Below are positions 1 through 64,000 of a stretch of 64,000 nucleotides of DNA, piece by piece. How positions within the stretch are numbered: the first letter of the stretch is position 1; each line of letters opens with the position of its first letter. The notes under the pieces are model-generated. The model was not told the DNA's origin and did not search any database. It saw nothing but the letters and a program-made list of their open reading frames with translations. The position numbers and the translations under genes were made by a program. This DNA comes from Candidatus Heimdallarchaeota archaeon (lineage in GTDB: Archaea > Asgardarchaeota > Heimdallarchaeia > Heimdallarchaeales > Heimdallarchaeaceae), in the NCBI GenBank assembly GCA_030603365.1, contig JAUVXV010000001.1, positions 288,001 to 352,000 on the forward strand, given 5' to 3'.

Positions 1-13
1 TAGGCATATTGCA

Positions 14-1666
14 TCACTCTGTTGCGGGAATTTTATCTAAATTTAGTAATTTAAAATTCTTAGGTCTAAAGAATAAATACATTAAGATTCCCACTGCAAT
101 AAGTACAGCAGCAATAAAGAATACAACTATCGTAGCGTATGAATCACGCTCTATAGCTGATCCTAAATAGATAAAGAAATATGATATTGGTTTAAAGACA
201 AAGAATGTGAGAACTCCTAAACCAGATAGGAACAATGATGAAATGCCTATGATGCTGGATCTCTTTCTTTTATGCAATCTTACAATTTTACCTATGAATA
301 AGTAACAAATAATCCCCAATGAGATTAGGAAAATTATTGTGTAAGCCATTATGACTTTTATATTTGATGAAGTTAAATCAGCTTTGTCTACTGCCAAAGC
401 ATCTGTTATAGGACCTGTGATGATGGTCCCACCCATACCCCACGATAAATAAAACGTGGCGTTGTAGTAACCCATCATTTTACCTCTATCTTTTAATGGA
501 ACTACGCGGTTTACCATAGAATATGCAGTTGTCTGGATCCACACTCTGGATGTTCCCTTTAATGCCATATAAGCAAAGAAAATTATGATATGTGGAGCAA
601 ATGGTAAAGCTATAGTTCCAACAAAAGCAAACAAAAACCCTATGAGCAACATTTTTGAATCGCCAAATCGAGTTGTCAAGAACCCTATAACCAAACCTGC
701 GATAATCATTGCTATACTGCTTGTATTTCTTAATTGTGCAACAACTATATCTGAAGCATTGAACGTGGTTGGAAGTCTTACATAGATTTGTATCATTTGA
801 TTTATGCTATTCCCACCGATGTTTACAATCGCTAGAACAATAAGAAACCAAATGAAAAGCTTCGTAGGCCAATCTGTTTTACCTTTTTTGCTTTCTTTAT
901 GTATATTTCTTAGTTCATTTTTGTTCTCCTTTTCATCTATTTCCGTAAAGTAATCATCATCTAAATCAACATAAGATTCAGGTATCAGGAAGAGAGCAAA
1001 CATGCTGAAAATCATTAACCCTGAAGAAATATAAAACAAATCTCCCAACCAAAAACCAAAACCATCCTGGTATAAGAACCCACTAGCTGTGACACCAATA
1101 ATATTTCCAATACCTCCAACAAATTGCAAAAGACCCATTGTTCTACTTCGTTCTGAATCTCTTGTTAAATCAGCAATTAATGCTGTCCATCCAAGATTAC
1201 TACTGCTCCATCCTGCTTCTATGATTGTAAAACCAAATATTATAACATAGGCAGATACTCGCAAAATACTAGGTATTAACTCATTATCAAATGTAATTAT
1301 GTACTGTGCTAAATTTGTTAGATCTGTTTGAGAAAAAAGGACTTCACTGATATGACCAACACCAACATTCCCCTTATTGATGTTATTATGGATCCAAAAT
1401 ACGATTAGATAACCTATTGCTGCAAAAATCTCCCCAAATACAATTAACAATCTTCTCTTTTTGAATTTATCAGAAATTCTCCCCCATATTGTGGACTGTG
1501 CAACAATATTAGCCACCATTGGCAATGTCGCAAACAATGTCATTTCCGTGTATGAAACTCCTAAAAATTCCCAAAGATATATACTTAGAAAGAAATAAAA
1601 TATCCCTCTTCTGAGTTGAGCTAGAATTTGAAAAATCGACAAACTCGCAAAATGTTTCTTCTTCAT
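14..1666 (-). CDS. MFS transporter
   Basis: 12+ hydrophobic segments; MFS motif A-like WGRISDKFKKRR and GFLTTRFGD. Confidence 0.85.
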   Translation of the reverse strand: MKKKHFASLSIFQILAQLRRGIFYFFLSIYLWEFLGVSYTEMTLFATLPMVANIVAQSTIWGRISDKFKKRRLLIVFGEIFAAIGYLIVFWIHNNINKGNVGVGHISEVLFSQTDLTNLAQYIITFDNELIPSILRVSAYVIIFGFTIIEAGWSSSNLGWTALIADLTRDSERSRTMGLLQFVGGIGNIIGVTASGFLYQDGFGFWLGDLFYISSGLMIFSMFALFLIPESYVDLDDDYFTEIDEKENKNELRNIHKESKKGKTDWPTKLFIWFLIVLAIVNIGGNSINQMIQIYVRLPTTFNASDIVVAQLRNTSSIAMIIAGLVIGFLTTRFGDSKMLLIGFLFAFVGTIALPFAPHIIIFFAYMALKGTSRVWIQTTAYSMVNRVVPLKDRGKMMGYYNATFYLSWGMGGTIITGPITDALAVDKADLTSSNIKVIMAYTIIFLISLGIICYLFIGKIVRLHKRKRSSIIGISSLFLSGLGVLTFFVFKPISYFFIYLGSAIERDSYATIVVFFIAAVLIAVGILMYLFFRPKNFKLLNLDKIPATE

Positions 1667-1964
1667 CTTCTAAATCTCCATTCGTGATGGAACTATATTA
1701 TACTTTTAGAGTTCTGTTTCAAAAAAAATCGAAACGGAATATTAAGCTTATGATAGGTTCTCTTCTTCTTGTATTTATATTTAAGATAATTATGTATTAG
1801 TTTTCTGCTTATTAAAAAATCTTTTATAGTTTTCTGCTACAATACAGTTGAGGACAATGTTAGGTGAATATGAAACAATTATATAGCGGTTTTTTTAAGT
1901 CCCTACTGTTAAGTAGAAACGCTGTCCTCTTGAGAAATTTGAACAGATTTTTACAGGTGATTAT

Positions 1965-3893
1965 ATGGTTAAAATAGAACTACCAGATGGAAATATGTTG
2001 GAAGTATCAAAGAATAGTACTATTTTGAGTATAGCTCAACAAATAGGACCAAGGCTAGCTGAAGCAGCTGTTGCAGCTAAAATTGACGGCAATTTAGTTG
2101 ATTTATTTTATGAAGTTACAAAAAATAGTAAACTTGAGATACTTACAAACAAATCGGAAGAAGCTCTTGATATTCTAAATCATAGTGCAGCTCATATTAT
2201 GGCGGGTGCAGTTGTCGATTTATTCCCAGATGCTAGGCCAACTATCGGACCAAGTATTGAACCAGTAGGCTTCTATTACGATTTCTATGTGAAGAAACCA
2301 TTTACTCAAGAGGATTTAGAACAGATACAGAAAAGAGTTGACGAGGTAATTCAAGAAAATTCTGAGTTTAAAAGAGAAGAGTTGTCCCTGAAGGATGCTA
2401 TAAATTATTATCAAACTGAAGATAAGAACAAATTCAAAGTTGAGATTCTAGAGGAAACAGAAGTAGATGAAGTGTCATTCTATTCTCATGGAAAAGGGGC
2501 CTTTAAAGATCTTTGCAGAGGACCACACATTCCTTCAACTGGACGAATTAAAGGAATAAAGATTCTAAATGCTTCCTCAGCTTTTTGGAGAGGAGATGCT
2601 CAAAGAGAGTCCTTGCAACGAGTTTATGGTGTGGCTTTCTTCAACCCGAAACAGCTAAGAAAGCATCTTCATATGCTTGAAGAAGCCAAGAAAAGAGATC
2701 ATAGAATTCTCGGATCTCAACTTGATCTATTTGGTACCGCTGATGAATGGGGACCAGGAATGCCATTGATTTATCCAAAAGGTACAATTATTCTTGAGAT
2801 TTTGAAAGCCTTCTGGATTAAAGAACATAGAAAAGCTGGATATGAAATTGTTCAAACCCCCCATATTTTCAAGGAATTAGTCTGGCAAACCAGCGGTCAT
2901 ATTGAATATTTCCTGGAAAATATGTTCCCAGTTGATCTCAAAGGAGAAAAGTGGTTTATTAAACCGATGAACTGTCCGGGTCACATGATGATTTACAATA
3001 GAAAAGCTTACTCATATCGCGAACTACCCGTTCGATTGGGAGAGATGGGTACAGTTTATCGTTATGAATTGTCTGGGGCTTTGCATGGTCTTTTTAGGGT
3101 ACTAAGTATCACTCAAGATGATGCCCACATCTTCATGTTACCAGATCAACTTGAAGATGAGATAGTTAGAGTAATTGAAATGGTAGATCATTTCTACAAA
3201 GCTTTTGGTTTTGAAGAATGGGAGTATTTCGTTAGTACTAAACCAGAAAAAGCTATTGGCGATGATGCTGGATGGGATCATGCAACAGATGCATTAATGA
3301 AAGCTCTAGAAAGAGTTGATATTAAATACAAAGTCAAAGAGGGTGATGGTGCGTTCTATGGCCCCAAAATAGACGTAGACGTTAAGGATGCTATTGGCAG
3401 ACGATGGCAATTGGCAACTATCCAGGTTGATTTCAATCTTCCAGATAGATTCGATATCAATTATCTCGGAGAAGATGGACAAAAACATCGTCCATTCGTT
3501 ATTCATCGAGTTATTTACGGTTGTATGGAGAGATTCTTAGCAATAATTGTAGAGAATTATGCAGGAAAGATGCCTATATGGTTAAGTCCTGTTCAAACAG
3601 TCGTGATTCCAATAACTGATTCTCATGCAGAATATGCCAAGAAAGTGGCTGATGAACTTGTTGAAGCTGGTATCAGAGCTGAAGCAGATTTTAGTGGTGA
3701 AAGAATGGAGTACAAAATACGACATGCTACTATGCAGAAAGTTCCATATATCATCAATGTTGGTGATAAGGAAATAGAAGCGGAAACCATTGCTGTTAGA
3801 AATGTTAGATCTAAAGATAACAAAGTAGAATTTGGTGTGAAGATACCAGATTTTATAGATAAAGTTCTTCAACAAAACAAAAACTATGAATGA
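1965..3893 (+). CDS. thrS: Threonine--tRNA ligase, bacterial/eukaryote-type architecture (TGS + N2 editing + class II core + anticodon domain)
   Basis: HSAAH and DLCRGPH editing motifs, KPMNCPGH, YRYELSG, GAFYGPKID, HRVIYG; ggtga RBS. Confidence 0.97.
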   Translation: MVKIELPDGNMLEVSKNSTILSIAQQIGPRLAEAAVAAKIDGNLVDLFYEVTKNSKLEILTNKSEEALDILNHSAAHIMAGAVVDLFPDARPTIGPSIEPVGFYYDFYVKKPFTQEDLEQIQKRVDEVIQENSEFKREELSLKDAINYYQTEDKNKFKVEILEETEVDEVSFYSHGKGAFKDLCRGPHIPSTGRIKGIKILNASSAFWRGDAQRESLQRVYGVAFFNPKQLRKHLHMLEEAKKRDHRILGSQLDLFGTADEWGPGMPLIYPKGTIILEILKAFWIKEHRKAGYEIVQTPHIFKELVWQTSGHIEYFLENMFPVDLKGEKWFIKPMNCPGHMMIYNRKAYSYRELPVRLGEMGTVYRYELSGALHGLFRVLSITQDDAHIFMLPDQLEDEIVRVIEMVDHFYKAFGFEEWEYFVSTKPEKAIGDDAGWDHATDALMKALERVDIKYKVKEGDGAFYGPKIDVDVKDAIGRRWQLATIQVDFNLPDRFDINYLGEDGQKHRPFVIHRVIYGCMERFLAIIVENYAGKMPIWLSPVQTVVIPITDSHAEYAKKVADELVEAGIRAEADFSGERMEYKIRHATMQKVPYIINVGDKEIEAETIAVRNVRSKDNKVEFGVKIPDFIDKVLQQNKNYE

Positions 3894-3952
3894 TAATATT
3901 ATCATTCTATCTTCTTTTTAAAACAAAAAATAAATAAGAATAGAAATGGATA

Positions 3953-4636
3953 TTAATTTCCATTTTGTAATTTAGCCAATTCTTCTTCGATGTGGTCTAT
4001 TTTTATTCCTAAGGTATCCATTAATTGGAAGCACCAACCCAACCATACATTAACAAACCCCATAGCTCCAGCATCAACAACACCTGCTTCTTTCAAAACT
4101 GGTAAAAGATTTGGAGTGTTTTCAAGAGATTTAACGGCTGTTTTATAAGTTTCAGTAATCATCTCAGTCCAATCGCCACCATTGGAAACAATTGCTTTAG
4201 CTTTATCTGCTGTATCTTTTATAACTGTGAGTATGGTTCCTTCTGTTGGGTGAAGCACAGCATCGTAAGACCATTCAGAACCTGCTTCAAGTGCTTTTGC
4301 AAATTCTTCAATTCCTACTTCATCATGCTCTTCAATCTCAGCACTGAAACCTTGGAAAAATTGGGAAATAATGACACCTGAATTACCTTTAGCACCAAGA
4401 AAACTACCTTTAGTTATTAGTTGTGCAGCTTCTTGAATAGTAGAAGGATCTATCTCATTAAATTGTTCAACAACAGTTCTTATTGTTAAAAATAAATTTA
4501 CACCAGTATCTCCATCTGGTATTGGAAAAACGTTAATTGCGTTTAACTCTTCTTTAGTTTGCTCTAGATTATGAGCAGCTGTAATCATCATTTTTTTAAG
4601 AGTGATCCCATCAATTTTTGAGTTAGGTACCATCAT
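3953..4636 (-). CDS. Stand-alone DAK2/DhaL-domain protein resembling the N-terminal domain of fatty acid kinase FakA/YloV
   Basis: INVFPIPDGDTGVNL, GAKGNSGVIISQFF, PTEGTILTV, VVDAGA. Confidence 0.88.
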   Translation of the reverse strand: MMVPNSKIDGITLKKMMITAAHNLEQTKEELNAINVFPIPDGDTGVNLFLTIRTVVEQFNEIDPSTIQEAAQLITKGSFLGAKGNSGVIISQFFQGFSAEIEEHDEVGIEEFAKALEAGSEWSYDAVLHPTEGTILTVIKDTADKAKAIVSNGGDWTEMITETYKTAVKSLENTPNLLPVLKEAGVVDAGAMGFVNVWLGWCFQLMDTLGIKIDHIEEELAKLQNGN

Positions 4637-4881
4637 TTCTTTGCCCCACGTTCTAAGATAAAGTATCCTGTCGCAGTACTATTTTACTGCATGAAGTATT
4701 TAATACTTCCGTACTTTTATGAACATAAAATATTGCAAATTAGAATTGCATTTACGCTCTTGTGTAATTGCCAAAGAACCTTTTAAAAACCTATCCATTA
4801 GGCAATATTATATGCCAAGAGAACATTAAATTCTCGAGAAATAAGCGAAATTAAGAAAAAGAGAATGAGAAAAAAAATCAC

Positions 4882-7812
4882 CTAATCTAAGAGTAAAGCT
4901 GGTCTCATTGGACGAGCTTTTTGTGCTTTGTTCTTAGGGTCATAAATTTCTTTATCAGACGCAATATGTACTAAAACTTCTGCATCAACAAAGGATCTGC
5001 TAATGAACTCTCTATAACCTTCTATAGCTTTTTTCTGGTTTTCCGCGGATAACATCTCAATTCTGAAAATTGATGGGTCTCTTAACATCTGTTTTGCTTC
5101 ATCAGCAATTTCCTTCATATATTTACTCAAGATTTTGCTTTCTTTTGCAGCACTCATTATCTTGCCAATTTTAACCGCTTCATTTTCAAAAATCTCTTGT
5201 GCTACTCTGTATAATTCATTCTTCCAATCTGCATTAATGTAAATATGAATCTTCTTAGGTGTTGTTTTAACAAGTTTAACTATTTCTTCAATATCCTCAA
5301 GAAGATTGCTGATGAATTTAGCTTGAAGAGAGTTTGATTTATCCTGTTCAGTAATTTTGATTTCAGGAAATTGTTTTAGAGAGACATATCCTTGGTTATT
5401 CATTCTTTCATGCAATTCCTCTGATATGTGTGGAATTACTGGAGCCATTATGACTATAATCTGTTCAATTACTTCTCTTAATATGGTCTCTCTCTCTTCT
5501 CTTTGCAGATGTTCAGCAATTTTATGATATTCATCTATAGCTCTAATATTGCTGTAAAATCCTTCTAATACATAATCTCGGATATTAGAGTCTTCTATTG
5601 CTTTCAAAGCTTTTTTTAAGTTTGTTTTAACAGAAGATAAGAAAATTCTTGAAGGAAAAGCTGGAGTTAAATTCTCAGTTTTTACAGTATCTACACTTCT
5701 ATTAGCATATTCCCAGAATTTTCTTAATCTTTGTAGAGCAAAATTAACTTCTGTTTCCCTCCAATCAACCACAGTATCTGCTGTAGCTATTGAAGCTAAA
5801 TGCAATCTTGTTAAATCAACACTATATTTTTCTGGAATTTGAGCAATAGGTATAACATTTCTTTTGCTTTTACCCATTTTTTGTCCTTCACGAATTAACA
5901 TTTCATTCAATGAAAATGCTGGTAACCAATATTTCTCAGGAAAGATGGCAACATGATGGAAGATTGCAAATGACAAGTGGTTTGAGATATGTGCTACTGC
6001 AGTGTGTCGCAAATCATTTGGATAATAGTACTCAAAAGATTCTTTCATCTCTTTGATAATTTCCACTGAAAGACTAGTTTGATCACTGACTTCCTTCATT
6101 TTTCCTTTGTTCAAGAAGATATAATCAAATAATTCTGGTTTCAACTGATTAGGTTGAATATTATTTTCTTTAATAGACCTAATGATGGTATAAAATGCCA
6201 TGTAAATAACAGAATCACTTAATGATTCTATTATCCATCCCTCTCCTTTGGTCATTGGGAACTCTGTTCCTAATCCTCTCTTTCTAACGCAAGGTCGTTT
6301 ATCTAACCAGTTAAATGTACTTTCAAAGGTTTGTCTATATTTGTCAGGAGTGATTGTCATCTTATTTAATGCTTTAAAGGCTGTTTCTTTCCATTTTTCA
6401 TCCCCATAATTAAGGAAATATTGATCTTGCAATACGGCAACTATTATCTGAGCCCCACATCTACAAAGTGCTTTTTTAGAAGTTTCAAAAACAGCAGTTG
6501 CTAAATTATCCTCTTTTAGTTTACTTGTTACTGCATCTTTAGCCTGTTCTACTTCTAATCCTTTGAATTTTCCAGTGATTTCTTTCATAATTCCAGAATA
6601 GAATTCATCCTTATAGATGGTCTGTGTTGCTTTTTCTAACTTCTGTTTATCTTCTTGGCTTTTTACATCTAACATTTTACATAATTCAACAGCTGGAAAA
6701 TCACCATAACCTTTTACAGAAATTAATGATATTGGTTTGATACGACTTAGACGTTCTTGATTCAAGTTATATTCTTCAATAGTTGCATCATCATTTTGCA
6801 AATCTATCAAGGCTGCATAATCATATGGCGCATGTGCAGGAACGCTATATACAACACCTGTTGCATGATCAGTATCTACAAAGGTTGCTGGATAGATAGG
6901 GATTTTTTCTTCAGTTATAGGAACTGTTACTTCTTCATTCACAACTTCTTTGCCTTTTATTTCACGGATAATGCTAATATTATGTTCTTGCTCTCTTAAT
7001 TTCTCAGCAGCTTCTCTAGAAACGATCCAGTTCTCACCATCAATTTCAATTTCATTATAATCTGCATCTGGATGAATCCAAACATTTGTTGCTCCGTATA
7101 TGGTTTCAGGACGCAATGTTGCAGCAACTAAAAAGGTTCCATTACTTAATTTGAATTTAATTCCAACAAATTCACTAACTTCAACTTTGAGTAAATCCCC
7201 ATCTTGAATGTCATCCTCACCAACAGCATTCTTATCATTAATACACCATAAGATAGGATAGCTCCCCTTTGTTATCAGATTCTTCTCATTGAGTATTTTA
7301 TATTGCCATTCGATAAATTTGTTATATTCCTTGTCTCCTGTAGTAAATTGACGAGTATCATCTAATGAGAACCCCATACCCAGAAAGTCTTGAATAATGG
7401 CATTAGCAAAGAAATTAGCAACATTTTTTTGATCCTTAAAGGATGCAACAATCTCTTTTGCGATAACTGGATCTTTTTCGTAAATAGAAACATAATCTAT
7501 GTAGGTTTCCCACACTTCCTTATCTTTGCTTTTAATTTGAAATGCAACTGCTTGAACTGGAGTTCCAGTTATGTGAAAAGCCATAGGCCAAAACACATTG
7601 TAACCACTTTGTCTTTTATATCTTGCGAAAATATCTCCAATATTATATGTTCTACAGTGTCCTATATGTAAAGGTCCTGAAGCATATGGATAAGGTACTG
7701 TTATGAACCATTTGGGGTATGGACTATCTATTTTGTTTACAAATACCTGATCTTCTTGCCATTTTTTCTGCCATTTTTTTTCTATTTCTCGTATGTCATC
7801 TAGAAAGGTCAT
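4882..7812 (-). CDS. leuS: Leucine--tRNA ligase, archaeal/eukaryote type
   Basis: PYPYASGPLHIGH, ATLRPET, TGVVYSVPAHAPYD, IESLSDS, KMGKS (KMSKS variant). Confidence 0.96.
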   Translation of the reverse strand: MTFLDDIREIEKKWQKKWQEDQVFVNKIDSPYPKWFITVPYPYASGPLHIGHCRTYNIGDIFARYKRQSGYNVFWPMAFHITGTPVQAVAFQIKSKDKEVWETYIDYVSIYEKDPVIAKEIVASFKDQKNVANFFANAIIQDFLGMGFSLDDTRQFTTGDKEYNKFIEWQYKILNEKNLITKGSYPILWCINDKNAVGEDDIQDGDLLKVEVSEFVGIKFKLSNGTFLVAATLRPETIYGATNVWIHPDADYNEIEIDGENWIVSREAAEKLREQEHNISIIREIKGKEVVNEEVTVPITEEKIPIYPATFVDTDHATGVVYSVPAHAPYDYAALIDLQNDDATIEEYNLNQERLSRIKPISLISVKGYGDFPAVELCKMLDVKSQEDKQKLEKATQTIYKDEFYSGIMKEITGKFKGLEVEQAKDAVTSKLKEDNLATAVFETSKKALCRCGAQIIVAVLQDQYFLNYGDEKWKETAFKALNKMTITPDKYRQTFESTFNWLDKRPCVRKRGLGTEFPMTKGEGWIIESLSDSVIYMAFYTIIRSIKENNIQPNQLKPELFDYIFLNKGKMKEVSDQTSLSVEIIKEMKESFEYYYPNDLRHTAVAHISNHLSFAIFHHVAIFPEKYWLPAFSLNEMLIREGQKMGKSKRNVIPIAQIPEKYSVDLTRLHLASIATADTVVDWRETEVNFALQRLRKFWEYANRSVDTVKTENLTPAFPSRIFLSSVKTNLKKALKAIEDSNIRDYVLEGFYSNIRAIDEYHKIAEHLQREERETILREVIEQIIVIMAPVIPHISEELHERMNNQGYVSLKQFPEIKITEQDKSNSLQAKFISNLLEDIEEIVKLVKTTPKKIHIYINADWKNELYRVAQEIFENEAVKIGKIMSAAKESKILSKYMKEIADEAKQMLRDPSIFRIEMLSAENQKKAIEGYREFISRSFVDAEVLVHIASDKEIYDPKNKAQKARPMRPALLLD

Positions 7813-7957
7813 CCGGAATCCTCCTTAACTTCTGTCAATTTTCATATTTATGAAACAGGAGACTTAGTCTTTTGCTGGTGACACAGATAACAGATTAAAA
7901 GAGTTATCTTTGAGCTTATGAAATACAGTAAGAATGGATAATAATCTACTTCAATAG

Positions 7958-9067
7958 TTATTCAAATGGTTTTGAAACTCTTGGTTTGAAAGCAAAATAC
8001 TTCTCAACTAATGCAGAAATGTTTTCTTCTTTTAGATCATGTGTTAAATTAGTAAGTAACTTCTTAATAGCTTGTCTTAGATAAGCTGTTGAAATTTTAC
8101 TGCTGAGAAAACATACAAAGTTCCCTTGAGTCTCAATCATAAGACAATTATCACCTAAATCAATTTCTTTAGGATAAACATCTTTCCCTACAAGTTCTCC
8201 TGCAAACTCAGAGAAAGCTGCAATTACACCTAATACACTGTGACCTCTAAGAGTAACGGCTTTTTTTGCAGAAGCTGAGTATATTGATGTACCATCTTTA
8301 TCAAAAATATATATTACATGAACTTCTGTAGAATAGTAAAATGCTTCAATTCCCCCCAAGTAAATTGAAATACCAATAATCAAAGCTCCAGCAGCTACTG
8401 CAATATATTCAAAGTGTAAAAGCATTACTACATCAGTAATTGCATACAAGATTTTTCGTATTGCAAAAATTAATGCACTAACAAAATAAGCAATAATTAC
8501 TCCTACAATCATAATCTCTACTGTTCTTCGATATCTTTTTTCTGCAAAATTATGTTGTTTTATCAAGTAAAATAAGAAAACAGAACCTGCAAATAATGCT
8601 AAACCTGCATCAAAGATTACCCAGATAATGCTCGTTTTTGCTATAGCAAAATAATAATTACCTGATTTTACTAACTGATGTACTACTTCATAATCGCTAG
8701 AAACAGTTAAACCAAATACTCCTCCGAAAAGGAAGAGTGTAATTGCTAATATGTACGGGTTATGGGCTCTTTTTTGACTTATGGTTCTCACAAATAAAAC
8801 CGTTGCCACCATACCTACCATACTTATTATCGTTGCAAATCTTGAGCAAAATAATGCTTTTGAAAGAGACAGCGTTTCCAATTGACTAGAAATAACTACA
8901 AGCATATTGCAGATTACCCATCCCATAATACAAACAATTATGCTAAGAAAATAATAAGAAGCTAGTGAAGATGTACGAAACTGTTTTCCTACAACCAGTA
9001 TTCCTCCTAGAACTAGAAAGAATAAAGAAGCAATACCTATACCATAGGAAATCCAGACCATATCCAA
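7958..9067 (-). CDS. Multi-pass (about 7 TM) membrane protein with C-terminal longin-like cytosolic domain
   Basis: About 240 aa of TM helices, then VHVIYIFDKDGTSIYS...IAAFSEFAGELVG...EIDLGDNCLMIE, a longin-like beta-beta-alpha-beta pattern. Confidence 0.6.
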   Translation of the reverse strand: MDMVWISYGIGIASLFFLVLGGILVVGKQFRTSSLASYYFLSIIVCIMGWVICNMLVVISSQLETLSLSKALFCSRFATIISMVGMVATVLFVRTISQKRAHNPYILAITLFLFGGVFGLTVSSDYEVVHQLVKSGNYYFAIAKTSIIWVIFDAGLALFAGSVFLFYLIKQHNFAEKRYRRTVEIMIVGVIIAYFVSALIFAIRKILYAITDVVMLLHFEYIAVAAGALIIGISIYLGGIEAFYYSTEVHVIYIFDKDGTSIYSASAKKAVTLRGHSVLGVIAAFSEFAGELVGKDVYPKEIDLGDNCLMIETQGNFVCFLSSKISTAYLRQAIKKLLTNLTHDLKEENISALVEKYFAFKPRVSKPFE

Positions 9068-9134
9068 AGATGAAACTAACTATTTTATATACTTTGTTCA
9101 GAAATGAAAAATAATATATTCTCTCTTTTCTTAT

Positions 9135-10478
9135 TTAAATGACGAAATATTCCTTATCTACTTCTCTATTTTTTAATCCTAATCTAGAAACCTTGAAAGA
9201 AATCCCACCATAAAGTTCTGCATGCTCTTTATTATTATACAGTGCTTCTGCAATTCGTCCAATGGCATCAGTTTTCATGATTCCGCTTCCTGAGCCAGCA
9301 GTAACTATTAACAATCCTTTAATTCCCTCAGGTTTGAAAACCACGGGATTTTTATCCATAGTATTCATCGCATAAAATCCTCCCCAACTGTTTGTTAGGG
9401 GAAGATCTTTTAGAACGGGTAAATATTCTGACATAATTAGATATCTATCAAATTCGTAATCTCTGGGATTTGCATCGGTATCATCTAAAGGATTATTCTC
9501 GTCCTTAATCTTGACAGGATCAGTAATAATGAAAGGTTTACCTGTAACTGACCCCCCTCCTATCCAAATACTATTGTTGTATTTTACTGTTTTTATATGT
9601 AAACCATATACTGGGAAGATAAAGAAAGGAGTAGTTTTCTCTTCATTAAAAAATTCATTTTCTAAGAATCCAGATAATTTGTCATGTTGAACTCTAAACA
9701 TATACTTCTTCAAAGGCATTACGTGGCAGTTAATACCTAATGGTAGGAGCAATTCATTTGCCCATGCACCAGTTGCAATAATGAATATCTTTGATTTGAT
9801 GGTATTCCCTTTATCTGTCAATACGGACCCAACTCTCTTCTTCTGCCATCCAACTGGTTCTCCTGGGATTCCTAATTTCTCCATTTCAGGTTCTAAAACT
9901 AATTCAGTTATTAATGTTGAATATAGAGTTTCTCCTCCCAGTTTCCTAAATTCATTTTCATAGAAATCCCTGGTAATTTTATCTGCATCAAGTTCTCCGC
10001 AATCGTAGCCTAGAATACCATAGTCTATATTTTTTAAACCAAGCATTTGAGCATCATCATTATCATCAAAATCTGTAACTAATTCAGGAATCTTTCGTTT
10101 TATATCATCTTTCTCAAGAATTTCTATTCTGATTTTGTTTTCAAGCATTGATTCAACAGCAGGTTTATTTCTCTCAAATTGCTGTCTATCCATTAACCAT
10201 AAGTAAGTAATATCCTTTAGAGACAAATCAATACCTAAATCATTTTGAATATGTCTGAAGAAATTTCTCGTTGTGCTACTTAATTGTAAATTAACTTCAG
10301 AAGAGAATGTATCTCTGAACATTGCTGCCGATTGTGATGTGTTTCCTGCTCCTGCTGATGCTGCTTTGTCTACTGCTAATACTTTAAGGTCTTCATTACT
10401 TCTCTTTATATGATATGCGGTTGCCATACCAAAAATGCCTGCACCAATTATAACTACATCATAGGTTGATTCGTTCAT
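9135..10478 (-). CDS. FAD-dependent oxidoreductase (DAO / sarcosine oxidase beta family)
   Basis: YDVVIIGAGIFG, AGNTSQSAA, IATGAWA, GSGSGIMK. Confidence 0.88.
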   Translation of the reverse strand: MNESTYDVVIIGAGIFGMATAYHIKRSNEDLKVLAVDKAASAGAGNTSQSAAMFRDTFSSEVNLQLSSTTRNFFRHIQNDLGIDLSLKDITYLWLMDRQQFERNKPAVESMLENKIRIEILEKDDIKRKIPELVTDFDDNDDAQMLGLKNIDYGILGYDCGELDADKITRDFYENEFRKLGGETLYSTLITELVLEPEMEKLGIPGEPVGWQKKRVGSVLTDKGNTIKSKIFIIATGAWANELLLPLGINCHVMPLKKYMFRVQHDKLSGFLENEFFNEEKTTPFFIFPVYGLHIKTVKYNNSIWIGGGSVTGKPFIITDPVKIKDENNPLDDTDANPRDYEFDRYLIMSEYLPVLKDLPLTNSWGGFYAMNTMDKNPVVFKPEGIKGLLIVTAGSGSGIMKTDAIGRIAEALYNNKEHAELYGGISFKVSRLGLKNREVDKEYFVI

Positions 10479-10629
10479 CGTTCTACCTCAAAAAATGAAA
10501 ATTTTTGAATTCCAAATATAAGAAAAAATTCCTCTTTAAAAATCTTATACCCTAGACAGTATTTGTAGTCATATCATTGTGTTTTTAAGGTCTGGCTATT
10601 ACGTCAGCTTAACTTAGGAGAAATTTATA

Positions 10630-11439
10630 ATGCAAGCAATACCCCTAACTGAGGAAGATAAAAAAATTGCAGAGACACTTTCTAGAATAAAACATACAAT
10701 TGCTGTACTTTCAGGTAAAGGAGGTACAGGTAAAACGACTGTGACTGTTAATCTTGCTCAAACCTTATCAAACATGGGTTACAAGGTTGGAGTTCTTGAT
10801 GCTGATATTACTGGTCCTAACGTACCTTTAATGTTTGGCGTTGAGGATGATCAAATGTCCTCGAAAGACAATAAAATTATGCCAGTTGAAGCTGAGAAGA
10901 TAAAGATTGTGTCTATGGAATTTCTACTTCAAGATAAATCCCAAGCTATAATTTGGAGAGGCCCCATGAAGATTAAAGCCCTTAAACAATTACTAGCTGA
11001 TGTAAATTGGGGTGAACTGGACTTTCTAGTGGTTGACTTGCCTCCAGGAAGTAGTGATGAGCCCCTTTCTATTGTTCAAACAATAAAAGATTTAGATGGG
11101 ATGATTATAGTTACAACTCCCCAAGATGTTTCTTTACTTGACGTAACAAAATCAATAAATTTTGCTCAAGTGGTCAAAGTACCTATACTTGGAATTATCG
11201 AAAATATGTCTGGTTTTATCTGCCCTCATTGTAATGAACCTACTTACATATTCAAAAAAGATGGTGGGAAGAAAATGGCTGAAGAATTATCTTTAGATTT
11301 CTTAGGTGCCATTCCATTAATTACACAAATCTGTGAGGCTGGAGACTTGGGAAGGCCTGCTGTTCTGAATAATGAAAAGGTAGAAAAGATATTTGGAAAA
11401 ATAGTAGAGAAGATTCTTGAGAAGATAAAAAAGGAGTGA
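10630..11439 (+). CDS. mrp: Mrp/NBP35/ApbC Fe-S cluster carrier ATPase
   Basis: SGKGGTGKTT, DADITGPN, IIWRGP, DLPPG, VTTPQ, ENMSGFICPHC. Confidence 0.95.
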   Translation: MQAIPLTEEDKKIAETLSRIKHTIAVLSGKGGTGKTTVTVNLAQTLSNMGYKVGVLDADITGPNVPLMFGVEDDQMSSKDNKIMPVEAEKIKIVSMEFLLQDKSQAIIWRGPMKIKALKQLLADVNWGELDFLVVDLPPGSSDEPLSIVQTIKDLDGMIIVTTPQDVSLLDVTKSINFAQVVKVPILGIIENMSGFICPHCNEPTYIFKKDGGKKMAEELSLDFLGAIPLITQICEAGDLGRPAVLNNEKVEKIFGKIVEKILEKIKKE

Positions 11440-11533
11440 TTCAAGCAAAATCACACTATTTTCTATTTTCATTTTGTCAGAAAACTTTCGCAATGTTTTT
11501 GTATCTAAAATGTTGTACTTTCTTTTGATTCAT

Positions 11534-13981
11534 ATGAATTATAATAGAAAAAAATTAATTATTCTCAGTTGCTTAATTTCATCTATTCTGATATTGTCTA
11601 CATTCACTTCAATTAGTGTGTTGGGGTATGATTGGAATACCACCCAAACCTATACTTTACAAGAAGAAGACAATATTGGATATGGGGTTTTAGACGGCCA
11701 GAGAATAAGAGAAAACCAGTATTTGGAAGCTGAGTATGATACAGATATAAGGTATGTTCATCTGGACAGTCAATCTGTAACGGAAAATATGGCTAATGAT
11801 TCAACAGATTTCAGAATTTCAACAGATTCAATTTTATATAATAGCTACAGAAGATTTGATCTTGATAGTGCAGAATGGAAACAATTACCTACATATTTTC
11901 AAGCTTTTAATAACACTGGTGTTGGGCCCAATTTACAGATAACTACAGGTATAAATAACCAAGGATATCTTTCATTAAATTCCAAAACCGCTCTCGAGTT
12001 ATATCCTGACATCTTATACGTTTTCAAAGTATCTCTAGTTGCTGGCAAGATGTTTGATCTTAATTTCAAAACTACTGCAGGAATGGATTACTTGATATTT
12101 CTTGATGATGTTCTCTCAAATTCAGGAAGTGTTAATGGTTTAACCAGAGATATTCAACCACTTGTAGCAAGAGCTAAAGGAGATTATTTCATATACCTTC
12201 TATCAAATAGTTATAACTACATCATTATTCAACCTCAAGAAATTGATGTAAACAACCTTTCAGCTAATCAATTGGCAGCTGGTTATTTTGTAAATGAACC
12301 AAATAATATTTGGAATGAAACAAAACAAACTTTTGAAGAAAATCAGAACAAAGAAACTATTCATGCTTATTATTTGAACTTGAATAAAGGAACCTACCTA
12401 TTCAAATATATCAAATTTGACAATTATGATACTGAAGCTTACATTTCTCCATCTGTTAAATGGCAAACATTGAGTTCTGTACCTAGTTATTACGACCGAA
12501 CAATTGATACTGATCCAACAAACAAAAGACTATATCATTTTGAGTATGATACAACAGTTGTAGTTTATATTGAAGCAGAACGAGATGGTATGTCATGGAT
12601 TGAATTCGATTATTTCTTCTCTGTAGAAGAGTTAGATACACCACCTATTCTTCAACCAGAAGACCAATATGACTATGATGATAGTTTCTTCTATTATGGT
12701 ATTGAAATTGAAGAAACACAAGCTGTTTATTTCAACATGACTGGAATGAGTCCTTTTAATGTATGGTACTTCAAACATCTCGATGCAGAAAATGTATTTA
12801 GAGGAACCTATTCACTACAAGCAGATTCTATGGCCGCAACTAAAATAATTCTAGAGCCAGGGTACTATTTCTTTATGAACCAAAATGAAGGTACTTATGA
12901 TTTGACAATAGAATTCAATACTGTCAGCTCTGAAACTTACTTGGGTGGAAGCTTAGATTTTAGTATTAGTCAGAGAAATGGAGATTCTTCTAATTACAAA
13001 TTGATTAAAATAGAGAACTCAAACTTTGGATATCATAACTATAATATTAGCTTAGTAACTCAAAATAACTATACAGCTGAAGTGGGCTATTACATCTTTA
13101 AAGACTCATTTGACCTAAATCGTCAAGGCTACGTTTTCTTTAGACTTGGAACTCAACAAGTTTTAGGAACTTATCAACCATACGGAGAAACTGATACACA
13201 GATGCTTAATATATTATCTCCCGGGGAAATAACAACATATTACCTACTAATAGATCTTCTAGCTTTGTACAACAACACGGGTTATGCTTACCCAAGTTAT
13301 GGTGTTTTTTACTCTGAACCAGTAACAGTAACTCTAAGATTTAAAGAAGATTCTAATGTTCCAGAACCATTTGATTCAGTAAATATCAACTATATTAATG
13401 CAACTCTTAATGAAGATGGAAGTGGATATCTTTCTAGAACCTTTGACACAGCAATTAATGATTATGATCTTTATATCATTCAAGTAACTGTACCAGACTA
13501 TACTTGGTACAATCTAAAAATCGTAATAATTAATGGAACTAGAGATAGTATTACATATAATCTTCATAATTATGATGGAGTAAGAGATTATAGGTTTAGA
13601 CGTCATTCTGTTTGGAATAAGTATTATTGCTTAGATCCGTTTTCAGCAACTCAATTTGTGACATACGATGATTCTAACATATCCCATGTTACATTTGAAG
13701 TCGAATTTGGAGTATTTGATCCTAATTTGATTTTTATGTTCAGTGTTGATCACTCAGGTCTAAATGGTTCAATTTCTTTTGAATTTGTTCCTCATGACAG
13801 TACCTTAGTCTCACCAGCAGATCCAGGACGATTTCTAGGTGGAGGTTTAGGTCTCATTGGATCAATTATACTTGGAATAGTTGGAGGAGCTCTAGCAGTA
13901 GCTGCAATAGTAATTTTGGTAGTAAAAGTGATAATTCCAAAATCAAAAGGAAGTTCTAGTCCCTCATCTCCTCAATACTAA
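11534..13981 (+). CDS. Large secreted beta-rich surface protein with C-terminal membrane anchor
   Basis: Signal-peptide-like N-terminus from ATG 11534, Tyr/Asn-rich ectodomain, single C-terminal TM, short Ser/Pro tail. Confidence 0.7.
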   Translation: MNYNRKKLIILSCLISSILILSTFTSISVLGYDWNTTQTYTLQEEDNIGYGVLDGQRIRENQYLEAEYDTDIRYVHLDSQSVTENMANDSTDFRISTDSILYNSYRRFDLDSAEWKQLPTYFQAFNNTGVGPNLQITTGINNQGYLSLNSKTALELYPDILYVFKVSLVAGKMFDLNFKTTAGMDYLIFLDDVLSNSGSVNGLTRDIQPLVARAKGDYFIYLLSNSYNYIIIQPQEIDVNNLSANQLAAGYFVNEPNNIWNETKQTFEENQNKETIHAYYLNLNKGTYLFKYIKFDNYDTEAYISPSVKWQTLSSVPSYYDRTIDTDPTNKRLYHFEYDTTVVVYIEAERDGMSWIEFDYFFSVEELDTPPILQPEDQYDYDDSFFYYGIEIEETQAVYFNMTGMSPFNVWYFKHLDAENVFRGTYSLQADSMAATKIILEPGYYFFMNQNEGTYDLTIEFNTVSSETYLGGSLDFSISQRNGDSSNYKLIKIENSNFGYHNYNISLVTQNNYTAEVGYYIFKDSFDLNRQGYVFFRLGTQQVLGTYQPYGETDTQMLNILSPGEITTYYLLIDLLALYNNTGYAYPSYGVFYSEPVTVTLRFKEDSNVPEPFDSVNINYINATLNEDGSGYLSRTFDTAINDYDLYIIQVTVPDYTWYNLKIVIINGTRDSITYNLHNYDGVRDYRFRRHSVWNKYYCLDPFSATQFVTYDDSNISHVTFEVEFGVFDPNLIFMFSVDHSGLNGSISFEFVPHDSTLVSPADPGRFLGGGLGLIGSIILGIVGGALAVAAIVILVVKVIIPKSKGSSSPSSPQY

Positions 13982-14003
13982 AATAATCTTCTTTTCTTTT
14001 TTT

Positions 14004-14957
14004 TTATTCTATTTTGTTTCTTATGTGTGAAAAGAATTTAGTTAAATCTATGTTCCCACCTGATATAATTATACCAATTCTTTTCGATTCTAACTTGATT
14101 TTTCCAGATAAAACACCAGCTAATGACACTGCACCTGATGGTTCAACAACAAGTTTCATACGTGACCATAGGAATTCCATTGCATCAACAATTTCCTCCT
14201 CTGTAACGGTTATAATGTCATCAACCTTTTCTTTTATTATTTTGAAGGAATTTATCCCCAATGATACCCTTAATCCATCTGCGATAGTATTTGGATTTTC
14301 AACAAGATATCTCTTACCATCTTTAAAGGATTTATAAGCATCATCAGCATTTTTAGGTTCAACACCAATAACTTTAGCATTCGGACAAAGATTTTTTGTA
14401 GCAATTGCAGTTCCAGATAATAATCCTCCGCCTCCACAAGGAGCAAGCATATAATCCAAATCACCAACTTCTTTGATTAATTCATAAGATACTGTACCTT
14501 GACCATGAATAACGTCTAAATTATTATTAGAATGAATTAAGGTATAGCCAAATCTTTCAATAAGTTCATCAGATGTTTTTTCTCTATCTGTTGGTTTGTT
14601 ACCACAAAAAACTACCTCTGCTCCATAACTCTTGGTTGCCGCAACTTTAATCTTTGGTGCATTTTCAGGCATAACAACAACTGCTTTTACTCCAGCCATT
14701 TTAGCGGCAAGAGACAGAGCTTGGGCATGATTTCCAGATGAATGAGTTGTTACCCCCTTCTCTTTTAATTCTGGTGATAAGCAGGAAATAGCATTAAAAG
14801 CTCCTCTAAACTTAAAAGATCCTGTTTTTTGGAAATTCTCCATTTTACAGTAACATTTTGCTTTTACTAACCCATCTAAAGTGGACGATGTCATAACTGG
14901 GGTTTTATTGATTGTGCTTTGTATTCTTTTGTAAACCTCTTCTACATTACTAATCAT
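14004..14957 (-). CDS. PLP-dependent serine/threonine dehydratase / serine racemase family
   Basis: ENFQKTGSFKFRGA, HSSGNHAQ, PCGGGGL, EPSGA, ISGGN; no regulatory domain. Confidence 0.93.
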   Translation of the reverse strand: MISNVEEVYKRIQSTINKTPVMTSSTLDGLVKAKCYCKMENFQKTGSFKFRGAFNAISCLSPELKEKGVTTHSSGNHAQALSLAAKMAGVKAVVVMPENAPKIKVAATKSYGAEVVFCGNKPTDREKTSDELIERFGYTLIHSNNNLDVIHGQGTVSYELIKEVGDLDYMLAPCGGGGLLSGTAIATKNLCPNAKVIGVEPKNADDAYKSFKDGKRYLVENPNTIADGLRVSLGINSFKIIKEKVDDIITVTEEEIVDAMEFLWSRMKLVVEPSGAVSLAGVLSGKIKLESKRIGIIISGGNIDLTKFFSHIRNKIE

Positions 14958-14981
14958 CTATTTCACCAAATCATCTTATAG

Positions 14982-16343
14982 CTAATGTTTACTTTTGCCT
15001 GTGAAGCTGAAAGAATTAAGTTTAATCCCTGGACAATTACATGTAATCCCTTTTTCTACATCTTTACTTATTAGAGGAACATCTTTTAGACATTGAGTTA
15101 ACTTGTCTGTAAATCTAAAATTCTTTGCAGCAGAAACCACTTCTCCATCCTCAATGTACAGTAAACCATCTCTTGTCAAACCTGTAATGGCACCAAGTTT
15201 TCGGTTAACGAAATTTGTATAATGTAATCTGTTAATATAGAACCCCTTCTTAGTTTCTTCTATCATCTCAGGAACTGATGAATCACCTGGATAAAGAACT
15301 AGATTTATCGGCATAACACCTCCGAAAATATAATCGCTATAAGGGATTATTTGGTGTCCGGTTGTCCCTTCTTTGTTATTTAGATATCTGGATGCAAGAA
15401 AACTGTTATAAATTACAGTTTTTGGAATGCCTTCTTCAACAAGGAAGGATGGTTTCTTCCATACTCCTTCCCCATCTATTGGGGATGATAGCAGAGTATC
15501 AGGATTTAAAGGATCATCTTGGAGAGTTAGTTTATTATCAAATAATTGTGAACCGATTTGATCAGTAATGAAACTTTGAGCTTCATGATATCCTGTTCCA
15601 TTAAAACCAAATGAGAGAAATCTCATTAAGGTTCTTGTTGCTGAAGGTGATAGAATGACTTCATACTCCCCCGGTTCATAGTCTTTTGAATAACATGTAT
15701 TTACTGAAAACTCTGTTGCTTTTCTAGCTAACTCAACTGGATTGAGTTTAGAAGGATCTCTCACATATTGTTCTTCTTTTGCATATCCCTTCCCTTCCTT
15801 TTCAGTTAAGGCATTTATGACTAAACCATTGTAAGTAATTCGATGAGATAAATCAATATCATTGGAATTTATGATTTGAAAGCATAAGTCAGTAATATGA
15901 ACTGCACCTGCAAGTTTCACTTCTTTATCAACCTTTTCTGCTTCATTAATAGCAGTTTCAACAATATCTGCTCTTTGGAATTCATCTAGTAAATCACCCG
16001 TCGAATTAATGGAATCAATTGTTGATTCAGTTTTTTCTGTGAATCCTTGGAAGAAGGGTATTTCAGGTACAAAACTTAGCATTGATTTCATTTGTGAAAT
16101 GCTTGATTCAATTGATTTTTTTGTCAATGAAGTCAATGATATTGAACATAGTTTTTTTCCTTCAGAGACTCTAAACATAAATCGATAAGTGTGATCTGAT
16201 ACATTTTGATGAATGGTTGAATTTGCAAATCTTGTTAATGAGTGTAAACGATCAACACTGCTAATTTCATAACTACTAAACCCATTGGATTCTAGGGATT
16301 TTATAGCATATTCTATTAGAGAATTAAAATTGTCTGAGAACAT
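14982..16343 (-). CDS. TldD/PmbA family protein (PmbA/TldE-like, no HExxxH seen)
   Basis: LTRFANSTIHQN, PGEYEVILSP, DGEG, TGH, TGLTRDG. Confidence 0.88.
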   Translation of the reverse strand: MFSDNFNSLIEYAIKSLESNGFSSYEISSVDRLHSLTRFANSTIHQNVSDHTYRFMFRVSEGKKLCSISLTSLTKKSIESSISQMKSMLSFVPEIPFFQGFTEKTESTIDSINSTGDLLDEFQRADIVETAINEAEKVDKEVKLAGAVHITDLCFQIINSNDIDLSHRITYNGLVINALTEKEGKGYAKEEQYVRDPSKLNPVELARKATEFSVNTCYSKDYEPGEYEVILSPSATRTLMRFLSFGFNGTGYHEAQSFITDQIGSQLFDNKLTLQDDPLNPDTLLSSPIDGEGVWKKPSFLVEEGIPKTVIYNSFLASRYLNNKEGTTGHQIIPYSDYIFGGVMPINLVLYPGDSSVPEMIEETKKGFYINRLHYTNFVNRKLGAITGLTRDGLLYIEDGEVVSAAKNFRFTDKLTQCLKDVPLISKDVEKGITCNCPGIKLNSFSFTGKSKH

Positions 16344-16519
16344 TATATCACTCGTTTGTTTGTTGATAGGAAGTGTCTATCGAGTTTAACCCAAATTGCA
16401 CTTAATAAAAAGATTTCTCTGAATTTTGTAGGAGAATTCCCTTTTGATTTATGATTCTTTACTATTCTTATATGTAGGTCACCAAAATTGTTTTATTCTA
16501 TTTGTACTCATTGGGTGTT

Positions 16520-17149
16520 ATGTCAGAAACTTCTTCTTCTGGAGTGTTCATATGTTTTGAAGGGATCGATGGTTCTGGAAAAACTACTCATTCACGTCTA
16601 ATAGTTGGATACCTCAGTGCTTTGGGTTTTGATGCCGTTTATACCACCGAACCCACTAGATATTCCCTACCTGGACGTAAACTCAGGGAGAGTTTTTTTG
16701 CTCCTGAACGACTTCCGGTTGAAGATGAATTCCACTTGTTTTTGGAAGATAGGAAAATACATCTCAAAGATGAAGTGATTCCGCAGTTAGAAGATGGTAA
16801 AATCGTCATAACTGACAGATATTATTTCTCTTCAGTCGCTTATCAAGGTTCAAGAGGATTGGATTGGCAATATATTCTAGAAGAAAACTTGAAAGTATCT
16901 TTAGTTCCAAACCTAGTACTTCTTCTAGATCTTAATGTAGATGAAGCTATTTCTAGAATTGCCACAGAAAGGGAAGAAGGTGTTAATACATTTGAGAAGA
17001 AAGAAAGTCTTCAAAGAGTAAGAGAAATTTATCTCAATTTAGCAGAAAAATACCCTGACTTATTCCATATCTTTGATGTAAATAAACCAATTCAAGAAGT
17101 ACAAGAGGAAATGCAAGACTTTATTGTAAAATTCTTAAGTAATAGATAA
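16520..17149 (+). CDS. tmk: Thymidylate kinase
   Basis: FEGIDGSGKTT, TEP, TDRYYFSSVAYQG. Confidence 0.96.
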   Translation: MSETSSSGVFICFEGIDGSGKTTHSRLIVGYLSALGFDAVYTTEPTRYSLPGRKLRESFFAPERLPVEDEFHLFLEDRKIHLKDEVIPQLEDGKIVITDRYYFSSVAYQGSRGLDWQYILEENLKVSLVPNLVLLLDLNVDEAISRIATEREEGVNTFEKKESLQRVREIYLNLAEKYPDLFHIFDVNKPIQEVQEEMQDFIVKFLSNR

Positions 17150-17156
17150 CTTGATT

Positions 17157-17891
17157 TTAAAGATAAATTATTATCAACACTAAGGAGGGTATAGAAAGAA
17201 TCATTATGATAAGATCAACAATTTTTATTCTTATACTAAATGCATATACTTCTCTTCTTTTAGGCTCAAAACCTTTCATCACCATTGATTCTGCTAAATC
17301 TACTCCTCTATTTATTGCCCCTGTAACTAATGGTTTGAGAGTTTTCTTCAAAATATACATCTGCTTTAGAATTTCCCACTTTTTCGCATTCAGTCCTTTA
17401 AGTTTCTTTATCTCATTTATTTCTTGAGCTTCCTTTGTTACAACTGGAATGAATTGATAAATCATAATTATAAACCATACAAGTTTCGAGGGAATATACA
17501 ATTTTTCTAATGCTACTGCAAGTTCATATGGTTCAACTGTTAAGAAAAACCAAGATGCAATAGAGAAAGCTGTTAGGAATCTTGTTTCGAAAATTAGAAA
17601 GAGAGTATACGGACTTTCAACAGAAGCTACATAGCATGCTAAAAGAGTTGCAATTAAAGAGAAAAGAGATAGAAACAGAATTGAAATTATCAGATGTTTA
17701 AATCTAATTTTAGCGATAATGATGAGTGTAAGGGACAGATACGCTAGACTAACAAGCAAATATAGATTACTTGAGTATAAGACACTAATAAGTACTACCA
17801 AAAGAAAAATTCCTTTAGAACGTGGATCAAGGATTGCTTTACTCTGAAACCGCATCTTCTCTTTGTTGAAGATAACTGCAGAAGTATTCAT
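17157..17891 (-). CDS. ecfT: ECF transporter transmembrane component T (CbiQ/EcfT)
   Basis: LDPRSK, QFIPVV, LAESMVMKGF; overlaps upstream ECF ATPase. Confidence 0.85.
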   Translation of the reverse strand: MNTSAVIFNKEKMRFQSKAILDPRSKGIFLLVVLISVLYSSNLYLLVSLAYLSLTLIIIAKIRFKHLIISILFLSLFSLIATLLACYVASVESPYTLFLIFETRFLTAFSIASWFFLTVEPYELAVALEKLYIPSKLVWFIIMIYQFIPVVTKEAQEINEIKKLKGLNAKKWEILKQMYILKKTLKPLVTGAINRGVDLAESMVMKGFEPKRREVYAFSIRIKIVDLIIMILSIPSLVLIIIYL

Positions 17892-19414
17892 TTTTCTTCC
17901 CCCTCTTTCAAATTCTTTCCTAAGGCATTTTTTAGAAGTTCATTGTTGAAAGTTTCAGCACTTAAAAATGAAGCAATTCTTCCTTCATTGAGATAAATGA
18001 TAGAATCTACAATTCCACCTAACCAATCCCAATCGTGTGAAATTATAATTATGGTTTTATTATCTTCTTTAAGTTCTGAAATCTTATCTTTTATCCAAGT
18101 TTTGTTTTGCTGATCCATTCCAACTGTAATTTCATCAATCAGAATAATATCTGGTTGATGGTGATTCGAAACAAGAAATACAAGTCTTCTCTTCTCGCCA
18201 TAAGATAGAGAATGGGGATTGTATGAATCATAATTTTCTAAACCACATTCTATGAGATTGGATGAAATTTCTGTTCCATGATATTCATGACCTAGATTAT
18301 TTGAGATAAGGGCAATTTCGTCCTTTACTGTACTCTCGAAGAATTGCTTATCAGGGTCTTGAAAGACTACTCCAATCTTTTTAGTTAACTCATTCCAGGA
18401 AATATTATTAATAGGTTCTCCAAAAATACTGACTTTACCTGAATGTGGTTCCAACAACCCACATAGAATCTTCAAGAGAGTTGTTTTACCAGATCCATTA
18501 TCTCCTATAATGCCAATAACATTTCCCTTTTGGATAGAAAAAGAAATATTCTGTAAATGAAAATTGTCCGAATATCTAAAACTTAGATTCTCTATCTCAA
18601 TTGCAACATCTTCAGGTGTTTGTACTTTCATGTTCTCCTTAATATTCAGGAATTGTTTCTCAAAGTCAACCTTTGCGTATTCCTTTTCTTGTTTCTGTAT
18701 GGTAGTATCGTCCTGTATTCGTCCTCCAGAAATGTGAATGAGACGAGTTGCAATTGGTAAATACGTTTTATAATCATGAGTAGTTATTATTAGTGTTTTT
18801 CCTGAATTATGAAAATCTTTGAACATAGATAAAATCAGCTTCTTATTCTTACGATCAAGGTTTGCCAAAGGTTCATCTGCAATGATTACATCAGGATTGT
18901 TTATTGTTGCGCTACTAAAGGAGACTAATTGTTTTTCACCTTCTGAAAGTTCGTGAATTTTTCTTGTAAGTAAGTCACTAGTATTTAATTTCAGAGAATG
19001 AGATTCTAGCTTCTTGATTATTTCTAATTCATCCATTTTCTCCATATATTCAAGAGGAAAGGCAAGTTCACTGAAAACGTAAGGTGTTACAAATGAATTA
19101 TCAATCCTTTGAGGGATATATCCTATATTCTTTGAGTGTTCTGATAATTGTACTTCAGAAATATCTTTATTTTTATACAGTGATTTGCCCTTTATATCTC
19201 CAGAATAGAAGAATGGAATGAGACCAAGTACTGAATATGCGATAGTACTTTTTCCTGAACCACTAGCTCCTGTAATTATTACAAACTCTCCTTCAGAAAT
19301 TGAAAGTTCTATATCGGTTAAAGTGGGTTGCTCTCTCAAAAAATAACTAAAACTGTATTCTGCAAAGGAGATAAGTGAACTTTTCAATTTTTCTCCTCCA
19401 GCAATCAGTATCAA
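17888..19414 (-). CDS. ECF transporter dual-domain ATPase (fused EcfA-A')
   Basis: Two Walker A (GASGSGKS, GDNGSGKT), LSEGE/LSYGE, FQDPDKQFF. Confidence 0.92.
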   Translation of the reverse strand: MILIAGGEKLKSSLISFAEYSFSYFLREQPTLTDIELSISEGEFVIITGASGSGKSTIAYSVLGLIPFFYSGDIKGKSLYKNKDISEVQLSEHSKNIGYIPQRIDNSFVTPYVFSELAFPLEYMEKMDELEIIKKLESHSLKLNTSDLLTRKIHELSEGEKQLVSFSSATINNPDVIIADEPLANLDRKNKKLILSMFKDFHNSGKTLIITTHDYKTYLPIATRLIHISGGRIQDDTTIQKQEKEYAKVDFEKQFLNIKENMKVQTPEDVAIEIENLSFRYSDNFHLQNISFSIQKGNVIGIIGDNGSGKTTLLKILCGLLEPHSGKVSIFGEPINNISWNELTKKIGVVFQDPDKQFFESTVKDEIALISNNLGHEYHGTEISSNLIECGLENYDSYNPHSLSYGEKRRLVFLVSNHHQPDIILIDEITVGMDQQNKTWIKDKISELKEDNKTIIIISHDWDWLGGIVDSIIYLNEGRIASFLSAETFNNELLKNALGKNLKEGEEK

Positions 19415-20421
19415 GACTGCTTAATTTCCTCCATAATAATATTAGAAAAGAGTTCAAGTAATTCTTCTGTTTCATTTGGTAGTTTGTTTGTTTTAAGTAA
19501 ATTAATACCTGCAGCTGTCGAATGTCCTCCTCCTGAACCTGGAAACATACTTGTTATTTTATTCGCCATATCTCCGAGATTGACATTATTCTGTTTAGCA
19601 AAATCATTTGTGCATCTCATACTCATCCTGATTTCTTTATCTGGCTGAACTGCAATTGTGAGTGCAAAATCTGCACCTAAACTTATCAAAGCTCTTGCTA
19701 ACGAAGATTCATAACTACTGACATAAGATATGGTAAAGATGTGATTATTTATTTTGAAGAATTTCAATCGTCTTGCTCCTTTTATGCGAGCAATTTTTTC
19801 TGGAATCTTCATTGGTTGATGAAGAGTTGAAAGAGTTTCCTCGTAATTTCCACCATTCTCAATAAGAAATTGCACAATTTTGAAAGTAGATTCAGAAATG
19901 TATCTGAATCGTCTAGAATCAAATAAAATTCCAACTAATAGTATTGTAGCTAGATCTGCTGTGAGAGGTGCATCTAAGTCTAAATAGAATTGTGAAATTA
20001 TCTCTGAAGAAGAAGATAATTGTTTTATGATTGAAACTCTAGCTTTTTGTGTAAATTCATGAAACGAATGATGATCAATAATGAACAAAGGAATTTGTTC
20101 TATGATACCTTCCTCAAAATCAAACTCTCCTATTTGCATAAGATTGTTTGTATCACATAAGAAAATAGCTTCTAAACGTTTATTCAACAATCTAGCATGA
20201 AAAAGTTCGTTTCTAATAGTTAGCATGTTTTTCGATAATGTGCTTATTGTAGACGCAAATAGATCTACTGTTAATGAAGGAATAAAATGAATTAGTAGAT
20301 CTTTTAAGCCAATAGCACAAGCTATTGAATCGGGATCTGCATTTTGATGAGTAAAAACACTAGCATTCGAAATTTTTTCTTTCTTCAAAATTTCTATGAT
20401 TTTCATGAATTTTTCAGACAT
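19411..20421 (-). CDS. DHH/DHHA1 family phosphoesterase
   Basis: HQNADPDS, IDHH, GGGHSTAAG. Confidence 0.93.
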   Translation of the reverse strand: MSEKFMKIIEILKKEKISNASVFTHQNADPDSIACAIGLKDLLIHFIPSLTVDLFASTISTLSKNMLTIRNELFHARLLNKRLEAIFLCDTNNLMQIGEFDFEEGIIEQIPLFIIDHHSFHEFTQKARVSIIKQLSSSSEIISQFYLDLDAPLTADLATILLVGILFDSRRFRYISESTFKIVQFLIENGGNYEETLSTLHQPMKIPEKIARIKGARRLKFFKINNHIFTISYVSSYESSLARALISLGADFALTIAVQPDKEIRMSMRCTNDFAKQNNVNLGDMANKITSMFPGSGGGHSTAAGINLLKTNKLPNETEELLELFSNIIMEEIKQS

Positions 20422-20723
20422 TCTAGCTCCTCCTTTAGGGTACTCTGACCATATTCAAATATTTCTGATTGAAAATCTTCTAGTTGCGAAGACGTTAAAC
20501 TACCAGCTATTTCACAATCTAGCGCAAGAGTTAGTAGTTTATCTTCATCTTGATTCAGAATTACAAGAATGTTAAAGTCAGTAATGAGCTGCCAATATTG
20601 ATGATTTTGAATTTGCGAACAAACCTTACTTTCGATTATAGCGGCTAGATTTTCTAGCTGTTCATCGTTCAATAAATCAATACCAATGTTTTCTACTTCA
20701 AATGACATGAAATGTCTACTCAC
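20403..20723 (-). CDS. Small archaeal protein, possibly DUF3194-like
   Basis: Acidic alpha-beta-beta-alpha pattern; lies between prefoldin beta and a DHH gene as in other archaea. Confidence 0.5.
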   Translation of the reverse strand: MSRHFMSFEVENIGIDLLNDEQLENLAAIIESKVCSQIQNHQYWQLITDFNILVILNQDEDKLLTLALDCEIAGSLTSSQLEDFQSEIFEYGQSTLKEELECLKNS

Positions 20724-20754
20724 ACATTATTAGAAATTCTATTTTGGAAAGTAA

Positions 20755-21093
20755 TTATTTTCCCATAAGCTTATCTTGTAGTTCCTTTACTGAAGCAACT
20801 AGTTTCTTTTCTCTATTTGTTAATGATGTGATTTTAACTTCATTCTTTTCTTGTTGTTCTGCAAGAAGTTTCTTTACATCTTCAACCTTAGTCTGGAATA
20901 GTAGTCTTCCTGCAGACCGATAGACTGCAGTAGAAGGATCCATATCCTTGGTTTCCTTTAGTGCAATTTCAATATCACGTTTTTCTAATTCCAACTGCTG
21001 AAGATTCATTCGAATTGCTTCTAGTTGTTGAACAAGTTGATTAAAACGTTGAATATCTTCTTGTTGTTCTGGAGTTAATTGTTGTGTTGCCAT
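20755..21093 (-). CDS. pfdB: Prefoldin beta subunit
   Basis: Gln-rich coiled coils flanking VYRSAGRLLF hairpin; gagga RBS. Confidence 0.93.
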   Translation of the reverse strand: MATQQLTPEQQEDIQRFNQLVQQLEAIRMNLQQLELEKRDIEIALKETKDMDPSTAVYRSAGRLLFQTKVEDVKKLLAEQQEKNEVKITSLTNREKKLVASVKELQDKLMGK

Positions 21094-21228
21094 GTATGTT
21101 TCCTCTTGGCTTATTGTTAATTTATGCTTGAGTGATAATCAAATAAATGTTTTGATGTTAAAGAATCAATGCTTGAAGGTAAAAAGATAAAGAAAAAAAT
21201 AAGAAAAAGAAAGTGAAGAAATCTTTGG

Positions 21229-22365
21229 TTAAATACAGCGGTATACTGAAGTTGGTCCAACTTCTCTATATTCTTTGCGGGTAACCCACAATTTTGCGAA
21301 AGTCTTAAGCGAACTTAAGATACTACCACCTATCCACACTGAATATCTTCTTTCTGGGGGAGCAATGATTTTAACTTCCATTGTCTCTGGGACAAGTTCA
21401 GTTAGCTCTTTGTGTAAACGTTCCTTAAGACCTGGGAACATTGTTGAACCACCGGAAAGTACAATATTTGCGTAGAGATCTCTTCTTAAATCGACGTCAC
21501 AGTTTTGGATGGATCTATAAATTAATTCATCTAATGGGTTTTCTTCAGAACCAATTGCACCTGGATTGAACATTAATTCAGGAGCCATGAAACGTTCTGC
21601 ACCAATTGTGAGTGTTTCACCATCAGGTAAAGTATAAGTCTTTTCCATTCCAGAAACTTTTTCTGCTAGTTTTAGTTCTTTTTCAGGATCTAATGCTACG
21701 TAACAAAGACGTTCTTTGATGTCTCGGACGATTTCTCTCTCAGCACTGCTTGAGAGTGAGTATCCTCTTTGACGTAGAAGTCTGCGGAGATAGTCAGTTA
21801 CATCACGACCACCAATATCTGATCTGTGAATTGCGTGACTAATAGCGAATCCTTCGTATACTGGCACAATGTGGGTAACTCCGTCTCCAGAGTCTACTAC
21901 TATACCAGTTGTACGACCAGAAGCGTAAAGTGATAAAATAGCCTGCATTGAGATATACATTGCAGGAACATTGAATGTATCAAACATCAACTCTGCCATT
22001 TTCTCTTTATTCTGATTCTTGTTTAAGGGTGGTTCTGTTAAAAGAACTGGATGTTCATTAGGATTAACTCTTAAGTCGTTGTAAAAAGTATAATGCCAAA
22101 TCCTTTCCATTGCATCCCAATCTTGAACCTGTCCATGTTCGACAGGGTAGACAAGTTTCAAAACACCACGAAGGTTTATTGCTTCCTCGCCTATGTAATA
22201 TTCTCTGACGTAATGCTCAACATCAGTCATAATGATCTGATATTTTGGATAACCAATAATTGTTGGGAAAACGCTTCTTGGTTGATCTTCTCCTGCAAAA
22301 CCATTTTTTGTGAAACCAGTACCATTGTCTATAACTAGCGGTTTATTCTGAATCATCTCTTCCAT
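21229..22365 (-). CDS. Asgard actin (conserved Lokiactin-type)
   Basis: [85 protein letters not shown]. Confidence 0.98.
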
Positions 22366-22595
22366 AGTTATCACTTTTACATGTTTTTTTTGAAGCCAAA
22401 TTTAGTTATGGTCTTATAGATTCATAACCTTCTCGTATTAAATAAATGTTATGATAGTATAAGCCGGATTTTACGTTATCACTAACGTAGCTTTTATAAG
22501 CAAAACTCAAGAATCTATCCTTTCGGCAGTGTAGTTCTATCTAGAACTTTTTTCCCCTTATTTTCAAATAATAGAATTTATGTCTATAGCAGAAG

Positions 22596-23588
22596 TTAGA
22601 AACTACCATAATAGATTAGATTGTTTCGTATTTCTTCTTCAGAAAAACCTGCATTAATACCTACAGTTATCCTAATCAGATCCATAGTTTCTGCAAGCTT
22701 TAATTCAAAAAATCCTATAAGAGCATCGGATTGAAAAACGGTCCCATAACGGAAGGTTTTTCTCCAGTATTTTAATAAATATCTTTCAACTGCAAATTCC
22801 ATGTCATGAAGAGGAACATCCTTTAAACCTATGTATTGTGAAAAAATTGTCTTATAAGGAGAATAATTATAGATTTCTAGTACTTCTTGAATACTCTTAG
22901 CTTTCAACCCCTTAGCAATGAAAGCGTTTGGTAAGATATAGCGATATGCAGGGATTTCCAAGGCTAGACATCGGCATAGTGCTAATATGTTTCTCATATT
23001 AACATATGTTTCATAACGCTTAGAGACTTTTGGGAGAATACTGTAAATATATTGATCAATAGCAGATTCAAGAGGAGTGAATCTATTGGTTGCTTTGAAT
23101 TCTTCAAGAGCCTTTTTTAAATCCATTTGGAAGGATTTTTCGTTTTGCATGGATATAATTTCTTCAATTGGCATATTGATCAGACGTGAATAATAATCTA
23201 AAGAATAATCTGCAACTGGAACTAGTCGTGCTATAATTTCTTCTTGCTTCATTCCTTTATGCTTTCCTTGGAGAATAATCCGAAGATTTTCTGCATTATA
23301 CCTCTCACTAAAACGTCTAATCTTCTTCTTTACAGATGTGTTGGATTGTTTGTAGAATTTTACCAAAATTTCAGCAAAAGAGTTTTTAAAATTTCTAGCA
23401 ACATCTGACAATTGAGTTTCAAAATTAAGACTCCCAATCACACTATCATAGGGAGTTTGTGTAAATGCAGCACGTAACTCTTTAAGATTCCTTGATGATA
23501 AAAGCAAACTTAATTGAGACTTTGTTAGAAAGTTTCCAATAATCCCGTGAGCCCGTCCTAGTAAATAGCTGATGTCACCAAATGCCAT
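22596..23588 (-). CDS. atpC: A/V-type ATP synthase subunit C (V0 d homolog)
   Basis: YLLGRAHG...FLT, TPY, ENLRIILQGK, C-terminal DLIRITVG; abuts subunit I. Confidence 0.85.
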   Translation of the reverse strand: MAFGDISYLLGRAHGIIGNFLTKSQLSLLLSSRNLKELRAAFTQTPYDSVIGSLNFETQLSDVARNFKNSFAEILVKFYKQSNTSVKKKIRRFSERYNAENLRIILQGKHKGMKQEEIIARLVPVADYSLDYYSRLINMPIEEIISMQNEKSFQMDLKKALEEFKATNRFTPLESAIDQYIYSILPKVSKRYETYVNMRNILALCRCLALEIPAYRYILPNAFIAKGLKAKSIQEVLEIYNYSPYKTIFSQYIGLKDVPLHDMEFAVERYLLKYWRKTFRYGTVFQSDALIGFFELKLAETMDLIRITVGINAGFSEEEIRNNLIYYGSF

Positions 23589-23589
23589 G

Positions 23590-26500
23590 TTAACTACCCT
23601 TTTCCGTCACATAATTTATGAACTTGAGCTGTTCTGTTATGGGAAGATACTCTTTTCCATCTCCAGTATAGAATTTAGAAAACCATTCAACCCAATGAAG
23701 ACGAAGGGTATTCAAGAAAGAAAGAAGTCCTTCTAAGGGTAAAATGATAAATATCGCCATTACTATTCCAACAACCCACCAAACCCATGAAACACCTAAA
23801 GCAGATACATAATGCCCATGTATCAAACCTGAATAATCTGCAAGATGCCCTAGATGGCCTACATCCAAAGACAATCCTGAAAATGTTGAGAATACTGCCA
23901 TAAGATCTACCCCTGTTAATGTAAAGGGTAATCCACTTAATATGGCATGTACGAGTAATAAAGCCATAATTCGGCTGAAGGATAAGGTATTGGAAATCAA
24001 TGCTATGATGTGATCAATTGCATCCATTATTCCATCAGATTTTGCGTGCATATATTCTAGTACAAATAAAATAGGTGTCACTCCAAGGAGATAAATAGTC
24101 CACGTTGGCATCATTGGCAAAGTGAAATGAAATACTTCAGATGTAACATCCTTTGCGATTATATTGTAAAGCATTGCAAAAATTCCAACATAAACTACGG
24201 ATAGTGATAGAGGGGCACCCCAAGATGCAAATCCGTGACCATATCGTATGTTCTGATATACCTTTAACCAAATACCCAATTGAATCATTAGAAAACCAAT
24301 AGTTAGCGCTAATACCAAAAATAGTTTGGTTTCCTCAAGAGGATTGATGAGTGGTAACCAGTTAATCCCTGCAGCATGGTACAATTCCGCAAGAAAATGT
24401 TCATCTCCTAATAATGAACCAAATAAGAACCCGAAAATCGTCGCTGCAAGTCCGCAGAAAAACAGAAGTTCGGCTCCTGCATAGAGATATCCTGTCATAG
24501 ATTCATCTGGTTGAATTTTCTTTCTTTTCTTATTAAAAACAAAGAAGGTAGCAACTAAAGAAAGAAGAATACCATGACCAACATCAGCAAACATGATTCC
24601 AAAAAGCAGTGGGAAAGTAAATCTGATAATTGAATAAGGATCAACTTCTTTAGGACTGGGTTGACCAATACCTCCAACAATACCTCTTAATGCTCCAAAG
24701 ACTTTTCCACTTTTAGTTATAGATGGATTAACAAGAGGTACTTCTGGATTGACAGATACATCTAATTCAAATGATAAAGAATCTTTCTCTTTTTCAATCA
24801 GTTTCAATTTTTGTTTAGAAATCCAACCCCAAAATACAATATTATTCTCTGAGATTTGACATTTTTCAATTGTTGAAAGCCTGTGAAGTTCATTGGAAAT
24901 AAGTTCATTAGTAGCAAGTAATTTGTCTACTGATTCTACTTTGAGTTTTTCTAATTCTGCATCTTTCTTTTCCAATTCCTTCTCTGTTTCTTTCAAAACA
25001 TCTTTCAATGAAACTTTGCGGTCTACAACAGTTATATCTGTTTCAATTGGTTGAAATGAGTATTCGTTTAATACCCTTGAAATTGCTTTGTCATATTCTT
25101 TTAGAGAAAGTACTAAAATATTTATTTGGTTTGAGTTTGAGTCTGAAGATTCAGCATCCCAGAAAACCAAATTTCCATCAGAAACTTCATTCAAGAAGAA
25201 TTTTACAGCTTTGTAATGATTTTTTGGTATAGAACCCAAATGTGTGACAGTTTGAAAACCACTCTGTAAAAGAACTGCATCGATTCCTTTTTCTTTTAGT
25301 CCTTCTTCAAATGGTAAAGAGAGTTCAATTTGATCATGTTTTCTTCGTAATTCATGATATTCTTCTGAAAATTTGAGTGTTTTTTCTTCATATTCTCTAA
25401 AGAAATTCTCAATAAAAGCTTTAGAATGACTATACTCATCTGAGATTTGGTATTTGTCAGTTTTTTTTTCCTTTTTCTCTTCAGGTTTTATAATGTCAAT
25501 TAATTTTGAGACTCTTGTTTGATATTGTGTAAGTTCTACTTGTAGATTCTTTGCCTTATCAAGAGAATTATCATCGAGGGAACCAATCTTAACAGGATGT
25601 ATACTATTAAGTGAATGAATATAAGAGATTAATTTCCTAGTATTTTCCTCTTTACTCTCTAGTTTAATAAATACTGCTTTTTTTGCAAACAGAAATCCTT
25701 CTCCTCCACCAGCATGAGGAGGATGAGGAATATGTTTACTAGTTTCTTTTTCGACTAAATCAAATGTTTTTATAGTGAAAATTTCTTGTTCCACATCTCT
25801 TTCTTTCTTGTGAGATAGTGGAACATCTTCAAGGATTCTGATATTTGCTTCAAATTCAAGATTTTTCAGATTATCATTAAATTTAGCAAAATCTTTCGAT
25901 TTTACCCATCCCCATATTGTGAAATTTTTAGAATCTGTACGTCCTTTTTCTTCTTTGGTAAGGATGGCATGAGTTTCAGTAATAATAGTAAGTTTATGTC
26001 GCAATTCATCATTTACCTTAGAGGATAAACTCTCGAAGTCTGCCTCAAATCGATCAATGTCGCCACTTACTTCAGAATGAAGTTTGGTTATTTTGGTGGT
26101 TTTACGAATTTCTTCAATAGATTTCAAAGTACCAAAATCGAATTTTGTTTCATCAAAATAATTATCTTTGAGTATCTCATAAACGCGATCTTTATACTCC
26201 TCTAAAGAGATTATAATCGCAACTTTTTTTTCTATGTCTTCTGTTAATGAACTCCAGAAGAACAATCTCCCTGCTGTAATCTCATGCAAATAGAAGACAA
26301 TGAATTCTTCATATGAACTTGGTATCTCTCCTAAAGCTGTAAATGTGCCTGCACTTGAAGAGAGTAAATCAATAGACAACTCTTCTTTCTCTATTTTATT
26401 TTGGAACAATGTTAGAACTGAAAGAATTCTTTCTTCTTTTTTTAGTTTCTTCAAGTCATTGAAATTTGTTGTCATTGATTCTTCGTGTTTTTCAAGAAAA

Positions 26501-26787
26501 GATTTCAAATCTTGACTTACTGTATCAGGATTTTGAATCTGAACTTTTTCTTCCTCCTTCAATGAGGGAAGTTCTTCTAATGGTATATTTAGAATAGAAC
26601 TCAATTGTATCAATCTTGAACCACAATCTTCCAAATCTTCCTTGAATGACTGAATACGTGCTTGTTCTTTAGGACTTTGAGGATCTACGATTATCTGTTC
26701 GTACACTTCAAGGTCAGATATGTGTGCTAGGAGTTCATTCGTATGTTTGACTGGTGTCTGAACTTTTACTAGTTTGAACTTTGCCAT
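23590..26787 (-). CDS. atpI: A/V-type ATP synthase subunit I (V0 a), unusually long with a duplicated soluble domain
   Basis: EVDP, FPLLFGIMFADVGHG, ISNTLSFSRIMAL, LRLHWVEWFSKFY. Confidence 0.93.
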   Translation of the reverse strand: MAKFKLVKVQTPVKHTNELLAHISDLEVYEQIIVDPQSPKEQARIQSFKEDLEDCGSRLIQLSSILNIPLEELPSLKEEEKVQIQNPDTVSQDLKSFLEKHEESMTTNFNDLKKLKKEERILSVLTLFQNKIEKEELSIDLLSSSAGTFTALGEIPSSYEEFIVFYLHEITAGRLFFWSSLTEDIEKKVAIIISLEEYKDRVYEILKDNYFDETKFDFGTLKSIEEIRKTTKITKLHSEVSGDIDRFEADFESLSSKVNDELRHKLTIITETHAILTKEEKGRTDSKNFTIWGWVKSKDFAKFNDNLKNLEFEANIRILEDVPLSHKKERDVEQEIFTIKTFDLVEKETSKHIPHPPHAGGGEGFLFAKKAVFIKLESKEENTRKLISYIHSLNSIHPVKIGSLDDNSLDKAKNLQVELTQYQTRVSKLIDIIKPEEKKEKKTDKYQISDEYSHSKAFIENFFREYEEKTLKFSEEYHELRRKHDQIELSLPFEEGLKEKGIDAVLLQSGFQTVTHLGSIPKNHYKAVKFFLNEVSDGNLVFWDAESSDSNSNQINILVLSLKEYDKAISRVLNEYSFQPIETDITVVDRKVSLKDVLKETEKELEKKDAELEKLKVESVDKLLATNELISNELHRLSTIEKCQISENNIVFWGWISKQKLKLIEKEKDSLSFELDVSVNPEVPLVNPSITKSGKVFGALRGIVGGIGQPSPKEVDPYSIIRFTFPLLFGIMFADVGHGILLSLVATFFVFNKKRKKIQPDESMTGYLYAGAELLFFCGLAATIFGFLFGSLLGDEHFLAELYHAAGINWLPLINPLEETKLFLVLALTIGFLMIQLGIWLKVYQNIRYGHGFASWGAPLSLSVVYVGIFAMLYNIIAKDVTSEVFHFTLPMMPTWTIYLLGVTPILFVLEYMHAKSDGIMDAIDHIIALISNTLSFSRIMALLLVHAILSGLPFTLTGVDLMAVFSTFSGLSLDVGHLGHLADYSGLIHGHYVSALGVSWVWWVVGIVMAIFIILPLEGLLSFLNTLRLHWVEWFSKFYTGDGKEYLPITEQLKFINYVTEKGS

Positions 26788-26919
26788 CTATAAGCCACCG
26801 ATACACTAAACTAATCACGATGGAGATTTGAAAAAGATTTTAAAATCTTCCTCTCTGGCAGAAAGGGATTTACCAACATATAACAAAAACCTAAAGATAA
26901 AAAAAAGAAAAGAAAATAT

Positions 26920-28725
26920 TTATTTCCTATATTTTCTTCTAAAGAATTCTAATGCAGTTAAACCTAGGAATGCTATAATTACAAGTCCAGTAATTCCAAC
27001 TTCAGTGCTTGTTAAATCAAAACCTGCAAGTTCCATATAATCTCTGGCGATATCTAAATCGTAGACATATGGTTCAAGAGATTCATCGTAACCTACTACT
27101 GAATCTGGGATTGCAGTTGTTGCTGCAGCACCTAGTCCTTCTAAAATCTGGTCAACTATGATTTGACGTGGGCATGCGTGACTGATAGCTTTTCTTACAT
27201 TTTTAGCGGCTTCAGGAGTACCGAGGGGTGTCAATTCTCCAGTTCCCATTACAGGATGAAGCATATTGATTGACATTTCTTGGTGTGATGGATCTTTAAC
27301 AAGAACTCCTTCTACACCTACTGCGTCAAAGTCAGCGATTGTAGGAAAGTATTGAGCATCCATAATATCTATGCTTCCTGAAATTAGTTCAGCAACTGCT
27401 GTGTCTTTTCCAGAAATATAGGTAAGATAATACTCATCAAGTAATGGAACTTCACCACCAGAAGCCAAACTATCATCCCAATATGGATTTGGAATCATTT
27501 TTACAACACTGCTAATAGAATCAAAGGATTCTATCATAAATGGACCACATGATTTAACTAAAGACCAACCCACATTACCAGTACCTGGTACTTCATTGAA
27601 AATTGAAAATCCATGAGTTGATATTAGAGGTTCAACTTCACTCTTATCAATTATAGAAGCTAGGTTCAGTATGCTGTCCCATAGATTGAATATGCCGTCG
27701 AATTTAAAGAGCACTTGACCACCTACACCAGGAGTTATTATCTCAATAGAATCATTTGTTGGAAACCAATGAGTTAGAGTACCATAATTAGATGATCCAA
27801 CAGCGGGTGTCATATGTAATTCATAAGAATACTTTATATCTTCAGGAAGAACTGAACTTCCATCACTGAATTTCATGTCAGGATCAAGATTAACAGTTAC
27901 ATTGATTTTTTCGTCAACTACCTCTGATACAGTAAAATCAGAAGCAACTTGGGGTTCCCAGATGTGACTATCAACAGCTCTTTGTGCAATAGCACCATAT
28001 ACTGCTTGCATCCATTGACCATCATAAAATGATTCTTGGACATATGTGTTCCATTCTTTAAGATCAGCTGGAATGGCATATTTGATTACATGATCATCTG
28101 GATCATCCCAATTCTCTACACGATGTCCTCCACTAGCAATAAGGAGTGTGTCTATATCTACTATTCCTTCCTTAAATCCAAAAAGTGATCTTGGATAAAC
28201 AATAGGAATACATGGTAAGTCTTCGTACATTATAGCTTGTAACTCATATGCTAAAGCTATTCTGGCAGTTGTATCGAGTTCTGCCATATAGTCTTCCAGT
28301 TTTGCGTCATATACGGGGTTGCTATATTGATAATGATTGTCTCCATTAGGAGTTATAGCATCTGTTTCATACAAACTTTGTAAATTCAAATCTAGAGGCC
28401 AAGACCAGCCAACGAATAACAGATCATATCCGCCAAATTCATATGTTGGAATATAGTCATAATCAATGAATGGATAAGACCAGGTTCGAGGAGCAATATT
28501 GCCCCAGCCAGTTGATTCATGGAATGATATGCCTATACCAATCTGTGGTAAAAGTTGTTCCATTAACAACGACCATTGATTCCTGGCAGAGCTAGTATTT
28601 GGTGAAAGTAAGTATATTTCAAAAACTTCTTCAACCTCAGTTTCCTGAGCAGATGTTTGACCTAATGCAATTGAAAAGGTGAACAACAACATTAGAAACA
28701 AACTAAACATTTTGGTTTTTTTCAT
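26920..28725 (-). CDS. Family 5 (Opp/Dpp-like) solute-binding protein, circularly permuted, C-terminally anchored
   Basis: KFSDG, GPF, VRKAISHA, YDLDIAR, YSNPVYD, EDLPCIPIVY; signal peptide and C-terminal TM with basic tail. Confidence 0.85.
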   Translation of the reverse strand: MKKTKMFSLFLMLLFTFSIALGQTSAQETEVEEVFEIYLLSPNTSSARNQWSLLMEQLLPQIGIGISFHESTGWGNIAPRTWSYPFIDYDYIPTYEFGGYDLLFVGWSWPLDLNLQSLYETDAITPNGDNHYQYSNPVYDAKLEDYMAELDTTARIALAYELQAIMYEDLPCIPIVYPRSLFGFKEGIVDIDTLLIASGGHRVENWDDPDDHVIKYAIPADLKEWNTYVQESFYDGQWMQAVYGAIAQRAVDSHIWEPQVASDFTVSEVVDEKINVTVNLDPDMKFSDGSSVLPEDIKYSYELHMTPAVGSSNYGTLTHWFPTNDSIEIITPGVGGQVLFKFDGIFNLWDSILNLASIIDKSEVEPLISTHGFSIFNEVPGTGNVGWSLVKSCGPFMIESFDSISSVVKMIPNPYWDDSLASGGEVPLLDEYYLTYISGKDTAVAELISGSIDIMDAQYFPTIADFDAVGVEGVLVKDPSHQEMSINMLHPVMGTGELTPLGTPEAAKNVRKAISHACPRQIIVDQILEGLGAAATTAIPDSVVGYDESLEPYVYDLDIARDYMELAGFDLTSTEVGITGLVIIAFLGLTALEFFRRKYRK

Positions 28726-29044
28726 ATTATATCACTAGTATTTTCTTTTTGAGTGAGAACAATATTCTCATCTCATAAGAATATGTTCTAATCTACACTT
28801 ATATGTATTTCGCATATTATGAGAACAAGATTTAAAAAACTTTAAACATTAGAATGGATTGCTAAAACTATTATCTGGTATAGTTTAACCCTTTGAGATA
28901 AATGTTCTAATTATTGGATTACTGCGTTTCCAATAATTGAACTGTTTTTTGGTTAAGAAAAGATGAAATTCGAAAATCTTTATTATGTTAGACAGATTTT
29001 GTTTAATTTAAGAGATAAGATTTAATATTAAGAAGGAAGTTTCC

Positions 29045-29902
29045 ATGGAAATACAACTGATAGGAAAACAAGCTTCATTAGACTTTGAAGTTAGTGTTGA
29101 TTCTGCAACAGAGAAGTTTTTCCTCATGGATAGTCTATTAGATGAGCTTAATTTATCTCCTTTACAAAAATGTAAAAACCTGATTTCAATTAATCTCTGT
29201 TCAAATAATTTCTCTGAAATAAATCTTACACCATTGAGTAAGTGCAGGAAACTAAAACATATAGATCTTAGTAATAACAATCTTATCAGAATAAATCTTG
29301 AACCAATGGCAAAATGTAAACATATAGAATCAATTAATCTTCAAAATAATCTTTTAACAGAAGTTGATCTAGCTTCTTTAGAGTCTAATAAGAAACTTAA
29401 ATCAATAAATCTAGATTACAATTTAATACAAAATCTTAACCTCTCTTCTGATATTCAATGGTCTAACATGGAAGAATTACGTCTTTATAGTAATGATCTA
29501 CAAAAAATTGATTTAAAACCTCTTGAAAACTGTAGAAAAATAAGAGAGATAGATTTGGGAGATAATCAACTTTCTAAAATAAATCTTAAACCACTGATGA
29601 ATTATGATAAAATAGAATCAATCTCTTTAGAAAGAAATAAACTAAAAAAAATTGATCTAAGTAAAGTGGAAAACAAGCTTAAGAATTACGTATTATGTAC
29701 TGATCCAGATGTAAAGATAAAGGGTCTTGATGTTAAAACTGAAAAGAAAAAAGCTGAGATAGTTTATTCAAAGGGTGTTTATTATAGCGATGAACAAGAA
29801 AGTAGTCTTGAACAATTTTTCCAAAATGAAAAGGAAGAAAAAAGAATCAAAAGAGATAACATCTTAGCGGAAATAAGAAAAATTGAAAATGGTCCTGTGT
29901 AA
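29045..29902 (+). CDS. Leucine-rich repeat protein (22-aa repeats)
   Basis: Repeated LxPLxxCxxLxxIxLxxNxLxxI. Confidence 0.92.
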   Translation: MEIQLIGKQASLDFEVSVDSATEKFFLMDSLLDELNLSPLQKCKNLISINLCSNNFSEINLTPLSKCRKLKHIDLSNNNLIRINLEPMAKCKHIESINLQNNLLTEVDLASLESNKKLKSINLDYNLIQNLNLSSDIQWSNMEELRLYSNDLQKIDLKPLENCRKIREIDLGDNQLSKINLKPLMNYDKIESISLERNKLKKIDLSKVENKLKNYVLCTDPDVKIKGLDVKTEKKKAEIVYSKGVYYSDEQESSLEQFFQNEKEEKRIKRDNILAEIRKIENGPV

Positions 29903-29924
29903 CCATACTTTACCTTGAATGACC

Positions 29925-30311
29925 CTAAAAGCTACTTAAAACTTCTGTTGTTTCAGGTACATATTTTTTAATTACTTGCATTGCTAATCCTACATTATGC
30001 AAATCCCTACTTGCACCGATTAGGATGTAATCTCCTGCACTAGCAAGAATTGTGAAACCTTCCTCTCCTCTTATCAAAACTTGTTCAAGATTTCCGTGAG
30101 CAAGATTATTTGTTACCATTCTTCCTGTGGACAAAATTGCTGATGAAACTGCACTTAGAAGGTCAGGATCTGTACCTTTCTCTGAAAAAAATGCTACTTT
30201 AATTCCCTCTTGATTTACAACAGCTAAAGCTTCTAAATCACAACCAAGTGATATTTGTTTCAAAATTCTGACCAATTGTTTTTTTTGTCCTGGTGATAAA
30301 TCTATAGACAT
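29925..30311 (-). CDS. Roadblock/LC7 (MglB/LAMTOR-like) protein
   Basis: AVVNQEG, LSAVSSAILS, LEQVLIRGEEG, NVGLA. Confidence 0.9.
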   Translation of the reverse strand: MSIDLSPGQKKQLVRILKQISLGCDLEALAVVNQEGIKVAFFSEKGTDPDLLSAVSSAILSTGRMVTNNLAHGNLEQVLIRGEEGFTILASAGDYILIGASRDLHNVGLAMQVIKKYVPETTEVLSSF

Positions 30312-30507
30312 TTTCTAACACCTAATTTCTCTACTCAAATATAAGAAATATAACACTATTAAAGTTATTGAAATAAGAAAAGGGATTAACCCTTTTGCTA
30401 GTCTTATCAACTGTATTATGATTTTAATATTCTCGAAGAACTAATTATTCCGATGAAAAATTCGCTTGGAATAAACATTTTTATTTGGTTGTGAATCTCG
30501 CATACTC

Positions 30508-31737
30508 ATGAAACTGTTGTTTGTTGTGATGGACGGTCTTGGAGATAGACCTATAAAGGAACTAGATAATAAGACTCCTTTAGAATATGCGAATACTCCT
30601 AATATGGATAAATTTGCGTCATTAGGTATGAATGGATTACTACATGTAATTGCCCCAGGTGTCACACCAGGAAGTGATACAGCCCATTTAGCTTTGTTTG
30701 GTGTAGATCCATATGAATATTATACAGGTAGAGGTCCTTTTGAAGCTGCAGGAATTGGATTAGAAGTTAAGCAAGGAGATATTGCATTTAGAACAAATTT
30801 TGCTACAATAAACACAGAAGATATAATTACAGACAGAAGAGCTGGACGAATAAGCGAGGGAACAAAAGAACTGGCTGAACTGTTTAAAAATATGGAAATC
30901 GATGGCGTTGAGATATTGTTGGTGGCGGGAACAGAGCATAGAGCTGCTCTTGTTCTTAGAGGTGATGGTTTATCTGATAGAGTTTCTGAAAATGATCCTC
31001 ATGTTGAGGGTCAAAAACCATTGGAATTTAAACCTCTTGAGGATACTCCAGAGGCTCAGAAAACAGCAAGAGTTTTAACTACTTTTGTAATGAAAGCAAA
31101 AACTTTGTTATCAAACGCTGAACTAAATAAAAACAGAGAATCTCAAGGGTTACCACTCGCTAATTATTTGCTTATTCGGGGAGCAGGTAAAGTTCCTCAA
31201 GTGCCAAATTTTGAAGAAGAATACTGTTTAGAATCTGCTTGTGTTGCAGGAGGAGGGCTCTATAAAGGTGTAGGAAGAATGCTGGGAATGCACATTATAG
31301 AAGATTCAAGATTGACTGGCGGTACTACAACCAATTTAACTGCTAAGTTCGATGTAGCGTTGGAAGCTCTTCAGACATATGATTTTGTTTTCACTCATGT
31401 TAAAGGTACAGATAATTTTTCCCATGATGGAAATCCTGTGGGAAAAATGAAATTCATTGAAAAGGTTGACAAAGAACTTTACAGATTCCTACCTGAGAAT
31501 TTCAAAAATGATCTTGTTGTAATGATAACTGGAGATCATAGTAGTCCTTGCAGTTTCAAAGATCACTCAGCAGATCCAGTTCCTGTTGTGATTTATTCAC
31601 CTGATTGCAGAGTAGATAAAGTAGAAAAATTTGGTGAAAGTTATGCAGCAGAAGGTAATCTAGGGCATCTGTTAGGGAAACATTTAATGGGCATTGCTCT
31701 AAATGAGTTAAGATTGGTGCACAAATTTGGGGCCTAA
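30508..31737 (+). CDS. apgM: 2,3-bisphosphoglycerate-independent phosphoglycerate mutase, archaeal type
   Basis: DGLGDRP, PGSDTAHL, GRGPFEAAG, DRRAGRI, SHDG, TGDHSSP, HSADPVP. Confidence 0.96.
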   Translation: MKLLFVVMDGLGDRPIKELDNKTPLEYANTPNMDKFASLGMNGLLHVIAPGVTPGSDTAHLALFGVDPYEYYTGRGPFEAAGIGLEVKQGDIAFRTNFATINTEDIITDRRAGRISEGTKELAELFKNMEIDGVEILLVAGTEHRAALVLRGDGLSDRVSENDPHVEGQKPLEFKPLEDTPEAQKTARVLTTFVMKAKTLLSNAELNKNRESQGLPLANYLLIRGAGKVPQVPNFEEEYCLESACVAGGGLYKGVGRMLGMHIIEDSRLTGGTTTNLTAKFDVALEALQTYDFVFTHVKGTDNFSHDGNPVGKMKFIEKVDKELYRFLPENFKNDLVVMITGDHSSPCSFKDHSADPVPVVIYSPDCRVDKVEKFGESYAAEGNLGHLLGKHLMGIALNELRLVHKFGA

Positions 31738-32713
31738 TACTGAAGAAAAAACAGCTTTGTTTCAAAAGTCATTACCTTTTCTTCAGTTATTTATAGCTGT
31801 AATTTCTGTTTCTTTTTCTGCAATAATTGTTGTGTTTCTGTTAGGGAAAGGTGTTCCTCCAGAAGTAACAGCAATGTATCGAACTTTTTTTGCAGGAATA
31901 GGTGCTTTGATATTTTCCCTATATAAGAAAAAAATCAAATGGATGGGTGAAAAAAGTACTATCAGTAGATATCATTGGATTTTGTTTTCAGGATTTCTTC
32001 TAGCTGTTCATTTTGCAACTTGGTTTATATCATTAGACTACGTTAATGTGGCTATTTCAACAACAATGGTTGATACAGTTCCTATTTTTCTTGCTATTTT
32101 TGGTTTTATATTTTTCAAAGAGAAGATCAAAACTATAGGAATCATAGGTATAATGATAGCTTTTACTGGTGGAGTTTTACTGGCATTTTTCTCAGATGAC
32201 TCTAGTACTGGTCAAACTAACTTACTGCTGGGGATAGCTTTTTCTCTTATTGGAGCTTTGACAGTAACTTTTTATTTTCTAATAGGTAAAAAAATTCTAC
32301 AAGATTCACCCTTGTGGCCATATTTTGCCTTAGTTAATCTTTCTTCAGCAATTTTCCTCCTTTTTTATAATCTGATAAGGGGGTATGATCTTTTCAAATT
32401 CCAGAATCCTGCTCTTGTATACGGACTATTTCTTGTTTCTGCATTAGGACCATCACTGATAGGTCATGCTACCTATAATTATTCGTTAAGAAAGCTACCA
32501 GCTTATGTTGTAGGCGTTGTTATTCTAGGAGAACCAATAGGTGCAACAATATTGGGGGTTCTTATTTTTCCTTTAACCCAAACTCCAGAACCAATTACTA
32601 TACTTTTTGCGACGATAATCATATTGGGGATAGTTCTTACATCAATATCCCAATACATAAGAGTAAAATTTTTCACGAAGAAAGAGGAAAAACAAGAAGA
32701 AAAACCGAGTTAG
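31727..32713 (+). CDS. DMT/EamA family transporter
   Basis: About 10 TM; LAVHFATW, GHATYNY, LGEPIGA. Confidence 0.9.
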   Translation: MGPNTEEKTALFQKSLPFLQLFIAVISVSFSAIIVVFLLGKGVPPEVTAMYRTFFAGIGALIFSLYKKKIKWMGEKSTISRYHWILFSGFLLAVHFATWFISLDYVNVAISTTMVDTVPIFLAIFGFIFFKEKIKTIGIIGIMIAFTGGVLLAFFSDDSSTGQTNLLLGIAFSLIGALTVTFYFLIGKKILQDSPLWPYFALVNLSSAIFLLFYNLIRGYDLFKFQNPALVYGLFLVSALGPSLIGHATYNYSLRKLPAYVVGVVILGEPIGATILGVLIFPLTQTPEPITILFATIIILGIVLTSISQYIRVKFFTKKEEKQEEKPS

Positions 32714-33924
32714 ATTCGGTTTTCATTAAGTAAATCTTCTAACTTGTCCATAGCAGAATCAATTTCCTCAAGAGAGGGTAGATAAACCATTCTGAAACCA
32801 TTCTTTCCAAATGGTCCAAAGCCTGATCCAAATACAGTAAGAACATGCTTCTGTCTTAGGTAATCAAAAACAAACTCCTTATCATCCTTCCACTTAAACT
32901 GATCCATAGAAAGCATTGGAAAGATATAGAAAGCAGCTTCTGGTTTGTATACAGAAATCCCTTCCATTTCCACTAGCCTTATGTACATTAAATCTCTTCT
33001 GTCTTTTAGAGCTTTAATTGTTTGAGGAAGGTAAGTATTTAGATCTTGTTTAAGAGCTTCAGTTCCTGCCTTTTGAAGAGGAGTGGATGCACTTAGTCTT
33101 AATCTTGTTAATTTGTTAAACCCCTCCCAAGGTCCTTGAATTTTCTCTGCGGGATCATGAATATATGCATATCCTAGTCTCCAACCTGGGGCTAGAAAGA
33201 CCTTACTGAACCCATTATAAGCAATAACTGGAACATCCTTTGCCAAATTTGCTGTAGCTGTGTGCTTAAGTCCATCTTCCAACATAAGCAAGTCATAAGT
33301 TTCATCAGAAACAATACATGCATCATATTCTCCTGCAATGTCAACTATTTCTTTGAGTATTTTTTCTGGATAAACGGATCCTGTAGGATTATTTGGTGTA
33401 TTAAGAAACACCAGTTTAGTCTTTTCATTCATTAAGGATCTTATATGGTCTGGATCAGGATAGAAATTTCCATCAACAACGGTTTTGTAATATTGAATGT
33501 CATTTTCAAAAATGGTTGCATTTCCTGAATAACTTGGATAGTGGATTCCTGGAATCAAAACTCTATCTCCTGGATTTGTAAAAGCCATAAATGTCATCTG
33601 TATGCCTTCTGATACACCTGCTGTTACTACAACATCAGCTGCTGAGACATCAACATTGTGCTTTCGTTTTTCATATTCAGCAATTGCTTCTCTAAATTCG
33701 AGTATACCTTGTGAATTTGCATAAAAATTATAATTTTCCTTTTCAGCATAACTTAATGGATCAGTTAGTATCTTTGGTGTTTTAAACCCATATTTGATTG
33801 GGTCCCCAATATTTAATTTAATAATTTCATGTCCTTGAGCTTCAACTTCATTAGCGACAGCTAGTACATCTCTGATTGCATAACTGAAGCTTGCAGTACG
33901 ATTTGAGATTTCCATGATATTCAT
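32710..33924 (-). CDS. Class I/II aminotransferase (AlaA-like)
   Basis: LNIGDP, GVSEGI, PNNPTG, DETYD, GFSKVFLAPGWRLG. Confidence 0.93.
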   Translation of the reverse strand: MNIMEISNRTASFSYAIRDVLAVANEVEAQGHEIIKLNIGDPIKYGFKTPKILTDPLSYAEKENYNFYANSQGILEFREAIAEYEKRKHNVDVSAADVVVTAGVSEGIQMTFMAFTNPGDRVLIPGIHYPSYSGNATIFENDIQYYKTVVDGNFYPDPDHIRSLMNEKTKLVFLNTPNNPTGSVYPEKILKEIVDIAGEYDACIVSDETYDLLMLEDGLKHTATANLAKDVPVIAYNGFSKVFLAPGWRLGYAYIHDPAEKIQGPWEGFNKLTRLRLSASTPLQKAGTEALKQDLNTYLPQTIKALKDRRDLMYIRLVEMEGISVYKPEAAFYIFPMLSMDQFKWKDDKEFVFDYLRQKHVLTVFGSGFGPFGKNGFRMVYLPSLEEIDSAMDKLEDLLNENRI

Positions 33925-34075
33925 CCCTAGTGGTCCTTAAGAAGAAAAAATTTTGAAAGAAATAAAATTATTGGTTTGACCTTAGTGATTGTAATCTCAT
34001 AGAAATAATAATTACTATTTCCCAGATATTACATTATTAAATATAACAATTTTTGATTATTATTTTAAAAACTGG

Positions 34076-35485
34076 GTGTTATGTTTGCCAGCAATATCTA
34101 GTTGTAGTTTTTGCAATGGACCAGCTCAATACTACTGTAAAGCATGTAAGAGAAGATTGTGTTCAGAACACATTCGGATTTCCAATACTATATACCACTG
34201 TTCTAATTGTGATTCAGAAGGTTCAGATTCAAAATGTCTCACTTGCGGTTTTTCAACAACACTACTAAGACATGAACCTACTCATACATGTGAATGGTGT
34301 AAGTCCACAGACGTTGAAGATGGACTATTGTATCATCAACAATTGCCACATTTAATTTTCTCGTCATTCAACGAACTCAATAAAAAACTCTCTGAAGTAT
34401 GGGATTTAACTCAACAATATCTTCAAGTTGTAAAATCAGTTTATGAGATGAGAAAAGCGCGTATTATGCTTTTTGGATCAGTAGAGGATGAAATCACACT
34501 TCTTAGAGGTAAAATTTCTACATTTATTGATCAATTGGTTAAGTTTGAAAATGACACATTCTCAATGGTTGATGATAAACTCAAAGTCGTAGGATACATG
34601 CGATTCACAAATCTCGATAATATTGAAAAAGCAGAGGAAATACTGAGTTTATTACAATCTCGTCTGGAGTTACTCGATACTACTTTAGGCGGGAAATTCA
34701 CTGATATTGAAAATGATTTTGGAGTAGTGAACAAGAAGGTAGATTTCTTAGGTTTTCAACACAGACTACTAAACCGAATTAATGATCTTCTCCCTGAAGA
34801 TAAGGAAGAACATTTGATCTCTATAATTCCCAGAATTTGGTTAAAGAAAAACAGTAGATTTTACAAAAAATATTTGCTTGTTCTAACTAATCGAAACATC
34901 TACTTCTTACGGGAAAAGGGATTGTTTGATGTTAAGTTAAAATCCAAAGAAACATTGAGTTTATCCTATATTACCAATAAGAAGCTTGTCTCCAGATTAT
35001 TATCAAGAAATATGTTTCATTTCAAAACTAGGCTAGATTCCTATACTCTTCTAGGAAGAAAGGAAAGCATTGACCAATTTATGATTTATTTCCACATAAT
35101 TGATAATTATATTGATTATTCAATACATAAATCTTCTATTATTGAGGATTTGAAGTATTATTCATTAACCATAAACGAACTAAAAACAAACATTCAGCGT
35201 AACGTTAGTCATCTCCGAGCTTATTTACTGAATAAGAGAGAATTGAAACGCGAACTGTATTGGCGAGAAGGACAAGACGCGAGATTCAAAAAACTCTTTG
35301 AACAATTACTTGCTGTAGAAAGAAAGATTCACAAATTGAGTGAATCTAGAAAGTATGATACAAGAGGGACTAGAGGAATTGATGGATTATTAAATAAATT
35401 AACAAGAGAACACACAAGATTGAAACAACAGCTCGGTGATATAAGAAGAAGAAGTGACGAATTCGATGAAATGTGGGAATTTTGA
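34076..35485 (+). CDS. Protein with B-box-like/multi-Zn-finger N-terminus, long helical region, PH-like domain and C-terminal coiled coil
   Basis: CSFC-x7-CKAC-x4-CSEH, then CSNC, CLTC, CEWC; YLLVLTNRNIYFL. Confidence 0.6.
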   Translation: MLCLPAISSCSFCNGPAQYYCKACKRRLCSEHIRISNTIYHCSNCDSEGSDSKCLTCGFSTTLLRHEPTHTCEWCKSTDVEDGLLYHQQLPHLIFSSFNELNKKLSEVWDLTQQYLQVVKSVYEMRKARIMLFGSVEDEITLLRGKISTFIDQLVKFENDTFSMVDDKLKVVGYMRFTNLDNIEKAEEILSLLQSRLELLDTTLGGKFTDIENDFGVVNKKVDFLGFQHRLLNRINDLLPEDKEEHLISIIPRIWLKKNSRFYKKYLLVLTNRNIYFLREKGLFDVKLKSKETLSLSYITNKKLVSRLLSRNMFHFKTRLDSYTLLGRKESIDQFMIYFHIIDNYIDYSIHKSSIIEDLKYYSLTINELKTNIQRNVSHLRAYLLNKRELKRELYWREGQDARFKKLFEQLLAVERKIHKLSESRKYDTRGTRGIDGLLNKLTREHTRLKQQLGDIRRRSDEFDEMWEF

Positions 35486-35529
35486 GAAAATGCATATATA
35501 CTAGCTAAAATTCCTTTTTCTTGATACTA

Positions 35530-35820
35530 ATGCCTAAGAAAAAAAGTAATTTTAATAGATTAACTTGGGTTATTACAGAACTAATCATTGGTTTAGCTGG
35601 TTTTGTCTATGGATTATATGGGACAATATCATCTCTACCTGAAATTCTAACAACTTACATTATTCTTCTCTCAATGGGGGGTATTCTATTAATTGTAGCT
35701 ATAGTACAATTGATTCCAATACTCAAAAAGAGAGAGAAAAAATACTGTGCTAAATGTGGTGAGAAAATAAAGAAGAATGATGAGTTTTGTTCAAAATGTG
35801 GAGAAAAAGTAGAGGAATAG
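35530..35820 (+). CDS. Two-TM membrane protein with C-terminal zinc ribbon
   Basis: CAKCG-x9-CSKCG after two hydrophobic helices. Confidence 0.8.
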   Translation: MPKKKSNFNRLTWVITELIIGLAGFVYGLYGTISSLPEILTTYIILLSMGGILLIVAIVQLIPILKKREKKYCAKCGEKIKKNDEFCSKCGEKVEE

Positions 35821-35838
35821 GAGAGCTAAATTAGACTT

Positions 35839-36210
35839 TTATTTCTCCCAAACCTTAAGAAAGTCAGGCATTTCTTCAAATGTAACAAGTGGAATGTTTA
35901 ACCATTTTGCGTCAGAAGCATCATTAGAGAAATCATATTCCTCCTTGGGAGATGTTCTATAACGAAGGAATGACTCTTGTGAATTAGTTTCATCTTCAAC
36001 CCATACAATAATGGGGAGAGCATTCAATTCATAATAACCTAAACTTGTGTTAAAAATGAAATATATGGTTTGTTCTTTATGTTTATAACGTCCTATATAA
36101 CCTGCGTTTCTATCTGGTCCTAAACCTGAAATTACAAGCTTAATTAAATCACCGAGAGATGCAAGTTTCATACCTGCGGGGGATTTTAGAATTATGGGTT
36201 CTTTAGTCAA
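35839..36210 (-). CDS. Hypothetical protein (start uncertain; TTG after ggtgat)
   Basis: Open frame directly downstream of atpK with typical RBS. Confidence 0.6.
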   Translation of the reverse strand: MTKEPIILKSPAGMKLASLGDLIKLVISGLGPDRNAGYIGRYKHKEQTIYFIFNTSLGYYELNALPIIVWVEDETNSQESFLRYRTSPKEEYDFSNDASDAKWLNIPLVTFEEMPDFLKVWEK

Positions 36211-36238
36211 AATAATCACCAAAAAAGAAAGTAAAGGA

Positions 36239-36541
36239 TTAAAATACAATTAGAATTGCGACAAGTAATCCATAAATAGCTACAGCTTCAATCAGAACAA
36301 TAAACAGAAAAGCTTTTCCGAATACTTCTGGTTTTTCGACGATAGCACCTATCGCTGCACTTCCTGCCATACCCATTCCTATAGCAGCTGCACCTCCAGC
36401 GATACCAACTGCCAATGCTGCACCAAGAGGTGTTAAATCAGCAGGGGTTTGAGCCAATACAGAATTTGCTGCTAAGAAAAACATGGTCACTATTACTGCT
36501 AATAATCCAAAGGTTCTAGTAGATTTCTTTTTTAAAAGCAT
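36239..36541 (-). CDS. atpK: A/V-type ATP synthase proteolipid subunit K/c (single hairpin plus N-terminal hydrophobic extension)
   Basis: GAALAVGIAG, EKPEVFGK, LIEAVAIYGLLV with the ion-binding Glu. Confidence 0.94.
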   Translation of the reverse strand: MLLKKKSTRTFGLLAVIVTMFFLAANSVLAQTPADLTPLGAALAVGIAGGAAAIGMGMAGSAAIGAIVEKPEVFGKAFLFIVLIEAVAIYGLLVAILIVF

Positions 36542-36691
36542 TTAATCACATCTATTTACAAAGTAAATTTCGGTAAGGTAATTTAAAAATTTCGGAAAGA
36601 CATTAAAATTCTTTAAAATTAATGAAAACAATACATATAATAACTACGAAAGCTTAAATAGGTATAGAAAAAAAGTAAAGTTGTGATTTAG

Positions 36692-37306
36692 ATGTTCAGA
36701 GACTTTATGGGATGGCTTTTAGGTAGTAAGAAGAGCCCTCGCGACCATATCATAAACCTAAGGTTAACTGTAAGAAGATTAGAAAGAGCACAGAGAAAAT
36801 TATCTCGTGATGAATCTAAAATGCAGTTAAAGATGAAACAAACTATTCAACGAGGAGACCTAGAATCTGCTAGATTATTTGCTACCGATATAGTACGAAA
36901 TAGAAGATGGGAATTCGGTTATCAAAAACTGGTTTCAAGAATGAATGGTCTAATCTTCAAATTAGAACGAGCTGATACTGCTGCAAGTATGGCTGAAGAA
37001 ATGCATGGTATTGCTTCTGCACTAAGAACAGCAAATGCACAACTACAAATTCCTGATTTAGACAGAGTTATTCAAGATATGGAGAGCTCTATTGATGGTA
37101 TTGAAGAATCTACAGGAACCATCGAAGATGGAATAGATGATTTGTTGGTGGCTGACACAGATCCAGCTGAAGTAGATCGATTAATAGAACAAACAGCTGC
37201 TGAATTGGGCGTATCAACTCAAGCTGGTTTACCTTCTGTTGGAATTGTAGAAACTGATGATTTGGAAGACGAGATACAGAAATTAAGGAGAAGAGAGGAA
37301 GATTAG
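36692..37306 (+). CDS. ESCRT-III A-type (Vps2/24/46/CHMP1-like)
   Basis: Snf7-family helices, ARLFATDIVR, MIM1-like C-terminus DDLEDEIQKLRR; upstream of Vps4. Confidence 0.9.
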   Translation: MFRDFMGWLLGSKKSPRDHIINLRLTVRRLERAQRKLSRDESKMQLKMKQTIQRGDLESARLFATDIVRNRRWEFGYQKLVSRMNGLIFKLERADTAASMAEEMHGIASALRTANAQLQIPDLDRVIQDMESSIDGIEESTGTIEDGIDDLLVADTDPAEVDRLIEQTAAELGVSTQAGLPSVGIVETDDLEDEIQKLRRREED

Positions 37307-37320
37307 AAAGGTGATTGATT

Positions 37321-37977
37321 ATGGTTAAAAATTGGCTTTTTGGAAAAAAAAGGAAGGAAGATGCTGATGCTTTATCAACTCTTAAAGCTCAACAGAACAG
37401 ACTTCAAGCTGAAGCTAGAAATCTTGAAAGGCAATCTGATGAACAAAAAATACTAGCTTCTAAAATGCTTCAAGCAGGCAATAAAGCTGGTGCTCGTCAA
37501 GCTCTCAAGAGAAGAGCAGTATTCATGAAAAGACTAAATACAGTTCATAATACTGCAATGAATCTACAAGCTCAAATTGACAGTATTCAGACTGCTACAT
37601 CAACAGCTGAAACAGTTAAAGCTATGGAACTTGGTACAAAGGTTGTTGGTGAGAAAATAAAAACAGTATCACCTGAGAGAACTGAAAGAGTAATGGACTC
37701 AGTTATGGAACAAAGAGATCAAATCGAAATGATGACAGAAGCTCTTTCTGATCCAAGTTTATCTGAGGGTATTCTGGATTTTGAGGATGATGCTGCAATT
37801 GATGAACAAATGGCACAATTAGAAGCTGAAATGGATCTTGGTACAACTACAAGTCTTCCCGATGTTAGTGGATTGCCTTCAACACCCGTTGGAACACCAT
37901 CAGAAAAGGAAGAGGATGTATCAGATCTTGAAGAAGAGCTTGAAGGTTTGAAGAAGAAAATGAGTGAAGATAATTAG
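37321..37977 (+). CDS. ESCRT-III B-type (Vps20/32/60/Snf7-like)
   Basis: Amphipathic NWLFGKKRK, GNKAGARQALKRR, MIM2-like SLPDVSGLPSTP. Confidence 0.92.
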   Translation: MVKNWLFGKKRKEDADALSTLKAQQNRLQAEARNLERQSDEQKILASKMLQAGNKAGARQALKRRAVFMKRLNTVHNTAMNLQAQIDSIQTATSTAETVKAMELGTKVVGEKIKTVSPERTERVMDSVMEQRDQIEMMTEALSDPSLSEGILDFEDDAAIDEQMAQLEAEMDLGTTTSLPDVSGLPSTPVGTPSEKEEDVSDLEEELEGLKKKMSEDN

Positions 37978-38067
37978 TTCTTCCTCTTTTTTATATTTTT
38001 AAACATAAAACCAAATAAAATATTTTATATTGGATAATTGGAATAATTAGATAGAGGTTGTAATCAC

Positions 38068-39213
38068 GTGTCTGCTCAAGGTTTAATAGATCATGCTAGA
38101 GAATTTGCAATAAAGGCGTATAATTTTGACAAGGAAAAGAATTACAGTGAGGCTATTCCTTATTATTTGGATGCTGCAGAGGCATTGATGAAAGCAATTA
38201 AATTTGAAAGAAATCCACAAGTTGCTCGTTCATTAAAAAAGAAAGCTGAAATGTACATAAGTAGATCAAAAGAATTACGGGATCTTCTTGTGAGAAAAAA
38301 AGAACGAAGGTCTAAAGCAGGCAGTGATGAGGAGGAAGATAAACTAGAAGGTGCTATATCTGATATAATAGTAACTGAAAAACCAAATGTTACATTAAAT
38401 GAAATTGCTGGACTAGAAATTGCTAAACAAACACTACGTGAAGCAATAGTCTTACCATTAATGAGACCAGATTTATTCTCAGGTGCAAGAAGACCATGGA
38501 AAGGAATTCTTCTTTTTGGTCCTCCAGGTTGTGGTAAAACTCTATTAGCTAGAGCAACAGCTGCAGAAGTTGAAGCCACTTTTTTTAATGTGAGTGCAGC
38601 TTCAATTATCTCAAAATGGCTTGGTGAATCTGAGAAACTAGTGAGAACTCTCTTTGAACTTTCACGTGAAAGACAACCGAGTATTATTTTTATTGATGAA
38701 GTTGATGCTTTAGCTGGAGCTAGAGGTGGAGAACATGATGCTATGAGAAGGGTGAAAACAGAACTATTAACATCAATGGATGGGCTTTCAAGCTCAGAAA
38801 CTGATCGTATAGTGACTATAGGGGCAACTAACATTCCAAATTCTATAGATGCTGCATTTCGTAGAAGATTTGAACGACGAATTTATATTCCGCTACCTGA
38901 TTTCCCAGCTCGTAACGCAATATTCGGCTTTAACACAGAAGGTGTAGACTTAGCCGATGATTGTGATTTTGAAGTTTTTGCTGAAATTACAGATGGTTAT
39001 TCGGGTTCTGATATTGCAATGGTTTGCAGAGAAGCAATTATGACTCCAATAAGAGAGTTGGATATGTCAGGGGCTATAAATGATACTTCGATAAAAGCAA
39101 GACCAGTAACACAAGATGACTTCCTTGAAGCTATAGAAGCAATTAACCCTTCTGTTAGCGATGATGAAGTGGAAAAATATGATACATGGAACGAAGAGTT
39201 TGGCAGTGCATAA
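38068..39213 (+). CDS. vps4: Vps4 AAA+ ATPase with N-terminal MIT domain
   Basis: MIT (AIKAYNFD...EAIPYY...YISRSKEL), PWKGILLFGPPGCGKT, SKWLGESEK, FIDEVD, RRRFERR, EEFG end. Confidence 0.96.
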   Translation: MSAQGLIDHAREFAIKAYNFDKEKNYSEAIPYYLDAAEALMKAIKFERNPQVARSLKKKAEMYISRSKELRDLLVRKKERRSKAGSDEEEDKLEGAISDIIVTEKPNVTLNEIAGLEIAKQTLREAIVLPLMRPDLFSGARRPWKGILLFGPPGCGKTLLARATAAEVEATFFNVSAASIISKWLGESEKLVRTLFELSRERQPSIIFIDEVDALAGARGGEHDAMRRVKTELLTSMDGLSSSETDRIVTIGATNIPNSIDAAFRRRFERRIYIPLPDFPARNAIFGFNTEGVDLADDCDFEVFAEITDGYSGSDIAMVCREAIMTPIRELDMSGAINDTSIKARPVTQDDFLEAIEAINPSVSDDEVEKYDTWNEEFGSA

Positions 39214-39229
39214 TTGAGAGGTCGCATTA

Positions 39230-39988
39230 ATGTCAACAGCAGAGAAGAAAAAGCCTGAGAAAAAGAAAAAACCTAAGATTGATTTGAAGCAGCTCAAAGA
39301 TGAGAAACAAATATCTGAGGAAAAACTAAAACTAATTGAGGCAAGTATAAAAGGATTGGAAGTCACTGAAGAAGAATTAAAATCCACTCTTCCTGTTGAA
39401 ACAGTTATTATAAAAAAAGAAGATATATCAAAGGATCAGCGAGCAGTTCTTGAGCTGGAATTTGATGAAGCTCTCCCAAAATGGGTTAAAGCCCCTTGGA
39501 TGTATATAAAACCTCAAAAAAGCGATCAAGTTGAATCATGGTTGGAAAGTTGGTCAGCAATAGTTCTTGATTATTCTAGAATATTTGTGATTCATATTAT
39601 AAATATAAATGATCTTAGAACAGCCCTCCCATTCAACAATAAGAAAATCGGAAAAAGATTAACTATTGAACAAGTTAGAGAGATTATTGATCATTTAGTT
39701 CAACAAAATATAGCTAGATGGCTTGATGAGGATGTTAAAACGCGAGCTAGAATTTACTGGAAATCAAATGATGAATGGGCTGACAAACTTCTAGATTTCA
39801 TGATAGAAACAGGAAGAGTTGTTGAAATCCATTCTCTCTATGATATAACACAACTTGAAGAAAAATGGAGCAATCTACCTTCAGATGATTTGATAATTGT
39901 TTGTGAAATGCTAGTAGAACGTAAAGTAGCTCGATGGTTAAACAAAGAAAAAACAATCATTCAATTTGAAGCAGATAAGGTTTTTTAA
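39230..39988 (+). CDS. vps25: ESCRT-II Vps25 homolog with N-terminal extension
   Basis: PWMYIKP...WLESWSAIVLDY, PFNNKKIGKRL, IYWKSNDEWA; double winged-helix pattern. Confidence 0.85.
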   Translation: MSTAEKKKPEKKKKPKIDLKQLKDEKQISEEKLKLIEASIKGLEVTEEELKSTLPVETVIIKKEDISKDQRAVLELEFDEALPKWVKAPWMYIKPQKSDQVESWLESWSAIVLDYSRIFVIHIININDLRTALPFNNKKIGKRLTIEQVREIIDHLVQQNIARWLDEDVKTRARIYWKSNDEWADKLLDFMIETGRVVEIHSLYDITQLEEKWSNLPSDDLIIVCEMLVERKVARWLNKEKTIIQFEADKVF

Positions 39989-39999
39989 AGAAAAATGGA

Positions 40000-40725
40000 T
40001 TAATAACCCATCAAGCCTGGAAACCAATATTTAGTTCCTTCAGAATAACTTCTATCCACTCTTGCAATGCCATGTTCTTCAAAGAATTTCAAGCTTCTAT
40101 CTATTCTTTCTTCAGTCCAATCAGTTTTCATTAATAATGTCTCTTTAGTTACAAAACCTTCACGAGAAGCATAATTCAACAATATATCATGATCAGTACT
40201 AAATTCAACTGTAGTAAATTCTAGAATTTTCACTCCTGAATCTAAGACTCTGTGGGGTGGTAGTAATTTGGAGTTGATTAATTTATCAATAGAACGACGC
40301 ATGTCATCTATAGAAACTATCCTTCCAGGACGTACTTTATTCAACTGTGTAAAAAGCTCTCCAATTGAAATAATTCCACCATTTTCAGGAGTTAATTGCT
40401 GTCCTAACTCCAAGATTTCATTTGCTAAAACGTCATAGAAACCTTTGCCTGTAAGTTTATCTTTGAGTGTTGGTGCCTCTTTCCAATCATAACGTCCAAT
40501 CTCAGTGGGCAAACCTAACTCTTCTCTTAAAATAGCTAATTTGTCATAATAATCCTTATTATCAGAAATTTTATCTCCATATTTCTTTTCAAATTTCTTC
40601 AATTGTTTCTTAACTTCACTGATATTGTCAATCATTAGTTCAAGTTCTTTTATCATTAATTCTGCATCTTTTACTTGAAAAGCCGACTTAATCTTGATTT
40701 TTTTCTCAATATCTCTTAAACCCAC
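40000..40725 (-). CDS. vps22: ESCRT-II Vps22/36 (EAP30) homolog
   Basis: FEKKYGDKI, FYDVLANEI, ENGGII, VSIDDMRRSI, WTEERI, C-terminal YWFPG. Confidence 0.9.
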   Translation of the reverse strand: MGLRDIEKKIKIKSAFQVKDAELMIKELELMIDNISEVKKQLKKFEKKYGDKISDNKDYYDKLAILREELGLPTEIGRYDWKEAPTLKDKLTGKGFYDVLANEILELGQQLTPENGGIISIGELFTQLNKVRPGRIVSIDDMRRSIDKLINSKLLPPHRVLDSGVKILEFTTVEFSTDHDILLNYASREGFVTKETLLMKTDWTEERIDRSLKFFEEHGIARVDRSYSEGTKYWFPGLMGY

Positions 40726-40789
40726 TTCAATCTCCTACTGTTTTATTGTTTAGCGCTTATTTATATCTTCTCAAATTAGAATAATAAAA

Positions 40790-41095
40790 TTAAAACAAAT
40801 CCGGTAATTTGAATAACCACTTCTTTATTTTCTCTGTTAACAGATTTCTTTCTTTCGATGAAAGAAATGCAGCTAGTTTATTTTGATATTTCCTTAAAAG
40901 AGATTTGTAAATATCACTCATTTCTTCATAAATTCGCTCTCCTTCTCCCCCTAATTTCTTTAATCCCAAGGAAAGTTCTTCTAATTCTTCTAAAATGTAC
41001 CCTACATCTATTCTTATCTCTACCATATCCGCTAATTCGAATAACTCTTTGCGAATAGAGATAAATACGTTATTCATAGGGCTAGTTCTTTCCAT
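40790..41095 (-). CDS. Hypothetical all-helical protein within the ESCRT operon
   Basis: 101-aa ORF co-oriented between the ESCRT-I fusion and vps22. Confidence 0.65.
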   Translation of the reverse strand: MERTSPMNNVFISIRKELFELADMVEIRIDVGYILEELEELSLGLKKLGGEGERIYEEMSDIYKSLLRKYQNKLAAFLSSKERNLLTEKIKKWLFKLPDLF

Positions 41096-41162
41096 ATCTG
41101 TTACCTTGTTTGTTGAATTAATAGAAAAGGAAAGGAGAAATGATTTGAGAAACCTAGATTAA

Positions 41163-42566
41163 CTAAAGTTCTTTTAGTAATCTTCTGAAATCATTTAACC
41201 ATCGGGCTGCTTGGAATTCAAGTTTCTCACAATCTTCTTCTTTGATTACTTCCTGGGGATTGTATTTTGAAATAATTGCTTTCCAACTATTCATATCATC
41301 GATGGCCCAATGATCTTTTGGAATAGATGGAAACGTTTTCAATATGTGAAGCATCTCATCAATATCTGCTAGTAATAAATCAGCTCTAGCAACTGATTTT
41401 AACCTAGTCAGATCAATCAGCTCAATTGCTGAAGCAACAAAATCTGCAGTTTTTGTAGGCATCTTCTTTAATGTGTCAAATGGTATAGACACTGTATCTT
41501 CAGTTTCGATTCCTTCTGCGATTTTTAACTGTTTAATACCTTTAGGATATTTATTTTCTAAACCTTCTCGATTTAGGAATGCTTCTAAGCTGAATCCTAT
41601 CTTTTCTAATCGCATACGGGTTTTGAAAATGTCTCTGATTAGAGATTTTAACTGCTTTCTATATGCAATCTGCTCTATTTCATTATCTTCATAACCTTGT
41701 ATTAAGGTGTTCAGAGTAGCTATAGATGCAAATAAATCTGCTTCTAAATCCATTATTAGTTCATCTTCTTTAGTCATATCACCACTTGATCTGGTTTTAA
41801 CTTGATTTAGCTGTTTCTCAGCTTTAAAACCTTTTTTCGTATATCTTTTATGCAACTTAAGATATTCAATGTTTGTCATATCTCCATCTTCAAATTTCTC
41901 TTGAACTACTTCTAATGTATCTTGAATTGCTACAAATTCAGCTTGCAAGTCTTCTTCTCTTGAAATAGCAAGTTCTTTTGTTTTTGTTTCAATTCCTCCT
42001 TTCTTCAAGAGAGATTCTCTCTCCTTTTCGATTTCTCTGGAGATTTTTTCTATTTCACTTTGATGCTCTACTATAGAATCATCCAAAGTTTGTTTTTCTG
42101 CAACCATATGTCTACTTGTTGTTGCCAATGAAACCTGAGGTAGTTCTTTTATAGGAATTTTAGCAATAGTCAAACCTGAAATTCTTTCTTCCCTTTTGTG
42201 TTTCTTAACTTTTGTTTTATAAGGTTTAGCAGGAACATTTGTGAATAAATTCTTAATATCCTCAATTACCTGAAAAATGTGAATATCAGATCGCCATTCA
42301 GCAAGAATACGTAAGCTTAATGTTCCATCATCCTCCACATTGGGATGATTTACTTTAGGAGTGATATCAGCAAAGGGAGGTACTTCAGGGAAACCATCTT
42401 GAATATAAATATTGGCGAATATTGGGATTTCGGTACCCTCTATTGTACCTACATATCCTTTCCATTGTTTTAAATTCCCTCTAACGGGTTCAAAATTTAA
42501 TTGTTTATCAAATATTAATTGCATTTCATTTGCGAGTAGGTAATCGTCTGGGGAAATTTTGTTCAC
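41163..42566 (-). CDS. ESCRT-I fusion: UEV/E2-like domain + coiled coil/steadiness box (Vps23/37) + Vps28
   Basis: FPEVPP...HPNVEDDGTLSLRILAEW (E2 fold, Ser at the catalytic Cys position), FEDGDMTNIEYLK, EADLFASIATL, C-terminal Vps28-like bundle. Confidence 0.85.
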   Translation of the reverse strand: MNKISPDDYLLANEMQLIFDKQLNFEPVRGNLKQWKGYVGTIEGTEIPIFANIYIQDGFPEVPPFADITPKVNHPNVEDDGTLSLRILAEWRSDIHIFQVIEDIKNLFTNVPAKPYKTKVKKHKREERISGLTIAKIPIKELPQVSLATTSRHMVAEKQTLDDSIVEHQSEIEKISREIEKERESLLKKGGIETKTKELAISREEDLQAEFVAIQDTLEVVQEKFEDGDMTNIEYLKLHKRYTKKGFKAEKQLNQVKTRSSGDMTKEDELIMDLEADLFASIATLNTLIQGYEDNEIEQIAYRKQLKSLIRDIFKTRMRLEKIGFSLEAFLNREGLENKYPKGIKQLKIAEGIETEDTVSIPFDTLKKMPTKTADFVASAIELIDLTRLKSVARADLLLADIDEMLHILKTFPSIPKDHWAIDDMNSWKAIISKYNPQEVIKEEDCEKLEFQAARWLNDFRRLLKEL

Positions 42567-42644
42567 CTAACTTTTTATTTCTAATAAATGAATACACTCA
42601 AACTTTAAAAAATATTGCATTTAAAATGGTATTTTTCACACATA

Positions 42645-43652
42645 TTAATTAGTTATTTGAAGTACTACCTTTATTGGTTTAGCAAGATTTTTGTCAATTA
42701 TAAACGCTATAGCTTTAGATTTGGTAATTACATCCTTGATCTCTTTTTCTGGACTAAGCATTTTTCCTTGAATCATTATATCGGGCTTTGCCAAACCATA
42801 AGTTAAAACTAACCTCAAAATTAGATCCTTTACCGTCTCTTCAGGATTTACCACAAATTCAATTTGCTCTAGTTTGTATAGTTCTCCACAAGTTGGACAT
42901 TCTTCTGATTTTACAAGTTCTAAAATAGTTGTAGCATTACTCAAACCATCATAGAACATATAATTGTCTAAAGTATTTCCTATTCCTAATATTAACTTTA
43001 ATGCTTCTTGGGACATAAATCCTGCAATTATAGATGATAAAGTTGCTACTGCAGGTAACGGAGGTTCTTTTTCTAATTCATCTTGCCTTTCCTTCTTTCT
43101 TTCTTCTCCAAAAGGAGTACATGCTTGAGCAAGCTCTTCATCAGGAACTAGCGGTTGGCACTCAAAACATGCTGTTTCATAAGGTTTTATGACTTGAACA
43201 TTACCTAAGAATGCAAACATACCTCCCATAACAAGAGGGGCTTTTACTCTAACTGCCATCGAGTTTATCCATCTTCTTCCTATGAATGTGTCTAGACACG
43301 CGATTATAACATCAGCTTCTTCATAGATAGCAGAAGATACATCCTCCATTTTTTCATGAATGAATTCAATCTCACATTTAGGATTGAGTGGTTTCAGGTT
43401 TTCAGCAGCTATTTGGGATTTTGATTTTCCAACATCTTTATCTCTAAAAAGTAACTGTCTGTTTAAATTAGAGATTTCAATGGTGTCAAAATCAATAATG
43501 ATCAGTTTTCCTATACCAGAAGAAACAAGAATTGTTGCAACATAGCTTCCAATTGCTCCTATTCCAACAAGAACAATAGTACTTTTAGTTAGTTTATCCT
43601 GATCCCAACCAGGTATCAGTGTCTGTCTGGAATAGCGTTCATCATCACTCAT
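42645..43652 (-). CDS. Ubiquitin-activating E1 (ThiF/UBA family) with C-terminal ubiquitin-fold-like domain
   Basis: RYSRQ, GIGAIG, DTIEISNLNRQ, CFEC...ACT, CPTC; adjacent to ubiquitin. Confidence 0.92.
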   Translation of the reverse strand: MSDDERYSRQTLIPGWDQDKLTKSTIVLVGIGAIGSYVATILVSSGIGKLIIIDFDTIEISNLNRQLLFRDKDVGKSKSQIAAENLKPLNPKCEIEFIHEKMEDVSSAIYEEADVIIACLDTFIGRRWINSMAVRVKAPLVMGGMFAFLGNVQVIKPYETACFECQPLVPDEELAQACTPFGEERKKERQDELEKEPPLPAVATLSSIIAGFMSQEALKLILGIGNTLDNYMFYDGLSNATTILELVKSEECPTCGELYKLEQIEFVVNPEETVKDLILRLVLTYGLAKPDIMIQGKMLSPEKEIKDVITKSKAIAFIIDKNLAKPIKVVLQITN

Positions 43653-43772
43653 GAAGTGTACAACCCTTGATATTTCTTTTAGAATTATCCGATATAAGTT
43701 TTTTTTTACTTAGTTATTGAACTAAAACACATTCAGAAAAGAGAATTATTATGAAAAAAAGCATAAAGAAAA

Positions 43773-44009
43773 TTAAGAACCACCTTTGGTTCTAGCAATA
43801 AGATAGCATTTGTCGCCATCCATCATACCTGTCTGTTTTAGGATTTCACTGTCATCTAGTTGTTTTCCATGAAAAACAATAATAACTGTGTTTGCAGGAA
43901 TCTTCTTCTTCTTTGCTACTTCTCTTTTTAATTGTGCTACTGTTGAATGTGGATCAACATCCAATTCAATTGATCCCCCACCAATTGCTGTAACTACTGA
44001 AATACGCAC
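43773..44009 (-). CDS. Ubiquitin (pro-form ending -GG-S)
   Basis: ELDVDPHSTVAQLK, IP, IVFHGKQLDD, ARTKGGS; GTG start with aggtg RBS. Confidence 0.92.
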   Translation of the reverse strand: MRISVVTAIGGGSIELDVDPHSTVAQLKREVAKKKKIPANTVIIVFHGKQLDDSEILKQTGMMDGDKCYLIARTKGGS

Positions 44010-44111
44010 TTTTTTTACACCTAACCTATTCTACTCTTTTCTAGAACATATTCATTATTAAAGCTTACCAAATTGTACGAGCTAAAATCTTGATGAACAA
44101 ATCTAGAAATA

Positions 44112-44504
44112 TCAAGATCTAACTATTTTCTTCTTCTCTCCTTTTCTTTTTATTGTAATAGAAGAAGGTATACCTTCAATTTCCCTCTCCAGTTTTTTAA
44201 TCCCTAATCTTGATATTTGTTTTCCCTCTAAAAATCCAATTTTGATCATATAGAGAACATTTTTAAAAATAATTTCTGCTGTTTGTTTTTTATTTGGACT
44301 ATTATATAGATCTGACCAATAATCATAAGCTTCTGGAACCAAAAAGAATTGCATTAGAGATATTTTATCCTTTTCTTCAATACTTTGAGGTGCTTCTTCA
44401 GCGTTTTTCAGCTCTTCCATTCGCTCTTTTCTCTGTTCAGCGATACGCATGAGTTCTTGCGCTTTTTTCTTTCTTATTGCATCCAATTCATCATCGGTGG
44501 TCAT
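44112..44504 (-). CDS. PDCD5/TFAR19-like dsDNA-binding protein, divergent
   Basis: DDELDAIRKKKAQEL N-terminus, FLVPEA, C-terminal ITIKRK. Confidence 0.6.
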   Translation of the reverse strand: MTTDDELDAIRKKKAQELMRIAEQRKERMEELKNAEEAPQSIEEKDKISLMQFFLVPEAYDYWSDLYNSPNKKQTAEIIFKNVLYMIKIGFLEGKQISRLGIKKLEREIEGIPSSITIKRKGEKKKIVRS

Positions 44505-44794
44505 AACATCTCTTATTTTCAAAACATTAAGTCAAGTTATAAATCTATTTTTCAATAACATTGAACAATTATTTACAAATAAAAGTGTGAAATTTGGTGA
44601 TAATACTTTTATCTCGTTTAAAAAACTACAAGGTACTGGAGATAGGTGATTGGATTGAATAATACAATTCATGATGAGTTGTTTAGTTTTTAAATTTCAT
44701 CGTAGATTAATTTTAAAGATTTTAACTTTGAAAGAAGTGTCCTGCCAAAAATACTTTAAATAATCAAAACAAAGCATAATTAACAGAAGTTACC

Positions 44795-45448
44795 ATGAAC
44801 CAGAGGATTATCCAGATGTTTGAAGAGAAGAAAAATCAAAGAATCGCTAGAATCATCGAATTACCGATTCCAACAGATTTCTTTGATATGCTTCAAGATC
44901 TGATATCTTACTATGGTAACACTGACAAAGCAATTCTTGAATCTATTAAATCGCATCATAAAGAGCAGTTTGGGACTCTTGATGACTTTAAAATATCTAT
45001 TTCACCCATAGCTACAAGGTCAGTACGTCAAGCATCATCTATCAATGCTTCAGTAACTGATGCAAGACTAGCTAAGATAGTTGAAAATGGAAAGAGGATG
45101 GAAAAAAGAACTCAGAAAGAAATTAAGAAAGTGGATAATTTACTTAATAAACTGGAAGACTTAACAGCTCTCAAAGAACTGAAAGACGAAATTAGTTCTA
45201 TGAAATCAATGATTGAAAGGATTCAATCTACTGGAGGAATAACAAGTAGAACAAGAGGTTCAAGAGCAGATTTATCTTCGCTAGATGTGTCTGTTGTTGA
45301 CCAAATTGATACACCATTATCTCCACCTGAACGTCCTCTCCTGGATACAGTTTTAGACAGTATGCTTTTCTTTGATGATGAAGACCTATTAGACGATAAT
45401 AGCGATGATGAAAAAGAAGAAGAAAAAGAAACTGAAGATAAAAACTAA
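44795..45448 (+). CDS. Hypothetical protein with coiled coil and acidic tail
   Basis: 217-aa ORF with plausible promoter and coding composition. Confidence 0.7.
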   Translation: MNQRIIQMFEEKKNQRIARIIELPIPTDFFDMLQDLISYYGNTDKAILESIKSHHKEQFGTLDDFKISISPIATRSVRQASSINASVTDARLAKIVENGKRMEKRTQKEIKKVDNLLNKLEDLTALKELKDEISSMKSMIERIQSTGGITSRTRGSRADLSSLDVSVVDQIDTPLSPPERPLLDTVLDSMLFFDDEDLLDDNSDDEKEEEKETEDKN

Positions 45449-45451
45449 AAC

Positions 45452-45997
45452 TTAGGGATCTAATTTCTTTGCTTGTTCTACTAGAAGTTCAGCTATTTCT
45501 GAAAAAGCCTCCTCTACATGGGCTCCTGTTAATGCACTTGTTTGGAAACTGCTATGACTTTTAAGTTTAGTATGGGTTTCATCACATTCCTTTTTAGAAA
45601 CAGCAATTTGATTTTTCAAATCTTCTTTATTTCCTACCAAAATTTTGACCACATCTTTTCCACAATTTTCAGAGAACTCCTTGCTCCATTTCTGAACGTT
45701 CTTTAGAGTGGCTGCTCTAGTTAAATCATAAACTAATAAAGCTGCTTTAGCACCAATATAGAAAGTATGACGAATAAATCTAAATCTTTCCTGACCTGCC
45801 AAATCCCAAATTGAAAGCGCTACTCTTGTTCCGTCTTTCAGATCTACATGTTTTTCAGAAGGTTCCATTCCAATCGTCATCAAGTAAGAACTGTCAAATC
45901 TACCATGAACAAATCTTTGAACCAAACTGGTTTTCCCTACAGCAGCATCTCCTAATAATAGAATTTTAAAATTATAATCTGGTTGAAGTTTACTCAT
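45452..45997 (-). CDS. Rab-like small GTPase
   Basis: GDAAVGKTS, TIG, WDLAGQERF, NKED, SAL; no C-terminal Cys prenylation motif. Confidence 0.95.
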   Translation of the reverse strand: MSKLQPDYNFKILLLGDAAVGKTSLVQRFVHGRFDSSYLMTIGMEPSEKHVDLKDGTRVALSIWDLAGQERFRFIRHTFYIGAKAALLVYDLTRAATLKNVQKWSKEFSENCGKDVVKILVGNKEDLKNQIAVSKKECDETHTKLKSHSSFQTSALTGAHVEEAFSEIAELLVEQAKKLDP

Positions 45998-46001
45998 TTT
46001 C

Positions 46002-46310
46002 TTAATCTCCTAGTGTTTTAGATAGTTCTTCGAGCTCGTTATTAAGGCTAGATAAATAGAATGATTCGAAATTTCCTTGAGCTCTCTCAATAGTAGTAAG
46101 AGATACACATAAGTCCAGAGCAGTCTCCTTGAGCTCTTTTTCATGATCCTTTGGGATGTAAGACTCTATCTTACTTTGTGCTCTTTTAGCAAGTGTTGAA
46201 ATTTCTTTACTATCAGCTAATCCATCCTCATATGCAGTAAGGGTTTTTTGCATCCAAATAACTGCTTTCTTGAGTTCACTTATATTATCAAGTGGTGAAA
46301 CAGCATTCAT
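46002..46310 (-). CDS. Hypothetical helical protein, likely co-transcribed with the GTPase
   Basis: 4-bp gap to the GTPase start; its 3' end holds an aggag RBS. Confidence 0.65.
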   Translation of the reverse strand: MNAVSPLDNISELKKAVIWMQKTLTAYEDGLADSKEISTLAKRAQSKIESYIPKDHEKELKETALDLCVSLTTIERAQGNFESFYLSSLNNELEELSKTLGD

Positions 46311-46372
46311 TACAAATAAGAAAAAGAAACAGCGTTAATATAATTTGCGTTTGCTAGTAAAGAAAATAAAAC

Positions 46373-46410
46373 AAAAAAAAGAGGGAAAATCCCTCTCCAC
46401 TCCCATAATA
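46373..46410 (-). terminator. Hairpin + T-run terminator-like element marking the left edge of the island
   Basis: gaggga-aaa-tccctc stem, A8 run on + (T8 on -), followed by ctccactcc, also found at 49148 and 58828. Confidence 0.55.
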
Positions 46411-46428
46411 AATGAGGAGATTGAAATT

Positions 46429-47082
46429 TTAGTAATCAGATTTTTTCTTCTTACATTTACAAATCATTAATAGGGCAACAATAATGGAAGTAAGAGGAAG
46501 GACAATTGAAAGCGGTTTGTATTCAGGGATTATATAGTCAAATGGAATATAAGTGATGTTCATCACTCCCGAACTCATCTGAAGTATAGCTTCATAAGCA
46601 TCACCAAGAGTAGTATTATAAAATAGAGTTTCTATATAGATAGGTCTCCAGAAGGTATAATTACCATCAGGAAGATAAGGAAGGTCTGTTTGGTTGACGT
46701 AGAAAATCATAGGGTGAACTTCAACAGTGATACCAGGAGGGTAGGAACAAGTCTCTACAGAACCAGAACCAATCGATCTAACTGTTAGCTCTAAAGATTG
46801 ATTGACAAAAGACACATTGAGAAATACATAAGGTGATGTACTTGATTCAATAAGCGTTTGGTTTTGGTCATCTCTATTTAATATTTCCACAGTTGCGTTA
46901 AGACTGAATTGAGTAGTATTTGGTTTAAGGAGGTTAGGATATGAATTGATGGAAATATCACTGATCAATGATACTCTTGAACTAACGATAGTATATTCAC
47001 CTTCAACAGATGCAATATTAGACAGGATTAAAAGTTGTAATAATGCTAATGATATAGTGATTTTTTTCACTGAATGTTTCAC
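46429..47082 (-). CDS. Secreted, C-terminally anchored hypothetical protein (paralog 1)
   Basis: Signal peptide, LPYLPDGNYTFWRP, TM plus basic tail; ggagg RBS. Confidence 0.8.
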   Translation of the reverse strand: MKHSVKKITISLALLQLLILSNIASVEGEYTIVSSRVSLISDISINSYPNLLKPNTTQFSLNATVEILNRDDQNQTLIESSTSPYVFLNVSFVNQSLELTVRSIGSGSVETCSYPPGITVEVHPMIFYVNQTDLPYLPDGNYTFWRPIYIETLFYNTTLGDAYEAILQMSSGVMNITYIPFDYIIPEYKPLSIVLPLTSIIVALLMICKCKKKKSDY

Positions 47083-47157
47083 ATTATTCTACCTCCTTAA
47101 AGCAATCAATTTTCGATATGTGTTCATTTATACTTATGCATAATATATTATAAACAT

Positions 47158-47935
47158 TCATGCTAACCTTCCCTCTGTATATGCCTTACCGCATGCAAGA
47201 TATAAATCAACATACCCATAACCCATCTGGTCAAATGTACTTCTGGAACTAGCATATTGCAAGATATCAATAACTTTTTGAACAGTGGGATCAGTCGAAG
47301 AACCGATTCCATTATGATATCCTGTAATTATTAAAGCTATTATGCCTGCGAGATAAGGTGTGCTATAACTTGTTCCACAATGATATCTCCAGATACTTAT
47401 AGGTTGACCGTATCCGTCAAATCCCCATGTTAAAGCTGGTATCCCATTTCCAGGATCAAGCCAGTTAACAATGTGATTCCCCGTTTCATATGATTCATAC
47501 CAAGAAGAGAAAATTGATTTTCCATTTTTCGTAGACACTGGAGCTCCTACAGGTCGAGTTTCATGGTCTATTGAACCAATAGAATACCACTGAGAATAGT
47601 AACTAGGATACAGTCTATAATCACTACCATCGAAGTTTCGATAATTACCAACATTAAAATATCCATTTCCAGATGCACATATCATTATAACCCCCTTATT
47701 GATCAGGCTATCCCACTTGGTTGCAATATTAGGGGTAGAATATAATATGTCATCAACAAAATCTTGAGACCATGTAATGATATCTATGTCATATGTTGCT
47801 TGATTATCATCTAACCACGTCCATAAATCAAGATCACCTTCATAAAATTCGTAAGGGTCTTGTCCAAAGAAATCAACAAGTTGCATATCCACAAAGTTAT
47901 CAGAATTTCGTAGGATTTGAAACAGTTGAAGTAAT
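47158..47935 (-). pseudogene. 5'-truncated subtilisin-like (S8) serine protease
   Basis: ASGNG oxyanion and GTSYSTPYLAG Ser motifs, GYGYVD; catalytic Asp/His region absent, upstream frame closed. Confidence 0.8.
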
Positions 47936-48050
47936 TCAAATTAGGATTATAGTGAGTAATGTTATCTATGATTAATTCTTTCAAAGTTTCATTATTATTA
48001 ATTTTATAGAAAAAGAAAATGAGATTTTATTACAAGTTAATGAATAAAAA

Positions 48051-48695
48051 TCATCGTTTTCTCTTCTTAATATAGAGTATAAATATGATTATAGTTACCA
48101 TTGTAAGTGGAAAGGCAAGCGAAAGGGCAGTATACTCAGGGATTGTATAGTCAAATGGAATATAAGTGATATTCATTTCCCCTGAACTCATCCGAAGTAT
48201 AGCTTCATAAGCATCACCAGGAGTAGTATTATAAAATGGAGTTTCTATATTGATTGGTCTCCAGAAGGTATAATTACCATCAGGAAGATAAGGAAGGTCT
48301 GTTTGATTGACGTAGAAAATCATAGGGTGAACTTCAACAGTGATACCAGGAATGAAGGAACGAGACTCTACAGAACCAGAATCAAACGCATAAACTTCAA
48401 GTTCTAAGGATTGATTAACTAAAGACACATTGAGGAATACGTAAGGTATTGTATTTGGTTCAATAACTGTTCGATTTTGGTCATCTCTATTTAATACTTC
48501 TACAGTTGCGTTAAGACTGAATTGAGTAGTATTTGGTCTAATGATACTGGGAAATGAATTGATAGATATGTCACTGATCAAAGAAACTCTCGAACTAACA
48601 ATAGTATATTCACCTTCAACAGATGCAATGTTAGATAGGATTAATAGTTGGAATAATACCAATGTTATAGTAATCTTTTTCACTGAAAGTTTCAT
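48051..48695 (-). CDS. Secreted, C-terminally anchored hypothetical protein (paralog 2)
   Basis: Colinear and highly similar to 46429-47082. Confidence 0.8.
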   Translation of the reverse strand: MKLSVKKITITLVLFQLLILSNIASVEGEYTIVSSRVSLISDISINSFPSIIRPNTTQFSLNATVEVLNRDDQNRTVIEPNTIPYVFLNVSLVNQSLELEVYAFDSGSVESRSFIPGITVEVHPMIFYVNQTDLPYLPDGNYTFWRPINIETPFYNTTPGDAYEAILRMSSGEMNITYIPFDYTIPEYTALSLAFPLTMVTIIIFILYIKKRKR

Positions 48696-48770
48696 ATTAT
48701 TCTACCTCCTTGAAATAATCAATTTTCAATATATTTTTATTTATACATATACTTAATATGTTATAAACAT

Positions 48771-48832
48771 TCATGCTAATCCCCCCTCAGTATAAGTTCT
48801 ACCATATGCAATATAAATATCCACATAGCCAT
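48771..48832 (-). pseudogene. Last ~20 codons of a second S8 protease copy
   Basis: GYVDIYIAYGRTYTEGGLA* versus GYVDLYLACGKAYTEGRLA* at 47158. Confidence 0.8.
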
Positions 48833-49128
48833 GGGAAAATGAATTGAAGAAAGTAGATTTAGAACCATTAGGTAGATGTAAAAAATTGAAAGGGATATAT
48901 TTGATAAGAAATAAGATAGAAGAGATAGATCTAACACCATTAGGGAAGTGTAAGGAATTGAGGGAAGTGAGTTTATCATCAAATAGGATAAGGAAAATAG
49001 ATTTGAGACCATTAAAGAAATGTGAAAAATTGGAGAGTCTGACACTGTTTTGGAATCCAATAGAAGAGATGGAGAGAGAAAGTAGAGACATACTAAAGAA
49101 ATACTATGAAATAATAAAAAAAGAATGA
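48831..49128 (+). pseudogene. 5'-truncated LRR gene, paralog of 58359-58808
   Basis: Ungapped alignment to 58511-58808; begins abruptly at the S8 fragment junction. Confidence 0.85.
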
Positions 49129-49237
49129 AAAAGGGCAGAGAGCCCGACTCCACTCCAAGAATAATGGGCCGAAAGACCCAGAAGAAAGAGATTAAACAGA
49201 TTGTGAAACTTCAACAGGTTGTTCTACTAAAAACTCG
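48831..49237. repeat. 407-bp direct repeat, left copy (LRR 3' part + terminator hairpins + wHTH gene tail)
   Basis: Ungapped match to 58511-58917, offset 9680; about 51 mismatches by hand count (~87%). Confidence 0.95.
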
Positions 49238-49305
49238 TGAATAAGTATTTTCCTTCTTTAAATATCAATTGGAGAATAAGTAAGAAAAAGAGAAGAGAAA
49301 TACCA

Positions 49306-49620
49306 ATGAACTGGCAAATGATCTTCAAGATTTATGTAGAAGGAAAAGAAGGAAAGATAGAACTAACGAGATACAATATAACAACAGTAGACGGACTGAA
49401 ATTCTTCTTGAAGAACCTCTATGAAGAACAGAAAGGATGGTTAGTAGAGAAGAGGGAGAAGAGGGCATGGAATTACGAGATAGTATTTACAGACGAACTA
49501 GGAAGAGAAGTAGAGCTGAAGAAACTAAATGAACTGATACATGAGAGTGAGGAGATAATAAGTTTCTTCGAGATGACAGAGCTAACAATAGGAGAATTAT
49601 TAGTGGAGGGAATAGGATGA
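49306..49620 (+). CDS. Hypothetical element protein
   Basis: Purine-rich ORF, ATGA-coupled to the next ORF. Confidence 0.6.
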   Translation: MNWQMIFKIYVEGKEGKIELTRYNITTVDGLKFFLKNLYEEQKGWLVEKREKRAWNYEIVFTDELGREVELKKLNELIHESEEIISFFEMTELTIGELLVEGIG

Positions 49621-49811
49621 TAGAGATAATCAGTTACATTGTAGCATTATTCCTCATCTGGAGTCTGATCATTCTAGAGGAAGGAGGAAGGTTTCCAATA
49701 AACGAAAGAATAGTAGTAAAGTATTGGGGTTTGAATAACGATGATTACAGAAAAATCAAGTATAAAATTAAGAAAGAGAAAAGAACTAAGAGTGAAGAGA
49801 AGGGAATTTAG
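49617..49811 (+). CDS. Small membrane hypothetical protein
   Basis: N-terminal hydrophobic helix, ggaggg RBS, ATGA overlap. Confidence 0.5.
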   Translation: MIEIISYIVALFLIWSLIILEEGGRFPINERIVVKYWGLNNDDYRKIKYKIKKEKRTKSEEKGI

Positions 49812-49819
49812 GGAGATAT

Positions 49820-50544
49820 GTGAATTAACAGTAAAAGAGATCTCAGGTTTCATTTCAATAGGATTATTTATCTTAGGAGTAGGGATATTGACCAAACTCT
49901 TCATTAAGGAAGTAGGAGGAGTAGGAGTTTTCTTTATAGTAATGGGATGCATATGACTAAGTTTTTGTCTATTGTATTTTCTTCCTACTCCAGAGAGAGT
50001 AATGGATGAAGCAATAGCAGATGAAAGAAGGATGAATGGTTTCTCCAACATACTTAGAAGGATAGAAGATATGGAGGAGTTGAAAGAGATAGAAAGCAAG
50101 ATGTGGGATGTAAAAGAGATAAGAGTGAAGATAAGGAATTACGAGGAAGAGGAAAAAGAGGAAATAGAGTTCAAAATAACAGATTATCTAGAAAGAAAAG
50201 AACGACCAGAATTAAGAGGTATGTACTACTTAGAAAAGAAACCATTAGAAAAAATGTATCTTAAGGTAAGTACAGAATTGTGGAGAAGAGTGGAAGAGAG
50301 AAGACAGGAAAAAAGAAAGAAGATGGGAAAAATAAGGTTGAAATCTCTCCGGAAAACTGGGGAGGGACATGTGATAATACTTGGAAAGAGATTGAATGGA
50401 CAGAAGTTCTGGAAAAGAAAAGAGAAAGTAGAATTCTTTGTTGCGAAGGAGAAGTTAGAAGAACAAAAGGTTAGACCAACGATCATGAAAGAGCTTGGAT
50501 TTGAGCAGAAAGAAAGATTCAGATTACTAATAGAACAAGAATAA
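49820..50544 (+). pseudogene. Two-TM + charged-domain element gene interrupted by in-frame TGA (49954-49956); start uncertain
   Basis: ORFs 49741-49956 and 49972-50544 share a frame; read-through gives a continuous hydrophobic helix MGCI*LSFCLLYFLP. Confidence 0.55.
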
Positions 50545-50624
50545 GGATAAGATATTAATCTTTTCAGTTACTTGTTTTGGATGTCCTGAAAAATCTTTTA
50601 AGTTATCTTTCATATGTTAAAAAG

Positions 50625-51230
50625 ATGTCTTCAAAAGAAACTAAATTGAGCAAAGAAAAACGAAGAGAACTTCTCAGATTCAATCTGGAAAATATTAGAG
50701 AATATATTGCAATTGCTGATTCAAAAGCAAATATTACCTTATCTTTGTTAAGTTTTATAGTAGGAATAGGGTTGGGGGTTTCATTGATTGCTGATACATT
50801 TGAAAATGGAATATTGTTAACATATACGAATTATTGGTATTTATTCCTAATAATCCCCTTTTACATATTATTGATGGCGTATCTTATTTTATCCATCCTT
50901 GGAATAAATTCTGTAATTGGAGTTTATAGAGCCAGATTAGAATTAAAAGAAGAACAAGAAAAGGAGCAAGAATTAACTGGAGATATCTACTTCAAGCACA
51001 TATCAGATTATCAGTCATCTGATGAATATCATAAAGGAATCATGAACAAAACAGAAGAAAGTTATGAGAAAGATTTAGCAGAACAAGTATATTCTGTTTC
51101 AAATGTGTTAAGTAAAAAAATGGCAAAGGTAAATGAATCTATAAAATATCTAAAAATTTCCTTAATTTTGTTCATTCTTTTACTGCTTTTGAGTGCAGTG
51201 ATTGGAATTTTAATCCAAAATGGAGGATAA
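50625..51230 (+). CDS. pycTM: Pycsar-type transmembrane effector (PycTM/DUF5706-like)
   Basis: YIAIADSKANITL, two TMs, IYFKHIS, DLAEQVYSVSNVLSKKM, terminal TM; coupled to a cyclase. Confidence 0.8.
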   Translation: MSSKETKLSKEKRRELLRFNLENIREYIAIADSKANITLSLLSFIVGIGLGVSLIADTFENGILLTYTNYWYLFLIIPFYILLMAYLILSILGINSVIGVYRARLELKEEQEKEQELTGDIYFKHISDYQSSDEYHKGIMNKTEESYEKDLAEQVYSVSNVLSKKMAKVNESIKYLKISLILFILLLLLSAVIGILIQNGG

Positions 51231-51978
51231 TAAAATGGTCAGTAAATATGAATTAGAAAACCTCACTAGAAAGATAAAAACCTATATTGAGGAAGAATAT
51301 AGAATTAGAGAGTTTTCAGGAATACCAACAGTGAGTAATATTCCATATGGAATTAAAGGACAGAAAGGACAATTATGCGTATTTAGCATAGATCTTCGAC
51401 ATTCTACTAAGATGTTAAAGGAAATCGGAAAAGAAAAATCAGGAAGAATACATAAAGCATTCTTAACCATTGTAGCAAAAGTTGTCAAAAGCTATGGTGG
51501 AAAGATTCGAAGTTATACAGGAGATGGATTATTAGCTTTCTGGAAGGGAGATAGTTCTGATGAAGTTTCTAAATCTGTCAAAGCTGCAATGATTATACGA
51601 TGGTTATTTTCAATAAGTAATAATTCGAATCCTTCGCCAATAAAAAGCTTGATGGATAAAATATATGAAATAGATTTTGGGATAGGAATTGACTGTGGAG
51701 AGGTTTATGTATTTAGATCAGGTATACCTGATTCCCATCATGATTCTGATTTAATCTTTATGGGAGAGTGTGTTAATTTTGCAGTGTTTCTATCTCAAAA
51801 AGCTAAATCAAATAATTATATACAAATCTCTGAAAAAACATATTCCTTATTGAATGATGGATGGAAGTTTAGTACAAAGAATAATACGAAAGAAGATATG
51901 TGGACAGATGGTGAAGTAAAAGGAAAAGATAATATCACTAGAAATATCAAAAAGACTAATTGGTATTCACACATATAA
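51220..51978 (+). CDS. pycC: Class III nucleotide cyclase, Pycsar PycC-like (alternative start ATG 51235)
   Basis: SIDLRHST, GGKIRSYTGDGLL, FGIGIDCG, DLIFMGECVNFA. Confidence 0.82.
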   Translation: MEDNKMVSKYELENLTRKIKTYIEEEYRIREFSGIPTVSNIPYGIKGQKGQLCVFSIDLRHSTKMLKEIGKEKSGRIHKAFLTIVAKVVKSYGGKIRSYTGDGLLAFWKGDSSDEVSKSVKAAMIIRWLFSISNNSNPSPIKSLMDKIYEIDFGIGIDCGEVYVFRSGIPDSHHDSDLIFMGECVNFAVFLSQKAKSNNYIQISEKTYSLLNDGWKFSTKNNTKEDMWTDGEVKGKDNITRNIKKTNWYSHI

Positions 51979-52339
51979 TGAATTAGAAGAATTGGTCTAA
52001 TGCTGATTGCTTTTTGAGAAGTATTGGAGCCAGATTTCTCCTTAAATCTCATCTTTTGGTGAAAGACTGCAAATAAAAGGATAATTACTAGCTCCAATTT
52101 ACTTGCTTGTTAAACATATTTAAGTTTTGCACAATTTCCAAATCGAAAGTGAAATAGTTAATCTAAAAATATCTTCTCATTTTACTTTTTGGGTTTTTAT
52201 ATCGAAACCATATAATAGTAAATGCTACTAACAGTAGCAGAGAAATTGGTGAAAGACTGTTTGTTTAGAGGGAATTAATCTCAAAACATAATTGCTATCG
52301 TTGATGCAAGTTTTTTACCAGTTTATATCAGGTGATATC

Positions 52340-52462
52340 ATGAAAATAAAGAAAGTAGGTAAAATTGAGAACGGAAACAAACTAGATAAGATTTCAATAG
52401 TTCCATGTTGCGGAATGGCTGACTATGAACTAGCAATATGTGCATATCCACGTTTAAACTAG
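52340..52462 (+). CDS. Putative RiPP precursor peptide, 40 aa: MKIKKVGKIENGNKLDKISIVPCCGMADYELAICAYPRLN
   Basis: ggtgat RBS before ATG, Lys-rich leader plus 3-Cys core, T-tract after the stop, 32 bp before the rSAM/SPASM start; below the ORF-track cutoff. Confidence 0.75.
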   Translation: MKIKKVGKIENGNKLDKISIVPCCGMADYELAICAYPRLN

Positions 52463-52494
52463 TTCTCTTTTCTCTTTTTTTTGAGGTTTTAGAG

Positions 52495-53916
52495 ATGAAA
52501 AAAGAAAATAAAAGAAACAAATTGAATAAGTATGTGTATGAAGTCCAGCTATTAGATGAAGAGTGGTTTATATTTAATTTGCTAAATTTCAACTATGTAA
52601 TCTCAGATAAAAGTCTTAAACAAACTGAAATCGCGGAACTTGATTCTGATACAAGGGAGGTTTTGTATGACCTTGGTTTTATATCGGATATTGATGAACA
52701 AACCCTTTGTCAATCAAGAATAAAGGAATGGAAGAATAAAATTAAAAGTGATTACAATCCTTCATTCGAGACATTGGTTTTTAAGATTATGCCTACTCTT
52801 TTGTGTAACTTCAGATGTTCATACTGTTATCAACCAGAACTATATCTTGAGGAAACAAGAAGAAAAACAGAATATATGAGGACAGAGGTACTAGATGCAT
52901 TTTTCGAATATATTGAGAACAATATTATTCAAAAAGAAAAAAGGAAAATTAGATTAGAAATTGTGGGAGGAGAAGTTTTCTTAAAAAATAGAAATGCAAT
53001 CAGATTTGTTGAACATCTTATTGAAAAGACAATCAACTACAATATGGAGCTAATTTTTGTTACAAATGGCTAACATCTTGACCACTTTCTGGAAATTTTA
53101 AAACGAAAAGAAAACATAATGTATAATATTACAATTGATGGAGAGAAAAAAAAACATGACTCTAGAAGATTTTTAGCTGGAGGAAAAGGGAGTTTTGACA
53201 AAATTATTCAAAATATAGACAAAATTCTATCAGAGACAAATCATAAGGTTCGAATAAGATGTAATATTGATGATGATAATATAGAATCAATTCCTTCTCT
53301 TCTGCTATTTTTACAAAACAAAGGATGGTTATCACTTGAGAGAATAGAGATGATTTTTAGAGCAACAACAGAATATTCAACAAATAACGATTACGATTTT
53401 CCTATTGCAAGGAACATTATTTCACCAGAAAATATCGTTAGATTTATAGAAATTCTACGAAAACAAGGAATGAGAGAAGCAAATATTGACGGTACATTAA
53501 TTCCTCCTGTTTTAATAGGATTATTTTGGTCTCGATTATTTGAAGAAGAGATGATAGATGAGAACCGAAGAACTAAAACAATAGATATTCTTTGTAGTGC
53601 AACTCAAGGTTTTTTTGGTTCATTAGAGCTTGATGGAACAATTCGCTCATGTGGATTTGAATTAGCTCAATCTCAAGGAAAAATATTTCCAAGAGAGGAA
53701 GTTATATATGAAAATGTCAAATATTGGAATTCTGTTGAGTTTATTCTTGAGAAATTCCTACACCAACCTTGTCTTGAGTGCAAATTCTTCTTTGTTTGTA
53801 ATAAAAGGCAATGTCCTTACAATCAACTTGATCAATATGATGAGAAGTTAGGATACTGCATTGATGTTGAACAAAGTCTAGATACATTCTTCAGATACTT
53901 TGGAAAATTCCTATGA
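52495..53916 (+). pseudogene. Radical SAM/SPASM peptide maturase with RRE-like N-terminus; single in-frame TAA at 53071-53073
   Basis: CNFRCSYC, GGEV, VTNG*, ITIDG, HDSRR, SPASM Cys (CSAT...RSC...CLEC...VCNKRQCP...YC); both track ORFs are in one frame. Confidence 0.85.
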
Positions 53917-53975
53917 AAAGTTGTTAATTAACTCGTAATATTTAAATTACTGCAGTTCTTTGTTATTTTGATATT

Positions 53976-54575
53976 ATGAAAGAAATTGCTGTTTCCTTGA
54001 ATCTTATAGATTTAGTAAACGATCCCATTAAAATCTCTATCTGGCAAGAAATCTTTAACAACGAAGGAATAACTGCCAAAGAACTGAAAAAAAGGTTGGT
54101 TCTTGAAGGTACAAGCATCTATTACCATTTAAACTATTTAGAAGAGAATAAATTAATTTTATCAGAAACTCATATGATTCCAAACTCAAACTTATCGCAA
54201 AAAACATACAGAATCAATAAAGAATTGTATAGCTTGAATGAAAAAACAAAAAGAAAGGAAATTGCGGATTCCTTTGATAGAGCAAAGGACATTCTTCTTC
54301 TCAAGACACATATGATAATAAGCCATTTTCAGCAACAAGTTCGAATATTATCTAAAACTACTAACGAAGAAATCAAGAAATTAATCGAAAAGGATTCCAT
54401 TTTCATCAATGATATAATCTATGTTCAAGATAAAGATTTACTTGAAATCGTGGATAAGGTTAATGAAGTTAAAAGCATTATGAACAGAATTCGAAAAAGT
54501 ATTCATCCAGAAGAATATTCTAAAAATGCTACTAATATAATAGTGTTTAGTACCCTTCCTCTAAAAGATATTTAA
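53976..54575 (+). CDS. ArsR-like winged-helix transcriptional regulator
   Basis: DPIKISI...TAKELKKRL...SIYYHLNYLEENKLI. Confidence 0.8.
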   Translation: MKEIAVSLNLIDLVNDPIKISIWQEIFNNEGITAKELKKRLVLEGTSIYYHLNYLEENKLILSETHMIPNSNLSQKTYRINKELYSLNEKTKRKEIADSFDRAKDILLLKTHMIISHFQQQVRILSKTTNEEIKKLIEKDSIFINDIIYVQDKDLLEIVDKVNEVKSIMNRIRKSIHPEEYSKNATNIIVFSTLPLKDI

Positions 54576-54919
54576 CTCTGAATTCAGCTTTATCCTAACC
54601 CTCTTTTAAACAAATATTTAATATTCCTTTAAGTCAATAGATTTGAAGTATTTTGATTGTTTTTCTAACTCTTTGCACAAAAAATAAGTTATGTTTATAT
54701 ACCAAAAACATGTCTACAAAGTGAACGTTCCGTTGTTAGACTGAGTAAATGAAACTTTGCTAAACAAAAGGTGAAAGACTGCAAATAAAAGGATGACAAC
54801 TAGTACTCCAATTAGAATGAATTGCAAAACTAACAGAAATTAATCTGTATGACAAAAACTTTCGAAGACACACAGAAAATCAACAAGGAACGTTACAAAA
54901 CTAAAAAAAGGTAAAAATA

Positions 54920-55222
54920 ATGAAAAAAAGTATAAAGATATTATTACCAATATTGGTATTATCACTTATTCTACCAGTTTTGGTGAATGATGTACAACAA
55001 GTATCTGCTGCACCCTACTACGGTTCAGTTGATTTTAGTGGAACTGTTTATTTGAATTGGTCTAATGAAGAAGTAGGTAGCGTGAAAGTATCGTTGAATG
55101 AAGATGGATCGCCAAAAAGGACAGACTATACGGATTCAAATGGTTACTATGAGTTCACTTGGACTGTAGTTCAATACAAATTTTACTCGATCAGCATAGA
55201 AAAAGATGGTTATAAAGGATAA
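54920..55222 (+). pseudogene. Secreted carboxypeptidase-regulatory-like beta-sandwich protein, probably truncated
   Basis: Signal peptide, SGTVY...VKVSL...TDSNGYYEF...YSISIEKDGY; stop falls inside the expected last strand. Confidence 0.55.
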
Positions 55223-55258
55223 AGCATAAAAATCAAGAATATATGGAATAGAATAGAG

Positions 55259-56857
55259 ATGAAAAAAAGATTACAACTTATAAGGAATTTTGGTTATTTT
55301 TGCAGTTTAATATTACTGATTGTTTTTTTTGCAAATTATATGTTTCTATTAAACAGCGAACAAATTTTGGAAAAAGAAACTATATTCCAAACTGATTCAT
55401 TGTATGAAGTTAAACTAACACTGAGTGATCCAATAATCATAATCAATGATCAAGATCTTGAGAGCTTTGGTTTTCAAGGTTCAGGAACTGAAGCAGAACC
55501 TTACCTTATAGAAAATTATCTTATAGATACAGACGATGAATTTGGGATTTTTATTACAAATGTTTCAAAGCATTTCAAAATTCAATATTGTGAGGTTTAT
55601 GCAGGGATATCAGCTATTAGCATAAGTAATTTAACACTAGAAAACATTGAAATTACTAACAATGTTTGTCAAGGTGAGGAATGGTATGGGATTTATATTT
55701 ATTCAACAAATTATGTGGTAATAACCGATAATTGGTGCAGTGGAGGAGCAGCAGGAATTGTTTGTTGGTACTCGAACAGTGAGTTTATTGAGAACAATGA
55801 ATGTTATGACACTGATTTTGGCATAGCTCTTTATGAAACTCATAAGTCCATTATTGGAGATAACTTCTGCTACAATAATAATATTGCAGGAATTCGTATA
55901 ATGTATTCTAGTTATAATAATATCTCAAGAAATACAATTAACATTGCAGGAAAAGGGATTAGTCTTGTAAGTGCTAGTTTTGGGTCAATTCATGAAAATT
56001 TCTGTAATAATACATTTTGGGGGATTTCAGCAGAATATACAAACAGAATATCAATACATGATAATCTATGTATCAGAAGTACTACAGGAATACAATTATG
56101 GCATACAGGAAAAATAAACATTACCCACAATGAATGTTATTCTTGTCACCGAGGAATTTCAGTTGATGATGATTCTGAATCACAGGTTCGAAATAATATC
56201 TGCTATAATAATTCCGAACATGGTATTTATATCAGAACTGGTGAATCAACTCAAGTATCTAATAATTCTCTTTATCTGAACAAATTAACAGGAATTAAGA
56301 ATCTTAGAGGTTCTCCAATTATTGGACTAAACAATTGCAGTATGAACAACATTGGAATACTTATGAGAGATGTTCAATCACTTACACTTTCAAATAATAC
56401 CTGTACATTGAACGTGGATGGAATTGTATTAGAGGAAACAGATTACTCTACTATTTCTTATAATATTCTCCAAGAAAATATAGAATATGGTGTAAAAATC
56501 TGGGATTGGTCAACTTGGAACAAAATACATCACAATTACTTCATCTGCAACAATAGAAATGGTACTGAACATGGTTTTTCTCAAGCTTATGATGAAGGGT
56601 ATAATAACAGATGGTATGAAAGCTCTACAGATGAAGGGAACTATTGGAACGATTATGAAGGGATTGGAGAGTATCAGATTGACGGAAAAGATAACAATAC
56701 CGATCCTTATCCCTTTGAATACTATTTTGAGTGTATAAAAACAGAAACAATAACTGAACCAACAGAAGAATCTTCTTTAAGTCTTCTTACTGTTTTATTA
56801 TCATTCATTGGGACTGCGTCGATTGCTAAAATTCGATATAAAAAAGAAAAGAAATAG
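55259..56857 (+). CDS. Right-handed beta-helix (NosD/PbH1) surface protein with C-terminal anchor
   Basis: GSGTEAEPYLIEN, repeated IxxNxCxxxxxGI, GNYWNDY, DPYP, TM plus basic tail. Confidence 0.9.
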   Translation: MKKRLQLIRNFGYFCSLILLIVFFANYMFLLNSEQILEKETIFQTDSLYEVKLTLSDPIIIINDQDLESFGFQGSGTEAEPYLIENYLIDTDDEFGIFITNVSKHFKIQYCEVYAGISAISISNLTLENIEITNNVCQGEEWYGIYIYSTNYVVITDNWCSGGAAGIVCWYSNSEFIENNECYDTDFGIALYETHKSIIGDNFCYNNNIAGIRIMYSSYNNISRNTINIAGKGISLVSASFGSIHENFCNNTFWGISAEYTNRISIHDNLCIRSTTGIQLWHTGKINITHNECYSCHRGISVDDDSESQVRNNICYNNSEHGIYIRTGESTQVSNNSLYLNKLTGIKNLRGSPIIGLNNCSMNNIGILMRDVQSLTLSNNTCTLNVDGIVLEETDYSTISYNILQENIEYGVKIWDWSTWNKIHHNYFICNNRNGTEHGFSQAYDEGYNNRWYESSTDEGNYWNDYEGIGEYQIDGKDNNTDPYPFEYYFECIKTETITEPTEESSLSLLTVLLSFIGTASIAKIRYKKEKK

Positions 56858-56999
56858 AATAATAGATTCCCTGTCCTAATTCATTTTTTTTCTTAAAACT
56901 CTAGAGATTTTATTATTGAGTATAAATCGAACTATTAATGAATTACCAAGCTTTAAATAGGAATTTATCAATCTAATATTTGAGCGTTTAATTCACCGA

Positions 57000-58301
57000 A
57001 TGGACATGCTTGGAATGAATATGATAAACAAATCTGAAATGAACAAAACACTTCTCTTCTACAGTATAGGCATTGTTATGTGCAAGAATCTGGTAAAAAC
57101 ATCATTTGCTGAAGATATATTAACGAAATTTTGGATTTGGGTGAATGCCAAGATAATAAGAAGAGTAATGGAAGAGAAGATGAACGAACTTCCACTATTA
57201 AGAAAACTTTACCAAGAGAAAATGATAAAATTCATACAGCAAAGTGATAAACTGTTACTTATATACGCACCCTATTCTTCCTCTAGTTCTATAAGTTATA
57301 TTAAAGCATTTAATGATGATAATTCAATCTCGTTCTTAGATTTATTCAGAACAACCGATGGTAGAGTACTTGATCTAAATGTGCTTCTAGCAAATCACTA
57401 TGTTAAGATACTAACAGATCCTAATCACAAAATAACGAAAGAATTAAGTAGACTTGAACTAGAAGATGGAGGGACAAATGTCGCACAATTGGCTTTATCA
57501 GCAATAAATTTTTTGAAAGAAAAAACGGGGTATACTTCGCTTTACAAGAAAGAAATGTCAATTGAAGGAATAATCAAAGATATGGGTTTAGATCTGAATA
57601 TTAACGAAGCAGTTGAACAAGGATTAATCAAACGAGATTCAGCAATAGCGCAATATAAGACACTCCATTTATCTTCTGAAGGTGATTTATATAAAGTAAC
57701 TGAAGCAATCAAGAATATCTTCTATTTAGACAGTATCTATAAAGGACTATATACAATTGGAGAAATTGCAAAGGATATGATGAAAAGTGGTTCTAATGGT
57801 GGGTTAAGAGAATCAGATTTGATTGAATTATTTAAAAAAGAAATAAATGGACGAATGACATATGCAATGGGAACTTCAACAATAACTGCTTTTGAGATTA
57901 AGGCACCTGCAATAAAAGTGCTAAGCACAACTACACATTATGATGTGGATATAAAAGAAAAAGATCTAAAGAGTCAACAATTAGCGTTACTTACTAGAGA
58001 TGCGGTCGAACAATATCTGGATACAAAAATACTGATGCCAACATGTTACATAGGAGAGGGGAACATAATAGTAGAGAACATAATGGAATCAATAGTAGCA
58101 TTGCAACTAAAGGAAGCAGCAGTAAGTTGGAAGAGAATAAATGATTTCGAGCAAATAGCACAACTAGTAGGAACAGAAAAGGCATATGAACTAGTGTTTG
58201 GAAAGGGATATAATTATAATCCAACAAAACTGAATAAGAAAAACTGGTTCATGAGGTGGATACATCTGATGGCAGGATATAGTTTCGTAGATCCAAAATA
58301 A
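57000..58301 (+). CDS. Hypothetical protein (possibly a C-terminal remnant of a larger element gene)
   Basis: 433-aa open frame with no recognised motif; start uncertain. Confidence 0.6.
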   Translation: MDMLGMNMINKSEMNKTLLFYSIGIVMCKNLVKTSFAEDILTKFWIWVNAKIIRRVMEEKMNELPLLRKLYQEKMIKFIQQSDKLLLIYAPYSSSSSISYIKAFNDDNSISFLDLFRTTDGRVLDLNVLLANHYVKILTDPNHKITKELSRLELEDGGTNVAQLALSAINFLKEKTGYTSLYKKEMSIEGIIKDMGLDLNINEAVEQGLIKRDSAIAQYKTLHLSSEGDLYKVTEAIKNIFYLDSIYKGLYTIGEIAKDMMKSGSNGGLRESDLIELFKKEINGRMTYAMGTSTITAFEIKAPAIKVLSTTTHYDVDIKEKDLKSQQLALLTRDAVEQYLDTKILMPTCYIGEGNIIVENIMESIVALQLKEAAVSWKRINDFEQIAQLVGTEKAYELVFGKGYNYNPTKLNKKNWFMRWIHLMAGYSFVDPK

Positions 58302-58358
58302 AGAAAAAAGGTAGATTAAAATACCTCTTTTCACATTTATTATTTTAAGGGGATAAGA

Positions 58359-58808
58359 GTGAGAAAAGTAAGAGGGAAAAGAAGTACAGGAGAAGAATAC
58401 ATACAAGAAATTAAAGATACAACAACGCTTGTGAACATGAGTAAATTAGGATTAGTGGAAGTAGATTTAAGAGAACTTGAGGGATTGAAAGAATTATTAT
58501 ATGTTTATCTATGGGAAAATGAATTGGAGGAAGTAGATTTAGAACCATTAAGAAAATGCAAGAAATTGAAAGGGATATATTTACATGGAAATAAAATAAG
58601 AGAGATAGATTTAACTCCGCTGGAGGAGTGTAAAGAGCTGAGGGAAATTGGACTGTCATCAAATAAAATAAGAAAAATAGATTTGAGACCATTAAAGAAA
58701 TGTGAGAAATTGGAGAGCTTGACGCTGTTTTGGAATCCAATAGAAGAGCTGGAGAGAGAAAGTAGGGATATAATGAAAAAATACTACGAAATAATAAAAA
58801 AAGAATGA
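58359..58808 (+). CDS. Small leucine-rich repeat protein of the element
   Basis: VDLxPLxxCxxLxxIxLxxNxI repeats; GTG start. Confidence 0.88.
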   Translation: MRKVRGKRSTGEEYIQEIKDTTTLVNMSKLGLVEVDLRELEGLKELLYVYLWENELEEVDLEPLRKCKKLKGIYLHGNKIREIDLTPLEECKELREIGLSSNKIRKIDLRPLKKCEKLESLTLFWNPIEELERESRDIMKKYYEIIKKE

Positions 58809-58917
58809 AAAAGGGCACAGAGCCCGGCTCCACTCCAAGAATAATGGGCCGAAGGACCCAGAAGAAAGAAATTAAACAGATTGTGAAACTTCAACAGGTT
58901 GCTCTACTAAGAACTCG
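58511..58917. repeat. 407-bp direct repeat, right copy
   Basis: Matches 48831-49237. Confidence 0.95.
58808..58860 (-). terminator. Two GC hairpins plus T-run between the convergent wHTH and LRR genes
   Basis: gggc-acaga-gccc and gggcc-gaag-gaccc; conserved at 49128-49180. Confidence 0.55.
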
Positions 58918-59144
58918 AAATTTTCCCTAATACTTGGGTCGAGATAGTAGAAGACCGAACGCATATCTGACAAATTGGACATTTTTTTGAGGATGCCTTT
59001 CTCTAATAATCTTCTTATACCATACCTTACTGTTCTTTCAGGTTGTTCTACTGAACCGAGGATTTGCTTCTGAGTCATAGGACCATTTATGTCTAAGACC
59101 TTAATTATGTCTTCTCCACCACGTGGCAATTTTCGTCTTTTCAT
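58872..59144 (-). CDS. Small archaeal winged-helix (MarR/ArsR-like) regulator; apparent integration target
   Basis: GPMTQKQI...ERTVRYGIRRLLEKG...SDMRSVFY; aggtg RBS before ATG 59144. Confidence 0.85.
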   Translation of the reverse strand: MKRRKLPRGGEDIIKVLDINGPMTQKQILGSVEQPERTVRYGIRRLLEKGILKKMSNLSDMRSVFYYLDPSIRENFEFLVEQPVEVSQSV

Positions 59145-59582
59145 TTTTTTACACCTTGATTTTTTAAATCCCTTCAATCAATTTTCATTGACTGTCATGC
59201 TCTTTTGAGCCTTTTTTTGTTGGTGATATCCTCTCCTACCATCTGTCCTTATAAACTTTTGGGAGGTTCAAATACCGCTACTCTACCGTAATTCGGATGA
59301 TTCTATATGTATTATTCATACATATCTCATTATTTCATTTCTTTATGAAATGTTCCGACTCAAAGGTTCTAGTACTAATACTTGTCCTTTTTCACTTATA
59401 TACATTTCTCAAAACAAGGCAAAAAATGAAAATCTTCAACCTATTATTTGTTTTTTTTGCATTTTCAAGTCAATTTGCGAGTTACTACTACTCAATTTTC
59501 ACGTGTAACTCATTCTTTTTTCTTGAGGAAACTAATTCGGTTAATTAGTTAAATTTAAAACCGTTTCATTCTTCTTTATTTT

Positions 59583-59990
59583 GTGACTACCTTTAGAAAG
59601 CGAGAACTGCTTCTATATTACGGCGTAGCTTATCTTATTACTGCTGTACTTGAAACCATTTTATTTACCGCAATTATTGGTGATTGGACTTTTATAGATA
59701 TTCTGCTCAATTTCAGTATGTGGGGAATTATTTGGTTGGTGTCATTATTTGCTTATCCTATGTTCTTCTTAGATGTTAATAGATCAAATTTAGCTCTTAG
59801 TCCATATTTATCACTTTTAGGTTACGTTATTATCATCTTAGTTTATTATCTAACTTATAAATTTCATAAAAAGAAAATAGAAGCAAAAACAGAAAAGAAA
59901 TTGACTTTCAATAAACTAATAGATCTTTATTTCCCTGTTGGCAAGAGTACAAAAACCAAATCTAAAGAAACTGAACAATCTTCGAAATAA
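59583..59990 (+). CDS. Membrane hypothetical protein
   Basis: Three hydrophobic helices and a basic tail. Confidence 0.6.
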   Translation: MTTFRKRELLLYYGVAYLITAVLETILFTAIIGDWTFIDILLNFSMWGIIWLVSLFAYPMFFLDVNRSNLALSPYLSLLGYVIIILVYYLTYKFHKKKIEAKTEKKLTFNKLIDLYFPVGKSTKTKSKETEQSSK

Positions 59991-60045
59991 TACTCTCACT
60001 TAGTTACATAGAAATCTTAAATTATACTCTAATTCTCTTAAACTT

Positions 60046-61167
60046 GTGACTCTCAAAATAGGTTTTATTGTAAATCCCATTGCGGGTTTAGGTGGAAAAA
60101 AAGCTTGGAAAGGGACCGACGATATAGATGATGCTTGGAGTTTTTTTGAAGAGGGAGAAAAATATTCTTTTGAAAGAGTAAAAACAGCTATTGAATCTAT
60201 TCCTACTTCTATACCAATAGTTTTTCATTACTGTGGAAATCCAATGGGAGAAGAATTACTAAATCTATTTTCATTTGAAGGAAAAGAAGTTTATCAACCT
60301 AATACAGAAAGGACAACAGCTGAAGATACAAGAAATGCATCCAAAGTTTTTCTAGATTTAAAAGTAGATCTTATTCTATTTGTTGGTGGGGATGGTACTG
60401 CTAGAGATGTTGCTTCTGTAATCGGGGACAAAATACCTGTTCTTGGAATTCCATCTGGAGTCAAGATGTATAGTGGCTGTTTTCTTTATAGACCTCAAGA
60501 TCTTGGTGATATACTTGAAGAGATGTACTTTGGTGATATAACATTTGCACCAGAAGACATAATGGATATAAATGAAGAACTTTTTAGGAAAAATCAGGTT
60601 CAATCCTCATTGTATGGTCACTTATTAGTTCCACAGAAAACTGGATTAATACAAGGTGGAAAAATATCTTCTTCTGTTACAACAATAGAAACATATGAGT
60701 CTATGTCATTAGAGTTAGTTGAAGTATTCGATATTTTAAAAGGAATTGCTATTTTGGGAACTGGAAGTACTGTCTATCATGTTCTAAAATCAATAGGAAT
60801 TGAAAAAACACTGCTTGGTATTGATGTGGCAGAAGATGGTAAAATTATCAAAAAAGATGTGGATGAAGAAACTCTCTTCCAAACTATACTGAACAAAGAT
60901 GTTAGAATGGTTCTTACTCCAATTGGAGGACAGGGTTTCATTTTAGGACGGGGAAATCAACAGATTAGTGCTAGGGTCTTAAATGCTGTAAAAAGTTTAA
61001 AACTGATAATTGTTTCAACTTCAGAAAAGCTTCAAACAATTGATCAACTAGAATTGGATCTTGGTGATCACGTTGAGATTGAGGACATCAAGAATGGTTA
61101 TATTAAGGTATTGACCGAATATCATCAATACAAATTAACTAAGATTACTGCAAATAGTTTGGACTAG
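60046..61167 (+). CDS. ATP-NAD kinase family protein (COG3199-like)
   Basis: VNPIAGLGG, KGTD, GGDGTARD, GVKMYSG, TLLGID, PIGGQGFILGRGNQQIS. Confidence 0.9.
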   Translation: MTLKIGFIVNPIAGLGGKKAWKGTDDIDDAWSFFEEGEKYSFERVKTAIESIPTSIPIVFHYCGNPMGEELLNLFSFEGKEVYQPNTERTTAEDTRNASKVFLDLKVDLILFVGGDGTARDVASVIGDKIPVLGIPSGVKMYSGCFLYRPQDLGDILEEMYFGDITFAPEDIMDINEELFRKNQVQSSLYGHLLVPQKTGLIQGGKISSSVTTIETYESMSLELVEVFDILKGIAILGTGSTVYHVLKSIGIEKTLLGIDVAEDGKIIKKDVDEETLFQTILNKDVRMVLTPIGGQGFILGRGNQQISARVLNAVKSLKLIIVSTSEKLQTIDQLELDLGDHVEIEDIKNGYIKVLTEYHQYKLTKITANSLD

Positions 61168-62084
61168 ATTTCATCAAAGAACCGCATTTTGAATTCATGA
61201 ATGTCATCATCATATTCCTTTTTGATTAAATCTGTTGTTACCCGAAATTCTGCAGTTTGAATTGTTTTTCTTAAGTCAGGTATTTTATCGACAACCTCTC
61301 TTTTGTATTTCTCTTTTGCTTCATCGCTTTGAACTTGATTATGAATCATCCCGCTGAAAATTAATGCTTTTTCAATAAGAACAATAGGTGTGAAACAGAC
61401 ATCTAATACTGAAGCACGACTTTCTTCTGAAATACAAACTTTTAGGGCTCGAGCTATATCTGGTAAAATAACTGTGTCAAAAACTAGTGACTGACTCTTA
61501 GGGTTGACCAGGTAATCTAATAATTGTAATATCTGGTTTTTCATTTCAGGACTGAAACTACGAAAGTCCCTTGGTTTGAGTGATAGCATATTAAAATCAT
61601 CATAAGCTAGTGCAACAGTCGTCTCAATACTTGCTTGTTCTAGTGCAGGTTCTTCCGGAACAACATCTTTCTTACCTTTCTTTTCCTTCTTTGATGTTTT
61701 AGGTGGTGTAATATCTTTAGATAAATGGTAAATCTTACGTAAGTCTAGAAAAACACCTCTACCTCTAAATACAAGATTATGGGCTTCACCTGGTTCATAG
61801 ATGTATTTACCTTGTTTCTCAACTACTGCTTGAAAAGAACCATCTTCCCATAGTGGAAAGGTAATCTCATAAGATGCTCTACTAACCTTGTCCCCCTTCT
61901 CACAAACTAAAGCATTTGTTATGTCGTTTGGTAAACCATTTTTCTGACCAATTAATAGCACATTATCTATTCCTTCTCCATATCCTTCATAAACAACAAT
62001 CAATTCCACTTGTTTACCTTCATTAACTGTAACTGAAGACATGTATAAAGGAAAATCATCACTACTATCACTCATGATACTCAC
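61164..62084 (-). CDS. Hypothetical protein
   Basis: 306-aa open frame, no recognised motif. Confidence 0.65.
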   Translation of the reverse strand: MSIMSDSSDDFPLYMSSVTVNEGKQVELIVVYEGYGEGIDNVLLIGQKNGLPNDITNALVCEKGDKVSRASYEITFPLWEDGSFQAVVEKQGKYIYEPGEAHNLVFRGRGVFLDLRKIYHLSKDITPPKTSKKEKKGKKDVVPEEPALEQASIETTVALAYDDFNMLSLKPRDFRSFSPEMKNQILQLLDYLVNPKSQSLVFDTVILPDIARALKVCISEESRASVLDVCFTPIVLIEKALIFSGMIHNQVQSDEAKEKYKREVVDKIPDLRKTIQTAEFRVTTDLIKKEYDDDIHEFKMRFFDEI

Positions 62085-62175
62085 ACAACATTCTCTATTT
62101 GCTCAAAAAAGCTTTTCGAAAGTATCGTATATTATTTTATAAACAAAACAAGGAAAAAAAAGGAGTTCTAATATT

Positions 62176-63330
62176 TTAGTGATTATCAAAGAATTCTCTT
62201 AATGTTGAAACGACATAATCAAGAGATTCATCAGTAAGTGATGTAACCATTGGAAGTTCAAAGTGGTTTTGAGCGATGAATTCTGCATTGGGACAGGTAG
62301 TTTTAGAATAGTCTGGATAATCAATAACTCTTGATAAATGCCAGTTACTCAAATCTTTATAACAGGGTTGTTGGTAAGATAAGATACTGTAAATTGTTCT
62401 AGACCCCACATTCTTAGATTTAAGATATTCTATTATCTGCTGTTGAGTCACACCTTCTTTCTGTATTATGGGTGCCATAATATAATCAGAATGTTGATGA
62501 CCAGGAAAAATTTTCTGTAACACAAGTTCATCAAATTCTTTTAGCATCTTTCGATATCTATTTCCATTGTGGTGTCGCTTGGAAAGAATCTCATCTGCTC
62601 TTTCCATTTGGACATTCATTATTGCTCCTGTCATATCTGTAGATCTATAATTATATCCGATTCTGTAGTGCGCATATCCTCCTGCAGGACTTCTCCCATG
62701 ATTCTTGAGACTTTTTACTTTTTCAAATAACTCTTCATTATTGGTAATTACTGCCCCTCCCTCTCCTCCGACTAGATTTTTGGTGCCATAAAATGAAAAG
62801 CAGCCAATTTGACCAAAGTTGCCGACGTGAGTATTGTCTATTAAAGCACCGTGCCCTTGAGCACAGTCCTCTAATACAATTAAGTTGTTATCTTCAGCTA
62901 TATCCATTATAGCCTTCATATCACATGGGTTCCCAAAGATGTGAACAGGCATGATAGCCTCAGTTTTGTCAGTAATCTTATCTTCTATTTTTTCAGGATC
63001 AATGTTGTATGTCTCTTTATCTATATCTGCAAATATGGGTATTGCCCCTGAAAACAAAATAGCATTTGATGAAGCAATAAATGTAAAAGGTGTAGTTATT
63101 ACTTCGTCTTTTGGTCCAATATCTAAGGCTATCATAGCCAAGTGCAATGCACATGTGCCATTTACAGTAACTGTTGAAAATTTTGCTCCGGTGAAATTAG
63201 AGAACTTTTCTTCAAACATCTTTGTATTTTTCCCTTCTATTAGGAATTTGCTTTTTACAACATCTTTAACTGCTTCAATCTCACGTTCTTTGATATCTAC
63301 ATCAACAACTGGTATCATTATTTTTCCCAC
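62176..63330 (-). CDS. DegT/DnrJ/EryC1/StrS sugar aminotransferase
   Basis: NGTCALHLA, TFIAS, EDCAQGHG, FSFYGTKN, GEGG, GYNYR. Confidence 0.95.
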   Translation of the reverse strand: MGKIMIPVVDVDIKEREIEAVKDVVKSKFLIEGKNTKMFEEKFSNFTGAKFSTVTVNGTCALHLAMIALDIGPKDEVITTPFTFIASSNAILFSGAIPIFADIDKETYNIDPEKIEDKITDKTEAIMPVHIFGNPCDMKAIMDIAEDNNLIVLEDCAQGHGALIDNTHVGNFGQIGCFSFYGTKNLVGGEGGAVITNNEELFEKVKSLKNHGRSPAGGYAHYRIGYNYRSTDMTGAIMNVQMERADEILSKRHHNGNRYRKMLKEFDELVLQKIFPGHQHSDYIMAPIIQKEGVTQQQIIEYLKSKNVGSRTIYSILSYQQPCYKDLSNWHLSRVIDYPDYSKTTCPNAEFIAQNHFELPMVTSLTDESLDYVVSTLREFFDNH

Positions 63331-63403
63331 AATTTAAATTAACTGTTTTTGAGTAAATTACAGTAAATTTAAATCCTTATAAAAGTTTTGGTTGTCTCTA
63401 TGT

Positions 63404-64000
63404 TCATTTAAAAACAATTCTTGTACGATAAACCAAACCTTTCACAGAAAGTGGAATACGAATTTTCTTAAAAGAAACCTTTGAATTTTCGAGATTTATT
63501 ATAGCGAAGTTCCTATTAACAAGAGCACCTGGATTAATTGAAATAGCAGAATTTAGATGATCAACATTTTGAGATTCATGTATATGTCCAGTAAAAATGA
63601 ATTTGTATGGGATTTTCATTATATGTTTTCTAATCAGCACACTTCCTTCATGAGTCGATGTTTCTGGTATATAATCAAGATTAGTATCTCGAGGAGGTTC
63701 ATGAAATAGACCAATTACTAGTTTCTTCTTTTTATCTTGTAAATTATTAAACTGTTTTTCCAATCTAGCAAGATCCGTTTCTATATTATCTAGCTCTTTC
63801 TCTCCTGGAGTTTGTAAGGGGGTTCGATAATCTGCTGGAGAGCAAAATCCATATCCCACGATAGTCAAATCATCAAAAACTTCAATAGAATTGCCAACAT
63901 AGAAAAGATTAGTTTTTTTTGATGCATAATTATTAAAGAACTTCCTAACTTCTTCTGTTTCACTATTACCGTGAGTGAAGAAAATTGGTTTGTCTAATCT
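63404..64000 (-). CDS. Calcineurin-like metallophosphoesterase (5' end outside the window)
   Basis: Frame open to the window edge (FFTHGNSE), HEPP, GHIHE, INPG. Confidence 0.85.
   Translation of the reverse strand, partial: RLDKPIFFTHGNSETEEVRKFFNNYASKKTNLFYVGNSIEVFDDLTIVGYGFCSPADYRTPLQTPGEKELDNIETDLARLEKQFNNLQDKKKKLVIGLFHEPPRDTNLDYIPETSTHEGSVLIRKHIMKIPYKFIFTGHIHESQNVDHLNSAISINPGALVNRNFAIINLENSKVSFKKIRIPLSVKGLVYRTRIVFK

Follow-up and report, generated by a model that had tools for sequence, protein, structure and literature searches.

Stacked insertions at the 3′ end of a winged-helix gene in Heimdallarchaeaceae, a hotspot apparently built without an integrase of its own

How does a block of unrelated genes come to lie directly behind a small core regulator, with a duplicate of the regulator's last codons at its far side, in the genome of a Candidatus Heimdallarchaeota archaeon? 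The question is raised by a 64,000-nucleotide stretch of contig JAUVXV010000001.1 (assembly GCA_030603365.1, positions 288,001 to 352,000), referred to here as the window. The initial annotation read positions 49192–58917 as one element of 9.7 kb, integrated at an att site within the 3′ end of a winged-helix (wHTH) gene by an integrase that was lost or acts in trans. It attributed the host to Heimdallarchaeia, and the relatives are indeed members of the family Heimdallarchaeaceae. The wHTH 3′ end is a true insertion hotspot, and it appears to have been built without an integrase of its own. The locus contains the following features.

46002–46310, minus strand: core gene that directly follows the wHTH gene at empty sites
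46311–46415, minus strand: surviving piece of the wHTH gene's original terminator and of the chromosomal flank, matching the empty site of sister contig L137
46429–47892, minus strand: oldest layer, a 5′-truncated subtilase gene (47158–47892) and a membrane-protein gene (46429–47082)
48051–48832, minus strand: second layer, the last 20 codons of a subtilase gene and a membrane-protein gene (730-bp repeat of 46490–47219)
48831–49237, plus strand: left 407-bp copy, comprising a 5′-truncated LRR gene, UTR and displaced wHTH tail (49192–49237)
49228–49237, plus strand: 10-bp microhomology TAAAAACTCG, common to the wHTH antisense strand and the region upstream of the 49306 module
49238–50544, plus strand: purine-rich small-ORF module (49306–49620, 49741–49956, 49972–50544)
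50577–51978, plus strand: predicted Pycsar-like pair, PycTM effector (50577–51230) and PycC cyclase (51220–51978), from PADLOC and Pfam
52026–52095, plus strand: inverted-repeat hairpin of a family that marks cargo-module starts
52438–53916, plus strand: radical SAM/SPASM gene with one in-frame TAA (53071–53073)
53976–56857, plus strand: HTH gene, short secreted-protein fragment (54920–55222) and NosD beta-helix membrane protein (55259–56857)
57000–58808, plus strand: 433-aa gene (g57000) and LRR gene (58359–58808)
58511–58917, plus strand: right 407-bp copy, comprising the LRR 3′ part, UTR with two hairpins and current wHTH tail
58872–59144, minus strand: winged-helix gene of 90 aa, conserved anchor of the insertions (weak Pfam wHTH matches)
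58932–58967, minus strand: recoded patch, codons 60–71, over the D-M|R-S hotspot, with the Arg codon at 58961–58959 (comparison with L137)

The wHTH gene most likely starts at ATG 59144, which gives the 90 aa called in relatives. Its orthologs are 80–90% identical across the genus and syntenic with NAD kinase and the 46002-Rab-ubiquitin-ESCRT block. As the initial annotation anticipated, comparison across related genomes shows that an empty site sets the wHTH gene beside the gene at 46002–46310: the site is empty in 32 distinct related loci, where the two genes lie 129–298 bp apart, and no insert is present there in either of the complete Ca. Heimdallarchaeum genomes. The contig of a close sister species (L137) is among the empty ones and encodes a protein 98% identical to that of the window. 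Because its terminator and flank match window positions 46311–46415, the foreign DNA of the window amounts to ~12.5 kb; it continues past 49192 to ~46415, and the idea of a single 9.7-kb element gives way to a mosaic of stacked layers. The possibility that the window carries a non-synonymous foreign tail was dropped, as L137 has nearly the same peptide.

Seven other loci are filled, with varied cargo of 0.6–8 kb, and a displaced tail is kept in five of them (L034, L048, L071, L240 and L074, the last on a separate contig of genome G022). In genome G007 (locus L048) the order is wHTH, LRR, g57000 fragment, tail copy, LRR remnant and subtilases, which repeats the plan of the window, but with tails of its own lineage.

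At least three layers are stacked in the window, formed by the Pycsar pair, NosD, LRR and subtilase units. The oldest layer is found in intact form at the same site in G020, L069 and L071, and its subtilase gene (47158–47892) is itself a displaced gene tail. A repeat of 730 bp (46490–47219 and 48103–48832, 86% identity), distinct from the repeat that carries the wHTH tails, consists of the subtilase end and the membrane-protein gene. The small-ORF module is cut upstream of its first gene and has lost its native upstream hairpin; its homologs occupy unrelated loci in ~10 relatives and are also present at C1:640 kb of the genome. The adjacent PycC and PycTM genes overlap by 11 bp and are recognised by PADLOC (PycTM E=1e-25, PycC E=2e-48), with PycTM above the Pfam cut-off, and the pair is accordingly named Pycsar-like as a prediction from its genes. 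A half-relic of the cargo-start hairpin lies at ~54770–54812. Other islands of the genome contain paralogs of each of the HTH gene, the secreted-protein fragment and NosD, and most cargo pieces have paralogs either in such islands or at unrelated loci of relatives. The 433-aa product of g57000 belongs to no known family and is related to the C-terminal domains of 2200-aa proteins; the g57000-LRR pair adjoins the wHTH gene in G007 as well. As a candidate homing nuclease, g57000 was set aside, its predicted structure (pLDDT 61) giving no fold match, and no nuclease family or fold was recognised in the cargo. The window has no tRNA, and an Rfam search returned nothing better than chance.

The 46-bp match that suggested an att site (49192–49237 against 58872–58917) was recovered at 44 of 46 positions, the two changes being TTT/TTC and GAA/GAG as described, and similarity does cease at 49237/58917. 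A 27-mer from this match occurs twice in the window, with zero occurrences expected by chance. It forms, however, no more than the right-hand terminus of a direct repeat of 407 bp (48831–49237 and 58511–58917, 87.5% identity), of which the genome holds no further copy. Each copy combines the last 300 bp of a convergent LRR gene, a UTR of 63 bp that contains two hairpins, and the wHTH tail; the differences are distributed as 2/46 in the tail, 4/63 in the UTR and 33/221 in the ungapped part of the LRR gene. Over the 95 LRR codons, 21 differ synonymously only and 14 change the residue. The left LRR gene is truncated at 48831, where the subtilase gene end overlaps it by 2 bp, so that short microhomology is present at both far junctions (10 bp at 49228–49237, 2 bp at 48831).

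The edge of the 46-bp match is best described as a microhomology join within a truncated module, not as the limit of an att site. In alignment, relatives of the 49306 module at other loci in G016, G010, G013 and G018 carry the native upstream sequence T(A/T)AAACTCGAG, with the inverted-repeat hairpin further up, and the wHTH antisense strand at the edge reads TAAGAACTCG. The module is truncated at the 10-bp microhomology, which has one mismatch, and past it the similarity between wHTH gene and module is at chance level. Since position 49231 lies inside the microhomology and its base is that carried by the incoming module at unrelated loci in four other genomes, TTC/TTT, one of the two synonymous changes, is probably not an allele difference. 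A primary illegitimate join and a later deletion between the same microhomologies would account equally well for the edge. The module's upstream region was also considered as an ancient attP and rejected, its rank being at chance (127–2707 of 3996 gene tails).

The direction of replacement proposed in the initial annotation, in which incoming DNA brings a new 3′ end and the older tail is the one at the far side, is supported by L240. The displaced tail of this locus and 40 bp of UTR are identical to the empty allele of G004 (133/133), the downstream flank matches at 942/955 positions, and the gene's own tail differs at seven synonymous and three residue-changing codons. Compared with G004, the L240 gene shows 3 differences in the 167 bp up to -14 and 20 from -13 onward, with the junction at -1, and the upstream flank is 88–95% identical. 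Given the divergence from -13 and this upstream flank, the sequence upstream of the join is not that of the displaced resident. The pattern fits an upstream homologous anchor, or a displaced tail that was subsequently exchanged as far as homology extends, but is at odds with simple point integration of a circle. Homologous anchoring combined with foreign sequence on the upstream side of the join is seen in L240 against G004 and in the window against L137, where 11 of the 18 nucleotide differences in the wHTH gene fall within codons 60–71 (scan p=0.009).

Junctions at the wHTH gene are variable, lying at ~-21 (L071), -46 (window) and -87 to -91 (L034, L048, L074, L240) relative to its end. L034 and the L048/L074/L240 group share one junction base within D-M|R-S, where ATG turns into CAG, and the donor and resident tails have no common core at this join (ATG CGT AGC against CAG AGA TCG). 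Family-wide, no other codons of the wHTH gene have changed as much as the three Ser and Arg codons flanking this join. An invariant Ser near the join has undergone seven AGY/TCN switches, against 0–2 at 16 other invariant Ser columns; one kbl Ser column shows four, and in a paralog with this motif the frequency of switches is about half or lower. The replacement is recoded at the junction in the window and in filled relatives: in a post hoc comparison of 3–4 loci, displaced tails that retain the Arg codon have AGA in 3/3 cases, against CGY in the L034, L048, L240 and window genes. The highly conserved K-K-M-S-N stretch just upstream could act as an anchor that focuses crossovers at D-M|R-S. 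Gene conversion from the paralog that shares DMRSV was unsupported (own-genome identity 15.7 against 15.2 of 21), and no tail duplicates were detected at this paralog in 22 genomes.

An integrase linked to the locus was sought widely. No recombinase, transposase or viral gene was recognised in the window cargo, nor any tyrosine or serine recombinase in the cargo of L034, L048, L069, L071 and L240. The genome has one tyrosine recombinase, on contig C11, away from the window contig, and such an enzyme was not found in 16 of the 31 family genomes searched, among them G007 with its filled site. Five serine-recombinase matches occur in the genome; three are IS607-like or lie beside a large TnpB-sized ORF, and the other two are stand-alone proteins of ~245 aa. 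Searches with PF00589 (genome and family), PF00239 and PF07508 gave no link, comparison of tail, arm and cargo with 23 integrase loci gave none either, and viral contigs showed no match to tail, arm or wHTH gene. The recombinase-bearing contig with a copy of the tail that the initial annotation suggested looking for was thus not found, and viral contigs likewise had no tail. Two further candidates were discarded: a split SSV-type integrase reading through the junction, whose frames are closed by stops, and a 486-aa ORF beside the G022 tail copy, which has weak HEPN-like neighbours only.

Altogether, these findings favour a model of additive insertion that is anchored by homology and closed at the far end by an illegitimate join, with at least three rounds at this site; we assign it a probability of about 60%. 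The donor would be a related Heimdallarchaeaceae cell carrying a wHTH gene followed by cargo. Its DNA would pair with the conserved wHTH gene or upstream flank of the resident, with a crossover performed by host homologous recombination, while the far, non-homologous end would be joined illegitimately at a few shared bases within the last 20–90 bp of the resident gene. The resident wHTH gene would thereby gain the donor's tail and terminator, and the old tail and older cargo would be shifted downstream, where they may decay. Repeated rounds would produce the three or more layers of the window, and recombination between repeats could excise a layer again. The enzymes and the route of DNA entry are presumed. 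This model is preferred on account of the microhomology junction, the variability of junctions, the foreign tract upstream of the join in L240, the comparable scars elsewhere and the lack of a cargo recombinase. It leaves unexplained why two independent lineages join at the same base and why the Ser and Arg codons form a recoding hotspot; the contrast between displaced AGA and replacement CGY also speaks against it, as do DprA and ComEC, which were not found in the 89%-complete genome.

The identical junction of L034 and the G007 group is in keeping with site-specific integration at an att site at D-M|R-S (~58961), by a recombinase acting in trans or since lost, which we nevertheless regard as unlikely. 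A hairpin-ended module lies 10–15 bp from the junction in L048, L074 and L240, the window gene is recoded from the same codon, and the genome has small serine recombinases without assigned role. The 46-bp edge would then reflect a later microhomology deletion, which may have taken ~41 bp of tail together with the hairpin end of the element; the att site would lie 41–45 bp upstream of the edge. Donor and resident, however, have no identical core at the join, foreign sequence in L240 begins upstream of it, and tail or arm is absent from the integrase loci and viral contigs examined. The same hairpin modules are also found behind other genes without any tail copy, many unrelated genes serve as targets, and in the G007 group the shared junction can go back to one ancient event, after which the displaced tail was exchanged as far as homology extends. 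A sequence-directed, integrase-free system of an undescribed kind is a further, distinctly unlikely reading, in which a trans-acting enzyme would join GGAGCTAG...CTAGCTCC hairpin-ended modules to the fixed wHTH site and other gene ends, with hosts recoding the target synonymously.

The recoding itself, which flanks the junction on both sides, could also betray a process akin to the homing of mitochondrial mobile endonuclease ORFs. A sequence-specific nuclease would cut an unfilled ATG-AGA allele, and its repair on a filled template would copy the recoded, immune tail together with its cargo; displaced residents do have AGA and replacements CGY, and different resident alleles abut the same arm. 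This is improbable, since none of the cargo yielded a recognisable nuclease, no fold match was obtained for the 433-aa candidate, filled sites can also have AGA alleles and empty sites CGY, and the sample amounts to 3–4 loci. A tail-LRR unit duplicated locally in tandem, with later divergence and deletion, would dispense with incoming DNA, and would account for the LRR gene and lineage-typical tail in both copies; the genome also contains tandem paralog arrays with duplicated upstream tails (C16:75130, C15:113295). Nevertheless, the two copies differ chiefly at synonymous sites, like two working alleles, the far copy of L240 is another genome's allele and the sister-species site in L137 is empty; L240 and L137 largely refute the duplication, which is very improbable. 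Finally, the source is a metagenome assembly, and the repeat might be an artefact that joins two strains, but the LRR copies are just ~85% identical, the contig is 701 kb long and the same architecture recurs in other genomes, including the tail-LRR-remnant stacking of G007, which makes a chimera scarcely credible.

The favoured model of homology-anchored insertion has several bacterial parallels. The displacement of T6SS effector-immunity modules in V. cholerae by homology-facilitated illegitimate recombination (HFIR; PMC5361080) shares with it a conserved anchor with a new module beside it, older modules shifted downstream and truncated, the lack of an integrase, and copies that come from different relatives rather than from duplication. 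Here, in contrast, a small core regulator serves as anchor, the cargo mixes Pycsar, surface-protein and subtilase genes, a duplicate of the resident gene end persists and the archaeal host has no DprA or ComEC matches. A further point against the model is that HFIR is rare in experiments and was described with deletions and in naturally competent bacteria (PMC5361080, PMC6382021); it is not known to have been demonstrated in archaea. The C-terminal displacement of rhs genes (PMC2935791) also involves a replacement 3′ end, a downstream string of old tips and homology-based recombination, but the variable tip is there the payload, whereas the wHTH tail is nearly synonymous and the payload consists of unrelated genes. 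Insertion with long target duplication (PMC2853133) resembles the locus in its direct repeats, which are long and vary from tens to hundreds of bp, its defence cargo and its lack of a mobility gene; the wHTH insertion, however, has no restriction-modification genes and its repeats are two alleles from different cells instead of a copied target. The survey of such insertions retained zero archaeal cases after its filters (PMC2853133). Prophage e14, inserted in icd with a displaced icdC (PMC13626634), likewise rebuilds the 3′ end of a protein-coding gene, mostly through synonymous changes, and leaves the old tail behind as a pseudogene, but uses an integrase and one fixed crossover, whereas no integrase was found at the wHTH locus and its junctions vary, with two lineages sharing one base. 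Mobile cargo is known from the same archaeal family as HeimM1/M2, HeimV1/V2 and aloposons, which use tRNA genes or the neighbourhood of cas operons as integration sites and of which several encode integrases or viral genes (PMC8813620); the wHTH insertion is none of these described Heimdallarchaeal elements. No paper describing the hotspot was found in open-access text.

Gene import by Asgard archaea bears on eukaryote origins, and the wHTH locus, next to the Rab-ubiquitin-ESCRT block, documents a series of empty, singly filled and stacked alleles. This series suggests that defence and surface genes enter via recombination anchored in a core gene, without an integrase. Displaced gene ends as a principle are already known from bacteria; the junction and the recoding hotspot yield precise predictions.

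Similar scars are found at other genes. A genome-wide scan for displaced tails beside cargo, part of whose matches are plain tandem paralogs, returned kbl (95 bp), C2:43326 (87 bp), C12:37664 (52 bp), C15:24131 (36 bp), C12:140748 (32 bp) and others; the tandem arrays at C16:75130 and C15:113295 were noted above. The scars of 32–95 bp, at kbl and no fewer than four further unrelated genes, have no motif in common. G007 contains a 110-bp displaced-tail case that encloses gene fragments, and displaced kbl tails occur in three genomes, with lengths of 95, ~99 and 243 bp.

Hairpins of 60-80 nt belonging to one family, with terminal arms GGAGCTAG/CTAGCTCC, are placed where the cargo modules begin. 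In the variant GAAGC/GCTTC, both arms are altered together, and several members fold better than shuffled sequences (z about -3 to -4). Rfam returned no match in the window. The module-start hairpin could be an element end, a protein-binding site or an RNA. Members were located as follows:

Window: 52026-52095 and 54770-54812
Source genome contigs: C1:695359, C1:700781, C2:44392, C14:57326, C14:344748
Other loci: L048 (the wHTH locus of G007), L087, L127, L129, L132, L225-L228

At one locus unrelated to wHTH (L127:120-225, G011:C13), the hairpin arm leads directly into ~45 bp that look like the beginning of the wHTH tail; this stretch is either a moved relic or the native flank of that arm.

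Stand-alone serine recombinases of ~245 aa, whose C-terminus resembles a recombinase domain, are candidates for acting in trans, and one of them is syntenic in G011:

Source genome: C15:328334-329065, C2:49039-49788, C1:639171
L127: 4731-5447

A domain of no assigned class, without a fold match, stands alone at window 57000-58301 and recurs as the C-terminus of 2200-2400-aa proteins (L083, L084, L085). An LRR comes after it in both the window and G007, and the two could form a toxin-immunity-like pair. A Pycsar pair within an Asgard island (window 50577-51978) looks complete; anti-Pycsar genes are reported to be common in Asgard genomes (PMC13700489).

A small-ORF module bearing an R-K-I-W-C motif is sited behind conserved genes and, in G020, is followed by a 403-aa protein similar to phage GP88/radical-SAM-like clusters:

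L132:9702-12148; also L129, L130, L131 and L074 (a separate contig of G022)

In the wHTH ortholog L049 (G022:C70), a Gln codon is replaced by an in-frame TAG. Immediately downstream of the hotspot, genes for a Rab-like GTPase, ubiquitin, E1, UEV-Vps28 and ESCRT proteins form a conserved block (window 40000-45997). Elsewhere in the source genome, a 50-66-bp repeat, present seven times, separates NosD and other surface genes from one another (L133, C1:620-637 kb) in another stacked array.

What the first reader, a model, noticed from the sequence alone, without database searches (positions are those of the whole stretch)
52340..53916. Hidden RiPP locus in an Asgard archaeon: 40-aa Cys-containing precursor next to a radical SAM/SPASM maturase
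Seen: an ORF missing from the track (52340-52462) with the local ggtgat RBS encodes MKIKKVGKIENGNKLDKISIVP-CCGMADYELAICAYPRLN, a Lys-rich leader-like half and a core with a CC-x9-C pattern plus Asp/Glu/Tyr. A T-tract follows, then after 32 bp a CxxxCxxC enzyme with SPASM cysteines and an N-terminal ~70 aa (WFIFNLLNFNYV...LYDLGFI) resembling an RRE. Established: short peptide + RRE-rSAM-SPASM is the architecture of sactipeptide/ranthipeptide and cyclophane RiPPs. Inference: an uncharacterised thioether- or C-C-crosslinked peptide family carried by an Asgard mobile island. I do not recognise the core. No exporter or intact protease is adjacent.
Basis: partly seen in the sequence, partly recalled or inferred. 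Interest (0 to 1): 0.85.

Follow-up and report, generated by a model that had tools for sequence, protein, structure and literature searches.

The report
Asgard three-cysteine peptide and radical-SAM maturase
A tiny gene for a three-cysteine peptide always sits in front of a peptide-modifying iron-sulfur enzyme in a rare, undescribed gene cassette of Heimdall-group Asgard archaea, which probably makes sulfur-bridged peptides; in this genome the enzyme gene is broken by a stop codon.

Summary
The 40-codon ORF (52340-52462) is a real gene under purifying selection (dN/dS about 0.2-0.3). A Lys-rich leader plus CC-x8/9-C peptide precedes the maturase in all 8 Heimdallarchaeia-type loci where the DNA can be read. 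The enzyme has an RRE-like N-terminus, CxxxCxxC and a seven-Cys SPASM domain laid out like the thioether synthases CteB, PapB and CrpC. It forms its own long-stemmed clade and scores far below every NCBIfam cutoff. Only the three cysteines of the core are invariant, so thioether crosslinking is the best reading (about 0.7); cyclophane chemistry is unlikely; regiochemistry cannot be called. The cassette is rare, carries an ArsR-like HTH in 4 loci and abuts a Pycsar pair in 3; no exporter or protease is conserved. No paper describing it was found. The scan had not seen this family on other DNA, though it noted other Asgard radical-SAM peptide systems and a bacterial CC-x9-C family.

The parts
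52330..52336 (+). Shine-Dalgarno-like AGGTGAT before the peptide
   Evidence: sequence; same motif and spacing in L003 and L004
52340..52462 (+). Precursor peptide gene, 40 aa: basic 22-residue leader, core with C23, C24, C34
   Evidence: (dN/dS 0.2-0.3)
52463..52482 (+). Pyrimidine/oligo-T tract between peptide and maturase; probable leaky archaeal terminator (inferred)
   Evidence: similar tracts in L003, L004, L005, L007, L008; absent in L006 and L170
52495..53916 (+). RRE-radical SAM-SPASM maturase gene, 473 codons, interrupted by one nonsense codon
52495..52764 (+). N-terminal RRE-like domain (three-strand sheet, short helices, long linker helix); invariant W-x3-NLLNF motif
   Evidence: model of the orthologue domain, pLDDT 88.7; structural matches; alignment
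52804..52827 (+). CxxxCxxC radical SAM cluster motif (C104, C108, C111)
53071..53073 (+). In-frame TAA at codon 193, inside the invariant TNGY motif; TAT in five intact orthologues
53593..53859 (+). SPASM domain cysteines: inferred AuxI C367, C386, C440 and AuxII C426, C429, C435, C455
   Evidence: invariant in 8 family members; assignment by analogy with CteB, PapB (PMC10177961) and CrpC (PMC13692751)
53976..54575 (+). ArsR-like winged-helix regulator without cysteines; likely part of the cassette
   Evidence: adjacent in window, L004, L170 and L187; also occurs without the cassette
50577..51978 (+). Pycsar-like pair, PycTM then PycC; neighbour in 3 loci, not obligatory
   Evidence: PADLOC PycTM 1e-25, PycC 2e-48; also beside the cassette in L006 and L170
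52058..52091 (+). 34-nt element repeated at 54770-54803, with a shorter copy at 52249; brackets peptide, maturase and HTH
   Evidence: two copies also upstream of the peptide in L003
49151..49237 (.). Left direct repeat of the 9.6-kb island (83 of 87 nt match 58831-58917, the 3' end of a wHTH gene)
   Evidence: lead from e1-5503713

Best explanation
This is a decayed copy of a small, rare RiPP cassette of Heimdallarchaeia: precursor peptide, RRE-radical SAM-SPASM maturase and often an HTH regulator. In intact copies the RRE holds the Lys-rich leader (inferred), the CxxxCxxC cluster cleaves SAM (established for the family), the 5'-deoxyadenosyl radical takes a hydrogen from a core residue, and a substrate cysteine bound at the three-Cys AuxI cluster is joined to that carbon as a thioether, with AuxII passing on the electron (inferred from CteB, PapB, Tte1186, CrpC). 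Up to three links are possible. Because only the cysteines and their spacing are kept, the acceptors are set by position rather than by side chain; alpha-carbon versus beta/gamma-carbon links cannot be told. The T tract probably gives excess peptide transcript. With no conserved exporter or protease the product most likely stays in the cell or uses functions in trans; its variable core, island location and frequent loss point to an accessory conflict or signalling role (about 0.4 for that role). In this genome the TAA at codon 193 most likely leaves the peptide unmodified. Shown: gene pair, conservation, selection, domain layout, the break. Inferred: binding, chemistry, role.
For: Peptide ahead of the maturase in 8 of 8 readable loci, 26-64 nt apart, plus a leaderless remnant before an RRE-only remnant. 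Purifying selection on the peptide: dN 0.17-0.26 against dS 0.56-1.35 among the three closest copies. Three invariant Cys in an otherwise variable core. RRE-like fold. Seven invariant SPASM Cys, spacing x18-x39-x2-x5-x4-x14, matching CrpC (333, 352, 390, 393, 399, 403, 422) and CteB/PapB, where substrate Cys binds AuxI (PMC10177961). Best HMM is TIGR04463, the family of the ranthionine-forming CrpC, followed by other Cys-peptide maturases. Monophyly with SH-aLRT 100 and a short terminal branch for the window copy, so the break is recent.
Against: No chemistry is shown. All HMM scores are far below cutoffs (123 bits against 525), so function does not transfer safely. Seven SPASM cysteines also occur in the C-C-forming TigE, where a Tyr fills the fourth AuxI site (PMC10878394), and 4 of 8 members have an extra Cys at 394. 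No acceptor motif such as CX3D is conserved. Structural Z-scores for the RRE are below 6. The window copy is broken.
Confidence: 0.7

Rival explanations
1. The pair is substrate and enzyme, but the chemistry is not a thioether: Cys-directed oxidation of the anSME type, a C-C link, or tailoring that leaves the three thiols free as a metal or metalloid binding site.
For: anSME is the top sequence and fold match in the PDB. TigE is the top match of the N-terminal domain and has seven SPASM Cys. A bacterial family with the same CC-x9-C spacing lies between an ArsM-like methyltransferase and a thioredoxin/reductase fusion. The SPASM motif here is unusual (C-x4-C with an invariant RQC).
Against: anSME lacks an RRE and is a common hit for SPASM proteins (own knowledge). 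No aromatic or aliphatic acceptor is invariant. No ArsM, thioredoxin or metal transporter is conserved near the Asgard loci and the HTH has no Cys. Kinship with the bacterial family is neither shown nor rejected (p-AU 0.46).
Confidence: 0.2
2. The window copy is really intact and the TAA is an assembly error, or the two halves work as a split enzyme.
For: One base differs from TAT; all cluster ligands are kept; both halves show the same purifying selection against L003; short terminal branch.
Against: At most 28 such candidate splits among 2,833 long ORFs in the genome, so neither frequent base errors nor TAA recoding. Neighbouring genes are truncated by deletions. Half of the family's loci are broken, one with identical frameshifts in two assemblies. 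The break removes part of the barrel and the next ATG (53119) has no RBS-like motif.
Confidence: 0.12
3. The peptide is not the substrate (a regulatory leader peptide or bystander) and the enzyme acts on a protein elsewhere.
For: The T tract after the peptide resembles an attenuator; CrpC shows that relatives can modify whole proteins (PMC13692751).
Against: No other gene is present in all loci; leader and three Cys are conserved across maturases only 34-56% identical; peptide and maturase decay together.
Confidence: 0.06

Closest known systems
CrpC/CrpA of Methanococcus voltae (TIGR04463; PMC13692751)
   Same: Archaeal; N-terminal RRE of about 92 residues; radical SAM motif at C104/108/111; seven SPASM Cys with x18 between the first two; best HMM hit.
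   Different: 123 bits against a cutoff of 525; CrpA is a 29-kDa repeat protein with C-x-x-Q/D motifs, here a 35-41 aa peptide with CC-x8/9-C and no fixed acceptor.
Ranthipeptide maturases CteB/Tte1186 (SCIFF) and PapB (freyrasin)
   Same: RRE-rSAM-SPASM layout, three-Cys AuxI and four-Cys AuxII pattern, short Cys precursor directly upstream.
   Different: Far below cutoffs (PapB 78 of 340, SCIFF 50 of 425 bits); no six-Cys or CX3D pattern; C-x2-C-x5-C-x4-C-x14-C in place of x3 and x18.
Uncharacterised Cys-peptide maturase families CefB (NF038107), Clo7bot (TIGR04334), geopeptide (TIGR04280)
   Same: Same broad clade by HMM; short Cys-containing precursors upstream.
   Different: Scores 86-104 bits against cutoffs of 400-600; none of their peptide models hits any of the nine peptides.
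Bacterial CC-x9-C 'GCHD' peptide with rSAM, ArsM-like methyltransferase and Trx-TrxR (unpublished; earlier scan notes; L176)
   Same: Lys-rich leader of about 20 residues and the same three-Cys spacing before an RRE-rSAM-SPASM gene.
   Different: Core nearly invariant there, highly variable here; maturases about 25% identical and in separate clades; no ArsM or thioredoxin genes at the Asgard loci.

Membership tests
RRE-rSAM-SPASM RiPP maturase system | CxxxCxxC radical SAM core | tested here: met
   C104, C108, C111; PF04055 E 6e-16
RRE-rSAM-SPASM RiPP maturase system | SPASM domain with seven or eight cluster cysteines | tested here: met
   seven invariant Cys; fold matches to anSME, SuiB, CteB, TigE. 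The Pfam SPASM model itself does not hit
RRE-rSAM-SPASM RiPP maturase system | N-terminal RRE fold | tested here: met
   11 of the 12 best VIA rows are RRE-bearing RiPP proteins (best Z 5.7, rmsd 4.3, 86 aligned; TbiB1 Z 4.7, rmsd 3.0, 58 aligned); scores are low, support comes from the ranking
RRE-rSAM-SPASM RiPP maturase system | Conserved short precursor with leader and core next to the enzyme | tested here: met
   8 of 8 readable loci; purifying selection
RRE-rSAM-SPASM RiPP maturase system | Intact enzyme gene in this genome | tested here: not met
   TAA at codon 193; intact in seven orthologous loci
Sactipeptide or ranthipeptide | Cys-to-carbon thioether formed by the enzyme, and its regiochemistry | not testable with these tools
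   needs MS, alkylation, desulfurization, NMR
PapB/freyrasin-type ranthipeptide | Conserved CX3D/E motifs; NF047865 above cutoff | tested here: not met
   D/E at C24+4 in only 3 of 8 peptides; 78 of 340 bits
TIGR04463 (CrpC family) | HMM score above 525; large Cys-rich repeat protein as neighbour | tested here: not met
   103-123 bits; no such neighbour
SCIFF, CefA/B, Clo7bot, geopeptide | Maturase above cutoff and precursor matching the family model | tested here: not met
Cyclophane (triceptide) RiPPs | Conserved aromatic-x-x motif in the core | tested here: not met
   no aromatic position is invariant; YhhB, FxsB, DynA models score 53-64 bits
Exported bacteriocin-type cluster | Dedicated exporter, leader peptidase, immunity gene | tested here: inconclusive
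   none conserved in the loci read; S8 or S9 peptidases lie nearby in some; several contigs are short

The most novel reading that the evidence does not exclude
The cassette is a working partner of the neighbouring Pycsar-like pair, or otherwise an antiviral module: a crosslinked peptide, diversified in its core, that acts in Asgard defence islands together with a cyclic-nucleotide signal. That would tie RiPP chemistry to antiviral defence in the archaea closest to eukaryotes. For: PycC/PycTM abuts the cassette in 3 loci although PycC was found in only 5 of 83 class genomes. Against: the order differs, four Pycsar genomes lack the maturase, and L005 and L007 show no Pycsar beside it.
Probability: 0.1. 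Interest if true: 0.85.

Novelty: new variant of a known kind. Interest (0 to 1): 0.52.

Why it matters
No radical-SAM RiPP of Asgard archaea turned up in the literature searched. This gives a compact, testable two-gene system with six intact natural pairs whose cores differ everywhere except at three cysteines. Such an enzyme may accept many core sequences, which is of use for peptide macrocyclization, and the vicinal CC with a distal Cys is a ring pattern not in the characterised sacti- or ranthipeptides I know. The cassette also shows fast gain and decay of secondary-metabolism genes in Heimdallarchaeia islands. The limits: the logic is a known one, the family is tiny, the chemistry and role are untested, and this copy is broken.

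Tried and rejected
Co-fold of the RRE domain with the peptide (L003 pair, alignments A4 and A3): no verdict; score 0.36 with one control at 0.21; not used as evidence either way. Peptides match nothing in Pfam or NCBIfam; ESM Atlas gave only unnamed clusters under 0.9. The bacterial peptides were found only because L176 was in my query, so they are not independent; an Asgard-only profile scores them little above shuffles. Sister relation to that bacterial clade: not shown, not rejected. The repeated GTGAAAGACTG element has no Rfam match, no consistent fold (z -2.1 to 0) and no copy in 82 other class genomes. TAA recoding rejected. The only tyrosine recombinase found lies on another contig. Viperin and Csa3 hits in PADLOC are generic domain matches. 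Paper searches for the HMM family names and core sequences found nothing relevant. DNA for the P0028 contig was not available, so its peptide is untested.

Full report
Observation. The window is part of a 701-kb contig of a 3.65-Mb genome. A window small GTPase falls in a 90% cluster with proteins named Candidatus Heimdallarchaeaceae, so the host is a Heimdall-group Asgard archaeon. The ORF at 52340-52462 encodes the 40 residues quoted, with AGGTGA 4 nt upstream, a T-rich tract at 52463-52482 and the maturase start 32 nt after the stop. The maturase frame 52495-53916 is open except for one TAA at codon 193. Read through, it gives 473 aa with a radical SAM domain.

The maturase family. Searches of 5.8 billion and 1.84 billion proteins found a small, sharply bounded family: seven other full-length members at about 35-56% identity (P0004-P0007, P0027, P0028, P0174) and several fragments, then a drop to E about 1e-30 or weaker. 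Those with names are Heimdallarchaeota or Heimdallarchaeaceae; for unnamed contigs the host is inferred from neighbours, such as a ubiquitin-conjugating-like ORF in L005 (my reading) and the shared HTH in L004. The eight form one clade (SH-aLRT 100, stem about 1.4 changes per site; quick trees). No other of 399 species genomes of the phylum has a full-length copy with these queries; three have remnants. NCBIfam ranks TIGR04463, CefB, Clo7bot, geopeptide and PapB maturases first, all far below cutoff.

The peptide is a gene and belongs to the enzyme. Every locus where the DNA before an intact 5' end of the maturase could be read has a 35-41 aa ORF just upstream: window, L003, L004, L005, L006, L007, L008/L009 and L170-L175. 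All have a basic leader of 17-22 residues (net +3 to +8) and exactly three Cys as CC-x9-C (x8 in L005). Only the start Met and the cysteines are kept; the third Cys is preceded by hydrophobic residues and followed by a Pro within four residues. Between window, L003 and L008, dN is 0.17-0.26 and dS 0.56-1.35, with most changes at third codon positions. The pattern is rare by chance: 2 of 12,115 short ORFs in this genome.

Domain anatomy. The first 92 residues of P0004 fold confidently (pLDDT 88.7) as three strands, short helices and a long linker helix. Against 48,161 solved chains, 11 of the best 12 matches are RRE-bearing RiPP proteins (TigE, TbiB1, MibB, PbtF, McbB, lasso B1, MccB, PqqD, ThcOx, TbtB, MadB), with Z 3.3-5.7; Foldseek's first four rows are TbiB1 at non-significant E. 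The full model matches anSME, SuiB, CteB, TigE, ChlB and SkfB. Seven C-terminal Cys are invariant with spacing x18, x39, x2, x5, x4, x14. In CteB, PapB and Tte1186 the same pattern gives a three-Cys AuxI cluster that binds the substrate Cys and a four-Cys AuxII (PMC10177961). CrpC of Methanococcus voltae, the characterised member of TIGR04463, has the same layout and makes ranthionine links (PMC13692751). The pattern is not proof: TigE also has seven Cys and fills the site with Tyr (PMC10878394).

Mechanism. Most likely (0.7) the enzyme binds the leader through its RRE and links core cysteines to carbons of nearby residues as thioethers. Since the cysteines are the only fixed residues of the core, they are the probable reacting groups, and acceptors seem set by position. 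Alpha versus beta/gamma linkage is open: variable acceptors fit sactionine, the nearest characterised relatives are ranthisynthases. Cyclophane chemistry is unlikely. The T tract, present in six of eight loci, probably raises the peptide-to-enzyme transcript ratio (inference from archaeal oligo-T terminators, own knowledge). No exporter, leader peptidase or immunity gene is common to the loci.

This copy is broken, like half the family. Codon 193 is TAT in five intact orthologues and lies in the invariant TNGY motif. Both halves still show purifying selection and the terminal branch is short, so the change is recent or an error. An error is less likely: at most 28 such splits exist among 2,833 long ORFs, neighbours are truncated by deletion (S8 peptidase), and decay is common in the family: L008/L009 (frameshifts, identical in two assemblies), L185 (frameshift), L184 (5' part lost), L177 (C-terminal remnant), L187 (HTH plus a peptide cut before the third Cys, maturase gone) and L195 (leaderless CC-x8-C core before an RRE-only stub). 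That is 7 broken or remnant loci of 14; short metagenome contigs may inflate the count.

Context. An ArsR-like HTH adjoins the pair in four loci, before or after it, but also occurs alone (10 of 83 class genomes). A Pycsar-like PycTM-PycC pair abuts it in the window, L006 and L170, while PycC is in only 5 of 83 class genomes and the four others lack the maturase. L170 shares further cargo with the window in shuffled order (NosD-like, S8 peptidase and others), so a common island gene pool explains the link without a functional tie; a tie is not excluded. A 34-nt element brackets peptide, maturase and HTH and recurs in L003; its role is unknown.

Comparison and verdict. It works like a sacti/ranthipeptide system but is not a member of any named family: all cutoffs fail and no precursor model matches. 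A bacterial family with the same CC-x9-C spacing, an invariant core and ArsM-like and thioredoxin neighbours exists (L176; earlier notes); a shared origin is neither shown nor rejected (p-AU 0.46). Literature searches found no description, and the scan has no note on this family in other genomes. Verdict: a real, undescribed Heimdallarchaeia RiPP family of a known kind, here as a probable recent pseudogene; interest 0.52.

Noticed in passing
window 50577-51978: Intact Pycsar-like pair with the membrane effector first; same order in L170 and four class genomes.
   Followed up: partly
window 52019-52100, 52249, 54770-54803; L003 4023 and 4201: GTGAAAGACTG occurs only three times in the genome, all around this cassette, and twice at matching places in L003; possible operator or recombination site.
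   Followed up: partly
window 48826-49237 and 58506-58917: Duplicated LRR gene end plus the 3' end of a wHTH gene flanks the island.
   Followed up: partly
window 46429-48695: Two paralogous 214-217 aa membrane-anchored genes around a truncated S8 peptidase; the S8 plus this gene recur together in L170, L195 and elsewhere on contig C1.
   Followed up: no
L176 145-2740: Bacterial ArsM-like methyltransferase, 32-aa CC-x9-C peptide, rSAM/SPASM and thioredoxin-reductase fusion; at least 13 close peptide relatives in the protein collection.
   Followed up: partly
L008 860-960: One frameshift in the broken maturase comes from a tandem duplication of about 28 nt, the same in two assemblies.
   Followed up: partly
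L003 1577-3795: In that Heimdallarchaeote the cassette follows a RuBisCO and ribose-1,5-bisphosphate isomerase pair, an unrelated insertion site.
   Followed up: no
G000 C1:624385-624975: A paralogue of the cassette's HTH also has a TAA inside the matched stretch.
   Followed up: no
window 57000-58301: 433-aa island gene of no clear family (weak DUF3103 hit) with one distant paralogue on C1.
   Followed up: no
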